A stretch of DNA of 64,000 nt. Source: Gammaproteobacteria bacterium (GTDB lineage Bacteria > Pseudomonadota > Gammaproteobacteria > Eutrophobiales > Eutrophobiaceae). The stretch is from assembly GCA_965222155.1 (NCBI GenBank), contig CBDCTH010000012.1, positions 2,848,001-2,912,000 on the forward strand, in the 5' to 3' direction. The translations under genes and the position numbers were made by a program. The notes beneath the pieces were generated by a model, which made no database searches, was not told where the DNA came from, and was given only the letters and a program-made list of their open reading frames with translations. Below are positions 1 through 64,000 of this stretch, in pieces. Every line of letters starts with the position of its first letter. Positions within the stretch are counted from its first letter, which is position 1.

Positions 1-430
1 TTAACCGCTGTGTCTTAATACCGCGCTTCTGCCCGGAGATGTACACCGTGGACTCGGTTTCATCATGCCCCCGATAACCCCGGTCTACAAACGCCTCGTC
101 ACTACTCATCCCGGTCAAGCGCCGTACCTGTGCCAGGGCTTTTTTCAAGGTGTGGCCGTCATACGGGCTGCCCGGCACGGCCATACCCCCCACCACGAAG
201 TTACTCTTGTTCGTGGTGGCAATGCTCGCCTTCACCCCGAATTCATAACGTTTAGCCACCTTGCCCTTACTGATACATTCCACCGCCGGCGCATGCAGGC
301 TGTACAGCTTGTGTTTATCCTGCTTCTGCTGGGCCAGCAGTCGCTTGGCTAAGGCCAACTCGTCCGCAAACAGCGCCTGTCGGGCCGGATTGCCAGCGGT
401 GTTACGCTCACTGTCACGTACTACCCGCCC

Positions 431-492
431 CAGAGCCTGCCCCCCTGCTTACAACCGCAGGGGCAGGCTCTGTATGGAGTTGAGCAGGGGGA
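431..492. repeat. Nested small GC-rich hairpin elements (CAGAGCCTGCCCC...GCAGGGG type)
   Basis: 431-443 plus 471-492 is identical to 46045-46079. A related 27-nt unit (444-470) sits inside it in the opposite orientation. Confidence 0.75.
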
Positions 493-884
493 GGTGCGTA
501 ATCGCTTCACTTCGCGCCGCAGTCGCCGATACTGTTTGGCATGACCGTAGCGATTGGCCTGTTGCAGCGCCTTGGGTCCCTGGCGGGCAGTGCTCTGACG
601 TACTGTGACCCCCTGCTTGCGACATCACCGTACCCGACGCGCTCGTGACCGGTTCAACAGCTTGCTGTCGGTCGCATAACTCACCGCCTGCTCCTGTACC
701 GTGGTGTCCACCGTCACCCGTTTGAAGTCCGTCGTCTTCACTGCCTTGCTCTGCACCCCCAGCGCCACCGTCACCTGTAAAATCCGCGCACACCCCGCCG
801 CCCCAATGCGTTGGCGACAGCGCGTCAGGCTGCTCGGGTCGACCGGCGCCTCATGCTGAACGTACACCGCCCCGCAGACAGACT

Positions 885-2744
885 GTCGAGTAGACCGGGG
901 GAGTTTCACCCCCAGCCCCTCACAGAACCGAACGTGAATCTCTCGATTCATCCGACTCTTGTTATCCAACCGTTGCATGACCAAGTCGTTCCCAATGGAC
1001 AAAAAGATACGGGTTTCGCTGGGCCAGGTTGTTCACTCTCCGCCGGCTACGCCCGCGGTGCTCTTTGCGCGACTTATACTTCCTTCGGAGCCAGGCCCCG
1101 AGTCGCTCGTCAACGTACTTGAACAGTGTCCACATCTCTGTGGGGTAGCATCGCCCGTCGTACTGATCCCAGCCCCGTAGAACGGGATTGAGACTACGCG
1201 CACTATCTTCCAGCGGTCATGGCGCAGGCTGCGGCACGCGCCACCTCCGTATTCGGGCCCGCATCCGTTTGAGTGCTTGCGGGCTTACCGCCGGCAGGAA
1301 GTTGGTACAGATCTTCCCCCAACGGTTCTTTGCCCTGCGCAGTCGGAAGCAACAGCCAAGAAAGGTGAACTGGCTGTGGGAATAAGACCCCCGTCGATTG
1401 CTGTCCTGGCAGTAGACCACCTGGGTCTTCTCCGGGTGTAGCGTCAACTGGCAGGTGGCAAATCGCTCCTCCAGCGCCGACTTCAGCTTCTCCGCCTGCC
1501 ACCGCGTGCGGCAGCGGCAAACAGCGTCATCAGCATAGCGCTCGACCGGGACGTTCGGGTATTTCCGTCGCAGCCATTGGTCACACGCATAATGCAGACA
1601 CACATTCGCCAGCAGCGGACTGACCACCCCGCCTTGCAGCGTGCCGGTCAGTCTTTCCTGACTTGACCCCTCGGGTAATTCCACCGGCGCTTTCAGCTAT
1701 CGTTCGATGTCGATCAGCACCCCGTTCTCTTGGGTGTGCCGGCGAACCGCACGCCTCAGCAGCTCATGATCAATCGTGTCATAAAAGCCTTTGATGTCGA
1801 GGTCTACGACCCAGTCATATTCCCAGCCGCGCCTACGCGCCTGCTCCACCGCTTGATGGGCCGATTTGCCCGGTCCGAAGCCGTAGGAATCAGAGTCGAA
1901 CAGTACCTCCCACTCCGGCTCCAGATACTGCTTGACCACCCTCTGTGCAATGCGGTCCGAGACCGTCGGACTACCCAGAGGTCGGACCCCGCCCGCGGCC
2001 TTGGGAATCGCTACACGCCGTACCGGTGGCGGGAAGTAACTGCCCGACGCCAGCCGATTCCACAACTTGTACAGGTTAGTCTCAAGGTCCTGAGCAACGT
2101 CATCGAGACTCTGGCCATCGACGCCCGCCGCTTTTCCCTTCCCTTTCACCCACTTATAGGCCTCCCAGACCCTGCGCTTGGTGACCGGTAACGGTTTGTC
2201 TGAACCCCTCACACTCCTCCCGGTCGGCCCGGTTGATGTGACGGCCCAGACTGGATAACGCAACCCCTTCGCTCCAGCGCCATTACCGCCCCTTCTGCAC
2301 TACTACGGGTTGCTCCGACCCTGTCATGGGTATCGGTATTCTCCCTCGTGGTGTGAGCCACTTGTGGCTTTCCCTTAACACCCCATGCCAGGTGCCCACG
2401 TCCCGTGTTGAAGCCTGTGATGAGATCATGTCGCCTAATCACCGGGTGGCGCGCGGACCGTAAGCAGGCACCGTCCACACTTATCCGGGTGCTACTGACC
2501 GGCACCCGTTTTGACCGCGTCTTGAACCCATTTCGATGCGTCATCAGCGGTTCGCTCGCGCTCATCTTCTCATCACTCACCTGACGGCTTTATTGCCGCC
2601 TTTTCCTCATCGCTCACCACCACGTCTCTTACACGCAGCAGCAGGCGGTGGTTTGGAGCCTGCCCCTGCAGGCCGACTCCGGGAGGCCACACTCCCATCT
2701 TCAACACAGCTCCATCAGCGTCCCCGCTGATGTTCGTGGCACAC
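885..2744 (-). mobile_element. Group II intron (about 1860 nt), degenerate
   Basis: 5' end GTGTG at 2744, 3' end ...CTACTCGAC at 885, domain V at 958-925 (GAGTCGGATGAATCGAGAGATTCACGTTCGGTTC) followed by a domain VI hairpin. Removing it restores the transposase codons TGG-CAG. Confidence 0.92.
962..2212 (-). pseudogene. ltrA: Group II intron reverse transcriptase/maturase with two in-frame stops
   Basis: GGAGGAG RBS and GTG start at 2212. Motifs AAGVDG, VRPLGSPTVSDRIAQ, DLDIKGFYDTIDH, GTLQGGVVSPLLAN, RYADD, then domain X NPVLRGW. Stops at 1697-1699 and 1217-1219 in the same frame. No endonuclease domain. Confidence 0.9.
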
Positions 2745-3141
2745 GCCAGTACGGATTCTCCACCCAGCCCGACACCACCGCCTCATCGGATAACCCATAA
2801 CAATGCGTCAGATAGTGCAACCCCACCATTAACCGGGTCGGTTTCCCCGGACAGCCGTTATCCGGGCAGTACCGCGCACCGAATGCCTTATCAAACACCG
2901 ACCAGTCCACCCGGTCGGCCAGGCGATATAAAGCATGGCGTTGATTGAGCATAGTGTCCAGGCGTTCGCGGAACAGGTCGGTTGAGGCGCCGGTAGCGGC
3001 GTCAGGTTGTCTGGGCGTCATTTTTATCTCCGATATTGCAAGAAAATGAAGGTCCATGATACCAAAACCGGCAATATCAGTCCAGAAAAAATACAACTTA
3101 CATCAATATGATCAATGAATTAGAATGATTTATCGGGTTTT

Positions 3142-3615
3142 TCAGGGGCGACTAATTAATTCCATGCGACTTCCCTTCGGACCAAAAGGATCAATCATTA
3201 CGAATGACGGGGCAAGCTTTTTTTTCTGTTCTTCAAGATAATTAAGGATTGCTGTCATATTATTATCGAATTCACCGACAAGAACTTTCCAGGTAACGTC
3301 CGGAATGGAGTCAAACTTCTGCAAGACTCGTTCAAGGTGGTTCGCATGGCTGGTATCCGATTCCATGAAAAGGCAGACAATTTCCGCATTTTTTAATTTG
3401 CCCCCGCGCTTTTGCTGTTTTACACATTCCAACGCAATCACCGGTGACCCTGGTTCACCACCTGAGTACTCACCCGGCCCGGCGAAACCGTCGATATACA
3501 GGATTCGAGTATGGGAGCTGCCCAAGATTGGAAACCAGCCATCCAGGTAATACTTCAAAATCAGATGCTTACCTTCCGTATGCTCCCCTTTTGTCCAAAG
3601 CTGTTGTGAAGACAT
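3142..3615 (-). pseudogene. tcmP: Three-Cys-motif partner protein TcmP (SAM-binding fold), 3'-truncated by the IS5
   Basis: HTEGKHLILKYYLDGW, YIDGFAGPG, GSPVIAL and VMIDPFG match TcmP-type proteins. The last codons and the stop lie inside the IS end. Confidence 0.75.
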
Positions 3616-3675
3616 TAAAAGTAAGTTTCTTGCGTATGAGCGGATAAAGAACTGGTATCACGGATCTTATTTGTT

Positions 3676-3769
3676 TCGACGAAGAATTGTTTCAGAGTCA
3701 TATCACGGTCGGTGGCGATAATCATAGCCTGTCGAATATTGGGTCAGGAAGTTCGATTGACGTTTCCAT
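3676..3769 (-). pseudogene. Relic of a VapB-like (ribbon-helix-helix) antitoxin
   Basis: METSIELPDPIFDR then, in another frame, IIATDRDMTLKQFFVE resembles the MKTTIELPD..L...A..RG.TLK N-terminus of these antitoxins. Confidence 0.4.
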
Positions 3770-3830
3770 ACTGTCTGTCCCTCGTTAACGCTGAGCCTTC
3801 CTTGTGGGTATTTCGCTTAACGGCTGTCAA

Positions 3831-4136
3831 TCAAGCTGGTTCGTAACGACGAACGTTGACCTCGCTTGCGCGGGCGCGCATCTGCGAGGCGTCCCACCAA
3901 GCCTGCATTCGCAATAGCATATCCATACTGACGTTAAAGGCTTTCTCGATACGTAAAGCCATCTCCGGCGATAACGAGGCATGTCCGTTCAGCAGGGCCG
4001 AAAGTGTCGCCCGGCGTACCCCCAGGATCTCCGCCGCCCTTGTCAAGCTTAGACCCAATTCCTCGATGACCTCTGTGCGGATGAAATCGCCTGGATGCGA
4101 AGGGGTCATGTTCACTTTGACATTATTGATAGCCAT
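3831..4136 (-). CDS. higA: HigA-family antitoxin (HTH)
   Basis: PSHPGDFI...AAEILGVRRATLSALLNG...SPEMALRIEKAF. Its start overlaps the toxin stop. Confidence 0.92.
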   Translation of the reverse strand: MAINNVKVNMTPSHPGDFIRTEVIEELGLSLTRAAEILGVRRATLSALLNGHASLSPEMALRIEKAFNVSMDMLLRMQAWWDASQMRARASEVNVRRYEPA

Positions 4137-4426
4137 CAGTGGTAATCCTCCAAGTTCAGGTGGTCGATATAACCATCCTCTTCTTCAAACGTGATTCGCC
4201 AATTGCCTGATACAGAAACGCTCCATTTATTCTGCCGGTCACCTGAGAGTCGGTGGACGCGCCAGCCGGACGGAGCGTCAGCAATAAACTCGCCGATGTC
4301 CCCGGCCAGGATCAGTACCGTCAAGATCTTGCGCACCCGGTTGACAAGGGTCTGCCGCAGGAACCGGGAGTTATCGTCCTCGATCAATCGGCGCAAGCCC
4401 CGGTGCCGGACAGAGCGAACAATCAT
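4136..4426 (-). CDS. higB: HigB-family (RelE/ParE) toxin
   Basis: IVRSVRHRGLRRL...HRLSGDRQNKWSVSVSGNWRITF...LNLEDYH; toxin-first gene order. Confidence 0.92.
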   Translation of the reverse strand: MIVRSVRHRGLRRLIEDDNSRFLRQTLVNRVRKILTVLILAGDIGEFIADAPSGWRVHRLSGDRQNKWSVSVSGNWRITFEEEDGYIDHLNLEDYH

Positions 4427-4620
4427 GCTGTGAGTGTACGGTAATACCGTTCACTATGCAAGCCTTTTTCCTGGGTTTATTAGGAATAAATGAACAATGT
4501 TTGTCACTATCGCCATTTCCGTTGATAATACCGCTTTTCACGCACTGCTCAGGTGAGAGCCAGACATTGATCGAAGAATTGAAAGACCTGTTGCGTCAAT
4601 AGCGAGCCGATTGATCGACC

Positions 4621-7600
4621 ATGGCCCTGAACCCCGTCGTCTATACCGAAAAGATACTCAAGAGTTTCCTTCGCTATCAACTTACCGCGTATCCGTTTGC
4701 CGACCCCGGCCTGCACGCGCAGATGCGCGACTTGCTTTCCCTTGACGAGACGCGCCAATCTCCATTGCTCAAAGGGCCTTACGTCAGCTTGTCACGTCCT
4801 TTTCGCGCAGGCGCCCCAATAGAAAAACTGGTCAGCGAGGGACTGCTGCACCCGCACCTACATGAGCGCATTCCATCCGAACTTACGCACCTCTACAGCC
4901 ACCAGAAGCAGGCGTTTCGCGCCATTTATGACGGCAGGACAACGCTTATTTCGACCGGGACCGGTTCCGGCAAGACCGAATGTTTCCTCTATCCCATCGT
5001 CAGCCGCTGTCTGTCCATGCGGGACGAGGGCGCGCCGCCGGGCATCAGTGCGGTGATCATCTATCCCATGAACGCGCTGGCAGAAGATCAGCTCATGCGG
5101 TTACGCTCACTGCTGGCGGGCACGGGTATTCCGTTCGGCATGTACGTGGGCAAGACACCGGAACTGGAAACGGAGGTGGCCGGCATCAGACTGCCTGCGG
5201 GGTCATCGCGCGCGGATTATACAGATCGACTCGACCGCACGCGGCGCGAAGGCAGCGGCGAAACGGTCTATCCGGCTGAGGAAGTCTGTTCCCGCAAAAT
5301 GATGCGTACGGAGGGGCGACAACCCCGGGTCCTGCTCACCAATGTCAAACAACTCGAACTGTTGCTGACACGCGCACAGGACGTGGAACTTTTTAACGCG
5401 GCGCGGCTTGACTACCTGATCTTCGATGAAGCCCACACGTTCACAGGGGCGCTCGGGGCAGAAACCGCCTGCCTGGTGCGCAGGCTACGTACCTTCTGTG
5501 GGCACGGGGCGGAAAATACGGTGTACGTGGCTACTTCTGCAACTATTGTTGACCAAAAAGAACCCGATTCGGCGCGCAGTTTTGCTGCCCGCTTTTTCGG
5601 GGTAGCCGCAGATTCCGTGGTCACGATAGACGAAGGCTATGAAGAGGAGGCCTGGCCGGACACGCGCACACTGCCGCCCGCGCCTGATGGCGAGACGGCG
5701 ATGGTCCTGGATCGATGTGTGCGGGCCGTTGAAGAAGATGAATCAAACGATACCAAAGTGCGCGACGCGTACCGTTCACTCTCGGGGCGTGATCTGGAAC
5801 CGGGTAATTGGGCGGAAGCGCTGTATACGGCCCTGTCCAGAAATGAACTCGTATATCAATTAAACCGGGAATTAGTAACGCCCAAGCCCCTGGACGAACT
5901 GCCGGAAACACTGCAAAAACACGTCTCGCGTCCGGTAACCGAAGCGGAAATTCTTGCGTGGTTGACCTTGGGCGCGGCAGCGCGGCGGGAGGGACGCCCG
6001 TTATTAAGACCCGTCGTACATGGATTCATTCGCGGCATCAGCGGAGCCGTGGTGACGTTTCCCGAGGTAGGGCAGGGCCCGAGGCTATGGCTGGCCGCCG
6101 AGGACGAAATCGGGGAACAAACAGACAGAGGGAATCACGCACATTTTCCAGTGACCACCTGCACAACCTGCGGACAGCACTACTATATCGCTTTCCTGAA
6201 GGACTTCGAATTCACCGGAAAAACGCCTGGCGGGGGGGAAGCAGGGCCGGAGGGATCATATTGGCCGCCCCTGGAGAAAACACATGGCGGAAAACGCGCC
6301 GTATTTGTAGATAAGCTTATTGGCAATAGCGATGATGAAACAGGACCTAACGAGCGCACCACGCACCTGTATTTCTGCCGCGGTTGTGGCGCCGCGCATC
6401 CCGATCCTGTCCGGTGTTGCCGTTCCTGTGGTAGCGCGGGTGGACCCATCGGATTGTTTGCCATTCGCGAGAAGAAGAACCACCCGGGACACCTGAGTAG
6501 TTGCCTTTCCTGTGGCAGCGTCGGACGTAACTTCAGCGACCAATATCGCGAACCCGCACGACCGGTGCGAGCAACCAACGTTGCCGACGTTCACGTGCTG
6601 GCTCAGGATATGGTGCATCATTCGGAACGCCCCAGACTGTTGGTATTCTGCGATAACCGACAGGATGCCGCGTTTCAGGCAGGCTGGATGAAAGACCATG
6701 CGCGTCGTTATCGCCTGCGCGCCCTGATGGCGGAGGGTATCAGGGAAACACCGCGTTCCATCGGCGATTTAACCGCTGTCCTTGAAGACAGGATAGAGCA
6801 GGACCAGGCACTGTCACGTGCATTGATTCCCGAGGTCTGGCAGGTGGCGCGACGTGAGGGTAGTGGTGGACAGCATGAACGGGAACGTCGAAAATTTCTA
6901 CGTTTCCAGGTGTTACGCGAAATTGCGCTTTCTTCCCGTCAAGCCCTGGGCCTTGAAGCCTGGGGGCGGATGAAGGTGGAATACCAGGGACTTGACGCTT
7001 CGCTGCCCTGGATACAGTCTCAGGCTCACAGGCTGGCACTGCCCGCTGAAGTATTTCGTGAAGGCATTTCAGGTATCCTTGATTATCTACGGCGTAAACG
7101 TGTATTACACGATCCTGAGCACGAAATTTTTACCAAGTACTGGATGGAGGGCGACCGGGAAATACAGCAGGGCTACCTGCCTGACTTTCTCAGGCCCAAC
7201 GCCACCAAACTACGCCGGGGAGTTGGTGAAAAACAGGAATTAGTCACGCAGTGGCTCAGTAACGGTGGTAATACCACAATATGGCAGATTGCAAAAAAAT
7301 GGGGGGCCGCGTCGGAGCATGTTCCTGAACTGCTGGAAAGTCTGTTCGAGTTCCTGGTTGAACGGAAGTTGCTAACCCCGGTGCGGCTCAAAGGCGCACG
7401 AGGCCGTGCGCTTCCCAACGTCAGCGAAGTCTACCAGGTAAACGCCGATCTCCTCCGCTTAAATCCCAACCGGGGTGTCTGGCGTTGCAGGAGTTGTCGG
7501 CGCACTACGACTCGGCGCCTTCCCCAAGACTGTTGTCCCGCGTGGCGTTGTAGCGGGATTCTGGAATTCGTCCCAGAACCCCCCGACAACTACGACCTGC

Positions 7601-10035
7601 AACTCCTTGACCAAGCATATTCAATGCTGCGACCGGAGGAACATACGGCAATGGTGCCGGTGGAAGAACGCGAACGCCTGGAGAATTTGTTCAAGGGCGA
7701 GTCTGAGGCAGTGAACTGTTTTGTATGTACACCCACTTTGGAACTGGGTATCGACATTGGCCGGCTTGACGCCGTATTAATGCGTAACGTGCCGCCTCTG
7801 CCTGCCAATTACTGGCAACGGGCTGGGCGAGCCGGACGACGTCATCGCATGGCGGTGGATATCACCTACTGCCGTCCGGTCTCCCACGACCGCGCTTACT
7901 TTACGGAACCTACCAAACTGCTTGCCGGGCGCATTGACCCGCCCGCTTTTAACCTGCGTAACAATGTGATGGTTGCCAAACACGTACACGCGACGATTAT
8001 CACCCGGTTACATGAATATGCCCGAGACACAACGCGAACCGAGAATGAACGCGACGTCATCCGGGAGGTACTGAGCGCCTGCCTGCCTGGACGGGTCAGC
8101 TCTTACCTGTTCGAGGATGGGAACTTGCGCCATGATGAATTCGACCTTACGCCTCTGCGAGAGCTGATTGAGCAAAATAGCCTTGATATCGTCAGGCACG
8201 TGCAGCAGGTTTTTTGTCAAGGCTGGCCCGAAACGGACACGGAGGTAGTTGCTCCCGGGGCGTTGCAGGCACACTGCGAAATGTTTGTTGATGACCTGGA
8301 TGCTGCGATTGCACGCTTGCGACGACGCCTGCGTTGGGCGCTGGAACAGATCAAACGTCTCAATATCCGACGCGAGCAAACAGGCACCTTGGAAGCCCTG
8401 GACGAAACCCTGTTCCGTCGCTGTGACAGCCTGGTCAAGCGGTTCAAGGGAACTTACCGACGAACACGACGTGACGCGGAGAGACACGACGACTTCACTA
8501 CCTTCAACGTGCTGGCGGCTGAGGGATTTCTGCCGGGTTACGGCCTCGAAACCGGGGCGGTGATCGGTTGGGCCGAAATCCCATTCTGGCGCACCGGGGC
8601 GATGGACTTTGTACTGCCGCGCCCGGCCGCTAATGCATTACGCGAATACGTACCCGGCAACCTGATTTATGCCAACGGTCATCGATTCGTCGCGCGGCGA
8701 TTTCACCGTGACATTAACGAGGAACGAGCCGAGACGCCGTTGTATGAAATCTCGGTCGAACATCAGGCGGTGAAGCCGCTCAATACCGGCGTGGATTCCT
8801 TGCTGAGCGCGCAAACTATTCAGACCATGGCAGTCTGCGATACGGATCTCATCCATTCATCCCATATATCGGACGAAGAGGTGTTGCGTTTCCAGCTAGG
8901 CGTTGCTATCTACGGGATTGAGCTTGACCAACACGATGGCGGCCAGACGTTTCGCTGGGGGCCACAACGCCTACAGCTTCGACGCGGTGTGCGTATGCGG
9001 CTTGTCAACGTGGGTGCATCGAGCGCCATTCAACGCGACGGTTTGTTCGGCTATCCTGTATGCATGGTATGCGGCCACAGTGTCTCTCCACTCTCCTCGG
9101 AACGGCAGCGCAACCAGTTCAGGAAATCGCACGCTGAGCGGTGTCATCGTGAACCGAAGTCAATCGGGTTCTATGCCGACATAACCGCTGACGTCCTGTC
9201 GCTGCCTGCCTGCGAGGATGCGACAACCGCTTATAGCTTGGTGGAGGCACTGCGCTTTGCCGCCACTCGCGTTCTCGACATGCACACGGAGGACTTGCAG
9301 GTGCTTGTAATCGGTCACGTAAACCGGGATGATGTGGACGCGCTCCTGTGGGACCCAATGCCTGGGGGTTCGGGATTACTGGACCGATTATGTGAACGTT
9401 TTGAAACTGTCGTCCAGGTTGCGCTGGAGATAGTTGAAAACTGTCCCAGCGCCTGCGAGGCCTCCTGTGTTGATTGTCTTCAGACGTTTCGTAATGCCTA
9501 CTATCATCAATCACTGAATCGACGTCTGGCGCGCGAACGATTTCACGATTGGGGGCGACGTTTATCAGTTGACCATGATATTCCACCTAAGTACCCGACC
9601 GAGACGCCAGAAGAAAATGCCGTTCCCGTAAATGACGCGGAAGTGAAATTACGTCATTTGCTGATCGCAGCCGGATTCAGTGGAGGTGTCCGGAACAAGC
9701 AGATCCGGCTTGACCACGTGTTGGGTACGACGACGCCGGATGTTATGTATCGTGCGGAGCATCATGAACAAAATGAAGGGATTTGTATCTACCTCGACGG
9801 CTTAAGCAGACACCTGCACGGGAATCCTGAAACGGCCGAACGGGATCGCAACATACGCAGTTGGCTGCGTAATCATGGCTATGAAGTCATTGAGATCAGC
9901 GTCAACGAACTTGACGATGAAGATGCTATGGTGAGACATTTCCGACGACTGGCAAACTACCTCGGGATGTTGGACGTACGAGAACGAATCCGAAATGATC
10001 GGTCCTGGTTCCACACTCCGGCAGACGTCGTATGA
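4621..10035 (+). CDS. Large DEAD/DEAH-box helicase with Zn-ribbons, DUF1998 and a C-terminal Vsr/DUF559-like nuclease domain
   Basis: TGTGSGKT, YPMNALAEDQ, DEAH, SAT, TPTLELGIDIG, QRAGRAGRR; several CxxC pairs; GGSG...CPSACEASCVDCL (DUF1998); C-terminal TPD...IYLDG...H...DRNIR..LR..GY.VI. Confidence 0.88.
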   Translation: MALNPVVYTEKILKSFLRYQLTAYPFADPGLHAQMRDLLSLDETRQSPLLKGPYVSLSRPFRAGAPIEKLVSEGLLHPHLHERIPSELTHLYSHQKQAFRAIYDGRTTLISTGTGSGKTECFLYPIVSRCLSMRDEGAPPGISAVIIYPMNALAEDQLMRLRSLLAGTGIPFGMYVGKTPELETEVAGIRLPAGSSRADYTDRLDRTRREGSGETVYPAEEVCSRKMMRTEGRQPRVLLTNVKQLELLLTRAQDVELFNAARLDYLIFDEAHTFTGALGAETACLVRRLRTFCGHGAENTVYVATSATIVDQKEPDSARSFAARFFGVAADSVVTIDEGYEEEAWPDTRTLPPAPDGETAMVLDRCVRAVEEDESNDTKVRDAYRSLSGRDLEPGNWAEALYTALSRNELVYQLNRELVTPKPLDELPETLQKHVSRPVTEAEILAWLTLGAAARREGRPLLRPVVHGFIRGISGAVVTFPEVGQGPRLWLAAEDEIGEQTDRGNHAHFPVTTCTTCGQHYYIAFLKDFEFTGKTPGGGEAGPEGSYWPPLEKTHGGKRAVFVDKLIGNSDDETGPNERTTHLYFCRGCGAAHPDPVRCCRSCGSAGGPIGLFAIREKKNHPGHLSSCLSCGSVGRNFSDQYREPARPVRATNVADVHVLAQDMVHHSERPRLLVFCDNRQDAAFQAGWMKDHARRYRLRALMAEGIRETPRSIGDLTAVLEDRIEQDQALSRALIPEVWQVARREGSGGQHERERRKFLRFQVLREIALSSRQALGLEAWGRMKVEYQGLDASLPWIQSQAHRLALPAEVFREGISGILDYLRRKRVLHDPEHEIFTKYWMEGDREIQQGYLPDFLRPNATKLRRGVGEKQELVTQWLSNGGNTTIWQIAKKWGAASEHVPELLESLFEFLVERKLLTPVRLKGARGRALPNVSEVYQVNADLLRLNPNRGVWRCRSCRRTTTRRLPQDCCPAWRCSGILEFVPEPPDNYDLQLLDQAYSMLRPEEHTAMVPVEERERLENLFKGESEAVNCFVCTPTLELGIDIGRLDAVLMRNVPPLPANYWQRAGRAGRRHRMAVDITYCRPVSHDRAYFTEPTKLLAGRIDPPAFNLRNNVMVAKHVHATIITRLHEYARDTTRTENERDVIREVLSACLPGRVSSYLFEDGNLRHDEFDLTPLRELIEQNSLDIVRHVQQVFCQGWPETDTEVVAPGALQAHCEMFVDDLDAAIARLRRRLRWALEQIKRLNIRREQTGTLEALDETLFRRCDSLVKRFKGTYRRTRRDAERHDDFTTFNVLAAEGFLPGYGLETGAVIGWAEIPFWRTGAMDFVLPRPAANALREYVPGNLIYANGHRFVARRFHRDINEERAETPLYEISVEHQAVKPLNTGVDSLLSAQTIQTMAVCDTDLIHSSHISDEEVLRFQLGVAIYGIELDQHDGGQTFRWGPQRLQLRRGVRMRLVNVGASSAIQRDGLFGYPVCMVCGHSVSPLSSERQRNQFRKSHAERCHREPKSIGFYADITADVLSLPACEDATTAYSLVEALRFAATRVLDMHTEDLQVLVIGHVNRDDVDALLWDPMPGGSGLLDRLCERFETVVQVALEIVENCPSACEASCVDCLQTFRNAYYHQSLNRRLARERFHDWGRRLSVDHDIPPKYPTETPEENAVPVNDAEVKLRHLLIAAGFSGGVRNKQIRLDHVLGTTTPDVMYRAEHHEQNEGICIYLDGLSRHLHGNPETAERDRNIRSWLRNHGYEVIEISVNELDDEDAMVRHFRRLANYLGMLDVRERIRNDRSWFHTPADVV

Positions 10036-10508
10036 ATTTGAGCCATGCGTTGTTATCACTGAAGAAGACCGAATACGAGACTGATCTATTGCGTAGACTT
10101 AGACTCATGAATAATACTGCACTCTCGTATACTGAATGGACACAATCCAGTGATCCGAATTTCAAGAGTCCGACAAAGGCAAAAGCTTATTCATTGGCCC
10201 GTACCGTGAACTTAAATCCACTTCCAAAACCTCCACCCTTCAGAGAACACCCGGTTTGGGTAATAAATTCAAACAAGGGATTACGTTCCCTGAAAAAGCC
10301 TGTTGTACTTCAGGTAAAAATCGAAGGAGACACTTATTTTGCGGAAAATAATTTCCTGGAAATCTGCGGATATGGAGATAGCCCCTTTAAGGCCTTGGAT
10401 GATGCAATAAAAGAACTCGCTTATTGCTATGAGTATTATGGAAACCTTAATGAAAATGAAGTTGTCGGACACGGTGTTACAGTCAGAAATCGATTTCTGG
10501 ATCTGTAA
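10032..10508 (+). CDS. Hypothetical protein with a HicB-like C-terminal region
   Basis: ATGA overlap with the helicase stop. YFAENNFLEICGYGDSPFKALDDAIKEL resembles the HicB-type G.G.S..EA..D motif. Confidence 0.5.
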   Translation: MNLSHALLSLKKTEYETDLLRRLRLMNNTALSYTEWTQSSDPNFKSPTKAKAYSLARTVNLNPLPKPPPFREHPVWVINSNKGLRSLKKPVVLQVKIEGDTYFAENNFLEICGYGDSPFKALDDAIKELAYCYEYYGNLNENEVVGHGVTVRNRFLDL

Positions 10509-10525
10509 TTTACCAGGAGTGTCCC

Positions 10526-10815
10526 ATGGAAAGAGAGAAAATCGCGTCCTCATTAAGGAAAAAAGGATTTGTCGAGGATATTAAGGGCCGTGACCACCGA
10601 TACTACCATCATCAGGTCAACGGAAAAAGAACAGGAGTACGGACCAAGCTTTCCATGGGCAGTAAATATAAACGTCTCGGAACTCCACTGCTTGCAAAAA
10701 TAAAAAACAATTGAAATTAGACTCTTCCAAAGATCTCGCTGATTTAGTGAATTGCCCTATGACGGAAGATGACTATATCGAAATTCTTAAAGTCAAAGAT
10801 ATACTGAAATTGTAG
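10526..10815 (+). pseudogene. HicA-like toxin, frameshifted at an A6 run (may be a sequencing error)
   Basis: SLRKKGF...GRDHRYY...RTKLSMG. Adding one A at 10702-10707 continues the frame as KQLKLDSSKDLADLVNCPMTEDDYIEILK to TAG at 10815. Confidence 0.6.
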
Positions 10816-11217
10816 AAGTCATGGCTTGAACGACCTTGCCGTGTTGCATTTCGAATGTCACTACAAACTTCAACATATCTGGAATTATTTGTATTATTCC
10901 AACACGACGATCAGCAAATCATCAGTCGGATAAATCGTAGTCAATAGCTTTCACTTCTCACCAAGTGATACGATGATAAATCGCCAAAACAGACGATTTG
11001 CACGGCGTAAACCGCCCGTAGGGTTACTTCCATAGATGGACGCGATGACAAATCGTTGGGATAAACGATCTGTACAACTCCAGGGGCAAGCTTTGTATGT
11101 TGTAAACAGAGCGCACATTAAGCGAAATCCGCAATAACGAGATAGTGAGCAGAATGCCAAAACCCCTTGACAGAAAACACATGTCCGATAGCAACAAATT
11201 ACGGTGAAATAGCTGGG

Positions 11218-12636
11218 CTAGAAAAACACCTGGGTGCGAAATGACAGGTACTCGGGGTCGCCATCGCCGATTCCCCAGTCACAGGTGTCTGCGCCGCCAT
11301 TGTCACAGAATGTTTTGACGTAATTCAGCTTGAACATCATGTTATTGTTGACATACCAGTTCAGCGCGGCGGTGAGTACGTCACCGGAATCAGCGCCGAT
11401 ACCGGCGCCAAGGTCGGTAGAACTGTAGCGCAGGCCCACTTCCCAGCTGCCCCAGCCGCCTCCGCCCAACGGGTCCTTGACCTTGACGCTGGTGAACGCG
11501 CCCCTGTTATAGCGCCGATTCTCCCCGGTGAGAAAATAACTGCCCTGGACGTAATAGCCTTCCATGTCGGTATCTCCGGCAATATCGATACCGTCAAAAT
11601 CACCGTAATAGTATTCCGCGCTGGCCGCAAACGGGCCCCAGACGCCGGCAGCCTCCAGGTTCATTCCCCAGAAATTATCTGCTGCAATGGCGCTGTCAGA
11701 ATCCACAATCCGATCGCCCTCGGATACGCCGGGCCTGACGCGGAACCGGTTCACCGTCCTGTTGGCATAGTGCTTATAGCCGAACGCTGCGCCGGTATGG
11801 ATCAAGCGGTTGCCTGACTGGTTAACCGGTAACCAGGTCACTCGCCCGGTAACCCCCCAACCGTCGTCGAGTTTACGTTCACTGATGGAGTCGGTAGCGC
11901 CGGCGCGTTGGCGCATCAGGTAGAGGCCGCCAGCCAGCGTATGTTTGTCTCCGGCATTCTCCAGGGTAATGCCGGGCGTGCGCCCGCCGATACCGATGGC
12001 CTCCGAGGTAAACAGGTCGGTCGGCACCGCGCGTTCGATAAAGGTAATGTATTTTGAGCTGGTCAGCGCGCTGAGAGAGAACGGCGCCTTGCGCTGGCCG
12101 ACAGTGACATCTGCCGGGTCCCAGGCCTTGTACTTGATGAACGCATCTTCAATGGACATGCTGTTGTCATCGGCGTCCTCCAAGTCGAACTGGAATTTCC
12201 AGTCCCAGTGTTCCCAGGCCGTGCCGGACAGGTAGATACGCGCCCGGCGGAATTGCTGCTCGCTGCTGCCTGCGTTGCCGTCGCTGTCGTTGCCGACCAG
12301 GGTGACATCATGCTGAGCGCGCGCGCCGATGCGAAATTTATGTTCATCAGTCTTGAACTCCAGTTTTCCCGCCGTTGTTATCCGGGGGGAAGGTTTGGCA
12401 GCCGCAACCACTTCAGGCTCCGGCTTGGACGCTGTTTGCGCGGTCTTTTTTTGCCCCTCAGCCAGGGCGGTCTGTCTCAACAGTTCGTATTCCTGCCCGC
12501 TGATACTCCCCTTGTCTCTGAGGATTTTCAACAGTTCCAGCATCGTGCTGTCGGCTGCATGGCTCGGTGCGTTCATCACGACCAGGCCGATTGTAAGTAG
12601 CGCGGCACATAGAAACCTGAAGGTTGCTTTATACAT
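11218..12636 (-). CDS. Phosphate-selective porin, OprO/OprP family
   Basis: Signal peptide; FRRARIYLSG, SSKYITFIER, YYVQGSYFLTGE, GSWEVGLRYS, LNWYVNNN; terminal Phe; Pho-box-like repeats upstream. Confidence 0.88.
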   Translation of the reverse strand: MYKATFRFLCAALLTIGLVVMNAPSHAADSTMLELLKILRDKGSISGQEYELLRQTALAEGQKKTAQTASKPEPEVVAAAKPSPRITTAGKLEFKTDEHKFRIGARAQHDVTLVGNDSDGNAGSSEQQFRRARIYLSGTAWEHWDWKFQFDLEDADDNSMSIEDAFIKYKAWDPADVTVGQRKAPFSLSALTSSKYITFIERAVPTDLFTSEAIGIGGRTPGITLENAGDKHTLAGGLYLMRQRAGATDSISERKLDDGWGVTGRVTWLPVNQSGNRLIHTGAAFGYKHYANRTVNRFRVRPGVSEGDRIVDSDSAIAADNFWGMNLEAAGVWGPFAASAEYYYGDFDGIDIAGDTDMEGYYVQGSYFLTGENRRYNRGAFTSVKVKDPLGGGGWGSWEVGLRYSSTDLGAGIGADSGDVLTAALNWYVNNNMMFKLNYVKTFCDNGGADTCDWGIGDGDPEYLSFRTQVFF

Positions 12637-12713
12637 ATTTGTTCTCCTTGGAACTATAGGAATTTATGCTTGTAGGCAGGTGCGACATCTCCTGAATAGA
12701 GTGCGCGAAATAA

Positions 12714-12752
12714 GTTACATTATTGTTAATTCTGGGTGATCATTCTGTTACA
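12714..12752 (-). promoter_or_regulatory. Tandem Pho-box-like repeats upstream of the porin
   Basis: Minus-strand TGTAAC / GATCAC / ATTAAC / TGTAAC half-sites at exact 11-bp spacing. Confidence 0.6.
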
Positions 12753-12793
12753 ACACGCAAGGACAGCGGTACTTGCCATAACCCCGGGCAGGT

Positions 12794-13612
12794 TCAGAAC
12801 CCCCGGTGTTCCTTGATGCATTCGTAGGCCTGGCGGATCTCGTGTGTCTTCTGGGTGGCTATTTTCATCATTTCCTCGGGCAGTCCTTTCGACACCAGTT
12901 TGTCCGGGTGGTGCTGGCTGATCAGGCGGCGGTAGGCTTTTTTTACTTCGGCATCGCCGGCGTTTTCCTGTATGTCCAATACTGCATAGGCGTCATCCAG
13001 CGTGATGCGGCCATCGCCCTGGCGGCGGCGGTGCAGCTCGGCGGTAACCGATGCCAGGATGGATTCCAGCTCATACCCGGAGAAACCTATTTCATCACAA
13101 ACCAGGTGCAGCACGCGGTTTTCCGCGGGGTGCAGGGCCCCGTCGGCGTAGGCGGCATAACAGAGTATTTCAACGAACATCCGCTGCAGGGTAGTGCGCC
13201 GGCCGATTTCCCGTTGGAACTGGGAGAGGACGGCGTAGATGTCGAAACTCTCTTCCTTGCCTTCATTGAATAAGGCTTTGGCCGCGGCGCGCTGTTGCAG
13301 CGAAAGGTCCATATCCTCCATGACGCGGGCGGCCAGGCGGATTTCGTCTTTAGTGACTTTGCCGTCCGCCTTGCTGATGTGGCCCATCACGGAGAAGATG
13401 GCGGTAAAAAAGGCTGCTTGCACGCGGTACTGGTGGCCGCGCGGGAGGTCGCCGGACTGTCTGCTGCTACGGCGCCTGCCACCCGGTTGTTCGAAGTTGC
13501 CGGTTACGCCCCTGTCGAAATTACGCCCGACTGCCGCGCCCAGCACCGCGCCGAGCGGCCCACCCAGCATAAAGCCGAATGCGCCGCCGGCAAGGGTTCC
13601 CCACCATGACAT
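12794..13612 (-). CDS. djlA: Co-chaperone DjlA
   Basis: N-terminal GGAFGFMLGGPLGA membrane anchor, TerB-like KADG domain, C-terminal J domain HHPDKL..KGLPEEM. Confidence 0.95.
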   Translation of the reverse strand: MSWWGTLAGGAFGFMLGGPLGAVLGAAVGRNFDRGVTGNFEQPGGRRRSSRQSGDLPRGHQYRVQAAFFTAIFSVMGHISKADGKVTKDEIRLAARVMEDMDLSLQQRAAAKALFNEGKEESFDIYAVLSQFQREIGRRTTLQRMFVEILCYAAYADGALHPAENRVLHLVCDEIGFSGYELESILASVTAELHRRRQGDGRITLDDAYAVLDIQENAGDAEVKKAYRRLISQHHPDKLVSKGLPEEMMKIATQKTHEIRQAYECIKEHRGF

Positions 13613-13679
13613 TAGCTGGCTACCTTTTTCATGTTCATTTAATATTAAAGCAATATAATCTTAACGATTGTTTCTATTC

Positions 13680-14207
13680 TCATACGTTATGATGCGCTAT
13701 TATTTCTCCTGGTCGCGCCAGGTGCAGCAGTTCGCCTGCTGCGGCTGTGCTCATGGACCCTGCGTCGGCAAACCCGAGCACCGCAAGCGCCGCGGTGGTC
13801 ATCAGTTTACCCGTCTCCGTCAAGGGCGGTTGAGTCCTGCATAGGAAATATAATAATTCATCCATACCCGGATTATGTCCCGTAATCATGAGATTAGCGC
13901 AACCTTGGCTGTATTGTTCAATCAGGCCAAGCAACGCGCCCAGCGACGCGCCATAAATGCCATCTTCATATACAATGCTCCCGACACCCAGTTCGTTATT
14001 GACCGCTGCCAGGGTTTCCCGGGTACGCAACGCCGGTGAACACAGGATGAGGTCCGGGATGATGGCGTTTTTTTTCATCCATTCGCCCATGCGGGGCGCA
14101 TCCTTACGGCCCCGTGGAGCCAGGGGCCGCTCAAAATCACCCCGTGCGCCACTGTCCCAGTCGGACTTGGCGTGTCGCAGCAGGATTAAACGGGCTTCTT
14201 TCAGCAT
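13680..14207 (-). CDS. sixA: Phosphohistidine phosphatase SixA family
   Basis: LILLRHAKS, ERPL..RG, CSPALRTRET, GHNPG. Start placed at ATG 14207. Confidence 0.85.
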   Translation of the reverse strand: MLKEARLILLRHAKSDWDSGARGDFERPLAPRGRKDAPRMGEWMKKNAIIPDLILCSPALRTRETLAAVNNELGVGSIVYEDGIYGASLGALLGLIEQYSQGCANLMITGHNPGMDELLYFLCRTQPPLTETGKLMTTAALAVLGFADAGSMSTAAAGELLHLARPGEIIAHHNV

Positions 14208-14252
14208 CAACCTACGTGAGAAATACCGGACAGGTGACTGGGATTGTACAAC

Positions 14253-15746
14253 ATGAGTTCCCCGATGAGTGAAACTTTTGCAGCCGTTGACCTGGGGTCC
14301 AACAGTTTTCACATGGTGGTGGCAAAATTCGAGGATGGCCAGGTGCGTATTATCGACCGGCTCAAGGATATGGTGCGCATAGCTTCCGGACTGGACAGCA
14401 ACAACAACCTGACGGAAGAGGCAATGGAGCGGGCGTTACTGTCCCTGCGCCAGTTTGGTCAACGTATCAGGGAAATCCCCAGGACCAACGTGAAAGCAGT
14501 GGGCACCAATACCTTGCGCCAGGCGCGCAATGGCAAGGATTTCCTCCGGCAGGCGCGTTTGGCGCTGGGCCATAATATTGACATCATATCCGGCCAGGAA
14601 GAGGCCAGGCTGGTATTTATCGGTGTGGCGCACACGTTTTATAACGATGACGGCGCCAGCCTGGTGATTGATATCGGTGGCGGCAGCACCGAGATCATAA
14701 TCGGCAAAGGGTTCCAGCCCAAAGTAGCCGAAAGCCTGTATATGGGTTGTGTCAACGTCAGCCGGCGCTTCTTCGCCGACGGCAGCATCAGCGACCGGCG
14801 CATGCGCGAGGCCGTGTTATTTGCCCGCACCGAACTCGAAACCATCGAAGCCCGGTATCGGCGCATCGGCTGGGATACCGTCCTGGGTTCATCGGGCACG
14901 ACCTGGGCCGTTGCCGATATTGCCGTGGCTCAGGGCTGGAGTGAGGGAGGCATCACCCGGGACGCGGTGGAACAGCTGCGCAACCGGCTTATCGGCGCGG
15001 GCCATTATGACAGGCTCTACCTGGAAGGGTTGTCGGAACGCAGGAAACCGGTTATTGCCGGCGGCCTCGCCATCCTCAGCGCCATCATTGAGGCGCTCGA
15101 CCTGGACCATATCCAGATCTGCGAAGGCGCACTGCGTGAAGGGATAATTTATGAACTCGTCGGCAGATACCAGAATAAGGATATACGCAACACGACCGTA
15201 GCAGACATCGCGGTCCGTTACGGCGTGGACCGGGAACAAGCCGATAAAGTGGCTAAAACCGCGGCAACATTGTTTGACCAGGCGCGCGAGCACTGGCGCT
15301 TAGACGACTCTGATCGGGACACGCTGCTGTGGTCGGCGCAACTGCATGAAATCGGGCTGGCAATCGCCCATGCTCAATATCACCACCACGGCGCCTACCT
15401 GTTGTCCAACTCCGATATGCCGGGTTTCTCACGCCAGGAACAACAAAACCTGTCCTTGCTGGTACGCGCCCACAGACGGAAATTTCCCGCCCTGGAATTC
15501 GACCAGGCAGACCCGGACAACCGCGAGAAAGTGCTGCGCCTCGCCATCCTGCTCAGGTTATCCTGTGTCATGAACAGGAGCCGCTCTTACACGGCGCCAC
15601 CCAAAATCAAGGCTGTGGCCAATACAAACGGCCTGTCACTGAAGTTCCCTGATGTCTGGCTGGACAACCATGCCCTGACCCGGGCTGACCTGGAAATTGA
15701 AGCGGGATACCTGGAGGTTGTTGATTTTAGGCTAGGATTTGGTTGA
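14253..15746 (+). CDS. ppx: Exopolyphosphatase Ppx/GppA
   Basis: AVDLGSNSFH, GTNTLRQA, ISGQEEARL, DIGGGSTE, GALREG, LHEIG. Confidence 0.95.
   Translation: MSSPMSETFAAVDLGSNSFHMVVAKFEDGQVRIIDRLKDMVRIASGLDSNNNLTEEAMERALLSLRQFGQRIREIPRTNVKAVGTNTLRQARNGKDFLRQARLALGHNIDIISGQEEARLVFIGVAHTFYNDDGASLVIDIGGGSTEIIIGKGFQPKVAESLYMGCVNVSRRFFADGSISDRRMREAVLFARTELETIEARYRRIGWDTVLGSSGTTWAVADIAVAQGWSEGGITRDAVEQLRNRLIGAGHYDRLYLEGLSERRKPVIAGGLAILSAIIEALDLDHIQICEGALREGIIYELVGRYQNKDIRNTTVADIAVRYGVDREQADKVAKTAATLFDQAREHWRLDDSDRDTLLWSAQLHEIGLAIAHAQYHHHGAYLLSNSDMPGFSRQEQQNLSLLVRAHRRKFPALEFDQADPDNREKVLRLAILLRLSCVMNRSRSYTAPPKIKAVANTNGLSLKFPDVWLDNHALTRADLEIEAGYLEVVDFRLGFG
15627..15746 (+). repeat. Last 120 bp of ppx, duplicated at 26532-26601 + 28691-28740
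   Basis: Gap-free codon alignment, about 85/120 nt identical by hand count. Confidence 0.8.
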
Positions 15747-15834
15747 AATGGCCCCTTGGCGGGTTCCGAGGGCGAAAATACGGCGCTCAGCAAAAGCTAC
15801 AACTAAATATAAGAATCTTTTGATTATGGAAAAA

Positions 15835-17754
15835 TCACCACTCGCTCAACCCCCATAAATTTGTACCAACTGCGACCAAACGCTCATTCCCATGTATCTG
15901 CATGTTTTCTGCAACTCCCCTTATTTCAGACAAACGTCGCTTCAATTCTTGACTACTTAGAGGTTCACCTGCTTCCTCCAATATCTGAATAAAAGAGTCA
16001 ATCGTTTCGATTCGATCGCCAGCCGTCATTCCAGAATCTGCTCTTGCCCAAACCATACGGTTTAAAAAAGTAATTTTTGAAGAACGTGCAATGCACATAC
16101 GTAACACGTAGTGGTCTAGCTCTTCCAGAACACCAGGGAACTGAGTGGTCAACTGTTCGATGATTTCTTCGGAATGCCACTGCTTATTGATAGGAGCTTG
16201 ATAAAGCATATGCTCTACTACGCGGCAAATACTTTGACGTTTGGAAGCGGGCAACGGGCAATGATCGATCAACCCATAAGTACCCCGATCAAACGGCCAA
16301 ACACTCTCTCTTATAAGAGCATTATGAGCTGTTCGTTCATCTACCTCTTTACCCAATAATTCACTTGCCCTTTTAGCAATTTCAGTAAAATGCAACGGAC
16401 CTTCTGCTTGAGCAAGAACTGCAGTCACCGCTGATTCTGCCGATTTCCCAAAGGCAATTAATAATGCTTGCGAGTCTTCGTCTTCGTATTGTAGAAACTC
16501 ATCGAATATTTCATGCAAAAGAGGAACCAATTCCCGTGAACTGTATTCGGACAAACTAGTTTCTATATATTGTTTGATATCGCTTCGCCCCCACTGCTTT
16601 TCTTCAGCTTTTTGTTTTAATCTAGCGCGAAGCTCACGTACTAAAACATCCCATTCATTTTGGTTGATTCTTGTTACAACATTTCTCCCGGCTGCTGTGA
16701 TAACACAGACTGCATTTTTTGAAAATAACTGTATCGTTTGGGCAAGGTAAACATAGTTGTCCTCAAATCCTTTAAACCACGTATCTTCAATCTCCAACAG
16801 TTCCAAAATAAGTGGTTCTTCTCGGTCCAGTAATAGCTGTCCGATACGGATGCCAATCATATCGTCCCAGTATTCCTGGGCAATAATACGATTAACGTAT
16901 TTTGTTTGGCGTTGTCTTACCCGTTCTCGAGTTACATCAAGTATTTCGCCAATTTCTTCTAATGTTAGAAGTTTTCCTTTATGCCCAAGACGTCCCTGCA
17001 ATACAATTCTGTCCACTTCATCTAACTCATCTAACGTCCTTTCCAGATGTGTTATCAAGGGCAATTGCGCCACATGAGAATTCAAACGAACCAAATAGCT
17101 TTTATCAATTGTGTCTTCTGGCGTTACACCTAAGCCATCTGGCGGCCAGCTTTCCAATTTTGTCCCCAATGACAAGCCGTACGCGGTCAGTGCATCCTTA
17201 ATTTCTTTCAAGGACGTTTTACCCAGATTGGGCATTTTTAATAACTCAACTTCCGTACATTGAACCAGTTCGCCAATATAACGAATGCTGTTTGCTCCCA
17301 TGCAATGTGTGGAACGTACAGACAACTTCAAATCAGCTATCGGACGTAACAAATTTAGGTCAACTTCTGGCTCCGGCTCATCAACTGGATGTAACTGGAC
17401 CAAGTCTACTTCCGGTTCTTCAATCTCATAACCCCACTGATTTAGAGCCAGATAGCAGGGTGTTACTGCCTCATTCAGCTTGATATGTGTAATTACATTT
17501 ACGCTATTTTTGTATACTTCGGGCAGTGCCCATTTCACCGCGCCTGAATACAGCACTTTGCCTGAAGTATTCTCTGGAAGCTCAATGTGATTATTAACTT
17601 GAGGTCTTGTAAAACCGCAGTGGATGATGGCAGTCTTAGCCGCGTCAGACCGTCTATTCCATACTTGTTGCAAACTATCTAATTCACGAACGGTGACAAT
17701 TTCTTCGACCTGATTGTTTTTAACTACAATCAGGTAAAGTTTAAGCGCGGACAT
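15835..17754 (-). CDS. Protein with an RNA polymerase alpha-CTD domain, a sigma70 region 4 HTH and C-terminal winged-helix-like repeats
   Basis: aa ~131-207 [15 protein letters not shown]...[33 protein letters not shown]...LSLG..LESWPP parallels RpoA CTD; aa ~240-290 [18 protein letters not shown] is sigma region 4; starts 2 nt after the upstream stop. Confidence 0.85.
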
Positions 17755-17756
17755 AA

Positions 17757-18131
17757 CTAATCCAATAACTTATCCCAGGGTAGCTTGCCCATGTTTTTAT
17801 CATAAGCATCATAAAAATCCCGAATACCCTGCTCTCCGAAACGCTCAACTATATGATAAATTGCTTCACCCTGCTTCTGTAAATTTGCTGCATCAACAGC
17901 AAAAAACAATGCCTTATCCGGGTCTAACTCACCCACACGAAATGCATTATCGGTTTTCTCTGATAAAGGCTCAGGTGTTATGCCCTTCTTTACCCCCAAA
18001 GCTACAGCTAGGCGATATAAATCGAATTTGATCAAAGTTTGTCCGCTGGCTTCACTATTCAGAGAATCAAGCATTTCATCAAGGTAAGCATTCGCTTGTT
18101 TGGTTAAACCGATTCGTGGCGGCTCTGCCAT
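17757..18131 (-). CDS. pbeD: Small protein, probable PbeD
   Basis: 124 aa, directly after the SMC-like ATPase. Assigned mainly by position and size in a dndCDE-pbeABCD layout. Confidence 0.55.
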
Positions 18132-20117
18132 TTACATCACCCTATCAATACGAGATTGCGTCGCGGAAACACGTTTGATTTCATAGCGCGCACCAATGCG
18201 CGAGGCAAAAACTTCCGTATCTTGCTTTGCATGAAGCTCACCTTCGTGTACTAACAATACAACCTGTTCAGACATATCAGGCAGGTACTGCAGAATATTT
18301 TTGCGGTGTTTGGGGTCTAATCGCCCTAAAGGGGTATCCATAACAATTGGTGCCTTCGTACCTGAAGTTTTATTAAGACCATCAATTAACGACAGCGCCA
18401 CGACCTGCTCTGCACCGGCACTGCGTTCATTTAGTATTCGCCCCCCTTGGTCCAAAATAGACAAACCATAACTTGGGTTAATTTTCAGATCCGAATAAGT
18501 TTTTTCCGTGGTTATTTGTTTAAAAGCTTTTGTGGCATGAGCTTGGACATCATCTTTTAATTTAAGACGTAGTTGATCGATGCCTTTAGCAAAGATCGTC
18601 TCTAATTGTTGCAATCTGTCTACACGCTGATTACTAACAGAACTTTGAACTCCCCCAAGCTTGGCTATTAATTGAGATATTTTTGCTTGCGTTTCAATAT
18701 TTTTTTCCCTTTTTTTATCCGCTTCTTCAATCCCAACCTCAACTTTAGCTAATAACTTCGACCAGCTTTCGCGTTTTTCTCGTTTCCGCATGATTTCCTC
18801 TGTATCAAAACCCTTTATTTCTTCTTCGATATCATTTCGCTTATTTTCAATAGCCATCAAATTTACTTTTTTCTGTGTGACCTTCCCCATATTAGCAATT
18901 ATTCGAGTGACCTCATTTTCTGAGCGTATACCTTCAAGATTATCAATAGTTTTATTGATTTCCGTTAGCTTATTAAAATCTACACTTTTGCCTGACTCCT
19001 TAGCCAGCAATTTGTTTAATTTTTGCTGTAATGGCAGCCTGATACTGTCGGGTATATCCTGCCCACAGGTATTACAAACTTCTTTATCTTCAAGAGACTT
19101 CTTCAATCCATCTATCTCGCCCTGCAGACTGATAGACTCACGCATAATCTGTTGATGCTTTTCGCGGTTTTCTTTCAAGTCGTTAACTATGGCTTGAACA
19201 CTATTAGCTAATACATCCTTCCAAACTGTTTGTAATAATTTATGGGTGTCATCATTGGCTTGTTTAATTTCGTCTTCAAAATTCTTTTGTTGAGCAGCTA
19301 ACCTGATAAGCTCCATTTTTTTATTTTGTACTACTTCTGTGTTTTTCAAAAAGTCGTCGAGATTATCAATTTTTTCCTGAAAATCTTCTTTTTGAGAATT
19401 TAAGTCTCTAAGGTCATTCTCTATGCTTTCCAGTTTGATCTCGTGATTTTGTTGATCTTGCGCGAACTTACGCAGGTCTTCATATTTTTGAGCATCTTTA
19501 CGTTGGGCAGTACGTGCGTACTTCAACAATTCCCGTAATTCATCTCTCGCATGCACTAATGCTGGAACACCCAATACAGATTCGATATGTTCCTTAATTT
19601 TCTTGCCTTGTTCACTTTCTTCGATTAAAAGGTTTTCATATTCCTGTAATAACTCGCCATCAAATAAAAAAAAGCGTGATACTTCTCTTGGCATTATCTG
19701 GTTAATTTCATTATTGATTGCATCACCTATTATGGGAGTTCCGTCGATTCTTAGGCCAATGACCTCCCTAAAATCGGCATTGTTCCTAGCTTTTGATGTG
19801 TTTTCAAGCTTCTCAATCTTGCGCTCTAGCTGATAGCTTCTTCCATCGTGATTAAAATATAAGGAAACAGACATTGTCCAATCTCCCTCATCTGTGGCAT
19901 CACGATTGACCAGATTTAACCTGGGAATTTCACGTAGGTGACGACCTAGAGCAACCCCGTAAAACCCCCAGCGGATTGCATTTAAGAAACTTGTTTTTCC
20001 CCGCATATTATCGCCAAAGAGCAACATCACATTTTGTGTTTCATGCTGGGGAAACTCGATTTCCTGTTTGCCCTTGAAGGGCATAAAATTATGGAAAATT
20101 ACTTTTTTTACTTTCAT
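18132..20117 (-). CDS. pbeC: SMC/Rad50-like AAA ATPase, probable PbeC
   Basis: Walker A GDNMRGKTS, FFLFDGE, long coiled coil with zinc-hook-like CNTC, signature SAGAEQ, Walker B/D-loop MDTPLGRLD. Confidence 0.75.
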   Translation of the reverse strand: MKVKKVIFHNFMPFKGKQEIEFPQHETQNVMLLFGDNMRGKTSFLNAIRWGFYGVALGRHLREIPRLNLVNRDATDEGDWTMSVSLYFNHDGRSYQLERKIEKLENTSKARNNADFREVIGLRIDGTPIIGDAINNEINQIMPREVSRFFLFDGELLQEYENLLIEESEQGKKIKEHIESVLGVPALVHARDELRELLKYARTAQRKDAQKYEDLRKFAQDQQNHEIKLESIENDLRDLNSQKEDFQEKIDNLDDFLKNTEVVQNKKMELIRLAAQQKNFEDEIKQANDDTHKLLQTVWKDVLANSVQAIVNDLKENREKHQQIMRESISLQGEIDGLKKSLEDKEVCNTCGQDIPDSIRLPLQQKLNKLLAKESGKSVDFNKLTEINKTIDNLEGIRSENEVTRIIANMGKVTQKKVNLMAIENKRNDIEEEIKGFDTEEIMRKREKRESWSKLLAKVEVGIEEADKKREKNIETQAKISQLIAKLGGVQSSVSNQRVDRLQQLETIFAKGIDQLRLKLKDDVQAHATKAFKQITTEKTYSDLKINPSYGLSILDQGGRILNERSAGAEQVVALSLIDGLNKTSGTKAPIVMDTPLGRLDPKHRKNILQYLPDMSEQVVLLVHEGELHAKQDTEVFASRIGARYEIKRVSATQSRIDRVM

Positions 20118-20122
20118 AACAA

Positions 20123-20320
20123 CTACCGGCCGTCATTTTTATTAAGACTGGCCTCAACTAGTTCTCGCATTCTTTCGACTGTATTACGACTTGGATCAAA
20201 CTGGTGTTTTTTTTGTAGTTCATAACATTGCTTTATAAGTTGATCATCAACATCTAATCCCTCACGTCCTTTAATATTCAGCAAAAGGGCAATGATATTG
20301 CTTGACTCAGACATCGCCAT
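20123..20320 (-). CDS. pbeB: Small protein, probable PbeB
   Basis: 65 aa, overlaps the helicase end and sits just before the ATPase. Assigned by position and size. Confidence 0.55.
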   Translation of the reverse strand: MAMSESSNIIALLLNIKGREGLDVDDQLIKQCYELQKKHQFDPSRNTVERMRELVEASLNKNDGR

Positions 20321-22430
20321 TCTCTTCCTCCTCTATGCCGTCGCTATCCATTAACCCTACTGGATCAATATCTAATTCTATAGCCAAATTAGCCAATTCA
20401 ATTGCCGCACTACTGTTTAACGCAGTTTTAGCAAACTGGATACCCCTCTGGAACTCACTCTTTAGCAAAGAAAATTGTTCTGGCTCAGACTCCAAACTTA
20501 CCGGCACTACAATGGCATCGAAAAGAACTGCCTTGTATTTATCCTTGCATGTTCTTAAAACACGTCCTCGCCTTTGAATAAATTGCCTTGGATTCTGGGA
20601 AGAAGCCAAAATAATTGCGTGCGAAATTTTAGGTATATTGACTCCCTGATCCAAACATTTGATAGAACAGAGTATACCCCCGAAATTCTCAAAATATTCA
20701 AGGGTTGCTGTAGTATCACTCTCCATATTCGTATGGTATTCCAACGGAGAAAATCCTTCACGCTTTAAAGAATCCATAACTTGTCTTAATTGAAACTGAT
20801 CCTCACAATAAATGAGCCAGCTCTCGCCCTCATGATACTGTTTCTTTAAGATATCTACAGTGAGAGGAGTTTTTGCTTTAGCCTTCTTCGCTATCCTCGA
20901 GCGTTGGATGATTAAGTTTTGTAAGTATGGCGAAATATGTACATTTCCATCCCTATCTCGTTTGGAACGTGCAAACTCCTTTGAAATCTTATCGGTTTCT
21001 TTCGCCCACTGCTCTGACTCTTCCGCATTAAGCCGAACAGTCACAGGAAAATACTCATAGGGCACAAGACGCCTATCGTTTATCGCATCTACTAATGTAT
21101 ACGGAGGTTGAACAATTACACCAAAATAATTCAGTATTTTGGATGTGCCCTCAGGGTCACCATATCTTTTGGGTGTCGCGCTCAATCCGAGCCTTGGCCC
21201 TGAATCGATAGTTAGTGCTTTAGAGTTCTCTCTACTCCCAACTTCATGTACCTCATCGGCAATTAGCATGATATGTTTACCTTGATTAAGAGAAGCTAGA
21301 AAAGCATCTGTACGCGCTGTCTGCATCGTCACTAATACAACTCTTTTTCCTAAGCCCTGTAACGGTGATGTAAAATCAAACAGTCGCCTGTCTTTTTTCC
21401 ATCTGTTGTGTCCATCACCTGCCTTTAATAGATGCACTCCTTCAATTTCTTCAATAAGTTCTACAGCCCATTGACGATGTAACAGCTTATCTGGAACTAA
21501 AATAATAGCTACGCCTTGAGGCTCCAAGTGTTCTTTGAGGGCGGTGATGGTAGTGAACGTTTTACCGCTACCAGTTGCGTGTTCTAAAATTCCTTTTTTG
21601 TCCTGTTTTTTCCACTCAGCAATAGCTTTTAACTGATGCTTTAGAGGTTTGCGTATTTCATGTGAAGGAGACTCTTCTTTGATTTTATGTTCTGCCAGTT
21701 GATGACCAAGACTGAAAAAATCAATGATATCTCCAGAGTTAATATCATCCAAAGAACTTTTCGCTACCGTTTTGAGCTTTTCTATTCCCACTTCAGGAAA
21801 CGGTATTACTTCCAGATCCCGTACCTGACTATTCCATAGCTTTTCAAAATATTCCTGGTCGCGCCCTACTTGTCTCTCATCTCTACCTTCACGCCAACTA
21901 CAGAATACATCCAGCGTTTCATGATTTCCTCTTTCACACCAACCAGTCCAAGTTTCATTAATTGATCCTTTGAAACTAACGGCATTGTTAAGCTCATCAT
22001 AGAAAATACCCAATTTCGCGTGATAATCACCTTGAGCCTCAGGTAAAAAAGCGAGTTTTACCTCCATTACACCCAGTGAAATTAATGTGGCCAATGCTTC
22101 TGTATTTTTTGCAACCGGCTGATTGGCTAACAAAAAGTCTATATCCCTACTAAGGGCGCTATATGCACCGTCAAATTTGTTTTTATAACCCGTATCAATG
22201 GCTTCAATGTCGTCTTCTGTCAGGTATGGAGAGCTTACCAAGCGTATTTTTCCGCCTCGTTTCACAAAGTTGATGATATCGGGACCAATTAGGATAAAAA
22301 CTGAAGAGCGAAAATAGCCTACAGACCGATTGTATCCGACAGCCTCGGAAAGACATGGACGATAAAAGGCTTCAACCAAATCTGTATCACCGGTAAAATA
22401 TTCCTCTTGTAGATGAATATCTTTTAACAA
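20307..22430 (-). CDS. pbeA: PLD-nuclease + DEAD/DEAH helicase, probable PbeA
   Basis: N-terminal RSVGYFRSS, YHAKLGIF (HxK), GSINET; helicase HATGSGKT, DEVH, LSATP, QFIQRRGRVLR. Confidence 0.78.
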   Translation of the reverse strand: MLKDIHLQEEYFTGDTDLVEAFYRPCLSEAVGYNRSVGYFRSSVFILIGPDIINFVKRGGKIRLVSSPYLTEDDIEAIDTGYKNKFDGAYSALSRDIDFLLANQPVAKNTEALATLISLGVMEVKLAFLPEAQGDYHAKLGIFYDELNNAVSFKGSINETWTGWCERGNHETLDVFCSWREGRDERQVGRDQEYFEKLWNSQVRDLEVIPFPEVGIEKLKTVAKSSLDDINSGDIIDFFSLGHQLAEHKIKEESPSHEIRKPLKHQLKAIAEWKKQDKKGILEHATGSGKTFTTITALKEHLEPQGVAIILVPDKLLHRQWAVELIEEIEGVHLLKAGDGHNRWKKDRRLFDFTSPLQGLGKRVVLVTMQTARTDAFLASLNQGKHIMLIADEVHEVGSRENSKALTIDSGPRLGLSATPKRYGDPEGTSKILNYFGVIVQPPYTLVDAINDRRLVPYEYFPVTVRLNAEESEQWAKETDKISKEFARSKRDRDGNVHISPYLQNLIIQRSRIAKKAKAKTPLTVDILKKQYHEGESWLIYCEDQFQLRQVMDSLKREGFSPLEYHTNMESDTTATLEYFENFGGILCSIKCLDQGVNIPKISHAIILASSQNPRQFIQRRGRVLRTCKDKYKAVLFDAIVVPVSLESEPEQFSLLKSEFQRGIQFAKTALNSSAAIELANLAIELDIDPVGLMDSDGIEEEENGDV

Positions 22431-22481
22431 CAGAAAAACCCCTGATAAGGCCTACGAAACTTCTATTCGGTTCATCATGCC

Positions 22482-22886
22482 TTAATTACTCTGTTTATCT
22501 TTATGTTGCCTCGTGAGAGAAAGCAAATCGGACAAACATCTGACCTTTCCCGATGTCCCTAAGTAGCCGATACCACGGTGGAGATGTAATTTAAACTGCT
22601 GCGCCAACGTTGTATCGTCAGTTGGTAACTTGTCACGAAGACAACGCGTTTTCAACACAGCGATCAGTAATTCTTCATTACCAGGGCCTGTAAAAGTCCG
22701 CCAGGACATCTCTACGTTGCTATCAGTAACAATATCCATTTTGGGGGGTATACTTTTTTCCGCCAAAGAAAGGCAAAATGCCCACCTGCAGAGAATATTC
22801 CATTGAGATATACCAGTTTTGCGCTTCAAATTAGACAAACGGTCTTTTGCTTCACTGGACAGCCGGATGTTTCCTAGGCCAGTCAT
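22482..22886 (-). CDS. dndE: DNA sulfur modification protein DndE
   Basis: IRLS..AKDRL..LKRKTGI..WNILCRWAFCLSLAE...DSNVEMSWRTF...LHLHRGIGYL. Confidence 0.95.
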   Translation of the reverse strand: MTGLGNIRLSSEAKDRLSNLKRKTGISQWNILCRWAFCLSLAEKSIPPKMDIVTDSNVEMSWRTFTGPGNEELLIAVLKTRCLRDKLPTDDTTLAQQFKLHLHRGIGYLGTSGKVRCLSDLLSLTRQHKDKQSN

Positions 22887-24871
22887 ACACTCTCCAGAAA
22901 TCCGTTAGAAACAGTGGTTGCACCCGTTGCGTCATCATAGTCTAAGTGGTAACTCTTTCCGACCCATGGGCGCAATCGATATAGATAATCGCCAGCAATT
23001 TCTTCATCTGTGGTAAACAGCAATGTTTGATGGCTCGCGTTGGGGAGATATCGCTCGACCAGACGGTCCCGGTGAGTTGAATCGAGACGTCCCATTGGCG
23101 TGTCAATGGCAACAGGCAGTAATTTACCTGACGCTTTTGCCATTCCCCATAGCAGGGCGACAGCCAGTAACTGTCGCTCGCCGGCTGATAACTGCTCGGA
23201 GGAAATGGGGGTTTGTTCCATGTCGCGCAGAAGAACAGCAAAGGTCTCCGGATGGATCCGTAATGTAGAAATCAACCTGTCTTTACGTAGTAAGGATTGA
23301 TAACTTTCCAGTGCCAGACGTTCCACGCTCCCGATATGACGGTGCAAAACGGCGGAACCGAACTCCGCCAGTGTCTGTCTCGCTAATTGTGAGTGTTGCA
23401 TAAAACGTTCGTCGTCCCTGTGTGATAACTTAGATTCGGCATTCTTTTCCCATAAGGTATTGATCTGGGATTCGAGACGATCACTCTCCCTGCGTATTTT
23501 TTCAAGTTCACTGTCTATACTTGTGATTTCATTTTCCAGTCTTATGATTTTGGTAACCAGTAAATCACGTTTTTTGACAATCTCATCAATAGAATCTTCT
23601 GGAGGAATTCCCGCTTTTTCTAACAGCGCCGCTTTCATTTCATCCCCTAGCTTGTGCTGCTTCACGAGTATATCCCTGACACTTTTTTCCAAACGAGACA
23701 GTTTGCTTTGCAGAAACGTATTCAGTCGCGTGACATTAGCATCACTTATGTTTAGCGGGGTTTTACCGGCTGCCAGTTCCTCCTGTTTTTCTAAATCGTC
23801 CTTGCAGAATTCTTCCAAAGCTTCCACCACGGCAGATGTATTCGACAGGGTTTGTACCAAACGAAGCATTCTAGTATCGCGCTCGCGCAGGTTTTCCACC
23901 ATGGCACGAGCCTGTGCAATCTTCTGTCCCTTTGTTGCATAACAGGCTACATCGTGCAATAGATCCTCGATCAAGAGCAATGGCAATTCGCTATTTGCGA
24001 GTTCCGCCATTTGGATATTACAAGCATCAAGGTTAGCTTCTACTTTGTTTACGCGGCGTTGTATTTCCTCGCGCCGGTCACGTAGTTCGCCCCCCAACAT
24101 TCGATACTCCTCCATCACGCAAGCTAGATCATCTCTGACCATGTCCAGTTCCTGTGTTTGTAGAACGGCTCTTTTTTCCACCTTCCGTTCGATTTGTTTA
24201 CGGAGAGACCTTGACTCCTTTTCTTTTTGGCGGATGATTTCGTTGTCTACGGCAGGCATTGTCGTACCCTGCCGCCGTCGTTCCAGAACTCGCAGATCCT
24301 TTTGCAGGCGTTCTACCACGTCTATACCAAACAGGTTGCGTACTCCGTTTGCGATCAGTTGACGGGCGCCATCTGGTGACGCGTAGGCGGCAATTTTTTC
24401 CCCATCAAAGAAGAACAGATGAGCAATATTCACCGGGATGATGTCATTGACATATTGGCCCCAGTTTTCCGTGAGAGATTTGTCAATACATTGATCTCGG
24501 GTAACCTCCAGTTTTTCCTTGACGCTATTGTTGGCACCTTCACTTTGCCAAGCACGAGTCACGTGGTAACAGGTTTCCACACTGTCTACAGTGCATCGAA
24601 AAACAACGGAAATGGAAGCCTGTCTCCTCGGTGAATGTTTATGGATTTTACTGGCGAGGAAGTCTTTATAACCACTACCATTGCGCCCTGCACACGTAGC
24701 TGCGGGGCCGAACAGGCACAGCTGTAGAGCGTCCATCAGTGTTGTTTTGCCAGCGCCGTTCAGTCCGCCAAACAACACAATCGGCTTATCCGAGGACGGC
24801 GGAGTCAAATCAATTTCCTGCACGCCAGCATACACCCCGAAGTCGTGCAATGTGATTTGATCAAGAATCAT
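22883..24871 (-). CDS. dndD: DNA sulfur modification protein DndD (SMC-like ATPase)
   Basis: GGLNGAGKTT, LFFFDGEKI, LSAGERQLLA, IDTPMGRLDSTHR, ASHQ; lies between dndC and dndE. Confidence 0.93.
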   Translation of the reverse strand: MILDQITLHDFGVYAGVQEIDLTPPSSDKPIVLFGGLNGAGKTTLMDALQLCLFGPAATCAGRNGSGYKDFLASKIHKHSPRRQASISVVFRCTVDSVETCYHVTRAWQSEGANNSVKEKLEVTRDQCIDKSLTENWGQYVNDIIPVNIAHLFFFDGEKIAAYASPDGARQLIANGVRNLFGIDVVERLQKDLRVLERRRQGTTMPAVDNEIIRQKEKESRSLRKQIERKVEKRAVLQTQELDMVRDDLACVMEEYRMLGGELRDRREEIQRRVNKVEANLDACNIQMAELANSELPLLLIEDLLHDVACYATKGQKIAQARAMVENLRERDTRMLRLVQTLSNTSAVVEALEEFCKDDLEKQEELAAGKTPLNISDANVTRLNTFLQSKLSRLEKSVRDILVKQHKLGDEMKAALLEKAGIPPEDSIDEIVKKRDLLVTKIIRLENEITSIDSELEKIRRESDRLESQINTLWEKNAESKLSHRDDERFMQHSQLARQTLAEFGSAVLHRHIGSVERLALESYQSLLRKDRLISTLRIHPETFAVLLRDMEQTPISSEQLSAGERQLLAVALLWGMAKASGKLLPVAIDTPMGRLDSTHRDRLVERYLPNASHQTLLFTTDEEIAGDYLYRLRPWVGKSYHLDYDDATGATTVSNGFLESV

Positions 24872-26375
24872 CTGTATGTGTGTCTATTTCCTGTTTTTCA
24901 GCCACCGCGGTGAGTATCTGCTGACGTTGCCGGGCACGACCGACGGCATCTTCTTCATCACTATAATAGTTGCGCTCAATTGCGCTTTGCAGAGATTGAA
25001 ACACACCGGTACGGCGTATTGCCGGTTTATGGCGGCTTCCTATGGCAAGCAGCTCTCGTACCATTTCGTATTGATTCTGATTTTCGCCGCACAATTCACG
25101 TAGTAGTTGCATTTCCTGAGCACTGAAAACCGCACTATTATTAAGCTTACGCCCAGGATATTCTTCGCCGGTGGCGTCCTGATAAATACGTGGGAGATTA
25201 TCTTCCATCTCATGTTTTTCCACGACCCAGATGCGGCGAATCTCCTCCATTTCTTCCAGCTGAATCAGAGACAGGTTGCGGACGTATTCCGGTCCAATAC
25301 GGCGCACGATTGCTTGCGTTTCCAGCAGACGATGCAGTAGATGTTCGCGAAATTCTTGCTTATAGGGGCCAGGAATAGTTCGTCCATGAAAAAGCTGAAC
25401 TTGGCCATTCATGCGCCGGTAGTCTCGTAAAGGGCGGTCACCACCTTCTGGCATTGCGCGAAAATCAATCTCAGCCCGAATCTCCAAAAGCGGCATCATC
25501 CATTGCTTTTCCTCGTCGTTATGAATCATAGCCTGCATAGATTTGTCTTTTTCCACCAGCGTGCAAACCCAGCAACCGAAACGACTGTCACCACAACTTG
25601 GCGTCCCACTGGACACCACCAGCGGACACTCACCACCTTCCGTTGCACCTTTATACATGCTGAACAGATCCATGTTATCATGCCCCCACGGATTAGACTT
25701 TTCCAGTAGAAAAAGCCAAACATCATCATTTGCCCAATCCTCAATCGGCGTGTAAATGAACGAGTTGGAAAGATTGGCGTTCGGACTGATTTTTGCTCGT
25801 ACTCGCCCTTCTTCATGTCGGTCCATTGTTCGCGCGCGAGCTACACTTTCCGCCTTGCGGGAACCGAGAACTAAAAGTGTTTCACCATGTTTGTCAACTA
25901 CGGACGAAATGAAACGATGCGCCGGACGGATTTTTAATCGCTCAGTACACCAACGAAATTTTTGGCGTGGCGCTGCGTACCCTCGTCCAATCAGATTGAC
26001 CCAAAAACTATCAGCCAACTCTGGCGTTAAGCGATGCGAGGTGATGGGTAACCCTTGTGCCTCGGCGGCGTTTTGCATCTTGCTCAACGAATTACCCACC
26101 CAGGCGGCGACAATCGGGTTTTCTACCAATGTGTCTGTGCTGATGACATGAACGGGCTTATGTGCCCGTTTCGTTCCAATGCTTTGCAATGCAAACCAAA
26201 CCAATTGCAGGGTTGCCGTCGAGTCCTTGCCGCCACTGTATCCGACCGTCCAGGGAATATCATCGGCAAGATACACTTCCACCAATTCCTGCACGATAAC
26301 AGCAACACCCTCCTCAAAATCACCGCACGCATCAAAATATGAACAAGGTATGTTACCGTTTTGTTTCGCAGTCAT
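24861..26375 (-). CDS. dndC: DNA phosphorothioation sulfurtransferase DndC
   Basis: YSGGKDS, DTLVENP, FRWCTERLKI, ECPLVV...PSCGDSRFGCWVCT. Confidence 0.95.
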   Translation of the reverse strand: MTAKQNGNIPCSYFDACGDFEEGVAVIVQELVEVYLADDIPWTVGYSGGKDSTATLQLVWFALQSIGTKRAHKPVHVISTDTLVENPIVAAWVGNSLSKMQNAAEAQGLPITSHRLTPELADSFWVNLIGRGYAAPRQKFRWCTERLKIRPAHRFISSVVDKHGETLLVLGSRKAESVARARTMDRHEEGRVRAKISPNANLSNSFIYTPIEDWANDDVWLFLLEKSNPWGHDNMDLFSMYKGATEGGECPLVVSSGTPSCGDSRFGCWVCTLVEKDKSMQAMIHNDEEKQWMMPLLEIRAEIDFRAMPEGGDRPLRDYRRMNGQVQLFHGRTIPGPYKQEFREHLLHRLLETQAIVRRIGPEYVRNLSLIQLEEMEEIRRIWVVEKHEMEDNLPRIYQDATGEEYPGRKLNNSAVFSAQEMQLLRELCGENQNQYEMVRELLAIGSRHKPAIRRTGVFQSLQSAIERNYYSDEEDAVGRARQRQQILTAVAEKQEIDTHTDDS

Positions 26376-26601
26376 CTTTATCCTAGTTCAATACTTATGA
26401 GACAAACTAAGCAGTCTGTGTGAATTGTTGATAATACGCCATTGGTAGTCGTTAAGCCAATTCCGTCATGGTAACGACAGGTGTTTTTACATGGTTGATA
26501 CTCTGACTGTTTTTGGTTAATGGCAGTCACCAACAGCCTGTCACTGAAATTCGCCCAGCGACGGTTGGACAACTATGCCCTGACCCGGGCCAACCAGCTA
26601 G

Positions 26602-28686
26602 CCCAAGTTTAACACCAACCCCCCGAATTTTGGTTGATTTTGGCTGATTTTCACCTGCAACTGCCGGTAAGTGATTGATTTTTCATGGTGAGGTGGGGGA
26701 GTTTAGCAAATGTAGTGCCATAATATTATATTTGTCTCTTGACGTGCCTTCCCCCGTCCGCTATCCTACCCCCCCTGTTCATCCGTCGCACCCGTACCCG
26801 TCATACCGACACCGGCCAGAAGTATTTCACCTACCGCCTGGTGCGCACCGAACGCATAGGGGAGAAAGTCCGCCAACGCACCCTGCTCAACCTCGGCAGT
26901 CACTACGATATCGACCGGGCCCACTGGCCGATGCTCTGTGCCCGCATCGAGCACTGGCTGGCCGGCCAGGCCGATTTGCTTGATCCGGATTGTCCGGCGG
27001 CGGTGGAAACCGAAGCGCAACGCAGCGCCGCCCAACTGCTGGCCCGCGCCCCGGCGCCCCCCGGCGCGGCGTCCCCCGAGGAGGTGCTGCACCGGGTGGC
27101 CGTCGATTCCCTGGCCCTGCTGCGGCCACGCTCGGTGGGGGTGGAAGCGGTAGGCCTGTGGGCCTTGCAGCAACTGGGCGTGCCGGCCTTGCTGGCACGA
27201 CTGGGGTTGACCGGGCCGCAACAGGCCGCCGCACTGGGGTCAATCATCGGGCGCCTGGCGGCACCGGGGTCGGAACGGGCCACCCATGCCTGGCTGGGTC
27301 AGCGCAGCGCCCTGGGCGAGTTGCTGGGGGTAGACTTTGAAGCCATGAGCGCCCTGCAACTGTATCGTGCCTCGGACGCCTTGCTGGCACACCGGAACGA
27401 CATCGAACGCCACCTGTTCCGGCAAGTGACTGATTTGTTCGGCTTAGCCCCCACCGTGACCCTGTATGACTTGACCAACACCTGCTTCGAGGGGGAGGCC
27501 GGGGCACAGCCGAAGGCGCGCCGCGGCCACTCGAAGGAGACACGCAGTGACTGTCCGTTGCTGACCTTGGGGCTGGTGCTGGACGGCAGTGGCTTTGTAC
27601 GACGCTCCCAGGTATTTGCCGGTACTGTCCGGGAAGACCGTACCCTGGCGGCCATGCTGACGGCGTTAGCAGCGCCGACGGGGGCCTTGGTGGTCATGGA
27701 CCGGGGGATTGCCACTGAGGCCAACATCACCTGGTTGCGTGAGCAGGGCTACCGTTACCTGGTGGTGAGCCGTGCCCGACACCGCCAATTTGACCTGGAG
27801 CAGGCCGTGACGATTGACACCGCCGCCGGGCAGCCGTTGCAACTGCATCGGGAACAGGGCGAGGACGAGACCCGCTTGTACTGTTATTCGGCCGCACGGG
27901 CCGAGAAGGAGAACGCCATGGCGGCCCGCTTCCAACAACGTTTCGAGGCCGGCCTGCAACGCCTGGCCGACGGGCTGGCGCGGCCGCGTACCCGCAAGGG
28001 CTTGAACAGCATCCACCAACGCCTCGGTCGGTTGCGTGAGACGAGTCGGGGGATGGCACCGCATTACGACATTACGGTAACGCCCGACTCCCGCGGCAAG
28101 CAGACCGCGTCCATCACCTGGCAGCGGCGGCCCCATGACGGTTCCCTGCTGACGCATCCCGGGGTGTATTGCCTGCGTAGCAACCTGACTGACTGGGATG
28201 CGGAGACGCTCTGGCGTACCTATACCCTGCTGACCGACCTGGAGGCCGTGTTCCGCGCACTGAAATCGGAGTTGGGTCTGCGTCCGGTGTGTCACCAGAC
28301 GCCGCCACGCGCCGAGGGGCACCTGTTCATCACCGTGTTGGCCTATCAGGCGGTGCAAACTATCCGCCGGCGGCTGCGGGCGCACGGGGAAACGGCCAGT
28401 TGGTCTACCTTGCGCCGTCTGCTGGGGGGACAGCAGCGGGTGACCGCCACCTTCCGGTGTGCCGACCGGCGTACCCTGCATGTACGCAAGGCCACGCGCC
28501 CGGAAGCCGAGCAGCAGGCCCTCTACAGGCTATTGGGCATCGAGGAGAACCCTGGCGGTACGCAAAAGACGGTGGTGTGATACGTTAACTGACCGGCAAA
28601 GGGCACTTTGTAGTGCCAGAAGCCAAATTTATAAATTCTAATTGATTGAATAATAAGAACTTATAAATAGGGGTGTTAAACTTGGG
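26602..28686 (+). mobile_element. IS1634-family insertion sequence
   Basis: Terminal inverted repeats CCCAAGTTTAACACC / GGTGTTAAACTTGGG, CTAG duplicated on both sides (26598-26601, 28687-28690), subterminal TGTAGTGCCA repeats. Confidence 0.92.
26739..28580 (+). CDS. IS1634-family transposase
   Basis: FIRRT...TYRLV...VRQRTLLNLG; LYDLTNT.FEG; RGHSKE.RSDCPL; VVMDRGIATE; EAVFRALKSELGLRP; HLFITVLAY. Confidence 0.9.
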   Translation: MTCLPPSAILPPLFIRRTRTRHTDTGQKYFTYRLVRTERIGEKVRQRTLLNLGSHYDIDRAHWPMLCARIEHWLAGQADLLDPDCPAAVETEAQRSAAQLLARAPAPPGAASPEEVLHRVAVDSLALLRPRSVGVEAVGLWALQQLGVPALLARLGLTGPQQAAALGSIIGRLAAPGSERATHAWLGQRSALGELLGVDFEAMSALQLYRASDALLAHRNDIERHLFRQVTDLFGLAPTVTLYDLTNTCFEGEAGAQPKARRGHSKETRSDCPLLTLGLVLDGSGFVRRSQVFAGTVREDRTLAAMLTALAAPTGALVVMDRGIATEANITWLREQGYRYLVVSRARHRQFDLEQAVTIDTAAGQPLQLHREQGEDETRLYCYSAARAEKENAMAARFQQRFEAGLQRLADGLARPRTRKGLNSIHQRLGRLRETSRGMAPHYDITVTPDSRGKQTASITWQRRPHDGSLLTHPGVYCLRSNLTDWDAETLWRTYTLLTDLEAVFRALKSELGLRPVCHQTPPRAEGHLFITVLAYQAVQTIRRRLRAHGETASWSTLRRLLGGQQRVTATFRCADRRTLHVRKATRPEAEQQALYRLLGIEENPGGTQKTVV

Positions 28687-28721
28687 CTAGCTGAAGTGGA
28701 ATAGCTGAAGGTAATCAACTT

Positions 28722-29816
28722 TCAGCTGAAATTTGGCTGCATCGGTCTCTCTGCAGAGTCCGTCATTTTCACTGCATCCTCTAACACCTTCTCGGCGGCT
28801 TTCAGATTTTCAACCGTTTTATCAATGTCCAGCTTGTCACTGGCGTTGAAGGCTAACCAGTCTTTCCATTGGGCGACAGTCATAGTATGTCCCACCCTCA
28901 TCACCTTCGGCCTGTATACGAATTTTTCGCCTGCTTCAGATATCAGTTTGTGCCACCTGTCCTTCATCTCATATCGCTTATCTTTGTCTGCAATGCACAC
29001 CTTGAAACAAAGTTTTGCATCATCATTTTCAAGTTGAAGGTAGAGACCATCTTCCCCTTCCAGTTTGATCCAGTGCCACCAGAATCCCAGAAAGCCCCCC
29101 GATGGATTACTAACATAACCCCAACTCCACCAGACAGATCTCTCTTTCAATGTCAGTGCTTCCTCAAGGCACCGATAGAATCCTTGCCAAGAACCCCATG
29201 ACCAACTTTTTCTTTCTGCTTTTTTCCAATATTTGAAGCTGTCGGTGTCATTCTCCATTTCTTGCAGATATGCTTTGAAGTCAGTAAGTATCGGGTTGGA
29301 ACCATGGTAGTCATTCAGCACCGACAAAAAATCTGAGCGCTGAAAGACTTTGTACTTGTTCTTTGCACCTTCTATTTCTATTCGTTCTATACGTTGGACA
29401 TCGGCAAGAGGCTGATTGCCTGTCTTGAGATAAATCGGGTAGATATCATCTTTATCAACGACACCAAGTGTCGTCTTCTTATCTCGAACTGCCTCGTAGT
29501 ACCTTTGCAATTGTCTGTCGTGGTCGTCTGTTTGCGTTTTGTCCTCAATTAAAAGCACATGCTTGCCATTGATGCGGGCAAGTACATCAATGCTCTGATC
29601 TTGTTGTTTGATTTCAGCACATTCGATTTCCTCGTACAGGGCGGTCTTATGTTTGCCAAGTAACGCCTGTACAAACCCACGACCACAAGCGTGCAATGCT
29701 TCATCCTTCTGGATATTCTTCTTTTTCGACCAGTCAATCAGCCAACAGATCATTGCGTCTTGCGACAACTCTTTGGTCGCATACTTAAATATATTGGGTC
29801 TGCTTGTGCTTGCCAT
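28722..29816 (-). CDS. PD-(D/E)XK nuclease superfamily protein
   Basis: PNIF..ATKELSQDA..CWL; IDVL...LLIEDK...QLQRY. Start placed at ATG 29816, downstream of ccdA. Confidence 0.75.
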   Translation of the reverse strand: MASTSRPNIFKYATKELSQDAMICWLIDWSKKKNIQKDEALHACGRGFVQALLGKHKTALYEEIECAEIKQQDQSIDVLARINGKHVLLIEDKTQTDDHDRQLQRYYEAVRDKKTTLGVVDKDDIYPIYLKTGNQPLADVQRIERIEIEGAKNKYKVFQRSDFLSVLNDYHGSNPILTDFKAYLQEMENDTDSFKYWKKAERKSWSWGSWQGFYRCLEEALTLKERSVWWSWGYVSNPSGGFLGFWWHWIKLEGEDGLYLQLENDDAKLCFKVCIADKDKRYEMKDRWHKLISEAGEKFVYRPKVMRVGHTMTVAQWKDWLAFNASDKLDIDKTVENLKAAEKVLEDAVKMTDSAERPMQPNFS

Positions 29817-29871
29817 AGTATTGATCTTCTTTCGTACATTATAAAGAAAGCGTTCATACCGAATTGAGTCA

Positions 29872-30117
29872 TCAAAATTCTCTGTACTCATATTCGAAGC
29901 AACTGACCTTGTCCACAAAGTCATTATTAGACTGTATGGCCTTTTTATTTTCTCCCCGCCATTGCTCAACTTTGCTCCACGCCAGTTTTTCCCACAACAC
30001 CTGCTCCAACGTTGCCGATAAGTTGATGTTCAGCGCCCTGGACTTATTTAGTAACTCACTGTTTAAAATAAGGTATATGGTTTTCTTTGGGGCCTGGTAG
30101 TCATACAATGGTTCCAT
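29872..30117 (-). CDS. ccdA: CcdA-family antitoxin (orphan)
   Basis: APKKT..L.LNSELL..SRALNINLSATLE..L...W..ENKKAI...N.FV.......YREF. Confidence 0.8.
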   Translation of the reverse strand: MEPLYDYQAPKKTIYLILNSELLNKSRALNINLSATLEQVLWEKLAWSKVEQWRGENKKAIQSNNDFVDKVSCFEYEYREF

Positions 30118-30275
30118 GCTACGTCCTCACTGGTTAGAGCAGTTCATTATACGCATTGAAATAAGCATTCGTTTATTGGAATATAAGACCTTCTGGCATC
30201 AAATAATTCGTTTCTAACACTGACATTTGCTTTTGTCGCCTCGCCGAATTAGGCTACGAGTAAGGAGAAAATGCC

Positions 30276-30520
30276 ATGACTGTCAAGATAAAGCATGAAA
30301 TTATGAGGCTTGATGCCAAAAATTCCGAAACGTTGCTCAAAACATTGGCCGCGCCTGTGTACTTTAACAGCAAGCTGACAGCCGCCTTTAAGGAACATGC
30401 TCAACGTATAACTAGTAAATGATTTCTATACCTGATTGTTGAACACTTCGATCACATCCATGACAGAGTTGATTTCCAGGATGGGGTAGTCTCGCTGGGT
30501 ACTATTAGCAAACAAATTTC
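30276..30520 (+). pseudogene. Relic of a DUF1778 antitoxin / GNAT toxin (TacAT/AtaRT-like) pair
   Basis: ORF 30276-30422 HEIMRLDAKNSETLLKTLAAP..NSKLTAAF resembles the DUF1778 C-terminal half. It is followed by IVEHFDHIHDRVDFQDGVVSL, resembling the GNAT toxin N-terminus HDR..F.CG...L. Confidence 0.5.
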
Positions 30521-30564
30521 AAACCTGTTTAGTCGGGAAGACAAATAAAGAAAACTAATTAGCG

Positions 30565-32172
30565 ATGAATAAACAAAACTCAGATCAAGTCATCAGCGAT
30601 GTAATGCAGATGGAAGAGCGAAACCGTCAAGCGCTGTCATTATTACTGGACCTACAACGAGAGAAGGATGGACATCTTTTTGCACTCAGTACCCGCATGG
30701 GGGAAACCTCATCCTACGTCACTACCGTGTCCTTGGGATGGGTTGTTCAAAATGTTCATTTCGCCGGGGACTTACCAATATTCAAGGGAAAAGTCGACAA
30801 GATAACAAAAAAAGTGCCTGTTGATGAAAATACAATCCGCGACATCCAGCAACGACAACCTGATTGGGAACGGCAACTACCAATGGCTCTTTATCTGGTC
30901 TTACGAAAGAATCACAAATTCCCTCCACTCCTGGTGGTCGGATATCAGGATTGGGTGTATAGCGATAACGCCGAGCAGTGGGGATTGGATAAACGCGCCA
31001 TGCAAAACAGCCTCACGGTAATGCCGCTGGAGCCCAAAGCCATTTACTTCGATTTAGATGTCAAGAACACCAAATACTATGCTTTAGATGGTCAACATCG
31101 CCTGATGGCGATCTTGGGTCTGCATGAGCTTTTGACTAAGGGAAAGTTATTCTCGCTAGATGTCAATGGGAAACCTAAACCAAACCGCTTAATCACTCGT
31201 GAGGCTATTATTAAACAAATACAAAAGGAAAACGGAGAAGACGAAGGAATGATCCACAATCGGTTAGAGAGATTGATGTCCGAACGCATTGGTATTGAGA
31301 TTATCCCCGCTGTCGCCAATGGGGAAACATATAAAGAAGCACTTTTTCGGTTGCGTGGCATTTTTATCGACGTCAATGAAAATGCAAAAAGGCTGAAGGA
31401 GGGCGAACTCATCCTGCTGGACGAAAATGTAGGATTCCGGATAGTTGTCCGAAATATTATGGTATCGCATGACTTGCTCAAAGGTAAAATTGATCAAAAC
31501 AAAACGCATCTTCCCGAGTCATCCGAGTGTTATACAACTTTGAAGACACTCGTGGAAATAGCGAGAAATTATCTTGGTGCCAAAACAGAGTTTTCTCCCT
31601 GGAAAAATCCTATGTTTGGAAATAAAAATTTTGGATTTATGCGGCCTCATGAATACGAACTCTCTGAAGGTACAATCGCACTGAACAGTTATTTTGATGC
31701 CTTGAAGCAGTTGCCGTCACATGCGCAGTTCATCCAAGGGAAGCCAGCTGGTGATATTAGGAAGAAAAATGGGGAAGACAATATACTCTTTCGTCCAGTG
31801 GCCCAAATGGCTCTTGCTGAGGCAGTAGCAGCTCTTGAGCGTGAAAATGAGATGTCTCTGGAAAGTATCATCAGTGAACTAGCCCGCCAAGAAGAGGCTG
31901 GTCAACTGAAACTTCGGGAGCGCACGGCGCCATGGTTTGGAGTACTGTGTAATCCCCTTGATCAGAAAATGCGCACTAAGAAAGAGTATCAAATCCTTTG
32001 CGGTAAACTTTTTTACTATATGTTGGGTGGCAAAATAGCGGACGACAAGTATCGCATAGATCTCCGGGAAGCATTTGCAGAGGCGCGCCGTGTCGGTGAC
32101 ACCGAGGCGATAAACATCGACGGGAAACCTGTTAGTAAAGATAAAGTTCAGTTGCCCAGCCCATGGCGATGA
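30565..32172 (+). CDS. DGQHR-domain (DndB-like) protein
   Basis: IQQRQPDWERQ, HKFPPLLVV, YALDGQHRLMAI, IFIDVNENAK.L..GE..LLDE, ILFRPVAQ.ALA.A. Confidence 0.88.
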   Translation: MNKQNSDQVISDVMQMEERNRQALSLLLDLQREKDGHLFALSTRMGETSSYVTTVSLGWVVQNVHFAGDLPIFKGKVDKITKKVPVDENTIRDIQQRQPDWERQLPMALYLVLRKNHKFPPLLVVGYQDWVYSDNAEQWGLDKRAMQNSLTVMPLEPKAIYFDLDVKNTKYYALDGQHRLMAILGLHELLTKGKLFSLDVNGKPKPNRLITREAIIKQIQKENGEDEGMIHNRLERLMSERIGIEIIPAVANGETYKEALFRLRGIFIDVNENAKRLKEGELILLDENVGFRIVVRNIMVSHDLLKGKIDQNKTHLPESSECYTTLKTLVEIARNYLGAKTEFSPWKNPMFGNKNFGFMRPHEYELSEGTIALNSYFDALKQLPSHAQFIQGKPAGDIRKKNGEDNILFRPVAQMALAEAVAALERENEMSLESIISELARQEEAGQLKLRERTAPWFGVLCNPLDQKMRTKKEYQILCGKLFYYMLGGKIADDKYRIDLREAFAEARRVGDTEAINIDGKPVSKDKVQLPSPWR

Positions 32173-33122
32173 CCTTGACATCGGCTTCGCTTTGTCCTGC
32201 ACCAGCGTCGGATTCTAATATAGGATTCGCTTCATTAGGAGATGTTGACCGCGCAGGAACCGCCTTTTGTAATGAGGCTCATAATATAGCAACGATTACC
32301 GAGGTACAGAAATACCGCGAATTTAGGATGCATTGTTTGAAAACGACGTTGGGTATAGTAGAGGCAGCCAAGATGCCGTCTCGTGTTTTGGTCAGTGTCC
32401 GCTTGAAACGTCTGGATAGCATTCGACGCAAAATCAGTCGTGGCGAAAATCAATTCAGTCTTGGACGAATGGATGACGTTATCGGCGTCCGGATCATTTG
32501 CCCAGATTATCAAACGGTAGGTGATTTAAGTCAGCGCATACAATCGTTACCGGTTTTTTATCGCTTGAAAGACTATACTCGCGAAACACATCCAGCGAAT
32601 ACTGGCTATCGCTCTGTACATCATATTATTCGATTTGAGCAGCCCTTAACGAAAATTAAAAATATTGCCGTCCGCTTCGAGGTACAAGTAAGAAGTTACT
32701 ACCAGCATCAATGGGCAATCTGGTCGGAACATCAGGGCGAAGCTGTCAAGATGGGCAGCGGTCCCGAAGAGATTAAGACAGATTTACGTAATCTGTCCGA
32801 CCGTATCACCCGCTGGGAGGAAAGTAATCCTCGCGAAATGCAACATCACCTCCTCGATTACACTGGTCGGGAAGACATAATTGTGGCTTGGAGACAAAAA
32901 TACGGTGAGCCGACATATCATATTTTTCATAATAATATTGACCGCGCAGTAAAATGGCTCAATTACATGGAAACTAAACATCCCGCTCAAAGAGGCAATG
33001 CGCTTTTACTAGTAGGCGTAACAACCCCGGGTGAAGCGCGAAATGTCCTGCGACTGACACATCCACTGTACATTACAAGCAGGGTCATAGAACCAGAATA
33101 CTGGATGCCGTCCGATTCCTGA
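32163..33122 (+). CDS. RelA/SpoT small alarmone synthetase domain protein, CapRel-like fused toxSAS
   Basis: RLKRLDSIRRKI, MDDVIGVRII, GYRSVH, EVQVRS..QHQWA; N-terminal DVDRAG; C-terminal extension A...LNYME...ALLLVG...LRLTHPLY; overlaps the DGQHR gene stop. Confidence 0.75.
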   Translation: MAMTLTSASLCPAPASDSNIGFASLGDVDRAGTAFCNEAHNIATITEVQKYREFRMHCLKTTLGIVEAAKMPSRVLVSVRLKRLDSIRRKISRGENQFSLGRMDDVIGVRIICPDYQTVGDLSQRIQSLPVFYRLKDYTRETHPANTGYRSVHHIIRFEQPLTKIKNIAVRFEVQVRSYYQHQWAIWSEHQGEAVKMGSGPEEIKTDLRNLSDRITRWEESNPREMQHHLLDYTGREDIIVAWRQKYGEPTYHIFHNNIDRAVKWLNYMETKHPAQRGNALLLVGVTTPGEARNVLRLTHPLYITSRVIEPEYWMPSDS

Positions 33123-33205
33123 TCTTTGTCGCGTCCGCCTCATATTGTTTTTCTGTGAATACACATGTGCCGGGTTTAAGCAACACTTCTTATAGCCCCA
33201 GGAGA

Positions 33206-35275
33206 TTAACGGCAGTAATTTTCAAGCAGTTGCTGTTGCGTATTCCTGGGCTTCTGGTTGCCCGGCCGGGCTTTCTTGTAGGTGCCGTCGCTCTGCAAAA
33301 TCCAGGCCTGGGTATTATCACTGAGGTAGTTCAACAAACCGAACTTGATGACCTGGTCTTTGGGTCGTTTCTCCTCGATAGGAAAACAGGCTTCCACGCG
33401 GTGGTGCAGGTTGCGCGGCATCCAGTCGGCTGAGGAGCAAAGCACCTGTTCTTCTCCCCCGTCCAGGAAATAAAACACCCGGGTATGTTCCAGGAACCGG
33501 CCTACGATGGAACGGACGTATATGTTTTCAGACAACCCTTTTATCCCCGGGCGCAGGCAACAGATACCGCGGATGATCAGGTCGATGCGCACGCCGGCCA
33601 TGGATGCCTTGTACAGGGCGCGGATAATTTCCGGGTCAACCAGGGCATTCATTTTGGCGATAATATGCGTCTTCTTGCCGGCCCTGGCATTGGCGGCCTC
33701 CCGCTCTATATATGCCAGCAGAGACTTGTACAGAGTGAAAGGGGATTGCAGCAGTTTTTTCAACTTTGACGCCCGCCCGAGACCGGTCAACTGGAGAAAC
33801 AGCATATTGACGTCTTCCGCCACGGCCTTGTCACAGGTCAATAATCCGTAATCGGTATACAGCCTGGCGGTACGGGCATGGTAATTCCCCGTTCCCAGGT
33901 GTACGTAGCGGCGCAGGTCCCTGCCTTCCCGGCGCACCACCATCACCATTTTCGCATGGGTCTTGTAACCGACGACGCCATAGACAACTTGGGCACCGGC
34001 CTCCTGCAATTCGTTGGCCAGTTCTATATTGGCCTCCTCTTCAAACCGGGCCCGTAACTCAATCACCACGGTGACCTCCTTACCGGAGCGGGCCGCGTCT
34101 TTCAACGCATCAACCAGGGCGGAATCATCTCCGGTGCGATACAGGGTCTGTTTGATTGACAGGACGTTAGTATCGTTGGCCGCCTGCCGGACAAAGTCGA
34201 TGATGGGGGCAAACGATTGAAACGGGTGGTGCAATAAAATATCACCGTTTTTGAGAACGTCAAATATACTGTCATTCTTTCGCAGCCGTGGCGGCAGGTC
34301 TGGTGTGAATCCGGCAAAGGTCAGTTCCGGCTTATCCACTAGGTCGTAAATCGCCATTAACCGGTTCAGGTTTACCGGTCCGTTCACTTTGTACAGGTCA
34401 TCTTCATTCAGTTCAAATTGCTGCAGCAAAAACGCGGAAAGATCATCAGGACAATTATCCGCAACCTCCAGCCTGACCGCGTCATTAAACCGTCTTGACG
34501 GCAGTTCGCCCTCCAGCGCTATCAGCAGGTCATCAACTTCTTCGTCGTCCACAAACAGTTCACTGTTCCGGGTCACCTTGAATTGATAACATCCGGTTGC
34601 CTTCATGCCGGGGAACAGGTCATCCACGTGGGCGTGGATAATGGACGACAACAGCACGAAATTCCATTTCCCCTTGCTGACTTTTTCCGGCAGATGCACC
34701 ACCCTGGGCAATGACCGGGGCGCCTGGACGATGGACAGGCGGTTTTCCCGGCCAAAAGCGTCCTTGCCGTCCAGCGTGATGATGAAATACAGGTTCTTGT
34801 TCAGCACCCGGGGGAATGGGTGCGCGGGATCCAGCCCGATGGGGCTCAACACCGGTAAAACGTTGCTGTTGAAATAGCGTTTTACCCAGCGCGAGACCGC
34901 GGGTTTCCAGATGGTTCGACGCAATACGTGGATCTTCGCCTTGGCCAGTTCCGGTGTAATGACATCATTCAGCACGGAATATTGGCTGGCAACAAGCTCG
35001 CGGGCAATCGAGCCTATCTGTTTCAAGGTTTCCAACGGACTGAGGTTATCCGGTCCGGTTTGGACAGAACCGTACTTCACCTGTTGTTTGACACCGGCCA
35101 CGCGGATTTCAAAAAATTCATCCAGGTTGGTGCTGGCTATACAGAGAAACTTCAGTCTTTCCAGCAATGGCATGGTCTCGTCTTCGGCCTGGGCGATGAC
35201 GCGACGATTAAACTCCAACAGACTTAATTCACGATTGATGTAAAGTTCGGGATTATTGAGGTTTATCGTATCCAC
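33206..35275 (-). CDS. ppk1: Polyphosphate kinase 1
   Basis: NRELSLLEFNRRV, NLDEFFEIRVAG, DPAHPFP, LLHHPFQSF, KTHAK, HLGTGNYH, GRFLEH, SSADWM.RN. Confidence 0.97.
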   Translation of the reverse strand: MDTINLNNPELYINRELSLLEFNRRVIAQAEDETMPLLERLKFLCIASTNLDEFFEIRVAGVKQQVKYGSVQTGPDNLSPLETLKQIGSIARELVASQYSVLNDVITPELAKAKIHVLRRTIWKPAVSRWVKRYFNSNVLPVLSPIGLDPAHPFPRVLNKNLYFIITLDGKDAFGRENRLSIVQAPRSLPRVVHLPEKVSKGKWNFVLLSSIIHAHVDDLFPGMKATGCYQFKVTRNSELFVDDEEVDDLLIALEGELPSRRFNDAVRLEVADNCPDDLSAFLLQQFELNEDDLYKVNGPVNLNRLMAIYDLVDKPELTFAGFTPDLPPRLRKNDSIFDVLKNGDILLHHPFQSFAPIIDFVRQAANDTNVLSIKQTLYRTGDDSALVDALKDAARSGKEVTVVIELRARFEEEANIELANELQEAGAQVVYGVVGYKTHAKMVMVVRREGRDLRRYVHLGTGNYHARTARLYTDYGLLTCDKAVAEDVNMLFLQLTGLGRASKLKKLLQSPFTLYKSLLAYIEREAANARAGKKTHIIAKMNALVDPEIIRALYKASMAGVRIDLIIRGICCLRPGIKGLSENIYVRSIVGRFLEHTRVFYFLDGGEEQVLCSSADWMPRNLHHRVEACFPIEEKRPKDQVIKFGLLNYLSDNTQAWILQSDGTYKKARPGNQKPRNTQQQLLENYCR

Positions 35276-35312
35276 ACATTCTCAGACATTTGTTGATGAG
35301 ATAACTACCGGG

Positions 35313-36023
35313 CTATTGTTTTCTTACTTTTTCTTCCATCTGCTCTATGCTGATATGGCGCACATCCTTGCCTTCGACAAAATATATAACATACTCGCAG
35401 ATGTTGCGAGCATGATCGGCGATGCGTTCCAGTGCCCGCGCTACCCAGACGGCGTTGATAACGCTGGAAATACTGCGCGGGTCTTCCATCATATAGGTAA
35501 CCAGTTGCCGGAGTATGGCGACGTACTGCTCATCGGATTCAGGTTCCTTGCTCGCCGTGACCAGTGCTCCCTGGCTGTCCATGCGGGCAAACGCATCCAA
35601 GGCATCGCGCACCATGCTCCTGACAAAATTTCCCATGGAATTGATCCCGACGTAATAGGACCTGGGGCCGGATTTTTCCGCGAGGTTAATGGTCATCTTG
35701 GCAATTTTCTCTGCTTCATCCCCGATGCGTTCCAGGTCGGTAATAGTCTTAATCACCGCCATTACCAGACGCAGGTCGCCGGCCGCCGGCTGGCGCCGCG
35801 CCAGCAGGGTGACGCATTCCTCATCAATAGATACCTCCCAGGCATTCAACTTCATCTCATTTTCCATGACCTGTTCTGCCAGTGGCACATTGAAATCCCT
35901 TAATGCCTGCAAGGCATTGGTAAACTGTTGTTCGGCCAGCCCCCCCATAGCCAGGACGTTGCCGCGGATCTCTTCCAGTTCATTATCATATTGCCTGGAA
36001 ATATGTTGTGATACATTACTCAT
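35313..36023 (-). CDS. phoU: Phosphate signalling protein PhoU
   Basis: RRQPAAGDLR, DLERIGDEA, LERIADHARNICEYVIY. Confidence 0.97.
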   Translation of the reverse strand: MSNVSQHISRQYDNELEEIRGNVLAMGGLAEQQFTNALQALRDFNVPLAEQVMENEMKLNAWEVSIDEECVTLLARRQPAAGDLRLVMAVIKTITDLERIGDEAEKIAKMTINLAEKSGPRSYYVGINSMGNFVRSMVRDALDAFARMDSQGALVTASKEPESDEQYVAILRQLVTYMMEDPRSISSVINAVWVARALERIADHARNICEYVIYFVEGKDVRHISIEQMEEKVRKQ

Positions 36024-36042
36024 GACAAATCCTCTTCATGTT

Positions 36043-36885
36043 TTAACCATAGCGCCCGGTTATGTAGTCTTCTGTCATCTTCTCCTGTGGATTGGTAAAC
36101 AGGGTGCCGGTATCGCGGAACTCGATCAACTTCCCCAGGTACATATAGGCAGTATAGTCCGATACCCTGGCGGCCTGCTGCATATTGTGGGTAACTATGA
36201 CGATCGTGTAGTTGTCTTTCAACTGGTAAATCAACTCCTCGACTTTCAGGGTTGAAATGGGGTCCAGTGCGGAACAGGGTTCGTCCAGCAACAGTATCTC
36301 GGGTTCAATCGCAATGGACCGGGCGATGACCAGCCGTTGTGCCTGACCGCCGGAGAGTCCCAGGGCGTTATCATCGAGCCGGTCCTTCACCTCATCCCAG
36401 AGGGCGGCGCGCTTGAGGGATTTCTCCACCACGGCATCCAGCGTTTGGCGGCGGTTTACGCCCTGGATGCGGAGGCCGTAAGCGACGTTTTCGTAGACGG
36501 ATTTCGGGAACGGGTTGGGTTTCTGGAAGACCATGCCGACCCGTCTTCTCAATTCAGCCACGTTCACCGATTTGTGAAATATATCTTCACCGTTAATCCT
36601 GATGCTGCCCTTGATGCTAACGCCGTCAATGAGATCATTCATACGGTTAAAACAGCGTAACAAGGTTGATTTACCACAGCCGCTGGGCCCGATAAATGCC
36701 GTGACTTTTTTCTCGGGAATGACCATGGTGATGTCGTTCAGGGCCTGTTTTTCACTGTAGTACAGGTCAAAATTATTAACGTGTACACATGACTTTTCAT
36801 TTGCCAGGGACAATTTTGCGCTGTGGCCGATGAGTGAACTCATATCCACGGCGTGAGAACTTGCCTGTGTCGTATCGTCGTTCAT
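36043..36885 (-). CDS. pstB: Phosphate ABC transporter ATPase
   Basis: [43 protein letters not shown]. Confidence 0.97.
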
Positions 36886-36906
36886 TTGCCTGCTCGTGTC
36901 TGCGGA

Positions 36907-38580
36907 TTAGTTCTGTTCGGCTGCACGATATTTCTCTCTAAGCGTATTACGAATTTTAATTGCCGTGAGATTTAAACAGATTATGATGAGAATCAATAAA
37001 AAAGCGGTCGCGTAAACCAATGGCCTGGCTGCCTCCACGTTCGGACTCTGAAAACCCACGTCGTAGATGTGAAAGCCCAAGTGCATGAATTTCCTGTCCA
37101 GGTGCAGGAATGGAAAGTTTCCATCCAGCGGCATGGATGGCGCCAGTTTGACCACACCGACAAGCATCAGGGGCGCCACCTCTCCGGCGGCCCGGGCAAC
37201 GGCGAGGATCAGTCCCGTCATTATTGCTGAAGCGGTCATGGGCAGGACAGTGTGCCACAATGTCTCGGCTTTGGTGGCGCCCAGAGCAAGGCTGCCTTCA
37301 CGGATTGCCCGCGGCACCCGCGCCAGGCCTTCCTCGGTGGAAACGATCACTACCGGCACGGTCAATATGGCCATTGTCAACGATGCCCACATGATACCCG
37401 GCGTGCCGAAGGTGGGTGCCGGCAGGGACTCGACAAAAAACAGCTCGTCAATAGTGCCGCCTAAAAAATACACGAAAAAGCCCAATCCAAACACGCCATA
37501 AACGACCGAAGGCACACCGGCGAGGTTATTGACGGCAATGCGTATCAACCGGGTCAATGGTCCCTGGCGGGCGTATTCCCACAGGTACACCGCCGCCACC
37601 ACGCCGAAAGGAGTCACCAGCACGGCCATGATCATCACCATCATGACGGTACCGAAAATGGCCGGGAAAATACCGCCCTCGGTATTGGCTTCTCTCGGAT
37701 CTCCGGAAACGAATTCCCAGAGTTTCTCAAAATAAAACACGATTTTATCCGTGACGCTCATGGCGTTGGGCCGGTATGCCCGGACGACCTTGGCAAACAG
37801 GAGTTCGGCCTCCTGGCCGTTGGCAAGCGCTGCTACGAAGGAAGCCTTGTTCAATTGCTCATACAGCCTGGTGAGGCGGCTTGTGAAACTATTGTATTCC
37901 TCCTGCAGTGACGCACGCTGTGCCTCAATCTCCTCATAGGCAGGGCTTCCGGCGGGTTCGTTGTTCAACGCCAGTCCTTTTTCCCCGAGACGCAGATGCT
38001 CCATTCGGTAATTAACAGCGCCTATCAGGTTCTTCTCAATATGGTGTATTTCACCCTGTATTGTCTTACTCTCTGCAATGTACTTCTGAAACGCCTCCCA
38101 GTCGGGGTCGGCATTCACCACCTCGCCGTTTTCCTTGACGGTCTTGAGGTAGCCATAAAAGTTGCCCCATTCGTACCTCTCTATGGCCACGATGGTTTCC
38201 GGAAAAGCCAGGTTTTGTATGGCTGCGTCCAGAATCCAGCGGTAGTCGAAACCGGTATAATCCCGGTTGCCTATCCTGATCAGCCGCCGCTCAATGATGT
38301 CCAGGTCCGCCGGTATCCGACTGTCGGCCTCTGCCAGCCTTGCCCGGGGCACGGATTCGGTGTCGATAAACTCACCAGCCAGCGCAATGACGGAACCGTC
38401 ACTGTCGGTATAATCAAACGCGGCAACGTCACTCGGCCAGAAATGACCCAGGCCGCGTACCATGATCAGCACGATCAGGCCCGTAACCATGATGATGGAC
38501 ACGCTGACCGCGCCGGCATTCAACCAGATATAGGGTTCACCGCTATTGAACCATCCTGTGAATGAGACCTGTCTTTTCAT
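36907..38580 (-). CDS. pstA: Phosphate ABC transporter permease PstA (long form)
   Basis: PREANTEGGIFPAIFGT, NNLAGVPSVVYG, EGSLALGATK, ARAAGEVAPL. Confidence 0.95.
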   Translation of the reverse strand: MKRQVSFTGWFNSGEPYIWLNAGAVSVSIIMVTGLIVLIMVRGLGHFWPSDVAAFDYTDSDGSVIALAGEFIDTESVPRARLAEADSRIPADLDIIERRLIRIGNRDYTGFDYRWILDAAIQNLAFPETIVAIERYEWGNFYGYLKTVKENGEVVNADPDWEAFQKYIAESKTIQGEIHHIEKNLIGAVNYRMEHLRLGEKGLALNNEPAGSPAYEEIEAQRASLQEEYNSFTSRLTRLYEQLNKASFVAALANGQEAELLFAKVVRAYRPNAMSVTDKIVFYFEKLWEFVSGDPREANTEGGIFPAIFGTVMMVMIMAVLVTPFGVVAAVYLWEYARQGPLTRLIRIAVNNLAGVPSVVYGVFGLGFFVYFLGGTIDELFFVESLPAPTFGTPGIMWASLTMAILTVPVVIVSTEEGLARVPRAIREGSLALGATKAETLWHTVLPMTASAIMTGLILAVARAAGEVAPLMLVGVVKLAPSMPLDGNFPFLHLDRKFMHLGFHIYDVGFQSPNVEAARPLVYATAFLLILIIICLNLTAIKIRNTLREKYRAAEQN

Positions 38581-40850
38581 AATGAGCTGTATTTCACCCG
38601 CAACCGCTGCCTGACGACCTCGGCTATGGTGTTGAACAGGAATGTCGCCAGGAACAGCACCAGGCCGGCCAGGAATAAAATCCGGTAATGGGTGCTGCCC
38701 AGTTCGGATTCAGGCATCTCCACGGCGATATTGGCGGACAGGGCGCGAAAACCTTCAAAGATATTCATGTCCATAATAGGCGTATTCCCCGTCGCCATGA
38801 GTACGATCATGGTTTCGCCTACCGCCCGGCCGAGACCTATCATGACCGCCGAAAATATCCCCGGGCTGGCAGTCAGCAGCACCACTCTGACTACGGTCTG
38901 CCAGGGCGTGGCGCCCAGGGCCAGCGAACCCATCGTCAGGTGTTTGGGCACACCGTAAACCGCGTCTTCACTGATGGAAAAAATAGTGGGGATGACGGCA
39001 AAACCCATGGCGATGCCCACTACCAGGGAGTTTCTCTGGTCATACGTGATCCCCAGTTCATCGGACAGCCACAACGGCATGTTGCCGCCAAAGAACGCGA
39101 GCTCCAGGGGCTGGCTGAGGGCGAATGAGATAATGCCCGCGCCGATAATGACGGGCAGCAGCAGCGCCGCCTCCCAACCCTCCGGGACCCGGTGGCGAAA
39201 CTGGTCCGGCAGCCTGTTCCAGCAGTAAGCTGCGAGGATCACGCTGACCGGTAACAGCAGGAAACATAAAACCAGACCCGGCATGTTCTGCTCTACAAAC
39301 GGCGCAAACCACAGCCCGGCGAGAAAGCCGAGGATGACTGTGGGCAGTGCCCCCATGATTTCAATAGTCGGCTTGATGAAGCCGCTCATTTTTGCAGCCA
39401 TGAAATAAGCGGTATATATGGCGCCCATGATGGACAGGGGCACGGCAAACAACATGGCATAAAATGCGGCCTTCAAGGTACCGTAGGCCAGTGGCGTCAA
39501 GCTGAATTTCGGCTCAAAATCACTGCTGGCTGAGGAAGACTGCCAGATATACTCGGGCTGCTCCCGGCTCTCATACCAGACCTTGCCCCAGATGGCCGAC
39601 CAGGATATTTCCGGATGTTCGTTATCTATCTCCCAGAGTTGTAACACGCCGGTATCATCTTCCACCAGCATGGCGTTGGCCCGCGGCGCCACAGCCAGTT
39701 GCGTCAGCCTGTTGTCGTTGATCTTCTCCAGCTTTACGGTGCGGTGCGCGGTAGAGTGATAAATACCCAGGTAGCCGCTATCATCCACCGCCAGGAAACC
39801 TTTTCTGAAGTATTCCGGCGCGATGGACGTTATTCCGGCTGACTGTGAGGCAAAACTGCGTATCTTCTCCAGGGTATAGTTATTTGCCTGGTCGCGCACC
39901 GGGAACCACTGGGTGATGTTGCCGGCGGAATCGCCCACCAGGATGGAAATACCGCCACTGAGAAAGGACAGGCTGGTGATCTGCTCCGGCGCATTGACGA
40001 CCTGGACTCGTTGCACCAGTTCCGGCGCTGCCTTGTCACTGATATCGTAATAGGATATCAACCCGCTCTCCTCGGCAATATAGAGTTCCCGATGTTCCAC
40101 ATCCATCATCAGGTGTGTGACTGTGCCCGAGATTGGAATCCGGCTTTTCGTGATGCTGATTTCGGCTTCATCGTTGAGAATTGACTCTTCCTCAGTGATG
40201 TTCATAAGCAGCAGACGCTGATCCTCCGTGAGTGCAGCAATGGTGGTCTGATCTTCGTCGGACTGCGAAGCAATTATGCTGATTGCTTTACCTGCCTCAT
40301 CCACTTGTATAGGCAATTTGCCCACAGGCCAGTCAATCCCGGGCAGAATGAGACGCACGTCATTGGGGTAGGTCACGTGGTATTCATGGGTAGCCAGCAG
40401 GGCGCTACCATCTTCCAGCCCGAACGCAAGCAGTCGTTGTGACGGGTCGCCGGCGCTGAACGCAGTGATATCCGCCGGCGCATCCTGCGCCAGAAATTGC
40501 TGGTGTATCAGGCTGCCGTCCGCGCTTTTGAAAAATACGACACTGGCGTCGGCTGTGACGCGCAAACCGACTTCGCGTTGTTCTTCCATGGCGTAATACG
40601 AGGCGCCGGTACTTGTACCACCCGGGACCGGGTAGCTCGCCACTTGTTCGATATGCGACGGCTTGAACATGGGCAACACGACGTAAAACAGGTAAAACGC
40701 GATCAACACGATGGCGATAATGACGCTGATGCCGCCCAGTGCCATGACATAGCGCATCAGGACATCCTTCAGATGGCGGTATTGGCGATGTTTTTGTGCA
40801 GCAGCGGAGCTGAAATCAGGTAACAGGGAAGTTGTGTTCGCAGCGCTCAT
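38577..40850 (-). CDS. pstC: Phosphate ABC transporter permease PstC (long form)
   Basis: WQSSSAS..FEPK.SL.PL..GTLKAA, GSLALGATPWQT, RAVGETMIVLMATGN. Confidence 0.93.
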   Translation of the reverse strand: MSAANTTSLLPDFSSAAAQKHRQYRHLKDVLMRYVMALGGISVIIAIVLIAFYLFYVVLPMFKPSHIEQVASYPVPGGTSTGASYYAMEEQREVGLRVTADASVVFFKSADGSLIHQQFLAQDAPADITAFSAGDPSQRLLAFGLEDGSALLATHEYHVTYPNDVRLILPGIDWPVGKLPIQVDEAGKAISIIASQSDEDQTTIAALTEDQRLLLMNITEEESILNDEAEISITKSRIPISGTVTHLMMDVEHRELYIAEESGLISYYDISDKAAPELVQRVQVVNAPEQITSLSFLSGGISILVGDSAGNITQWFPVRDQANNYTLEKIRSFASQSAGITSIAPEYFRKGFLAVDDSGYLGIYHSTAHRTVKLEKINDNRLTQLAVAPRANAMLVEDDTGVLQLWEIDNEHPEISWSAIWGKVWYESREQPEYIWQSSSASSDFEPKFSLTPLAYGTLKAAFYAMLFAVPLSIMGAIYTAYFMAAKMSGFIKPTIEIMGALPTVILGFLAGLWFAPFVEQNMPGLVLCFLLLPVSVILAAYCWNRLPDQFRHRVPEGWEAALLLPVIIGAGIISFALSQPLELAFFGGNMPLWLSDELGITYDQRNSLVVGIAMGFAVIPTIFSISEDAVYGVPKHLTMGSLALGATPWQTVVRVVLLTASPGIFSAVMIGLGRAVGETMIVLMATGNTPIMDMNIFEGFRALSANIAVEMPESELGSTHYRILFLAGLVLFLATFLFNTIAEVVRQRLRVKYSSL

Positions 40851-40894
40851 GGAAGAATACTACAGGTAATAAATGTATTCTTCCGGGGAACTCT

Positions 40895-41881
40895 TCAGTT
40901 GCCGGCCAAGGTAATGACGCCGACCTGGGCAAGCTGCTTCTGTGCAACCTTGGCAGGCAGGGGGATATAACCATCCTTTACGACCACTTCCTGTCCTGTC
41001 TTCGACATGATCATCTTGACAAATTCACGCTCCAGGGGAGGTAACGGCGTATTCGGCGACTTGTTGACGTAGACATACAGGAAGCGCGCCAGAGGATAGG
41101 TTCCCGCTATGGCATTGGACGGTGTCGCATTGGTGAAGCCGGCGCCTTCCTTACTCAATGGTACGGCGCGCACGCCGGAGGTCTTGTAACCGATGCCGGA
41201 ATAACCGATACCGTTGATCGACTTGGTCACCCCCTGCACAACGGAGGCCGAACCGGGCTGTTCATTGACATTATTCTTGTAATCTCCTTTGCACAGGGCC
41301 TGTTTCTTGAAATAACCATAGGTGCCGGATACCGAATTACGCCCGTATAACTGAACAGGTCGATTGCTCCAGGCCCCGGTCAGACCCAGTTGACCCCAGC
41401 GGGTAATGTCCCCGGGGTAACCGCATTTACGCGTGGCAGAGAAAATCGCATCGACCTGTGGAATTGTCATCCCCTCAATCGGATTATCCTTATGTACGTA
41501 AACCGCCAGGGCATCGATGGCCACTGCAACAGGAGTCGGCTTGTAACCGTACTTGGTCTCGAACCCGGCGATTTCTTTATTTTTCATCTTGCGGCTCATG
41601 GGACCGAAGTTGGAAGTCCCTTCCGTTAAAGCCGGCGGCGCGGTTGAAGAGCCGGCTGCCTGGATCTGCACATTGACGTTGGGATAGAGTCTTTTGAATT
41701 CTTCCGCCCACAGGGTCATCAGGTTTGCCAGCGTATCGGAACCTGCACTGATGATATTGCCTGATACGCCGCTGGACTTGCCATAATCCGGCAGGTCGTG
41801 GTCCAAATCAATCGCCATTACTGCAGCAGGCATCAACAGCGCGAGGATAACGGCTGCGCTGAACAGAGGTTTGTTTATCAT
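40895..41881 (-). CDS. pstS: Phosphate-binding periplasmic protein
   Basis: Signal peptide; [45 protein letters not shown]. Confidence 0.95.
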
Positions 41882-41960
41882 GTTATTGTCTCCATGCAAG
41901 GTTGAATTTACGCTAACTTACAGATGTCAACAGTAGTGAACCACACGATTATTAAGGAAA

Positions 41961-41978
41961 TGTGACAGTGCATGAAAA
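41961..41978 (-). promoter_or_regulatory. Pho box upstream of pstS
   Basis: Minus-strand TTTTCATGCACTGTCACA, two half-sites 11 bp apart. Confidence 0.6.
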
Positions 41979-41995
41979 TAAACAACGATGTCTAA

Positions 41996-43294
41996 CTATT
42001 GTTTAACACGAATAATCCGATGACCGGGCAGAAGGCATTCTACCGTTGTCCCTGTGCCTGGTTCACTGCTTAGCCTCAGCTCGGCATCATGCTGGGCCAT
42101 GACGTGTTTGACAATGGCAAGTCCAAGCCCCGTTCCCCCCTTTTCCCTGGAACGCCCCTTATCGACCCGATAGAAACGCTCAGTCACGCGCTGGATATGT
42201 TCTGCCGGGATACCTACGCCGGAATCGGCGACTTCCAGGCAGGCACCTGTGTCGGTCCGATACCATTTTATCCGGATTTCCCCACCGGGAGGTGTGTATT
42301 GCACCGCGTTGAAGACAATATTGGAATAAGCGCTATAGAGACTGTCCTGGTCCCCTTTCACTATCAGGTCAGGCTGAAGCTCCAGGGAGAAAATATGATT
42401 CTGGGCGCCGCTTAAGGTCTGTGCCTCCTGGTGTATCAACCTGAGCAACTCTACCATATCCACTTCATTGTCCAGGTCGGCGGACGGTTTGCTCTCCAGC
42501 CTGGACAATTTAAGCAGATCTTCTATCAAATTCTGCATCCGCCCGGTCTGGCTTCGCATCTGTTTTATGCGCGGCCGCCATTCCCGCGTAAGATCATCCG
42601 TTTCATTGTCAATGGCTTCAAGATAACCGGATATCACTGTGAGTGGCGTCCTCAATTCATGCGAGGCATTGGCGATAAAATCCTTGCGCATACGATTGGT
42701 GCGCTGGATGTCCGTAACATTTCCTGCAACCAGCAACAGGGAAGACCCGGCATACCTGATAATCCTGATTTCCAGACTGATGTCTTCATCTACCGGGGAT
42801 GCGATAACAAGACTTTGGTGTGAATTGTGTTTGTCTACATCGGCCAGATAATTCAACAACTCGGGCTGCCTGATAAGATGGAAAAAACGCTGTCCCCGGT
42901 CCCTCGGACAGCGGATCCCCAGGTACTCGGAGGCTTTTTCATTAGACCATTCAACGTGGCCGAAATCATCCATGACGATGACGGCATCCGGCAGGGCCTC
43001 GGTTGCTTCTTCAAATCGAGACAGGAAACCGGCGAGTTTCTCTTCACGCTGTTTATGGTGGGTACGCAGGAAATCAATTTCCCTTATTATCTCATTTACG
43101 ACGCCGGGGGTGTCCGGCAGGTTTTGCTCACTGCCATTGCGCAGGATTTTGCTGATATTTTTCAGCATCCGGTATTGCCAGACCAGGCAAATAATTAATC
43201 CAAGTGAAAGTCCTGCAAAGACGCTGCCCGCAAGCAACCCCGCAAACCCGGAGAGGAGAACTACGAAACCCAGCCGTAACAGGTCAGGACGCAT
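41996..43294 (-). CDS. phoR: Phosphate regulon sensor kinase
   Basis: PAS region, DFIANASHELRTPLT, ERFYRVDKGRSR..GGTGLGLAIVKH. Confidence 0.95.
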   Translation of the reverse strand: MRPDLLRLGFVVLLSGFAGLLAGSVFAGLSLGLIICLVWQYRMLKNISKILRNGSEQNLPDTPGVVNEIIREIDFLRTHHKQREEKLAGFLSRFEEATEALPDAVIVMDDFGHVEWSNEKASEYLGIRCPRDRGQRFFHLIRQPELLNYLADVDKHNSHQSLVIASPVDEDISLEIRIIRYAGSSLLLVAGNVTDIQRTNRMRKDFIANASHELRTPLTVISGYLEAIDNETDDLTREWRPRIKQMRSQTGRMQNLIEDLLKLSRLESKPSADLDNEVDMVELLRLIHQEAQTLSGAQNHIFSLELQPDLIVKGDQDSLYSAYSNIVFNAVQYTPPGGEIRIKWYRTDTGACLEVADSGVGIPAEHIQRVTERFYRVDKGRSREKGGTGLGLAIVKHVMAQHDAELRLSSEPGTGTTVECLLPGHRIIRVKQ

Positions 43295-43306
43295 TGTTTG
43301 TCACAC

Positions 43307-43996
43307 TTAATTCCTGGTGGAGAAACGATAACCGACGCTGCGTACTGTTTGAATGTAATGATTATATTTGTACGGTTCCAGGGTCACGCGCAGCCGCCGT
43401 ATATGAACATCCACGGTGCGCTCTTCAACATAGACGTTCTGGCCCCAGACCTGATCCAGCAATTGACCGCGGGAATAAACCCTTTCCGGGTGGGTAATAA
43501 AAAAATGCAGTAGCCGAAATTCTGTGGGACTGATCTCTACTATTGCTTCGTCAATGGTGACCCTGAAAGTATCCGGATTCAACACAAGACCTCTGACAGA
43601 GATAATTCCGTCAGCGTCCTGGTTTTTTGTGCGCCGCATAACCGCCCGAATGCGCGCCAGTAGTTCTTTGGTTGAGAATGGCTTGGTTATGTAATCATCG
43701 GCCCCGGTGTCCAGTCCGCGCACCTTGTCTGTCTCTTCTCCCCGGGCAGTCAACATGATAATCGGGATATCCCTGGTGTCAGGGTTATTGCGGATGCGTC
43801 TGGCATAATCGACACCACTCATGCCGGGCAGCATCCAGTCCAACAGGACAAGATCAGGTTTTTCATCGGTAAGATACGGCCTGGCCTGTTCAACATTCGC
43901 GACTTCATGCAGCGTATAGCCTTCCTTCATGAGTGTATATCCCAGCATTTCCCTGATGGGGGCCTCATCCTCAACGAGGAGTATTTTGCCTTTCAT
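43307..43996 (-). CDS. phoB: Phosphate regulon response regulator
   Basis: ILLVEDE, LLDWMLPG, GADDYITKPFS, VEERTVDVHIRRLR, TVRSVGYRFS. Alternative start at 44020. Confidence 0.96.
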   Translation of the reverse strand: MKGKILLVEDEAPIREMLGYTLMKEGYTLHEVANVEQARPYLTDEKPDLVLLDWMLPGMSGVDYARRIRNNPDTRDIPIIMLTARGEETDKVRGLDTGADDYITKPFSTKELLARIRAVMRRTKNQDADGIISVRGLVLNPDTFRVTIDEAIVEISPTEFRLLHFFITHPERVYSRGQLLDQVWGQNVYVEERTVDVHIRRLRVTLEPYKYNHYIQTVRSVGYRFSTRN

Positions 43997-44041
43997 CAAA
44001 TTGGCTTCGCTGCTCAGCATGCGCTTATTAGACAGGCCTCA

Positions 44042-44060
44042 TGTTACATCCATATGACAA
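44042..44060 (-). promoter_or_regulatory. Pho box upstream of phoB (autoregulation)
   Basis: Minus-strand TTGTCATATGGATGTAACA with a TAATAA -10-like hexamer at 44025-44030. Confidence 0.7.
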
Positions 44061-44254
44061 AAAAGGAAAAATATAGCTGAAAATGTCAGGAAATGGGACG
44101 CGCTTTGACGTTCGGCCCGGACGATTTGACTGGTTTATATTTGCCGGTAAATCGATTCGTTTGAAATATCGGCTGACAGGCTGTCACCGATTATTCCCGG
44201 GGATAAGCCTGCCGGCACCCACACCCTCTTGAGAACGGCCTGCCTGTTGTGTAA

Positions 44255-45571
44255 CTACATAGTCAGGATGCTGAGCAGATTCTTGTAGTCTTCCTCGACC
44301 CTGTTGTCATTTTGGCGCAAATCGGCGACCTTTCTGTGAGCATGCAGTACAGTGGTATGATCGCGCCCGCCGAAAGCGTCACCTATCTCAGGAAGGCTGT
44401 GGTTGGTTAATTCCTTTGCCAGGGCCATGGCCACCTGCCTGGGGCGCGCAATGGATCGGCTCCTTCGTTTTGAAAGCAAATCCGCGACCTTGATTTTGTA
44501 ATACCCGGCGATAACCTTCTGAATGTTCTCCAGAGTAACCTGGCGTTCCTGCAACAGTAATAAATCGCGCAGCGCCAGTTGGCAGAACTCAATATCAATA
44601 GGCTGCCCGGTCAGGTTGGAATTGGCGATGACCCGATTCAAGGCGCCTTCCAGTTCGCGCACGTTCGAGACGAAGCGTTTGGCAATAAAAAAAGCCACGT
44701 TATCCGGGAGGTCAATTTTCGCGTTTTCCGCCTTGGACTTGACAATGGCAACCCGGGTCTCGTATTCCGGCGGTTCTATGGCAACGGTCAATCCGCTGCT
44801 GAAACGCGATCTCAGTCGGTCCTCGATGCCGTCAACCTCTTTCGGGTAGCGGTCGCAGGTCAGGACTATCTGGTTTTCCCCTTCCAGCAGTGTATTGAAC
44901 GTATAGAAAAACTCCTCCTGAGACCTGTCTTTACCGGCAAAAAACTGTATGTCATCAATAAGCAGCACATCCAATGTCCGGTAATTGCGCTTGAACTCGT
45001 CAATGGTATTGTGGCGCAGCGCTTTTACCATGTCGGCAACAAATCGTTCCGAGTGCAGATAGGCAACGTTCATCCCCGACCGTTCTTTCAGAATGGAATT
45101 GCCTATGGCGTGCATCAGGTGAGTTTTGCCAAGGCCGACGCCGCCGCACATGAATAAGGGATTGTACGCGCTACCGGGGTTTTCCGCGACCTGTATGGCC
45201 GCGGCCCGCGCGAGTTGATTCGACTTTCCCTCCACGAATGAGGAAAACCTGTAACTGCGGTTAAGGTTCTCCGGCAGATAGTTGCGATTGAGGACTGTCT
45301 CGTGTGTTTGGCGCGGCCGTCTGGCGCCGCCCTTCTGGCTGCCGACCTCAAGCGACAAGATCGGCTGTCGGCCTTGTTCCTGCGAATGCAGCAATTCTTC
45401 GATGCGCTGCAGGTATTTTTCATTGACCCAATCCAGGACAAACCGGTTCGGCGCGAACAGCCGCAATCTGTTCTTGTCCTCTATGGCCTGCAGCGGACGA
45501 ATCCAGGTGTTGAACTGTTCTGGAGGCAACTCTCCTGCAAGTCGTTCCATGCATGTTTTCCAGGCTGACAT
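44255..45571 (-). CDS. dnaA: Chromosomal replication initiator DnaA
   Basis: [52 protein letters not shown]. Confidence 0.98.
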
Positions 45572-45758
45572 CTATGAAATTCGCACTCTCATCGGAATAA
45601 ATAATAAACAGGAATGAATCGCAAAGTGTATACTCCTTGAACAGAGTTATCCAATAGAAAATCCCCACGCCTGCCGGATACACACCTCACTCTCATTGAC
45701 AAGCAGGAAAACAAGAACGTAAAATGCCCACGATTATCGGAAATAATAAAAAACGCAA

Positions 45759-45893
45759 ATGAAACGTACATACCAGCCCAGCAATATCAAGCGAAAACGC
45801 CGTCACGGTTTCCGCGTTCGCATGCGCACCAAAGCCGGGCGGCAGATATTGAAGTCGCGCAGAGCCAAAGGCAGGAAGCGCTTGTCCGCCTAA
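45759..45893 (+). CDS. rpmH: 50S ribosomal protein L34
   Basis: Translated by hand: [44 protein letters not shown] (too short for the ORF track). Confidence 0.97.
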
Positions 45894-46153
45894 CCCGCAT
45901 ATCTTACCCGTTGATGCGATGATTGCGCCGGATTTTTTATGCCAGCGGGCGCCTGCGACCGAAAGCGTAGCGGGCACTACGGTTGAGGGACAAATTGTCA
46001 GGACAGACAATTTGCACGGCGACAGCCGCCCGCAGGGTTGCGCCCAGAGCCTGCCCCTGTATGGAGTTGAGCAGGGGGAGGGGCGCAATGAACACTGCCC
46101 ACTGGCGTAAAAAAGACAAGCGAGGGCGCATCAACGGGTGAGATATGCGGGTT
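45892..46153. mobile_element. MITE-like element with nested insertions, between rpmH and rnpA
   Basis: 27-bp inverted repeats AACCCGCATATCTTACCCGTTGATGCG / CGCATCAACGGGTGAGATATGCGGGTT; internal sequence shared with 46516-46679. Confidence 0.8.
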
Positions 46154-46158
46154 CATCC

Positions 46159-46518
46159 GTGTCACCTGAACGTCGCCGTCTCCAGCGAAAACACAGACTG
46201 AACAGCGCCGCGGATTTCAATAACGTTTTTAAAACATCCTGTCGCTCCCGGGATTCGCAGTTTATTATTCTGGCGCGCAGGAACGGCAGAACATATGCGC
46301 GGCTGGGTCTGGCAATTTCCAAGAAGGCGGTGAAAGCGGCGGTATCCAGAAACAAGGTTAAACGCACCATACGGGAAAGTTTCCGCAACCACGCGGATAT
46401 ATTGTCAGGACTTGACATAGTGGTGTTAGCGCAACGGCAGATAAAGTCACATGAAAGCAGGTTTATGAGCCAGTCTCTCAGAACACATTGGCAACGGATT
46501 ATGCAATGCGAACAGTAG
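46159..46518 (+). CDS. rnpA: Ribonuclease P protein component
   Basis: RL....[41 protein letters not shown] start at 46159. Confidence 0.95.
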
Positions 46519-46877
46519 CCCGGATTTCTCACCAAGCGATGCGCCCTCGCTTGTCTTTTTCCCGCCAGCGGGCACGTGCTCCCTCAACCAGAGGCATAAC
46601 TATGCTTTCGGTCGCAGGCGCCCGCTGGCGGGAAAAATCCGGCGCAATCATCGCATCGCTTGGTGAGAAATCCGGGCTAATTACCGGCGCGATCCGCCTT
46701 TACCAACGCTTTGTCAGCCCTTTCCTGGGCGCGAACTGCCGATTTTACCCGTCTTGTTCCAGCTACGCCTGCGAAGCCATAGAAAAACATGGCGTGCTGC
46801 GCGGCGCCTGGCTGGGCGCCAGGCGCCTGTGCCGCTGCCACCCTTTTCATCCGGGCGGCATCGACCCCGTTCCCTAG
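46506..46877 (+). CDS. yidD: Membrane protein insertion efficiency factor YidD, with a 54-codon in-frame MITE insertion
   Basis: MRTV[54 aa][30 protein letters not shown]...[14 protein letters not shown]. Confidence 0.9.
46516..46679. mobile_element. MITE-like element at a TA target
   Basis: Perfect inverted repeats TAGCCCGGATTTCTCACCAAGCGATGCG / CGCATCGCTTGGTGAGAAATCCGGGCTA, TA at both ends. Confidence 0.85.
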
Positions 46878-46908
46878 CCCGTACATGGCGGCAGGCCGAT
46901 AACGATAC

Positions 46909-48552
46909 ATGGATACACAACGATTTATTCTCGTCCTGGCGCTGACGCTGGTATCCATCATGCTGTGGGAAGCCTGGCAGCGGGATTATGGCGCCGCGCC
47001 TGCCGGCGCGGCTGCGCCGGACGCACTCCAGCCCTTTGAAGACCCGGGGATTCCGCAGATAAAGCCGGACGACACGACAGCACGGCCTGTCCCCGGTGCT
47101 GAAGCGTCGCAGGGGACGGACGGCTCTGTGACTACGGTAGAGACGGACGTATTGCGCCTGAAAATCGACCGGGGCGGAACCATCGTGTTCGCCGAGTTGC
47201 CGGGTTACCCGATCTCACTGGATAACCCGGACCAGGCTTTTGTCCTGCTGAATAACTCTACCGGTTTGTACCATGTCATACAAAGCGGTATCGTCGGTGA
47301 AACAGCGCCGACCCACAAGGACGTGTTCTCATCGAGGCGGACATCCTACACTCTTAACGAAGGCGAGGACGTCCTGGAAGTACCGCTCACATGGAAATCG
47401 GCAGACGGCGTGTCGGTAACCAAGGTATTCACTTTCGCGCGCGGTTCTTACCGGATTCACCTCAAACACATCATTGAAAACGGGTCGGACACGGACTGGG
47501 AGGGTCGCCAGTATACCCAGATAAAACGGGATGATCCGTCTAAAGAAGGCAGGAAATTACTGTATACTTATACCGGCGCGGTGCTCTCCAGCCCGGATAA
47601 CCGTTATGAGAAGATCAGCTTCGATGATATGGAAGACGCGGAGGCGGACGAGGCTATCAGCAACGGCTGGGCGGCCATGATTCAGCATTATTTTTTAACG
47701 GCCATTCTCCCCGCCGACAAGCAGGCTGTGTACCGTTACTACACCCGCGCGTTTTCTTCCCAGTATTACTCAATCGGCAACGTCTCTCCGGCCCTGCGGC
47801 TTGCCCCGGGACAACAGGGTGAACTGGCCGACTATCTTTACGTCGGGCCCAAACAGCAATCCGAACTGGAACAACTGGCGGACGGCCTGGAACTGACTGT
47901 TGATTACGGCATCCTCTGGTTTCTGGCCAAACCGCTGTTCTGGTGCCTGGAGCGGCTGCACGGGTTGACGGGCAACTGGGGCTGGTCAATCATCCTGGTG
48001 ACGGTCCTGTTGAAGGTCCTGTTTTACCGCCTGTCCGCCGCCGGTTATCGATCCATGGCGAATATGCGCCGGGTACAACCTCGCATGGTGGCAATCCGCG
48101 CGCGCCACAAGGACGATCGCGCCCGTTTGAACCAGGCAATGATGCAGATTTACAAGGAGGAGAAAATCAACCCGTTCGGCGGCTGTTTCCCGATACTGGT
48201 TCAGATCCCCGTGTTTCTCGCCCTGTACTGGGTATTGCTGGAAAGCGTCGAATTGAGACAGGCGGATTTTATCTTCTGGTTGAATGACCTGTCCAGCAAG
48301 GACCCTTTTTACGTTCTACCGATCATCATGGGCGCGACCATGTTGATCCAGCAAAGGCTGAATCCCGCGCCGATGGATCCCATGCAGGAGAAAGTGATGA
48401 AAGCCCTGCCTTTCGTGTTCACGGTATTCTTCGCTTTTTTTCCTTCCGGACTGGTGCTGTACTGGGTCACCAACAACGTCTTATCCATTGCCCAGCAATG
48501 GCGTATCACGAAAAACCTGGAAAAAGAGGGCCTCTCTACTGCCAACAAGTGA
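46909..48552 (+). CDS. yidC: Membrane protein insertase YidC
   Basis: GWAAMIQHYF, YVGPK, VDYG.LWF, GNWGWSII, NPFGGCFPILVQIPVF, FPSGLVLYW. Confidence 0.97.
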   Translation: MDTQRFILVLALTLVSIMLWEAWQRDYGAAPAGAAAPDALQPFEDPGIPQIKPDDTTARPVPGAEASQGTDGSVTTVETDVLRLKIDRGGTIVFAELPGYPISLDNPDQAFVLLNNSTGLYHVIQSGIVGETAPTHKDVFSSRRTSYTLNEGEDVLEVPLTWKSADGVSVTKVFTFARGSYRIHLKHIIENGSDTDWEGRQYTQIKRDDPSKEGRKLLYTYTGAVLSSPDNRYEKISFDDMEDAEADEAISNGWAAMIQHYFLTAILPADKQAVYRYYTRAFSSQYYSIGNVSPALRLAPGQQGELADYLYVGPKQQSELEQLADGLELTVDYGILWFLAKPLFWCLERLHGLTGNWGWSIILVTVLLKVLFYRLSAAGYRSMANMRRVQPRMVAIRARHKDDRARLNQAMMQIYKEEKINPFGGCFPILVQIPVFLALYWVLLESVELRQADFIFWLNDLSSKDPFYVLPIIMGATMLIQQRLNPAPMDPMQEKVMKALPFVFTVFFAFFPSGLVLYWVTNNVLSIAQQWRITKNLEKEGLSTANK

Positions 48553-49927
48553 CGATCCAGTCCAGCTCCGGCCGCCGGAACACACGGATACCATCGCGGC
48601 CATCGCCACACCGCCCGGACAAGGCGGGGTCGGTATCGTGAAACTGTCCGGGCCGGACAGCAACAGGATCCTCACGACGATTTGCCGGGTTAACCCGGTA
48701 CCGCGCAAATGCCTGTACACGGCGTTTTATGATGCCCGGGGACAAGTTCTTGATCGCGGTATGGCGCTGTTTTTTCAAGGGCCCGACTCTCACACCGGCG
48801 AGGATATCGCCGAGTTGCACGGTCACGGTGGGCCGGTTGTGATGAACCTGCTGTTGCAACGCGTCCTGTCAGTGGGCGCCCGCTATGCGCGTCCCGGTGA
48901 ATTCAGCGAAAGAGCCTTCCTGAATAATAAAATCGATTTGCTGCAAGCCGAAGCCGTGGCGGACCTGATAAGCAGCGCCTCCGAACAGGCCGCGCAAAGC
49001 GCGCTCCGTTCCATGGAGGGATTGTTTTCTTCGTTGCTTGATGATCTCGTGGAAAAAGTGGTTGAGCTGCGCGTGTTTGTCGAGGCCATGCTGGATTTTC
49101 CCGAAGAGGAGATCGACGTCCTGATCGAGACGGAACTGCACACCAGGCTGGAGCAGTGCCGCCGCGGCCTGGCTGACGTCTGCTCCCGGGCAGAAACCGG
49201 CAAGATGCTGGCGGAGGGCTTGAAGATTGCGCTCATCGGCAAACCCAACGTCGGCAAATCCAGCCTGTTGAACTGTCTGGCTCAGGTTGAGCGCGCCATC
49301 GTTTCACCGCAGCCGGGTACCACGCGGGACACGGTAGAACAACAGATCCTGCTGGACGGCATACCGGTCAAGGTAATCGATACGGCGGGGATAAGAGAGG
49401 CCGGGAACCTGATAGAACAGGAAGGAATACGGCGCGCAAAATCCGCGCTTGAGCATGCCGACGCCGTCATCCTCATTGCCGACGTGAACCAAGACGATCT
49501 CCCGGACCTGCAAGCCATGGCAGCAGATTTCAGCACGGGAAAGAACCTGTTGTACGTCTTTAACAAAATCGACCTGTCAGGTCATAGCGCGGGTTCAACC
49601 CGGGGACCGGGTGGTGAACGGCAGGTTTATATCTCTGCAAAAACCGGCGCCGGGATAGCTGCTCTGAAGCAGGAAATCAAAACCAGCGTCATCGGCTCGG
49701 ACAGCTCGGAGAACACGTTTATTGCCCACACCCGCCATATCAATGCCCTCAGCGAAGCCGGGGCAATACTCGAACAGTCCACCCTGGAGTTCCAGCGGCG
49801 CCATGCCATTGAGCTGTTTGCCGAGGACCTGGCCAGACTGCAACAATGCCTGAGCGTGATAACCGGGGAATACGCGCCCGACGACTTGCTCGGCGAGATT
49901 TTTTCCCGCTTCTGTATTGGCAAGTAA
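48488..49927 (+). CDS. mnmE: tRNA modification GTPase MnmE (TrmE)
   Basis: DTIAAIATPPG.GGVGI, GKPNVGKSSLLN, GTTRD, DTAGIR, NKID, FSRFCIGK. Start uncertain (TTG 48488 or CTG 48539). Confidence 0.96.
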   Translation: MPSNGVSRKTWKKRASLLPTSDDPVQLRPPEHTDTIAAIATPPGQGGVGIVKLSGPDSNRILTTICRVNPVPRKCLYTAFYDARGQVLDRGMALFFQGPDSHTGEDIAELHGHGGPVVMNLLLQRVLSVGARYARPGEFSERAFLNNKIDLLQAEAVADLISSASEQAAQSALRSMEGLFSSLLDDLVEKVVELRVFVEAMLDFPEEEIDVLIETELHTRLEQCRRGLADVCSRAETGKMLAEGLKIALIGKPNVGKSSLLNCLAQVERAIVSPQPGTTRDTVEQQILLDGIPVKVIDTAGIREAGNLIEQEGIRRAKSALEHADAVILIADVNQDDLPDLQAMAADFSTGKNLLYVFNKIDLSGHSAGSTRGPGGERQVYISAKTGAGIAALKQEIKTSVIGSDSSENTFIAHTRHINALSEAGAILEQSTLEFQRRHAIELFAEDLARLQQCLSVITGEYAPDDLLGEIFSRFCIGK

Positions 49928-49975
49928 GCGGATTCGGGACATGACTCCAGGGCGCCATAGCTACAGGTTTAACAG

Positions 49976-50917
49976 GTGAGCGGGGAACACGGCAAGTTTC
50001 TATTTATTACACTGAGTAATATCGGCGATGCGCTGTTGACGACTCCGGTATTGCAGTTTTTGCATCACTTCGATCCAGCTGCGGCCATAGATATTGTCAG
50101 CGACAAACGTTCATCCATGTTGTTCCTGCACTGTCCCTACAGGGGGCGGATTTATCACAAACAAAAACAACTTTTTTTGCGCGGCGGCCCGGCACTTTTG
50201 TTTAAGTTACGCCGGCAACGCTACGATGTTATCGTCGATTTGCGCACGGACATCCTGGCGCGTCTGATCAGGGCTGAAAAACGGCTTATCAAGACAGCCG
50301 CAGGGAAGCACATTCATGCCGTCGAAAAACACTTCTCCGCCGTCTCAGAAATTGCCGGTGACGAGAAAATCCCGGCGACCGCCATGTGGCCGGGACAAGC
50401 AGACAGGGATTATGCCAGTGAGGTCTATGGCAGGCTGACCGGCGCCAAGTGGTTGTGTATAGGCCCGGGCGCGAACTGGGATAAAAAAATCTGGCCGGCG
50501 GATAAATACCTATTGCTGGCCCAGGCCCTCAGCAGCCAATTTGACTCGCTCGTGCTGCTCGGTAATGCCGCGGATAACCGGCACGCTGAGCGGATAGCCG
50601 GGCGCGTCCGGCTACCCTGTATCAACCTTTGCGGCCGGACCACATTGCTGCAGGCCGGCGCTATCATGGAAAAGATGACCTTGTTCATCGGCAACGACTC
50701 CGGCCTCGGCCACATAGCCAGCGCCGTGAATACCCCGTCTTTCACCCTGTTCGGTCCCGGTCACCCGGAACGCTACCACCCCTGGGGACCGCGCGCCGCC
50801 TGGTACGCCACCCCGGACCTGAATATCGATAGCATCCCCGTAGACCTTGTCGTGAAACTGGTCAGACAGCATCTGGCCAGTCTCTCCCGCACCGGCGCCA
50901 TTGCGCCAGGGTGTTAA
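49976..50917 (+). CDS. Glycosyltransferase family 9 (heptosyltransferase-like)
   Basis: SNIGDALLTTP, PGANW..K.WP, IGNDSGLGHIA, LFGP. Confidence 0.88.
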   Translation: MSGEHGKFLFITLSNIGDALLTTPVLQFLHHFDPAAAIDIVSDKRSSMLFLHCPYRGRIYHKQKQLFLRGGPALLFKLRRQRYDVIVDLRTDILARLIRAEKRLIKTAAGKHIHAVEKHFSAVSEIAGDEKIPATAMWPGQADRDYASEVYGRLTGAKWLCIGPGANWDKKIWPADKYLLLAQALSSQFDSLVLLGNAADNRHAERIAGRVRLPCINLCGRTTLLQAGAIMEKMTLFIGNDSGLGHIASAVNTPSFTLFGPGHPERYHPWGPRAAWYATPDLNIDSIPVDLVVKLVRQHLASLSRTGAIAPGC

Positions 50918-51088
50918 TGACTGCGGGAGCGGCTTTTTCGCCATGGCGCTGTTTTACTCCGGTTTCCGCTGTTTAATGTTAGAATTGCTGGCGGGTTTGT
51001 CAGACACTGGGGGAATGTACTGCAAAACCTGTCCGCGACACCCTCGCGTTGCGGTTTTAGTGAACAATATTTAAAGGAGAATTTCTAC

Positions 51089-52039
51089 ATGACAATGGCT
51101 GATCATGACGGTGTGATATGGTTCGACGGCAAGCTGGTTCCCTGGAAGGAGGCGAACATACACGTGCTTACCCACACCTTGCATTACGGCACAGGGGTGT
51201 TCGAGGGCATGCGCGCATACGCTACGCCGGACGGCGCCGCTATCTTCAGGCTGCATGAACACACGCAGCGGATGTTCCGTTCGGCACACATTCTGGGGAT
51301 GCACATACCCTACACTATTGACAAGATTAATGAGTCCTGTATTACGGTGGTGCGGGAGAACAATCTCACGGCGGCCTATATCCGGCCGATCTGTTTTTAC
51401 GGGTCCGAGGGAATGGGCTTGCGGGCGGACAACCTGCAGGTGCACGTGGCGGTTGCCGCCTGGGAATGGGGCGCTTACCTTGGAGATGACGGGCTGGAAA
51501 AGGGGATACGCATCAAGACGTCCTCTTTCACCCGGCACCACGTCAACATATCCATGTGCAAGGCCAAGGCGACCGGTCACTATATCAATTCCACACTTGC
51601 ATTGCATGAGGCGATCAGTTGTGGTTATGATGAGGCCCTGTTGCTGGACAACGAAGGTTACGTCGCCGAAGGCAGCGGCGAGAATATCTTTATCGTGCGG
51701 GACGGCGTGATCTATACGCCGGACCTGACTTCGGCCCTGGAAGGGGTGACCCGGGATACCATCATGGTGTTCGCCCGTGAACTGGGTATGGAAGTGCGCG
51801 AGAAACGCCTGACCCGGGACGAGGTGTATGTGGCTGATGAGGCGTTTTTCACCGGCACTGCGGCGGAGGTTACCCCGGTGGTGGAACTGGACAGGCGGGT
51901 AATCGGTACAGGCCGGCGCGGCCCGGTAACCAGGCAATTACAGACCCTGTTTTTCGACCAGGTTTCCGGCCGTCAGGGCCGGCATCCGGAGTGGTTGACC
52001 TATGTAACGGAAACCTGTGAGGTGGCGCAAGCAATATGA
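51089..52039 (+). CDS. ilvE: Branched-chain amino acid aminotransferase
   Basis: [47 protein letters not shown]. Confidence 0.96.
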
Positions 52040-52233
52040 GCCGGAGTGGAGCGAATACGCCGAACGACAGGCAGCGTTATGAAATCAGCCGGCAGGATCT
52101 GCCCCTGCACTGTCCCCTGCCGGACATGAGTTTGTGGAATTCCCATCCGCGGGTGTACCTGCCGATAGAAGAGACGGGCATGGCGAAATGCCCATATTGC
52201 GGAACCGAGTTCACGCTGGAATCCACTGCCTGA
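52036..52233 (+). CDS. Zinc-finger (zf-CHCC) protein
   Basis: DLPLHCP...[10 protein letters not shown]...CPYCGT. Confidence 0.88.
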
Positions 52234-52239
52234 TACGGT

Positions 52240-53196
52240 TTGAACCACGCCTCCCGTCAAGCTGAAACCGAACCTGCCGTGGTCTGGCAGATCAGTGACG
52301 GGAAACGCGGACACCTGAGCCAGTCGTCCGGGCTGGTCGAAGCCCTGAGCCGGTGCGCGCCACTGGCGGTGTACCAGGTGGCGGCAGCGCCGTTGCTTCG
52401 ATCTGTTGTGTCCTGTATTACCTGCACAACCGGATGGGTGCGCGGCTTGCCGGCGCCGCAGTTGGTAGTCGGCGCCGGCCATGCAACCCACACAACCATG
52501 CTGGCCCTGAGCCGGGCTTACCGGGCCAGGACCGTCGTACTCATGCGCCCCAGCCTGCCGCTGAGCTGGTTTGATTACTGTCTGGTGCCGGCCCATGACG
52601 ACCCGCCCGCCCGCGCTAACGTCATCGTCACGACGGGCGCCGTCAACCCCTTACAGGCGGGACAGGACCACGATCCGGGACGCGGCCTTATCCTGGTCGG
52701 CGGGCCTTCCCGGCATTACCGTCTGGATGCGGCATTGCTGCTGTCCAGTATCAGGCAGGTGCTGACGCGCGCCTCGGACCGGCACTGGACCTTGTCGAGT
52801 TCCCCCCGAACGCCCGCGCAACTGACCCGTGAACTGATCAGGCTGGAAGCCGATGGGGTCGACGTGGTCCTGTGGGATCGTTGTGAACGGGACTGGCTGG
52901 CGGATATGCTGACGCGTAGCCGTGACGTCTGGATAAGCGAAGACAGCATCTCCATGATCTACGAGGCGCTGACTGCCGGTTGCCGGGTGGGGCTGTTGCC
53001 GGTACCGAGGAAATCCGCAAGACGACTGCACCGGGCAATCGATCAACTGTTGCATGGACACTTCGTGTGCGCGTACCGCGACTGGCTTGACGGCGCTATG
53101 CTGGCCGCTCCGCCCCGACCGCTGGATGAAGCCAACCGTTGCGCCCGGCTGTTATTGGACAAGGGACTGTTATCCGGAACTAGCGCGTGCCCTTGA
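52240..53196 (+). CDS. ELM1/GtrOC1-family putative glycosyltransferase
   Basis: SDGKRGH.SQS.GL, VPAHD, LVGGPS.H, SSPRTP, WISEDSISMIYEALT.G. Confidence 0.82.
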   Translation: MNHASRQAETEPAVVWQISDGKRGHLSQSSGLVEALSRCAPLAVYQVAAAPLLRSVVSCITCTTGWVRGLPAPQLVVGAGHATHTTMLALSRAYRARTVVLMRPSLPLSWFDYCLVPAHDDPPARANVIVTTGAVNPLQAGQDHDPGRGLILVGGPSRHYRLDAALLLSSIRQVLTRASDRHWTLSSSPRTPAQLTRELIRLEADGVDVVLWDRCERDWLADMLTRSRDVWISEDSISMIYEALTAGCRVGLLPVPRKSARRLHRAIDQLLHGHFVCAYRDWLDGAMLAAPPRPLDEANRCARLLLDKGLLSGTSACP

Positions 53197-54308
53197 CCGT
53201 GCTGCAAACCTTGCCGGCGCTGGACACAGGCGGGGTCGAACGCGGGACTGTCGAGGTGGCTGCTGAACTGGCGCGCCGCGGTCATCGCTCGCTGGTCATC
53301 TCCGGCGGCGGTGCGCTGATGGCTGAGCTTAGCGGCAACGGCTCCCGCCACTATGCCTGGCCGATCGGTAAAAAATCGCCCTTCACCTTGCTGCTAGCGG
53401 GCAGATTGCGGCGCTTCCTGCAGGAGGAAAAGGTGGATATCCTGCATGCCCGCTCGCGCATGCCGGCCTGGGTCGCTTACCTGGCCTGGAAAACCATGCC
53501 GGCACAGGACCGGCCCGTATTCATCACCACGGTACACGGTCCTTACCGCGCCGGGCGCTACAGCGCGGTCATGACCCGGGGCCAGCGGGTGATTGCCGTC
53601 TCCAGGTTTATTTATGATTACATCCTGGCAAATTACCCCGGGGTGGACCCGGGCAGGGTTTCGGTCATCCACCGGGGGGTAGATCCCCGGCGATTCCCCT
53701 GCGGATACACACCCGTCCCTGATTGGCTGGAGCGCTGGCGGTCGGAGCGGCCGCAGTTGCAGGGCAAGGCGCTGATTACCCTGCCGGGACGGATTACCCG
53801 CTGGAAGGGGCATACGGACTTCATCGACATTATGAGTGTCCTGAAACAAACCGGGTTGAACGTACATGGCCTGATCGCCGGCGGCGCGGACCCGCGCCGC
53901 CGGGGGTTCCTGAGGGAATTACGCCGCCGGGCGGTTGGGCTCGGCCTGGAAGACGACCTTACTTTCCTGGGCAACCGCGACGACCTGCGCGAGGTACTGT
54001 GCGTATCCGACATCGTCCTGTCCCTGGCAAACGTCCCTGAAGCCTTTGGCCGGACCGCGCTGGAGGCCTTGTCGCTGGGCCGCCCGGTGGTGTCTTATGA
54101 CCACGGGGGCGCCAGGGAGGTGCTGCAGGAACTGCAACCTGACGGGCTGGTGGAACCGGGGAATATTACGGCTACGGTCAGGAAAATTCAGGACTTTCTC
54201 AACGCCCGGCCGCACATCGCCCCCAACCGGACCTTTACCCTGGAGCAGATGCTGGACAAGACTTTGGCCCTGTATGAGCAGGCCGGCGCCGCCGGGGGGG
54301 GGCGATGA
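53187..54308 (+). CDS. Glycosyltransferase family 4
   Basis: LPALDTGGVERG, HARSRMPAW, PGRITRWKG, PEAFGR..LEA...G.PV...HGG. Confidence 0.9.
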   Translation: MPLTVLQTLPALDTGGVERGTVEVAAELARRGHRSLVISGGGALMAELSGNGSRHYAWPIGKKSPFTLLLAGRLRRFLQEEKVDILHARSRMPAWVAYLAWKTMPAQDRPVFITTVHGPYRAGRYSAVMTRGQRVIAVSRFIYDYILANYPGVDPGRVSVIHRGVDPRRFPCGYTPVPDWLERWRSERPQLQGKALITLPGRITRWKGHTDFIDIMSVLKQTGLNVHGLIAGGADPRRRGFLRELRRRAVGLGLEDDLTFLGNRDDLREVLCVSDIVLSLANVPEAFGRTALEALSLGRPVVSYDHGGAREVLQELQPDGLVEPGNITATVRKIQDFLNARPHIAPNRTFTLEQMLDKTLALYEQAGAAGGGR

Positions 54309-54988
54309 AAAATCCTTTGAGCAATTTCAGGGAACGCCTGTACCAGCGTTTCATGCATAAATTTTATGCCCGTGATCTGTTGTTCGACCTGCAACTTCAA
54401 GCCAAGCAGGAAACGCTCGAATACATAAACTCAAACATGCGCCACTGTCTGATCGGCCGCAACAGGAAAGCGTTGTTCGAATACGCCCTGCGTCATGCCG
54501 ATCTCCCTGGGCTGAATGCCGAGTTCGGCGTGGCTCAAGGCGACAGTATCAGGCTGTTGAGCAGGCTGATCGCTGCTACCGTGTACGGTTTCGACAGCTT
54601 CCTCGGCCTGCCGGAGGACTGGGCCGGCACCAGCGAAAAACGGGGCGCATTCGCTGGTCGCCCCCGGCGCCTGCCGGCAAACGTCAAAATCTTTGACGGC
54701 CTGTTTGCCGAGAGCCTGCCCGTGTTTCTTAAAGACCATGACCAGCCTGTGCGTTTCATGCACGTGGACTGTGACCTGTATTCCTCCACCCGCACCGTAT
54801 TCGATTTGTTAACGCCGCGTATTGAGACCGGAACGGTGATCGTCTTCGATGAGTATTTCAATTACCCGAACTGGCGGGAACACGAGTACAGGGCGTTCCA
54901 GGAGTTCATCAGGGAACAGGGGCGCAGCTACCGGTACCTGGCCTTTTGCGCCAGAGGCGGGACGGTTGCCGTAAAGATTACAGCCTGA
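54305..54988 (+). CDS. Class I SAM-dependent methyltransferase (TylF/MycF-like)
   Basis: EFGVAQG.S, GFDSF.GLPEDW, HVDCDLYSST, VFDEYFNYP.W...E..AF.E. Confidence 0.85.
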   Translation: MKNPLSNFRERLYQRFMHKFYARDLLFDLQLQAKQETLEYINSNMRHCLIGRNRKALFEYALRHADLPGLNAEFGVAQGDSIRLLSRLIAATVYGFDSFLGLPEDWAGTSEKRGAFAGRPRRLPANVKIFDGLFAESLPVFLKDHDQPVRFMHVDCDLYSSTRTVFDLLTPRIETGTVIVFDEYFNYPNWREHEYRAFQEFIREQGRSYRYLAFCARGGTVAVKITA

Positions 54989-55014
54989 ACAGGCCGGCAT
55001 AGCCCTGAACCGGG

Positions 55015-55971
55015 ATGCGCAAGGACATACTGATTATCAAGCTCGGGGCGCTGGGTGACGTGGTCATGGCGACCGGCCTGATCGAACGAATTTTACAGCA
55101 CCACGCGCCGCGCCGCGTTACTCTCCTGACCAGTCCCGCCTATGACGGATTATTTTCGGCCCGGCCTGATCTGGAGCTGAAGACCTTTGACCGCAGCAAC
55201 CTGCGCGCCACCCTGGCAACTGTGCTGTGGATGCGCAACAGGCGCTTCCTGCGGGTCTACGATTTGCAGTCAAACGACCGCACCGGCGTGATGTGCGGCC
55301 TGTCGGGCATTCCGCAAAGGGCCGGAAACCATCCGCGTTATCCCTACAACATACGCCCGCATAGCCACTACGCGGGCCAGTGCCATATCCATACCAGGAT
55401 GCTGGAAATACTCGACGCCGCGGGCATTGTTTCAGACGCTGGCGCGCCGCGCCTTTATCCCTCCGAGGCGGACCGGGAAATGGTGTACGCATGGTTGCGG
55501 CAGCGGGATTTTTCGGACCGGAAATTCGTTATTATGCACGCGGGCGCCAGCGCCATGCGCCCGGAAAAGCGCTGGCCTTACTTCGCCGAACTGGCCCTGT
55601 CACTGGCGCGCCGCGAGCGCCTGACACTATGGATCGGCGGCGCAGACGACCGGCAAACAAACGCTGAACTGGCCCGCACCAGCGGCGTGGACGCGACCGC
55701 TGAGTTCTCACTTTTGCAACTGCTGGCCCTGACGTCCCATGCCGAGTTTGCCGTCACCAACGATTCCGGCCCCATGCACCTGCTGGCTTGCGGTTCCATC
55801 CCCGTCTACGGCCTGTTCGGCCCGAGCAACTGGCGCCGCAACCATGCGGTCGGCCAACGCGATCGTGTCCTGTCGTTGAACCGGGGTGAACCCGTGTACA
55901 GGGCAACCCAGCTGGAGGAACTGACAGCGGGCTATGTCCTGCAACAGTTGGAACAGGACGGCGTCTTGTGA
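55015..55971 (+). CDS. Glycosyltransferase family 9
   Basis: IKLGALGDVV, VYDLQ, HAGAS...KRWP, VTNDSGPMH, LFGP. Confidence 0.88.
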   Translation: MRKDILIIKLGALGDVVMATGLIERILQHHAPRRVTLLTSPAYDGLFSARPDLELKTFDRSNLRATLATVLWMRNRRFLRVYDLQSNDRTGVMCGLSGIPQRAGNHPRYPYNIRPHSHYAGQCHIHTRMLEILDAAGIVSDAGAPRLYPSEADREMVYAWLRQRDFSDRKFVIMHAGASAMRPEKRWPYFAELALSLARRERLTLWIGGADDRQTNAELARTSGVDATAEFSLLQLLALTSHAEFAVTNDSGPMHLLACGSIPVYGLFGPSNWRRNHAVGQRDRVLSLNRGEPVYRATQLEELTAGYVLQQLEQDGVL

Positions 55972-56017
55972 AAGGCTCCATTGATATGTGTTAGCATCCT
56001 GCTTATGAGAGGCATTC

Positions 56018-56767
56018 ATGGCAAATAGATTTCTGCCGATCGGCCTGGCCGCGGCGGCGCGGCTGATTGTGGCGCTGGACTTCAATAGCGCCACAGAAGC
56101 CAACCGGTTGATCGGGCAACTCGGCAGCGCGGTCAATTTCTATAAAGTAGGCTGGCAACTGTTCCTGGGGGAAGGCTGGGCATTCGTCAGAACCCTGCTG
56201 GAGCAAGGCAACAAGGTCTTTCTTGACCTGAAAATCAACGATATAGACCAGACCGTCCAGGCCGCGCTGGCCAATATGCCGAACGAGTTTGCCGGCGGAC
56301 TGGAACTGTTGACCATCAACGGCGCCAGCGCCACGGTCAATGCGGCAAAAAAGGGACGCGGCGCCAACGATAAGCCTTACCTGCTGATGCTTACCGTATT
56401 GTCCAGTATGGACGCCAGTGACCTGAAGGAGCTTTCCCCTGACGGCGCAACAATAGATACGGAGACCGTCGTCAAACGCAGGGCACAACAGGCCCTGGAT
56501 GCCGGCTGTGAAGGCTTGATCGCTTCCGGTTCGTCCGTGCGCGCCCTGCGGGACCATTTCCGTGACCGGGAATTCCTCATCGTGACCCCGGGGATCCGGC
56601 CTTCCGACACCGGTTACGATGATCACAAACGCACCCTGACCCCTTATCAGGCAATAACCAGCGGCGCCGACTACCTGGTTGTAGGCCGTCCAATCACCAG
56701 GGCATCCGATCCCCTGCAAGCCGCGCAATCCATCATCTCCGATATACAAGCCGGGCTTAATCAATAA
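56018..56767 (+). CDS. pyrF: Orotidine-5'-phosphate decarboxylase
   Basis: LIVALD, YKVG, FLDLK.NDI, LTVLSS, VTPGIRP, GADYLVVGRPI. Confidence 0.88.
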   Translation: MANRFLPIGLAAAARLIVALDFNSATEANRLIGQLGSAVNFYKVGWQLFLGEGWAFVRTLLEQGNKVFLDLKINDIDQTVQAALANMPNEFAGGLELLTINGASATVNAAKKGRGANDKPYLLMLTVLSSMDASDLKELSPDGATIDTETVVKRRAQQALDAGCEGLIASGSSVRALRDHFRDREFLIVTPGIRPSDTGYDDHKRTLTPYQAITSGADYLVVGRPITRASDPLQAAQSIISDIQAGLNQ

Positions 56768-56817
56768 AGCAGGGTCTCTCAATGCTGGCAGACATCCATG
56801 GCATGACCTCAGGTCGT

Positions 56818-56893
56818 CCCTGCTTACGACATGCAGGAAGGCAAACCGGGCCTGAGCCCCGGTTCGTCATTCCGGGCTTGACCCGGAATCCAG
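56818..56893. repeat. Degenerate small hairpin element plus a REP-like palindrome
   Basis: CCCTGCTTACGACATGCAGG resembles the unit at 444-470. GTCATTCCGGGCTTGACCCGGAATCCAG (56866-56893) resembles 61801-61827. Confidence 0.65.
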
Positions 56894-56958
56894 TCGATAA
56901 TAAGTACTGTGGTAAAATGGCGCCCTTTACCTTAACCCGAGTTGATGAGGAATAGAAC

Positions 56959-57357
56959 ATGGTTGCTGAAGTCACCCCCAAACAGGCCTGGAAAATGCTT
57001 CAGGATAACCCGGATACTATCCTGCTGGACGTGCGCGACAAGGTTGAGTTCGATTATGTGGGCCACCCTGTTGGCGCTGTTAACATCCCCATTCAGGAAG
57101 CGCCGGACTGGCAAACCGACCCGGCCTTTGCAGAAAAGGTTATCGAACAACTTGGGGAGACAAGCAAGGATGTCACAGTCCTGACCCTGTGTCGCAGCGG
57201 CAAACGCTCCATGCTCGCAGCGACGTTACTGGAGGAACAGGGCTATAAAGACACGGTGAACATAGCCCAGGGCTTTGAGGGCGACCTGGATGAGAATCGA
57301 CGCCGGGGCAATCTGAACGGCTGGCGCTATCACAAGCTTCCGTGGGAACAGACCTGA
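56959..57357 (+). CDS. Rhodanese-like domain protein
   Basis: LLDVR...E..YVGHP, LCRSGKRS, GFEGD, GWRY..LPWEQ. Confidence 0.9.
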   Translation: MVAEVTPKQAWKMLQDNPDTILLDVRDKVEFDYVGHPVGAVNIPIQEAPDWQTDPAFAEKVIEQLGETSKDVTVLTLCRSGKRSMLAATLLEEQGYKDTVNIAQGFEGDLDENRRRGNLNGWRYHKLPWEQT

Positions 57358-57469
57358 AGGGAATGTCCATCCTGAACAGTACAGGGAAGAAAATGGGAAC
57401 AGATTTGAAATCCGCTCCGTTTTTGTAAGTACAGTAGAAATTAACAACGAGTACACATTAGGTAACTTC

Positions 57470-58080
57470 TTATTCTTCTATCCCTAATATAACGAGGGGC
57501 ACTGCCGGAACGCCACGCCCCTGCCTGATAACATTGTATAACTCCCCTTCGTAGTAAGATACCCCGGAACTCATTTGGGATTGCAGTTGTTTCATCGGCA
57601 ATATCTCGATGCCGACGTCAATTTTGTCGCCCATAAAAAAGCAAGGTGTTTGACAAACAAGTCGTAAGCCACAAAGGAGTATTTCCCAAACTGGACTTCT
57701 ATCGCTACCCTGTCTTTAACAAAATCGGTCTGATTGTAGCTGAATATCGGGGATGAACCTGCTTGTTCAATCTCTTCCTTTTGCTGTTCCGGGGACATGG
57801 CAAGTGTCTTGCGAATCAATTTCTCATCTTTCGTCACCCAGTAACTGACCCTGCTTTCCATCCATGCTTTTTCTTCAAGAAGTTGTTTAAACGACTTGTT
57901 CATTTCGACCGGGCTGTACAGTAAACGGCCCTTCATGGTTTTTTCTTTTGAAACTTTCGTCTTGCAGGCGTTTCCGTCTACCTCATGTATGACATCCTGT
58001 ATCTCCTGCCATAGCTGGGATTTGTGGACAAGCAGATATTCGAGGCCGTTCAGGTGAGAATAGGTTTCAACTATTCTCAT
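57470..58080 (-). pseudogene. BglII/BstYI-family type II restriction endonuclease, frameshifted at a homopolymer (may be a sequencing error)
   Basis: YSHLNGLEYL, NQTDFVKDRVAIEVQFGKY.FV.YDLFVKH. Adding one base at 57635-57640 continues as FMGDKIDVGIEILPMK.LQ..MSSG...YEGE to TAA at 57470. Confidence 0.8.
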
Positions 58081-59028
58081 AATGATATACACCCGGATTT
58101 TCCAGCAATCTTGGTTGCTCGGTTTTTTCTTCGTTATTGCCCCATGGCGGCACAGTTAATTTATTGTTGCTGGTAGAGGGATCATATTTGAGTTTATTCA
58201 TTGGTCTTGTCCGTAATGTCCCGTTGATTTCCTGTTGTATTCTGTCCTGAGCAATATCGATATATTTCTCTTCAGTCTCTGCGCCTGCCCCCCGTCTCTT
58301 GTGACGAAGCGCGGCAATGACCGAGGTGCCGGTTCCGAGGAAGGGGTCAAACACCCAGTCTCCCTCGTTTGTCATTGATAGAACGAGGCGTTCAATCAAT
58401 CCTACCGGAAACTGGCACGGATGTTCTGTTTTCTCTATATGATTATTCTTTACGTTGGGTATATCCCAGATATCCCCCGGATTTTTACCGAGAGGGTTGC
58501 AGGAGTATTGTCCAACCTTCGGACCTTTAAAATATTTTTTACCTGGATATTTCTGGGGTATCCGCACCGGGTCGAGGTTGAAGATGAACTTTTTGGTTTT
58601 TCTCGTAAACCAGTTAATGGTCTCGTAGCGACCGGAAAATCGCCTGGTGCAGTGTAGCCCGTGTTCAAAACACCAGATGATTCTATTCCTCATCATCAAA
58701 TTCAGGTCAGTAAAAATCGGATAGAGGATTGTATCGAGGGGAATAATTGAACCGTTATCGACATAATTACCGACCTGCCAGCAGATACTCCCCGTATCAG
58801 AAAGGACACGCACACAGTCTTTGATCACTTCAGCCTGTTGGTTGATATACGTATCGATATTTATTTTTTTTCGTATTCCTTGCCGATGTTGTAAGGAGGT
58901 GAAGTAATTATCAGTTGTATGCTTCGGTCCGGTATCTCTTTCAGCAGGTCGAGGCAATTCCCATGAAAAAGTACCGTGTGTTCATCCGCACTGAATTGTT
59001 CAGCAATCTTTATGCTTGAATCGAACAT
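58067..59028 (-). pseudogene. N4/N6 DNA methyltransferase (beta class) partner of the endonuclease, frameshifted at a homopolymer (may be a sequencing error)
   Basis: ATG at 59028 gives ...GNCLDLL...ITSPPYNIGKEYEK. Adding one base at 58864-58871 joins it to the frame with HPCQFP and DPFLGTGT. Confidence 0.82.
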
Positions 59029-59167
59029 TATCTATTCTCCTTGACATGATTTTCCGATGAATGGGTACGTCCCGGCCTGAGGAATAAATCATCCGGAACC
59101 CATAGCATTATAATACCTCCTACCCTGGCTTGCTTACAATGGCAAAGCACTAAATAACCGTCGACTC

Positions 59168-60373
59168 TTATCCATAAATCCGTCGGCTTTCAAAGACCAT
59201 CGACCCGAATCTTTTACCGCCGCTTCGTAACAGTCGTTTGAGCATGAAATCGAACAATATGGCGTTATGTTTGCGCACCTCTTTCAATACCTGCGCCTCA
59301 GCTTCGCCCAGGAATCCGTGGACGCGCAGCCTTCCCAGCGAAATCAGCGGTATGACGCCCGGCAGGGGATAGTCCGAACCATTAACCAGACGCTGGTGCC
59401 AGGCATCGGTTTCGAGCAGCGTTTTCAGGACAGATCCGCTCCTGTTGCGCTGGATAACGGCCGAGATCTCACCGAACAGGCTCCCTTCATAGCGCGTTTC
59501 GTTCATTAAGCGCGCAAACAGGCTGAAATTGCTGCGCAAAGGTCCTTCTGCGCCTTTGTCCAGATCGCGGCCTTGCCCCAGTGACGCGCAATGCGCCACG
59601 ATGACCCTTACCCCGTGTTCCAGGGGCCGGCGTAACAGCAGCGGGTTGCCGAATTCCTGCCGCCCGCTGCCGTGTACGGCTTTTTCCTCGCCGGCGTGAA
59701 CCAGCAGGGGCAGGCCGGTGCGGACCAGGGCGGCATAGAAATCATCGCAACGTGCGGCCCCCGGGTTTATACCCATGGCCGACGGCAGCCATTTAATGGC
59801 CCGGGCGCCGGATTTGTGCGCCTGGTCCAATGCCTCAATTGCATCAGTGCGATAGGGATGTACGGAAGCTATCCATTCGAATTCCCGCGGGTATTCCCGG
59901 TGCAGCCGGGCAGCCCACTCATTAGGAGTATGGAACGCGCTCAGGTCGAGACGCCGACTTCCGGATTCGTCATAAGTATAATCAAACGCCAGCAACATGA
60001 ACCGGCTTCCTGCCGGAAATTCCTGTTTAAGGGCAAGTAGACGCTCGATGAAACTCTGATCCGTACGCGCTTTTTCTGCACAGGAGGCATTCAGGTAAAA
60101 GCGTAGTTGCGTAAATTGCCGCGGATGACGCAGACTTTGTAGGTGCGGGCTGACCCACGCCCCGGACCGGCTGTCACCCAGACCCAGCAGGTGAACGTGA
60201 CCGTCCCAGATATGATCGGGCCGCAGGCCGGCAAAGGCCTGTCGCACCAGGTCATGGTTTGCCAGGCTCTCAGGCAATCGTGCGGGCAGACAGGGATTTA
60301 TCAGAACCGGGCCGGCCCCGCAGCCGGCCCCGCCCAGTCCGGCCAGCAGGGTGAGAAAATGTCGCCGGTCCAC
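59168..60373 (-). CDS. Amidohydrolase-family protein with a Tat/lipoprotein-like signal
   Basis: MDRRHFL...GAGC; D.HVH, SVHPYR, KWLP, HAGEE, AHCAS, NGSDYP. Confidence 0.85.
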   Translation of the reverse strand: MDRRHFLTLLAGLGGAGCGAGPVLINPCLPARLPESLANHDLVRQAFAGLRPDHIWDGHVHLLGLGDSRSGAWVSPHLQSLRHPRQFTQLRFYLNASCAEKARTDQSFIERLLALKQEFPAGSRFMLLAFDYTYDESGSRRLDLSAFHTPNEWAARLHREYPREFEWIASVHPYRTDAIEALDQAHKSGARAIKWLPSAMGINPGAARCDDFYAALVRTGLPLLVHAGEEKAVHGSGRQEFGNPLLLRRPLEHGVRVIVAHCASLGQGRDLDKGAEGPLRSNFSLFARLMNETRYEGSLFGEISAVIQRNRSGSVLKTLLETDAWHQRLVNGSDYPLPGVIPLISLGRLRVHGFLGEAEAQVLKEVRKHNAILFDFMLKRLLRSGGKRFGSMVFESRRIYG

Positions 60374-60385
60374 GCGCGGACGCGC

Positions 60386-61162
60386 CTACCCGGGGTCAGC
60401 CGCGTTGTCTTCCGTTGCTTCCCCGCGTTGCTTGACGAACCGGCCCAGGATCAGGCCCAGTTCAAACAACAGCCACACAGGTACGGCAAGCAAGACCTGA
60501 GATATGATATCCGGCGGTGTCAATAACATGCCGACCGTGAAGGCTCCGACGATAATATAGGGCCGTTTTTTTGCCAGCGAATCCACTGAGGCGATACCCG
60601 TCCATACCAACAGGATAATGGCAATGGGCACCTCAAAGGCTAAGCCAAAGGCAAAAAACATCTTGAGGATAAAATTCAGGTAATGGCCGATATCGGTCAT
60701 CACGGTCACGCCGGCCGGCGCAGACGACGTCAGGAACGCGAACAACAGAGGGAACACGATAAAGAAGGCGAATGCATTACCCAGGTAGAACAAAATCACG
60801 CTGCTTGATATCAGCGGCAGGACCAAGCGCCGCTCATTTTGATACAGTCCAGGCGCGACAAACGCCCAGGCCTGATACAACAGGTAAGGCACGGACACGA
60901 ACACGGCAGCAAAGAAGGTGAGTTTGAACGGCACCAGGAAAGGCGCCGCCACTTCGGTGGCGATCATGCTGCTCTCTTCAGGCAATTGCGCCAGCAGCGG
61001 GCCGGCTATCATTGCGTAGATGTCATTGGCGAATACGCTGAGGCCGAGGAAGACGACAAATACGCAGATCAGGCTGCGCAGCAGCCTGTTGCGCAGTTCA
61101 GCAAGGTGGGCGATAAGAGGCTGTTCCGTATCGTTATCAGTACGAGGGGAACTGTCTGTCAT
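60386..61162 (-). CDS. tatC: Tat translocase subunit TatC
   Basis: HLAELRNRL, YQAWAFVAPGLY..E, FGLAFEVP, LLTPPD. Confidence 0.97.
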   Translation of the reverse strand: MTDSSPRTDNDTEQPLIAHLAELRNRLLRSLICVFVVFLGLSVFANDIYAMIAGPLLAQLPEESSMIATEVAAPFLVPFKLTFFAAVFVSVPYLLYQAWAFVAPGLYQNERRLVLPLISSSVILFYLGNAFAFFIVFPLLFAFLTSSAPAGVTVMTDIGHYLNFILKMFFAFGLAFEVPIAIILLVWTGIASVDSLAKKRPYIIVGAFTVGMLLTPPDIISQVLLAVPVWLLFELGLILGRFVKQRGEATEDNAADPG

Positions 61163-61175
61163 GAGTCAGCAGGCT

Positions 61176-61442
61176 TCAGTTATCGGTTGACTTGATATCG
61201 CCGTGTTTATCCGGTGCAACATCCATCAACTTGTCCATTTGCTCCACTTGTTCGGAAAAATCCTTTACTTCATCAATTCGCAACTGCTGTTCAAACTCAT
61301 ACTTGGCTTGCATCACATAGCGGCGCAGTTTCGCTGTCCATCTGCCGACGTCGCGCACCAGGCCCGGCAGTTTCTCGGGGCCGGCTACCAGCAGTGAGAC
61401 GATGGCAATGACCAGCAACTCCCAGAAACCGATATCAAACAT
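61176..61442 (-). CDS. tatB: Tat translocase subunit TatB
   Basis: MFDIGFWELLVI....L.V.GPEKLP. Confidence 0.95.
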   Translation of the reverse strand: MFDIGFWELLVIAIVSLLVAGPEKLPGLVRDVGRWTAKLRRYVMQAKYEFEQQLRIDEVKDFSEQVEQMDKLMDVAPDKHGDIKSTDN

Positions 61443-61462
61443 GAGACATCAGACCGGCGCGA

Positions 61463-61687
61463 TCAGGATTCGGCCGGTTTCTCTTTCTGGCCGCTTTCCA
61501 CCTCGCCTTCAATGACCTGGCCGTTCGCGGGCTGTTTCCCGGCGTCAGACTCGTCGTCTTTTATTGCATTACGGAACCCTTTGATCGCATTGCCGATATC
61601 GCCGCCTATGCTGCCCAACTTTTTGGTTCCAAACAACAGGGCGACGATCACCATTATGATTCCCAGTTCCCAGATACCAAAACTCAT
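61463..61687 (-). CDS. tatA: Tat translocase subunit TatA
   Basis: [27 protein letters not shown]. Confidence 0.95.
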
Positions 61688-61727
61688 AATTCATCTCCAG
61701 CAGAATAAATTGCACAGTAGATTATGC

Positions 61728-61754
61728 CACAGAGAACACAGAGAACACAGAGAA
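61728..61754. repeat. Tandem 9-mer (CACAGAGAA)x3
   Basis: Three perfect copies read directly. Confidence 0.85.
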
Positions 61755-61766
61755 AATGACGGATAG

Positions 61767-61919
61767 CCAGGCTATTCCAAAATCGGCAGACGCCTCGTCC
61801 GTCATTCCGGCGAATACCGGAATCCAGTAAACAAAGTCTAGTTTCACATCCCTGTGTCCAGATACCGGACAATCCTTGTCCGGTATGACGACATAGCGGC
61901 GGCTTTGGAATGACCCTGG
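61767..61919. repeat. Composite REP/MITE-like element
   Basis: Imperfect terminal inverted repeats CCAGGCTATTCCAAA / TTTGGAATGACCCTGG enclose two facing GTCAT-headed hairpins (61801-61827, 61861-61889). Confidence 0.65.
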
Positions 61920-61993
61920 ACGAATAGCAATAATGCTTGATAATATTCAAGGACAGTGTAAGCCTCTTTGCGATTATAAGCTGAACCCGAGTA

Positions 61994-62305
61994 TTACTTC
62001 CTGCCTGCCTTTTCTTCATGGCCGGATACGCCAAAGCGTCTTTCCAGTTCAGAGAAAACCTCAACCGGATGGATGTCCAGGTAGGACAGCAAAACCAGGG
62101 AATGGAACCACAAGTCAGCGGTTTCGTGTATGACATTGTGTGGTTTGCCGGCTGTCGCCGCTTCAGCGAGTTCACCTGACTCTTCATCGATTTTTTCCAG
62201 TATCCCCGCACTGCCTTTCGCATACAGGGCGGCAACGTAAGACGATTCCGGATCAGCTCCTTTCCGGTCAATCAACACATCCGCCAGTTCATTTATTATA
62301 TTCAT
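61994..62305 (-). CDS. hisE: Phosphoribosyl-ATP pyrophosphohydrolase
   Basis: [10 protein letters not shown]...[25 protein letters not shown]. Confidence 0.95.
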
Positions 62306-62322
62306 TATTCAAGTGCTCCCCC

Positions 62323-62724
62323 CTACTTATTGTAGATTGCCGCGGGATCTTTAATTACCGGGTCGGTTTCCTCCCAGCCTGATTCCGTCTTTTGCAGGAA
62401 AAAACAACTTTCCCGGCCCGTATGGCAGGCGATTCCCCCGTGCTGGTCTACCCGCAACAGCAGCGTGTCATGATCGCAGTCCAGCCGTATTTCCCTGACT
62501 TCCTGGACGTGCCCCGATTGTTCTCCTTTGCGCCATAGCCTGCCCCTTGACCTGGACCAATAGACTGCGCGGCCTTCGGCGCAGGTGAGCTGCAGGGCTG
62601 TGCGGTTCATCCAGGCAAGCGTCAACACCCGACCGCTGGTATAGTCCTGGGTAATGGCCGGAATCAAACCGTCTGCGTTCCATTTGACTTGCTCCAACCA
62701 CTCCTCATCATGGGCCTGCGTCAT
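62323..62724 (-). CDS. hisI: Phosphoribosyl-AMP cyclohydrolase
   Basis: [28 protein letters not shown]. Confidence 0.96.
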
Positions 62725-62727
62725 TAT

Positions 62728-63501
62728 CTAGCTCCTAACCTCTATGCCGTGTTCTGTCATTTTCTGTTTTGCCTGGGCCACCGTGTACTCACCGAAGTGG
62801 AAAATGCTGGCTGCCAGCACTGCGTCGGCCTTTCCCGCAATAATACCTTCAACCAGGTGGTCCAGCTTACCTACACCGCCGGATGCGATTACCGGTATAC
62901 TGACGGCGGTACTGACCGCCCTGGTCAGGGGCAGGTCAAAACCGTCCCTGGTGCCGTCCCGGTTCATACTTGTCAGGAGAATTTCCCCTGCGCCGTAACG
63001 AGTCATTTTTTCTGCCCAGGCAACGGCGTCAAGAGCGGTCTCCCGACGGCCTCCATGGGTAAAGACACGCCACTGCAACGGTTCGCCGGCAGCACTGACC
63101 TGTTTTGCGTCAAGCGCCACAACAATACACTGCGAACCGAATTCCCGGGTTGCTTCCCGGACAAATTCCGGGTTATTTACCGCGGCGGTATTGATGCTGA
63201 TTTTGTCCGCGCCGGCGTTCAACAAGCGCCGAATATCTTCCAGCGTACGGATGCCGCCCCCCACGGTCAACGGAATAAACACCTGGCCGGCAACGGCTTC
63301 CACAACGTGCAACATGGTATCTCTTTCCTCGTTGCTGGCCGTAATATCAAGAAAAGCCAATTCATCGGCGCCCTGTTCGTCGTAACAGCGCGCCACTTCC
63401 AGCGGATCGCCGGCATCCCTGATATCGACAAACCTCACCCCCTTGACAACCCGGCCGGCGTCCACATCCAGGCACGGAATAATACGTTTTGCAAGGCCCA
63501 T
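62728..63501 (-). CDS. hisF: Imidazole glycerol phosphate synthase subunit HisF
   Basis: [49 protein letters not shown]. Confidence 0.97.
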
Positions 63502-63606
63502 AATTACTCAAAAGATCAATGATAAGGGGAATTCACTATGGCGCCGGCTAAACCTGCATAACTTACCGATTGATACGCCGCGCGCGCCGGATTTTAGATC
63601 TGCGGG

Positions 63607-64000
63607 TCAAGTACCCTGATTTCCGCAAAGCTCCTCAACCAGGGCCAGGGCTTCTTTAAGGTCAAGGCTTCCCTCGTAAATGGCGCGCCCGGTAATGGCG
63701 CCGGCAATGCCCTCGGCGGCAACATTGCATAAGGCTTTTATATCTTCCAGGTCTTTGATTCCGCCTGAGGCAATGACCGGGATCGTTACTTCCCTGGCAA
63801 GTTGCACACTGGTTTCTATATTGACCCTGTTCATCATACCGTCACGGCCGATGTCAGTGAAAATGATCGCGGACACGCCGTCCTGTTCGAACCGTTGGGC
63901 TATATCGATAACATCATGGTGAGACAGTTTGGACCAGCCGTTTGTGGCCAGCTTGCCGTTTTTTGCATCGAGGCCGACAATAACATGGCCGGGAAATTCA
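63607..64000 (-). CDS. hisA: HisA isomerase, 3' part (start outside window)
   Basis: VGLDAK.G...[32 protein letters not shown]. Confidence 0.93.

Follow-up and report, generated by a model that had tools for sequence, protein, structure and literature searches.

Genomic context of the gene following pbeD

What might a protein that combines domains of RNA polymerase do as the product of the last gene of a Dnd-Pbe operon? This question is raised by the gene at positions 15835..17754 (minus strand) of the window, by which we mean the whole 64,000-nucleotide stretch of DNA analysed. The reading frame starts with ATG and encodes 639 amino acids plus the stop. It lies 2 nt beyond the stop, at 17757, of a 124-aa pbeD-like gene (17757..18131, minus strand), to which it is translationally close-coupled, and was given the provisional name 'PbeE' as fifth gene of the Pbe module. 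The order of the gene string, all on the minus strand, is dndC-dndD-dndE-pbeA-pbeB-pbeC-pbeD followed by this gene, in agreement with an earlier note on the same DNA, which had given the same gene start and described the gene as the last of the operon.

The phosphorothioation genes dndC-dndD-dndE (22482..26375) at the head of the string were identified with Pfam, NCBIfam and PADLOC. The pbeA gene (20307..22430) encodes a phospholipase-D-like (HKD) region and an SF2 helicase (PADLOC PDLC02707, 6.1e-211; TIGR04095, 1.7e-94), and residues 16-401 of its product match the phospholipase D-like anti-phage model NF042964 (8.4e-21). The pbeC gene (18132..20117; PADLOC PDLC02725, 1e-257) contains a CNTC motif in the coiled-coil region of its translation. 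The pbeB-like ORF of 65 aa (20123..20320) was assigned by its position between pbeA and pbeC, and searches of it against family models gave zero matches. ORFs of 62-66 aa occupy the same place at three further loci (L096, L097, L102), and a plasmid record names the ORF 'DNA modification system-associated small protein'. The assignment of the pbeD-like gene follows PMC10853773; the gene is conserved and stands at the place expected for PbeD. Its product had no Pfam, NCBIfam or PADLOC match, and an hhalign comparison with the DndE of the window was not significant (probability 0.3%). Since all four Pbe genes are present, the 639-aa protein is the product of a fifth gene outside the four defined Pbe proteins, and it gave zero matches to the PADLOC Pbe models.

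A scan for promoters and terminators in the region 15500-27000 found 17 sites compared to 19.0 ± 4.3 in shuffled sequences. As the sites were no more common than in the shuffles, no operator can be named. Metatranscriptome contigs from four runs of one study covered positions 17790-20343 (pbeD, pbeC and pbeB) with 95-100% likeness and left PbeE uncovered; they derive from an RNA library of a related strain and are uninformative on pbeE expression either way. A gene for a DGQHR-domain protein is located in the same island at 30565-32172, 4 kb away. With respect to annotation, PADLOC has no model for PbeE, the two NCBI names found are at domain level only, and current annotation misses the gene.

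Domain architecture of PbeE

An AF2 model of PbeE (mean pLDDT 87.4) and Pfam searches revealed a chain of separate modules. The N-terminal family-specific domain (residues 1-110; 17425..17754, minus strand, as for all following modules) carries an HCGFxRP motif and was modelled with a pLDDT of 93.2. It is followed by an acidic flexible linker (residues 111-132; 17359..17424; pLDDT below 50 at 115-131), in which the sequence EPEVDL occurs at 113 and again at 128. Residues 133-197 (17164..17358) form an RpoA-type alpha-CTD with a helix-hairpin-helix, which was supported by structure superposition and by a Pfam match of residues 133-190 to RNA_pol_A_CTD (68.4 bits compared to a cut-off of 23.8; E 4.6e-19). 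The motifs SVRS, NLGK and WPP are present at 145, 176 and 203. The next module, sigma-70 region 4 (4.1 and 4.2; residues 225-294; 16873..17082), contains the recognition helix TRERVRQ at 275-281 and was recognized by profile comparison and by Pfam (Sigma70_r4 at residues 241-285; E 7.5e-10; 38.6 bits, cut-off 24.1). The motifs lie where the earlier note had located them, and its description of a sigma70 region 4 followed by winged-helix segments fits both the Pfam match and the model.

The remainder of the protein (15838..16872) consists of five winged-helix-type modules at about residues 296-361, 365-435, 436-497 (HARE-HTH-like), 500-580 and 584-639 (HARE/delta-like), as judged from the secondary structure of the model, VIA comparisons and HARE-HTH matches. 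The VIA matches of residues 436-497 and 500-580 to winged helices reached Z values of 7-8.6. The HARE-HTH match (PF05066) at residues 444-475 scored 24.2 bits, slightly below the cut-off of 25.9. Among relatives, 20 of 22 proteins gave a match at E ≤ 0.01 and 23 of 58 at E ≤ 0.001. The RNAP-delta-like match of residues 584-639 was weak (21.1 bits, cut-off 42).

Neither Pfam nor NCBIfam nor PADLOC assigned an enzyme family to PbeE, in line with the lack of a catalytic motif recorded before, and a DGQHR domain was absent according to Pfam and NCBIfam. The N-terminal domain of RpoA was absent from the Pfam matches, and RpoA equivalog models scored 93 bits (cut-off 302). Sigma regions 2 and 3 gave no Pfam match, and the sigma models of NCBIfam stayed far below their cut-offs. 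A genuine RNA polymerase subunit or sigma factor can be ruled out, because the core-binding domains are lacking; a full-length rpoA gene is separately present in the same genome. Judged by its domains, PbeE would rather seem to be a non-enzymatic nucleic-acid-binding protein of several modules, composed of an N-domain, an acidic linker, an alpha-CTD, a sigma4 and five winged helices.

The fold of the N-domain weakly resembles the palm-like fold of class III cyclases. Nucleotide cyclases made up 24 of the 25 best VIA rows, with a best match at Z 7.2 (rmsd 3.3, 98 aligned residues), and the best Foldseek E value was 0.029; an atlas look-up gave no usable match. Class III nucleotidyl cyclases have a conserved pair of metal-binding acidic residues. 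In the alignment of 58 family members such a pair is not conserved: acidic residues predominate only at positions 24 and 26 (46/58 and 35/58), and neither is near-invariant. An active nucleotide cyclase was dropped for this reason. The invariant positions listed for the domain are H45, G47, R50, G108 and Y109, with H45 and R50 nearly invariant. Of the 95 phmmer hits, 94 have the domain at the N-terminus; in the remaining one, P0164, the match is internal, at residues 923-970.

Relation of the alpha-CTD and sigma4 to RNA polymerase

The earlier note had called the alpha-CTD very close to RpoA, and this holds for the protein of the window. In comparison with RpoA of the same genome, 53 of 86 residues are identical (62%, E 3e-31), including the end of the linker and the WPP tail, and the model superimposes on the E. 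coli alpha-CTD with an rmsd of 0.6-0.9 Å at 65% identity (Z 15.5). Identity to RpoA of the own genus is 62-64%, compared to 55-60% for other RpoA proteins. At the DNA level, identity to host rpoA amounts to 67% over 251 nt, which excluded a recent copy of this gene. The sigma4 module shares 41-52% identity with sigma factors of the host. When the family profile was compared with the PDB, the alpha-CTD (3.5e-21) and region 4 of primary sigma factors (1.4e-18) were recovered, the sigma4 part being closest to primary sigma factors.

Within the family, an RpoA-like subgroup that includes PbeE of the window has one to three tandem alpha-CTD copies with 48-68% identity to RpoA over about 80 residues, again spanning the end of the linker as well as the WPP tail, for which we know of no DNA role. 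In a short, unsupported tree these domains group with true RpoA CTDs, apart from those of the other subgroup. The Pbe-linked homologs of three other genomes (G360, G511, G061) have alpha-CTDs with merely 19-27% identity to RpoA of their own host. The alpha-CTD is the fastest-diverging domain of the family (23-32% identity between subgroups versus 64-75% for the winged-helix array), and the orthologous alpha-CTDs of G018 and G004 are 46-49% identical, compared to 92% for the RpoA CTDs of these genomes.

Conservation of DNA-contact residues

Conservation was counted across 58 diverse members with identities down to 25%. In the alpha-CTD, E. coli numbering is obtained by adding 118 to the residue number of the model, so that R147 is the equivalent of R265. 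The determinant for DNA in the alpha subunit comprises residues 265, 268, 294, 296, 298, 299 and 302 (PMC10853779); the 261 determinant contacts sigma, with E261 touching sigma4 in the enzyme, and the 287 determinant contacts CRP and activators (PMC1874639). The residues of the DNA determinant were largely kept: the R265 equivalent and G296 in 58/58 members, S299 in 56, N268 in 50, N294 in 48, D or E at 302 in 46 and K or R at 298 in 40. Likewise, the recognition helix of sigma4 (T-R-E-R-x-R-Q) was kept in 52-58 of the 58. The 261 and 287 determinants were not conserved across these members. In the aligned sequences, conservation in the family falls on residues that contact DNA in RNA polymerase and not on the surfaces for activators and sigma. 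The suggestion of promoter-like DNA binding made in the earlier note is supported by these residues and by the domains themselves.

The protein of the window deviates at some of these positions. Residue 150, the equivalent of N268, is His in place of the Asn of 50/58 relatives, Thr occupies the K298 position and Lys the E261 position. In view of the His and Thr residues, its alpha-CTD may bind DNA more weakly than that of RpoA. At the R265 position, Ser is present in one of the G004 alpha-CTD copies.

Synteny and distribution of pbeE

For the distribution of the domains we scanned 58 long proteins bearing the N-domain (P0001 and 57 of the 95 phmmer hits). Sigma70_r4 was found in 58/58 and RNA_pol_A_CTD in 57/58. 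The 38 excluded hits were mostly shorter, likely partial sequences (every hit under 678 aa) and also included five full-length members that the alignments already contained and one hit of 1598 aa.

The association with pbe loci that the earlier note had raised was borne out by gene order. In 9/9 readable loci with an N-domain-bearing homolog (the window, G018, G004, L091, L092, G360, G061, G511 and plasmid NZ_CP015441.1), the gene comes after pbeA-pbeB-pbeC-pbeD, separated from pbeD by 1-13 nt. As three of these loci belong to the same genus, and L091 and L092 seem to be a single sequence, about six lineages are represented. Synteny and close coupling to pbeD are strict across these lineages and across the types of DNA modification: the partner is dnd in six loci and an N6/N4 DNA methylase in two, and one contig was too short to tell. 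The upstream setting of the five genes varies between dnd, a methylase and a convergent dnd cluster, and the methylase-linked modules are devoid of dnd genes. The varying modification partner indicates that the gene is linked to the Pbe machine itself. In 2/9 loci the gene is disrupted by IS3.

From gene order and sequence comparison, pbeE is a conserved fifth gene of one branch of Pbe systems. It is dispensable for some Pbe modules, as the distant modules of G537 and G668 are without a homolog and an archaeal four-gene system is functional without a fifth gene (PMC6459918). In G477, another distant module (PbeA 31% identical), a different protein of 868 aa is encoded directly upstream of pbeA. 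It has only the alpha-CTD and sigma4 pair in common with the PbeE family (hhalign 98.2%, E 3.5e-14, 150 columns). Two Pbe arrangements were found to contain this pair of domains, and in one further case it was located next to a STAND-NTPase/caspase pair.

A profile search of genome contigs was keyed on the generic sigma4 motif and returned mostly ordinary sigma factors, with L001 as the only longer relative. The hits L010, L018, L065, L066 and L080 resemble ordinary sigma factors in length. Two loci were found in the metagenome search and zero in the search of viral contigs.

Possible functions of PbeE

We consider it somewhat more probable than not that PbeE is an accessory fifth subunit which reads DNA or targets the complex in one clade of PbeABCD modules (the CxC ABC-ATPase/DndE-like/HKD-SF2 system). 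The alpha-CTD would read an A/T-rich minor groove and sigma4 a -35-like site in the major groove, as the promoter-reading pair of RNA polymerase does at adjacent positions on UP/-35 DNA. Extra DNA contacts could come from the winged-helix/HARE array, which would possibly sense the modification state of the DNA. Either this array or the N-domain would tether PbeE to the PbeC-PbeD scanner, and the PbeA nuclease-helicase would thereby be placed or licensed on particular DNA. We infer from domains, conserved contact residues and gene order that PbeE binds DNA with a site preference, belongs to the Pbe complex and affects defence. Several observations speak against such a subunit: the His and Thr at the N268 and K298 positions, the absence of the gene from the G537 and G668 modules and from the archaeal four-gene system, the IS3 disruption in two of nine loci and the HARE-HTH match below the Pfam cut-off. 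Moreover, a DNA binder encoded by the last gene could equally be a regulator.

An autoregulator, bound to the UP/-35 part of its own or other promoters and repressing or tuning dnd-pbe expression like regulators of the BrxR, CapW or DndB type in other systems, would share with the DNA-reading subunit the absence of enzyme domains, the conserved contact residues and a domain pair that reads the upstream half of sigma-70 promoters (3n97 was among the structural matches). We nevertheless regard it as unlikely. Seven DNA-binding-type modules in 639-1000 aa are far beyond the needs of known defence regulators; the gene is the last one, directly after pbeD in all nine loci, and not first or divergent; and it stays with pbeABCD under dnd, methylase or convergent dnd, so that the presumed operator would differ from one setting to the next. 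Promoter sites predicted in the operon were no more frequent than in shuffled sequences. A regulator in place of DndB, as the earlier note had proposed, is doubtful also because a DGQHR gene lies 4 kb away and the same protein accompanies dnd-free, methylase-linked Pbe modules. An adaptor that docks on RNA polymerase, with sigma4 on the beta-flap and the delta-like HARE-HTH on the core, would tether Pbe to transcribing or promoter-bound polymerase and not to DNA directly. In its favour, the alpha, sigma and delta domain types are all known from polymerase subunits (the delta match being weak), and sigma4 most resembles primary sigma factors. The conserved residues of sigma4, however, are those of the DNA-recognition helix, an alpha N-domain and sigma region 2 are lacking, a free alpha-CTD has no known route into the enzyme, and HARE-HTH domains are also common in restriction enzymes (PMC10853773), which makes such docking very improbable.

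The earlier note had put forward a decoy, integrated into the system, in which phage attack on the displayed alpha-CTD and sigma4 surfaces switches on PbeA/PbeC. T4 targets these surfaces of RNA polymerase, Alt and ModA by ADP-ribosylation of alpha R265 and AsiA by binding of sigma4. The RpoA-like subgroup, with its tandem copies, its likeness to RpoA up to the linker end and WPP tail, its place in the short unsupported tree and, in the window, its slightly greater proximity to RpoA of the own genus, would suit a bait, as would the R265 equivalent kept in all 58 members. The alpha-CTDs of G360, G511 and G061 are so dissimilar from host RpoA that mimicry cannot be the common function of the family, and this disfavours a decoy for the family as a whole. 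A bait should track its model, but the alpha-CTD diverges fastest and is far less alike in G018 and G004 than their RpoA CTDs are, and it is the DNA face that is conserved, while the protein-contact surfaces are not (E261 is Lys in the window). Further points against a decoy are the limited identity of sigma4 to host sigma factors, the DNA identity to rpoA, which excludes a recent copy, and the Ser at the R265 position in one G004 copy. We rate this explanation as quite unlikely, and give equally little credit to a version restricted to the RpoA-like subgroup, in which the alpha-CTD was captured from rpoA, multiplied to one to three copies and serves as integrated bait. In that case a phage factor modifying or gripping the alpha-CTD or sigma4 would free the reader from DNA or PbeCD and PbeA would fire; such a protein would be an 'integrated decoy' of RNA polymerase in bacteria.

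If PbeE is the DNA-reading subunit, a dedicated, enzyme-free reader on one Pbe branch would offer a concrete handle on target choice, as one can map where it binds and predict from RNA polymerase structures which of its residues contact DNA.

Comparison with known systems

The window shows the published Dnd-Pbe layout of PbeABCD, which was described by Xiong et al. (2019; PMC6459918) and given a new annotation later (PMC10853773). The published system has four genes, to which the window adds the alpha-CTD/sigma4 gene; the main-text passages searched in both papers contain no mention of it. In the original study, degradation of viral DNA was not found and the choice of target was unexplained (PMC6459918). 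The later analysis argues that PbeC-PbeD scan DNA and PbeA cleaves (PMC10853773).

In PglW of type 2 BREX, three wHTH modules come after an alpha-CTD-like domain, and together they were interpreted as a nucleic-acid-binding part (PMC12839542). By analogy, both PglW and PbeE may be described as defence proteins with an alpha-CTD-type helical domain and a run of winged helices. PglW differs by its kinase, nuclease and STAND-like domains and the absence of sigma4, whereas PbeE is a separate polypeptide with an alpha-CTD recognizable by sequence, and it gave zero matches to the PADLOC PglW models. MzaA, a sigma-70-family protein of the candidate defence system MZA (NF041931, PDLC02203), resembles PbeE in having a sigma4 in a defence protein. 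Membership of PbeE in this family was ruled out, as the match covers only a 60-residue sigma4 stretch (34.2 bits, cut-off 800). Bacterial fusions of alpha, sigma and HARE-HTH domains were reportedly described by Aravind and Iyer in 2012.

The alpha-CTD and sigma4 of RNA polymerase on UP/-35 DNA (PDB 3n97; 3n4m, 1lb2) have the same two folds as PbeE, whose alpha-CTD matches with an rmsd of 0.6 Å and 65-66% identity and keeps the DNA-contact residues. In contrast to the enzyme, PbeE carries both modules on a single polypeptide, which lacks the alpha N-domain and sigma regions 1-3, and Lys takes the place of E261, the residue that contacts sigma4 in the enzyme. Defence systems appear to have taken over the promoter-reading pair of RNA polymerase as a portable unit for DNA recognition.

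Results

A Fifth Gene at the End of the dndCDE-pbeABCD String

An ORF of 639 aa is located on the minus strand of the window at 15835-17754 and starts 2 nt past the stop of a pbeD-like ORF of 124 aa (17757-18131, minus strand), which was assigned by its position in the string. Upstream on the same strand lie the genes for PbeC, a DndD-like ABC ATPase (PADLOC, 1e-257), and PbeA, an HKD and SF2 helicase protein (PADLOC, 6.1e-211), and DndE, DndD, and DndC complete the upstream end. Between pbeA and pbeC we found a 65-aa ORF (20123-20320, minus strand), which falls under the usual ORF length cut-off, overlaps the pbeA stop by 14 nt, ends 5 nt before pbeC, and had no match in any family library searched. 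In the archaeal system first described, PbeB has a length of 66 aa and PbeD of 152 aa, and each of the four genes has a share in defense (PMC6459918). As pbeA, the 65-aa ORF as PbeB equivalent, pbeC, pbeD, and dndCDE are all present, the published layout is complete and the ORF at 15835-17754 represents a fifth gene on the pbe side.

The gene string has a G+C content of 38-49%, compared to about 55-60% in the flanks, and the whole defense island is placed between ppx (14244-15746) and ppk (33206-35275). In genome G019 of the same genus (locus L090), only the last ~340 codons of the fifth gene, with a frame break, are left between ppx and ppk. Since this remnant occupies the site of the island in the window, it is a scar of island loss in G019.

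The island is divided just upstream of dndC by an IS1634-family transposase gene (1.2e-80; 68% G+C; 26739-28580, plus strand). This low-G+C island also includes a DGQHR-domain gene (TIGR03187, 1.1e-27) overlapping a gene of RelA/SpoT type with a match to PADLOC candidate PDC-S33 (7.9e-34; together 30565-33122, plus strand), and a 415-aa ORF (28722-29969, minus strand) with weak matches only, to candidate PDC-S26 (1e-8). Elsewhere in the window, an 1804-aa helicase (4621-10035, plus strand) matches Druantia DruE models (PDLC00013, 2.5e-108), and the end of its gene is overlapped by a 158-aa ORF of no known family (10032-10508, plus strand); the window ORF list contained no large DruH- or DruA-like partner upstream of the helicase.

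Predicted Domain Structure of the Fifth-Gene Protein

Pfam searches placed RNA_pol_A_CTD at residues 133-190 (4.6e-19), Sigma70_r4 at 241-285 (7.5e-10), and a sub-threshold HARE-HTH at 444-475, and NCBIfam a weak RNAP-delta-like stretch at 584-639. An AlphaFold2 model (69 homologues in the alignment, mean pLDDT 87.4) begins with a beta-rich N-domain (residues 1-110), which a disordered acidic linker (115-131) joins to the alpha-CTD. Another disordered linker (206-223) leads to a sigma4 module of four to five helices (about 225-294), and five modules, each of three helices and a hairpin, make up the remainder (296-639). The modelled alpha-CTD superimposes on that of E. coli with an rmsd of 0.6-0.9 Å (identity 65%, Z 15.5), and modules 436-497 and 500-580 have winged-helix DNA binders as structural matches (Z 7-8.6). 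Matches of model m3e82b5930466 in BFVD, all weak (E 2.8e-4 to 1e-2), include stand-alone ~130-aa proteins of uncultured phages that carry the annotation RNA polymerase alpha C-terminal domain, as well as small phage proteins with sigma4 only.

Modelled by itself, the N-domain reached a pLDDT of 93. Class III nucleotide cyclases made up 24 of its 25 best VIA rows, with weak scores (best Z 7.2), and the best Foldseek E-value was 0.029. Residues H45, G47, R50, G108, and Y109 are invariant among 58 family members, which share no conserved acidic pair. Because the pair is missing, an active nucleotide cyclase was rejected, and we read the N-domain, from its model, as a probably degenerate palm-like domain rather than an enzyme.

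Distribution of the Family and Linkage to Pbe

A word-indexed search identified 109 relatives, and when the N-domain by itself served as phmmer query in an exhaustive search, 95 cluster representatives were obtained. The domain is N-terminal in 94 of these, the exception being P0164 (1598 aa), matched at 923-970. The 58-member set consists of protein P0001 and 57 of the 95 hits; the 38 left out were mostly shorter and likely partial, apart from five full-length proteins already present in two earlier alignments and the 1598-aa protein. Sigma70_r4 was detected in 58/58 and RNA_pol_A_CTD in 57/58 members. With this query, the fifth gene is rare and patchy: within the genus, 3 of the 22 other genomes have it, as do 3 of 399 other genomes of the class sample (one genome unscored) and 2 of 400 genomes of the phylum sample (one of the two left out of the analysis).

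Two relatives stood in other surroundings. In genome G085 (L098:5675-18426), a 567-aa protein with sigma4 and HARE-HTH, lacking alpha-CTD and N-domain, is encoded directly 3' of a 3655-aa adhesin-like ORF in no evident defense context, and the 17 kb upstream are free of Pbe genes. A Polyangiaceae MAG (L001:1572-12193) encodes a 1280-aa relative with two alpha-CTDs and sigma4, and upstream of it a 1467-aa STAND/HerA-type NTPase (mad8-like, 1.2e-19) and a protein with caspase and bacterial death-like domains.

Nine loci with an N-domain-bearing homologue were readable: the window, genomes G018 and G004, two metagenome contigs (L091 and L092, probably one sequence), genomes G360, G061, and G511, and an Aurantiacibacter plasmid (NZ_CP015441.1), corresponding to about six lineages. 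The co-occurrence with Pbe proposed for checking in the earlier note was borne out: all nine have the order pbeA, small ORF, pbeC, pbeD, homologue, the last gap being 1-13 nt. The modification partner varies. dndCDE is upstream and co-directional in the window, G018, and G004, and downstream and convergent in L092, G360, and G511; in G061 and the plasmid an N6/N4 DNA methylase precedes pbeA, and DndC was not found in G061 genome-wide, a search covering all but 4888 bases. Contig L091 is too short to show a partner. At NCBI, the plasmid homologue is named only "sigma factor-like helix-turn-helix DNA-binding protein" and the small ORF "DNA modification system-associated small protein." IS3-family elements break the homologue in two of the nine loci, G511 (L102:4043-5187) and the plasmid (L116:10753-11924), and G511 carries a second copy of the same element just upstream of pbeA.

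In the reverse search, PbeA was used as query against the same genome samples. The fifth gene is present in G061, G360, and G511, whose PbeA is 52-61% identical to that of the window, and was not found, with the fifth-gene query or in the fetched stretch, in G537 (PbeA 37%), where the string terminates after a 145-aa gene, or in G668 (33%), where an AAA_16 ATPase follows; G101, where the contig ends, and G420, with a partial match, were uninformative. In G477 (PbeA 31%), the pbeA start is overlapped by the gene for an 868-aa protein whose match to the family profile is confined to the alpha-CTD and sigma4 pair (hhalign, 98.2%, E 3.5e-14). The putative promoter-reading pair is thus associated with Pbe repeatedly, in one arrangement after pbeD and in the other before pbeA. 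A weakly RelA_SpoT-like gene (L123:10-831) directly precedes the G477 pair protein and pbeA.

Conservation of the Predicted DNA-Binding Residues

By structural alignment, E. coli alpha numbering equals the model residue +118. The DNA-binding 265 determinant consists of residues 265, 268, 294, 296, 298, 299, and 302 and the 287 determinant of 285-289, 315, 317, and 318 (PMC10853779); contacts to sigma4 are made by the 261 determinant and those to activators, CRP among them, by the 287 determinant (PMC1874639). Equivalents of R265 and G296 are kept in 58/58 members, S299 in 56, N268 in 50, N294 in 48, D/E302 in 46, and K/R298 in 40, whereas no position of the 261 and 287 determinants except L289 has a majority residue. 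In sigma4, 52-58 of 58 members keep the recognition-helix motif T-R-E-R-x-R-Q, which is shared by the RpoD- and RpoS-like genes of the host. This pattern indicates family-wide selection on the predicted DNA faces of both modules.

Relationship of the Alpha-CTD to RpoA and Alternative Functions

Besides that of the fifth gene, the host genome encodes one other alpha-CTD, the real rpoA. The description of the alpha-CTD as very close to RpoA holds for the window protein, with 53/86 residues identical to the host's own RpoA (62%) including the interdomain-linker end and the WPP tail. In G360, G511, and G061, the alpha-CTD of the Pbe-linked protein is 19-27% identical to the RpoA of its own host. 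The family forms two subgroups. That of the window gene has one to three tandem alpha-CTDs, which over ~80 residues share 48-68% identity with the CTD of the host RpoA, and the other has alpha-CTDs 28-44% identical over 50-60 residues. Between the window protein and the latter subgroup, identity amounts to 64-75% for the winged-helix array and 51-70% for sigma4 but drops to 23-32% for the alpha-CTD. In a short tree (about 70 columns, no support values), RpoA-like copies group with true RpoA CTDs, which suggests that they were acquired later from an rpoA gene. As only 67% of 251 nt are identical at the DNA level, a recent capture from this host was ruled out.

The earlier note had proposed an RNA polymerase decoy serving as bait for Pbe. 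One would expect a bait to track its model. RpoA CTDs of the compared genomes are 67-99% identical to one another, and those of G018 and G004 92%; orthologous alpha-CTD copies of these two share 46-49%, and one G004 copy has lost the R265-equivalent Arg. The alpha-CTD drifts from RpoA but retains its predicted DNA face, and we regard a decoy as improbable. That the protein is an autoregulator is possible, though unlikely, and we regard an adaptor docking onto RNA polymerase as very improbable.

Discussion

The best-supported explanation, to which we give slightly better than even chances, is that the fifth-gene protein serves this Pbe clade as a DNA-reading or targeting subunit. The searched text of PMC6459918 and PMC10853773 makes no mention of this gene with Pbe, nor does the running text of the papers retrieved on PbeABCD, on the CxC ABC ATPase, DndE, and HKD proteins, and on HARE-HTH and sigma in anti-phage defense; as far as searched, the gene is absent from print. 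A parallel is PglW of BREX type 2, whose DNA-binding part is described as alpha-CTD plus winged helices (PMC12839542), and by analogy the predicted DNA-reading subunit of Pbe may work alike.

Follow-up and report, generated by a model that had tools for sequence, protein, structure and literature searches.

A conserved two-gene pair of a DGQHR protein and a small alarmone synthetase-type protein associated with DNA phosphorothioation loci

Results

Two overlapping genes in a low-GC island

The window, the whole stretch of 64,000 nucleotides of gammaproteobacterial DNA that was analysed, contains between ppx and ppk an island of low GC content (Table 1). Within it, a gene for a 535-aa DGQHR-domain protein is followed by one for a 319-aa small alarmone synthetase-type protein. 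Both open reading frames that the initial annotation had reported are present, and the overlap it had noted amounts to 10 shared bases. The island also encodes the phosphorothioation proteins DndC, DndD and DndE, identified with PADLOC (8.9e-182, 8.3e-193 and 1.5e-19, respectively) and TIGR03183 (1.1e-191), as well as a Pbe-like module with PADLOC matches to PbeA (6.1e-211) and PbeC (1e-257); the two distal proteins of this module, of 124 and 639 aa, gave no PADLOC match. Between dndC and the pair lies an insertion whose transposase gene has a GC content of 0.667, compared with 0.46 for the island. In the closest relatives (loci L003 and L004), approximately 410-560 bases separate dndC from the DGQHR gene, the two being adjacent and divergently oriented, and the right flank, ppk-phoU-pstB, is common to L003 and the window.

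A possible third gene at 30276-30422 was considered and rejected. It is a relic resembling TacA/DUF1778 (E 0.0061, which misses the cut-off), with a degenerate counterpart in L003 and an interrupted one in L004. A scan for promoters and terminators around the pair yielded nothing useful.

Table 1 Features of the window, with positions counted from its first base.
Feature	Position	Strand	Remarks
DGQHR-domain (divergent DndB/ParB-fold) protein gene	30565..32172	+	535 aa, ATG; ORF list
Small alarmone synthetase-type protein gene (synthetase domain only)	32163..33122	+	319 aa, ATG; ORF list
DGQHR motif codons, residues 175-179	31087..31101	+	invariant in 120 homologues
10-base overlap of the DGQHR and synthetase genes, translational coupling	32163..32172	+	sequence ATGGCGATGA
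G-loop Tyr149 codon, aligned with catalytic Y155 of CapRel	32607..32609	+	HMM alignment to 7ztb
Conserved synthetase C-terminal domain, residues 225-319; candidate cis-inhibitory or partner-binding domain	32835..33119	+	
THPLY motif, residues 299-303; on the CapRel A-YPNY (YXXY) plug in the sole alignment found	33057..33071	+	
dndC-dndD-dndE phosphorothioation genes, same island	22482..26375	-	PADLOC, TIGR03183
Pbe-like module: PbeA, PbeC-like, 124-aa and 639-aa proteins	15835..22430	-	PADLOC
IS1634-family transposase, later insertion	26739-28580	+	NF033559 1.2e-80
PD-(D/E)XK protein, later insertion	28722-29969	-	PF14281 7e-09
Insertion separating dndC from the pair (transposase and PD-(D/E)XK protein)	26739..29969		
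Low-GC island between ppx (14244-15746) and ppk (33206-35275)	15835..33122		GC 0.460 vs 0.550 outside

The DGQHR protein is a divergent member of the DndB family

The 535-aa protein matches the Pfam DndB family (E 4e-11, 43 bits; cut-off 29.1) and the NCBIfam DGQHR domain TIGR03187 (E 1.1e-27, 97.4 bits; cut-off 58.85), and reaches 17 bits against TIGR03233, the equivalog model for canonical DndB, which has a cut-off of 328. Across 120 homologues, D175, G176, Q177, H178 and R179 are invariant. The AF2 model of the protein (pLDDT 91.1) showed weak matches to ParB/Srx folds over residues ~40-277, namely PadC (Z 6.0), SspE (5.8), KorB (5.3), BrxU (5.1) and DndI (4.5), and a Foldseek search with this model returned no match at E <= 0.001. 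None of the PADLOC families was matched (0 families), and a scan of viral contigs with the DGQHR alignment A3 recovered no relative of this protein. In the window's genome the DGQHR protein is the only member of the DndB family. In loci L013 and L014 dndC is preceded by a member of the canonical-DndB protein cluster. The Salmonella-type DndB operator TACG-N8-12-CGTA has eight matches in the window, none of which lies between dndC and the pair.

The synthetase retains a complete catalytic domain

PF04607 (RelA_SpoT) is the sole Pfam match of the 319-aa protein (residues 80-186; E 1.2e-15, 58.2 bits, cut-off 27), and the Pfam search found no hydrolase (HD) domain in it. Among 120 synthetase homologues, R80, K82, D105, R110, R150, E173 and Q175 are invariant, and T147, G148 and the G-loop Tyr149 are conserved in at least 90%. 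The conserved set thereby takes in the ATP-binding Arg/Lys, the Mg-binding Asp, the G-loop Tyr and the ExQ motif. The catalytic residues align with those of CapRel in an HMM alignment to 7ztb, in which Tyr149 falls on a residue described as catalytic (PMC9712102). Complete synthetase motifs and the lack of a hydrolase domain had been claimed for this protein, and the invariance of the catalytic positions together with the single family match bears this out. Judged from these residues, the protein is a catalytically intact small alarmone synthetase.

Its description as CapRel-like needs qualification. For the catalytic domain it is sound at the level of sequence, where CapRel SJ46 (PDB 7ZTB, 9ERV), a fused toxSAS and tRNA pyrophosphokinase, is the best solved match (7ztb, E 4.6e-16; hhalign E 3e-14), and it is weaker at the level of structure, where the AF2 model (pLDDT 91.7, pTM 0.91) is tied between CapRel (Z 13.9-15.2) and RelP and RelQ (Z 13.5-14.5), which are non-toxic housekeeping synthetases. 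The structural alignment to CapRel (VIA Z 15.2) comprised 220 residues spanning 19..319, and 220-227 residues were aligned across comparisons. The only PADLOC match of the synthetase was PDC-S33 (E 7.9e-34), restricted to residues 26-225 and to profile positions 11-219 of 349; none of the known phosphorothioate-defence models in PADLOC matched the pair. The "S" of PDC-S33 presumably denotes single-gene candidates, and a literature search found no paper mentioning it.

A conserved C-terminal domain follows the catalytic domain

The C-terminal strings quoted in the initial annotation are present in the synthetase. They belong to a domain that adopts a beta-beta-alpha-alpha-beta-alpha fold in the AF2 model and has a near-neutral pI of 6.7. 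It is almost as conserved as the catalytic core: columns with at least 90% conservation number 27 of 95 in this domain and 51 of 128 in the core. T299-H300-P301 is invariant and L302 at least 90% conserved in the 120 homologues, and the next residue is Y or F.

The initial annotation had set this region beside the autoinhibitory C-terminus of CapRel, a pseudo-zinc-finger antitoxin domain with a YXXY switch, the motif described as the neutralisation motif of CapRel (PMC9712102). When the whole synthetase was compared with CapRel by hhalign, only the synthetase part aligned and the C-terminus did not. With the domain by itself, the sole alignment found was colinear and placed HPLY on YPNY of CapRel, at an E value (0.46) that is not significant; among the synthetases compared structurally, only CapRel aligned beyond residue 227. 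The correspondence is one of order and position and falls short of significant similarity. The strict YXXY motif is absent from the synthetase family because its first Tyr is replaced by an invariant His, giving invariant T-H-P followed by L and Y/F. A wide structural search with residues 235-287 returned weak matches (Z about 4) to small beta-alpha-beta domains. A protein-atlas search with the synthetase C-terminus gave a best score of 0.76 and was uninformative.

The conservation of the C-terminal domain suggests inhibition in cis of a putatively toxic enzyme. It also accords better with a partner from the cell itself that co-evolves with the domain than with variable proteins of phages.

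The pair is a conserved and probably mobile unit

A DGQHR gene lies directly upstream of the synthetase gene in 18/18 loci of the window's synthetase subfamily (14/14 genome loci, 2/2 metagenome loci, G028 and the window), and the pair was found in Gamma- and Alphaproteobacteria, Spirochaetia and Acidobacteriota. As a control, other synthetase subfamilies were searched in 401 Acidobacteriota genomes, and none of their 16 loci had a DGQHR gene within 1.5 kb. The pairing is therefore a conserved two-gene unit that is specific to this subfamily and extends well beyond the genome in which it had been noticed. In all 11 full-length pairs examined, the DGQHR protein ends in LPxPWR, with its stop codon inside the synthetase start region; the overlap is 10 bases in nine of them, the other two having a 4-base overlap and a 3-base gap. 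The overlapping junction recurs, and the arrangement of the genes is beyond chance. The pair is translationally coupled and always co-inherited, and the pairwise identities of the two proteins correlate (r = 0.96, 55 pairs) as expected for co-inherited neighbours. No fused DGQHR-synthetase form was found among the best 150 of 9,031 representative matches, the longest of which has 467 aa. The metagenome scan gave two true loci, both on short contigs, in addition to one distant and one spurious match. A rough co-occurrence proxy, an equal length of the longest contig, paired 53/120 synthetase clusters with a DGQHR cluster; this is a rough lower bound and was not relied upon.

Within 41 related genomes the pair is present in four, and the tree of the family mixes phyla. 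Given this patchiness, the mixing of phyla and the low-GC island, the pair is probably mobile. The initial annotation knew of no named system with this pairing, and our literature search likewise found no paper that names or describes a DGQHR-synthetase pair.

Association with dnd genes

DndC is encoded within about 7 kb of the pair in 9/15 loci with enough flanking sequence, a figure in which loci sharing an island among relatives do not represent independent counts. Set against dndBCD, reported in 568 of 31,478 genomes (PMC11662687), the association of the pair with dnd genes far exceeds background. The four relatives that possess the pair are exactly the four with a high-scoring DndC (at least 630 bits), and the other 37 of the 41 are without a DndC of that type. 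Furthermore, each of the two main clades of the tree includes dnd-linked members, and dnd adjacency is spread over four phylum-level groups.

The pair is usually located beside dndA/dndBCDE, and this link is not obligate. In L007, L008, L010 and L015 (three Vicinamibacterales, one Aestuariivita) the pair occurs by itself, surrounded by housekeeping genes; no DndC match was obtained in G002, a complete genome with an intact pair, and in G001 a shorter DndC-like gene is found elsewhere in the genome. Occurrence of the four Pbe-like genes together with the pair is confined to the four closest islands (the window, L003, L004 and G028), and in these the pair is consequently not the sole candidate partner of dnd. 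The suggestion that the pair backs up a neighbouring Dnd-Pbe system was therefore too narrow. For five of the nine dnd-adjacent loci, the 20 ORFs lying up to about 8 kb past dndDE were compared with models of DndFGH, Pbe, DndI and Ssp proteins, and none matched. Finally, a GIY-YIG protein is encoded directly upstream of the pair in 5/18 loci, and in two of these it is fused to TIGR04096, joining a dnd-associated methyltransferase to GIY-YIG.

Discussion

The pair has the look of a defence or toxin module that has not been described before and is connected with DNA sulphur modification. We regard the chances as evenly balanced that it is a mobile two-gene conflict module, anti-phage or addiction-type, with an evolutionary tie to dnd phosphorothioation loci. 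A more specific version, which we put forward only tentatively, is that of a phosphorothioate-dependent immune effector, in which a ParB-fold reader of the mark would control a translation-blocking tRNA pyrophosphokinase or alarmone synthetase and not a nuclease.

In the conflict module, the conserved C-terminal domain would keep the synthetase inactive, its HPL[Y/F] turn possibly plugging the ATP-donor site by analogy with YXXY of CapRel; a block of the ATP donor site by pseudo-zinc-finger antitoxin domains is described for tRNA-targeting toxSAS (PMC11782079). The DGQHR protein would bind DNA and a nucleotide and read a state of the DNA, possibly whether phosphorothioate is present or the mark has been lost, and its contact with the synthetase C-terminal domain could either release or reinforce the block. 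Precedents are described: DndI and SspE recognise phosphorothioate through a ParB-like domain that governs an effector (PMC11662687), and the toxSAS of PANGU type I is activated by a YejK-like protein bound to DNA (bioRxiv 10.64898/2026.04.06.716658). Once active, the synthetase would stop growth, most likely through pyrophosphorylation of tRNA 3' CCA ends, with synthesis of (pp)pApp or (p)ppGpp as the alternative activity.

A type II toxin-antitoxin or addiction pair, in which a constitutively toxic synthetase is countered by the DGQHR protein as antitoxin and autorepressor, the pair stabilises any island that contains it and dnd adjacency arises from hitch-hiking in defence islands, appears unlikely to us, if worth serious attention. 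It would account for the bicistronic overlap, which resembles that of toxSAS toxin-antitoxin operons (Jimmy et al., PMC7229694), for the loci in which the pair stands alone and for the patchy distribution within the genus; moreover, DndB, the canonical relative, binds DNA and represses dnd transcription (PMC4507180). However, the upstream gene product is far larger than usual antitoxins, and in L006 and L011 the synthetase gene is intact next to a DGQHR gene that is truncated. This would be unexpected were the partner the sole brake, and it argues that the enzyme is not constitutively lethal. Chance hitch-hiking hardly explains a dnd adjacency of this frequency in both clades and four phylum-level groups, and the conserved C-terminal domain of the putative toxin suggests inhibition in cis.

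The same repressor function of DndB, together with the status of the DGQHR protein as sole DndB-family member in the window's genome, could also point to a regulatory accessory of phosphorothioation, in which a DndB-like regulator governs dnd and the alarmone of the synthetase tunes modification or couples it to the growth state. In L003 and L004, the DGQHR gene is indeed divergent from dndCDE, which there have no dndB of their own, and the enzyme core is structurally tied with housekeeping synthetases. We nevertheless judge this improbable: the DGQHR protein is only distantly related to DndB, which is itself co-present in at least L005 and L009 (with same-cluster members in L013 and L014); the pair occurs in genomes and loci without dnd; no Salmonella-type DndB box is situated between dndC and the pair; and the catalytic half matches a defence-island candidate, PDC-S33, with CapRel as the best solved sequence match. 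Very little credence is given to a signal generator, whose nucleotide messenger would switch on a separate effector such as the upstream GIY-YIG nuclease, with the DGQHR protein as sensor, as 13 of the 18 loci are without this gene and the conserved core consists of two genes only, with no other conserved neighbour.

Many dnd clusters are without a known restriction partner, and the conserved pair in that position is a concrete candidate; dndFGH is reported nearby in 340 of 568 dndBCD genomes, and dndI without dndFGH in 61 (PMC11662687). If the phosphorothioate-dependent immune effector is real, the pair would be the missing restriction-side partner in dnd loci without DndFGH, Pbe or DndI, and the state of an epigenetic DNA mark would be converted directly to growth arrest. 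It would also be the first link of DNA phosphorothioation to the toxSAS family and, following PANGU, the second instance of in-trans control of a toxSAS by a DNA-binding protein. The pair measures 2.6 kb and is small enough for direct tests in E. coli strains that carry or lack a dnd cluster.

Comparison with known systems

The window synthetase shares with CapRel the G-loop Tyr and the two adenine-coordinating Arg (R80 and R110), and this best sequence match takes in the N-terminal helices; in the non-significant C-terminal alignment, strand-helix-HPLY falls on strand-helix-YPNY. In contrast to the window synthetase, CapRel is longer (373 aa vs 319 aa), acts as a single gene where the subfamily described here is always preceded by a DGQHR gene, and has a sensor domain described as hypervariable (PMC9712102). 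PDC-S33 is alike in the catalytic half and differs in the C-terminal half, which is not matched. With type II toxSAS toxin-antitoxin systems the pair has in common an overlapping bicistronic layout that is conserved across taxa.

The DGQHR domain, the Pfam DndB family and a dnd neighbourhood are common to the DGQHR protein and canonical DndB. The two differ in length (535 aa vs about 365), are distant in sequence (E 9e-7 over 107 columns), and only the DGQHR protein is always followed by a synthetase gene. True DndB is co-present with the pair in L005 and L009 (PF14072, E about 1e-130) and precedes dndC there, whereas the DGQHR gene is not the first of a dndBCDE operon.

Like the DndFGH, PbeABCD, DndI and SspE partners, the pair adjoins dnd genes, in its case in nine of 15 loci. 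DndI and SspE are similar in concept. Their ParB-superfamily domain likewise has a DGQ[QH]R-type motif, their genes lie beside those for phosphorothioation, and the domain is coupled to a toxic effector, a role that is putative here; both are among the weak fold matches of the DGQHR model. In those proteins, however, the phosphorothioate-sensing, ParB-like DUF262 NTPase is fused to an HNH nuclease, whereas the effector here is a separate nucleotidyltransferase, and neither protein of the pair matches the PADLOC models for DndI and SspE.

PANGU type I (Pag1A, a YejK-like nucleoid protein, and Pag1B, a GRel toxSAS) is, like the pair, an operon of two genes. One encodes a protein that binds DNA and the other a toxSAS whose C-terminal domain contacts the partner, roles that are putative for the pair described here. 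Its partner is YejK-like, whereas the one described here has a DGQHR/ParB fold and matches the DndB and DGQHR families only; its C-terminal domain is an acidic DNA mimic, in contrast to the near-neutral domain of the window synthetase; and, as a further difference, the window-type pair is linked to dnd.

A conserved and mobile gene pair

The initial annotation correctly described a gene for a DGQHR-domain (DndB-like) protein followed by an overlapping synthetase-only RelA/SpoT gene, of the lengths and strand given in the table; the overlap is ten bases. In profile searches the DGQHR protein matched TIGR03187 (E 1.1e-27) and Pfam DndB (E 4e-11), scored 17 bits against the canonical-DndB model, below its cut-off of 328, and matched none of the PADLOC models. 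The RelA/SpoT synthetase domain was the sole domain detected in its neighbor, the N-terminal 200 residues of which are matched by the PADLOC defence candidate PDC-S33 (E 7.9e-34). In the window's genome as a whole, PF04607 has only two matches, the synthetase itself and a long RelA/SpoT homologue with a 728-aa frame, and there is no second DndB-family gene besides that of the pair.

Features of the window and of two homologous loci (L009, L013); positions are those of the window unless a locus is named
Feature	Position	Strand	Basis and remarks
DGQHR-domain protein, 535 aa	30565-32172	+	ORF; TIGR03187 and Pfam DndB matches
RelA/SpoT synthetase-domain protein, 319 aa	32163-33122	+	ORF; RelA/SpoT synthetase domain
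Low-GC island	15835-33122		GC 0.46 vs 0.55 outside
Pbe-like module	15835-22430	-	PbeA and PbeC-like, then 124-aa and 639-aa proteins (15835-18131)
PD-(D/E)XK protein, 415 aa	28722-29969	-	PF14281 E 7e-09; weak PADLOC PDC-S26 matches (E 1e-08)
48-codon ORF	30276-30422	+	resembles the C terminus of TacA/DUF1778 antitoxins (PF08681 E 0.0061, under the cut-off)
Helicase, 1804 aa	4621-10035	+	Druantia DruE models, E 2.5e-108; outside the island
TIGR04096 with C-terminal GIY-YIG-like fusion (747-755 aa in the two loci)	L009 2102-4345		directly upstream of DGQHR gene; TIGR04096 E 3.2e-108
Same fusion	L013 2094-4361		directly upstream of DGQHR gene

The synthetase has 233 full-length homologues, and the DGQHR protein has a comparable family. 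A locus scan limited to one genome per species yielded 15 loci, one of them spurious, and in all 14 true loci the DGQHR gene, full-length in 11 and truncated in 3, lies directly upstream of the synthetase gene. The same arrangement recurs on two metagenome contigs and in one more genome from the same genus, bringing the total with the window to 18 of 18 loci; this co-occurrence survey, a check named in the initial annotation, shows that the pairing is not unique to the window's genome. Every full-length pair (11/11) encodes a DGQHR protein with the C-terminus LPxPWR and a stop within the synthetase start region. As a control, 16 loci of other synthetase subfamilies were drawn from 401 Acidobacteriota genomes, all of which loci lack a DGQHR gene at a distance of up to 1.5 kb. 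A fused DGQHR-synthetase form was absent from the best 150 of 9,031 representative hits.

The distribution is sparse and patchy: 4 of 41 relatives and 2 of 401 Acidobacteriota genomes have members of the family. Its tree mixes Gammaproteobacteria, Spirochaetia, one alphaproteobacterium and Acidobacteriota, an intermixing that points to horizontal spread. The pair is a real, conserved, mobile two-gene module.

Association with phosphorothioation genes

The pair forms one end of a low-GC island flanked by ppx and ppk, which it shares with dndCDE and Pbe-like genes. In the window, a transposase gene of the IS1634 family (GC 0.667) and the adjoining PD-(D/E)XK gene separate dndC from the pair; both are absent from the closest relatives (loci L003 and L004), where dndC adjoins the DGQHR gene divergently. 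Pbe-like genes accompany the pair only in the four closest islands. The Pbe-like module is atypical: its four genes, also present in L003, L004 and the genome G028, include those for the 124-aa and 639-aa proteins, neither of which is matched by PADLOC, and the latter carries stretches resembling the RpoA C-terminal domain and sigma-70 region 4, with a weak MzaA match. The stretch of the 48-codon ORF is kept upstream of the pair in L003, where it is degenerate, and in L004, where it is interrupted, and is probably a remnant rather than a gene. The DruE-like helicase may belong to a separate defence gene cluster.

Of the 15 loci with enough flank, 9 encode DndC no more than about 7 kb from the pair, and dndA, canonical dndB, dndC and dndD are neighbors in several dnd-linked loci; published background frequencies are 568 of 31,478 genomes for dndBCD (PMC11662687) and 70 of 1,466 for DndD (PMC3226654). 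Among the 41 relatives, the pair and the high-scoring DndC type are confined to the same four genomes; these are kin, and their island is probably a shared one. Members linked to dnd are spread over both main clades of the tree, and the dnd-free loci, where housekeeping genes surround the pair, comprise one tight Vicinamibacterales subclade and one Aestuariivita locus. A GIY-YIG gene lies directly upstream of the pair in five loci, in two of them fused to the dnd-associated putative methyltransferase TIGR04096, while short stand-alone GIY-YIG proteins occupy this position in the other three (L005, L014, L015). In five loci, the 20 ORFs lying up to about 8 kb past dndDE include no match to known phosphorothioate-restriction models.

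A complete genome whose pair is intact has no DndC match, two genomes encode DndC at a distance from the pair or on a different contig, and three pair-bearing genomes have only a shorter DndC-like gene. Such shorter genes, with reading frames of about 395-560 aa and 39-44% identity across some 320-360 residues, occur alongside full-length DndC or in its place in L006, L011, G001, G008 and G010, in L006 about 5 kb from the pair. The dnd association is strong but not obligate.

Relation of the synthetase to CapRel

The synthetase was modeled with confidence (pLDDT 91.7, pTM 0.91). Its designation as CapRel-like is upheld for the catalytic domain by sequence, the best solved match being CapRel SJ46 (E 4.6e-16; hhalign E 3e-14, residues 33-199), whereas in structure CapRel (Z 15.2 or 13.9, 220-227 residues) ties with RelP and RelQ (Z 13.5-14.5, 172-181 residues). 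Past residue 227, CapRel alone of these synthetases aligns structurally. Four cysteines are conserved: across 120 homologues C58 never varies and C11 and C113 each show at least 90% conservation, and C36 reaches 90% only in a 22-sequence alignment.

The C-terminal 95 residues are nearly as conserved as the core. As for the proposed C-terminal likeness to CapRel, the strict YXXY motif is absent and the domain-only hhalign comparison is not significant (E 0.46); the alignment runs colinearly across 80 columns and places the invariant T-H-P-L-Y on CapRel A-Y-P-N-Y. In CapRel, the adenine site is plugged by the YXXY turn, which sits between R79 and R116 (PMC9712102); the counterparts of these two residues in the synthetase are the invariant R80 and R110. 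A related plug by the THPLY turn is plausible. Antitoxin domains of the pseudo-zinc-finger type, which block the ATP donor site, are described as accompanying tRNA-targeting toxSAS (PMC11782079), and by this rule tRNA would be the more likely substrate.

The DGQHR protein and its proposed control of the synthetase

The DGQHR protein, also confidently modeled (pLDDT 91.1), is only a distant relative of canonical DndB (E 9e-7, with 107 columns aligned). Residues 40-277 gave weak ParB/Srx-fold matches only, among them the phosphorothioate readers SspE and DndI. In L006 the DGQHR gene is reduced to a 275-aa ORF and in L011 it has a premature stop, each beside an intact synthetase gene; in L016 both genes are truncated. 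That the synthetase stays intact where its partner is broken speaks against a constitutively lethal toxin restrained by that partner alone. Most likely, the pair is a conflict module in which a ParB-fold DGQHR protein would control a toxic synthetase held back by self-inhibition; its tie to the phosphorothioate mark is inferred, as are the direction of control and the substrate.

Comparison with known systems

The pair is made up of known parts and is undescribed in the literature as far as searched. No paper was found on PDC-S33 or on a pairing of DGQHR/DndB with toxSAS, CapRel or an alarmone, the supplementary lists of Jimmy et al. and of the PANGU preprint lying outside the scope of the search, in line with the initial annotation, to which the pairing was not known as a named system. 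The only paper to mention both DndB and an alarmone describes RelA/SpoT toxin domains of secreted toxins. Conceptually nearest is PANGU (2026 preprint), a system whose GRel toxSAS is switched on by a YejK-like nucleoid protein.
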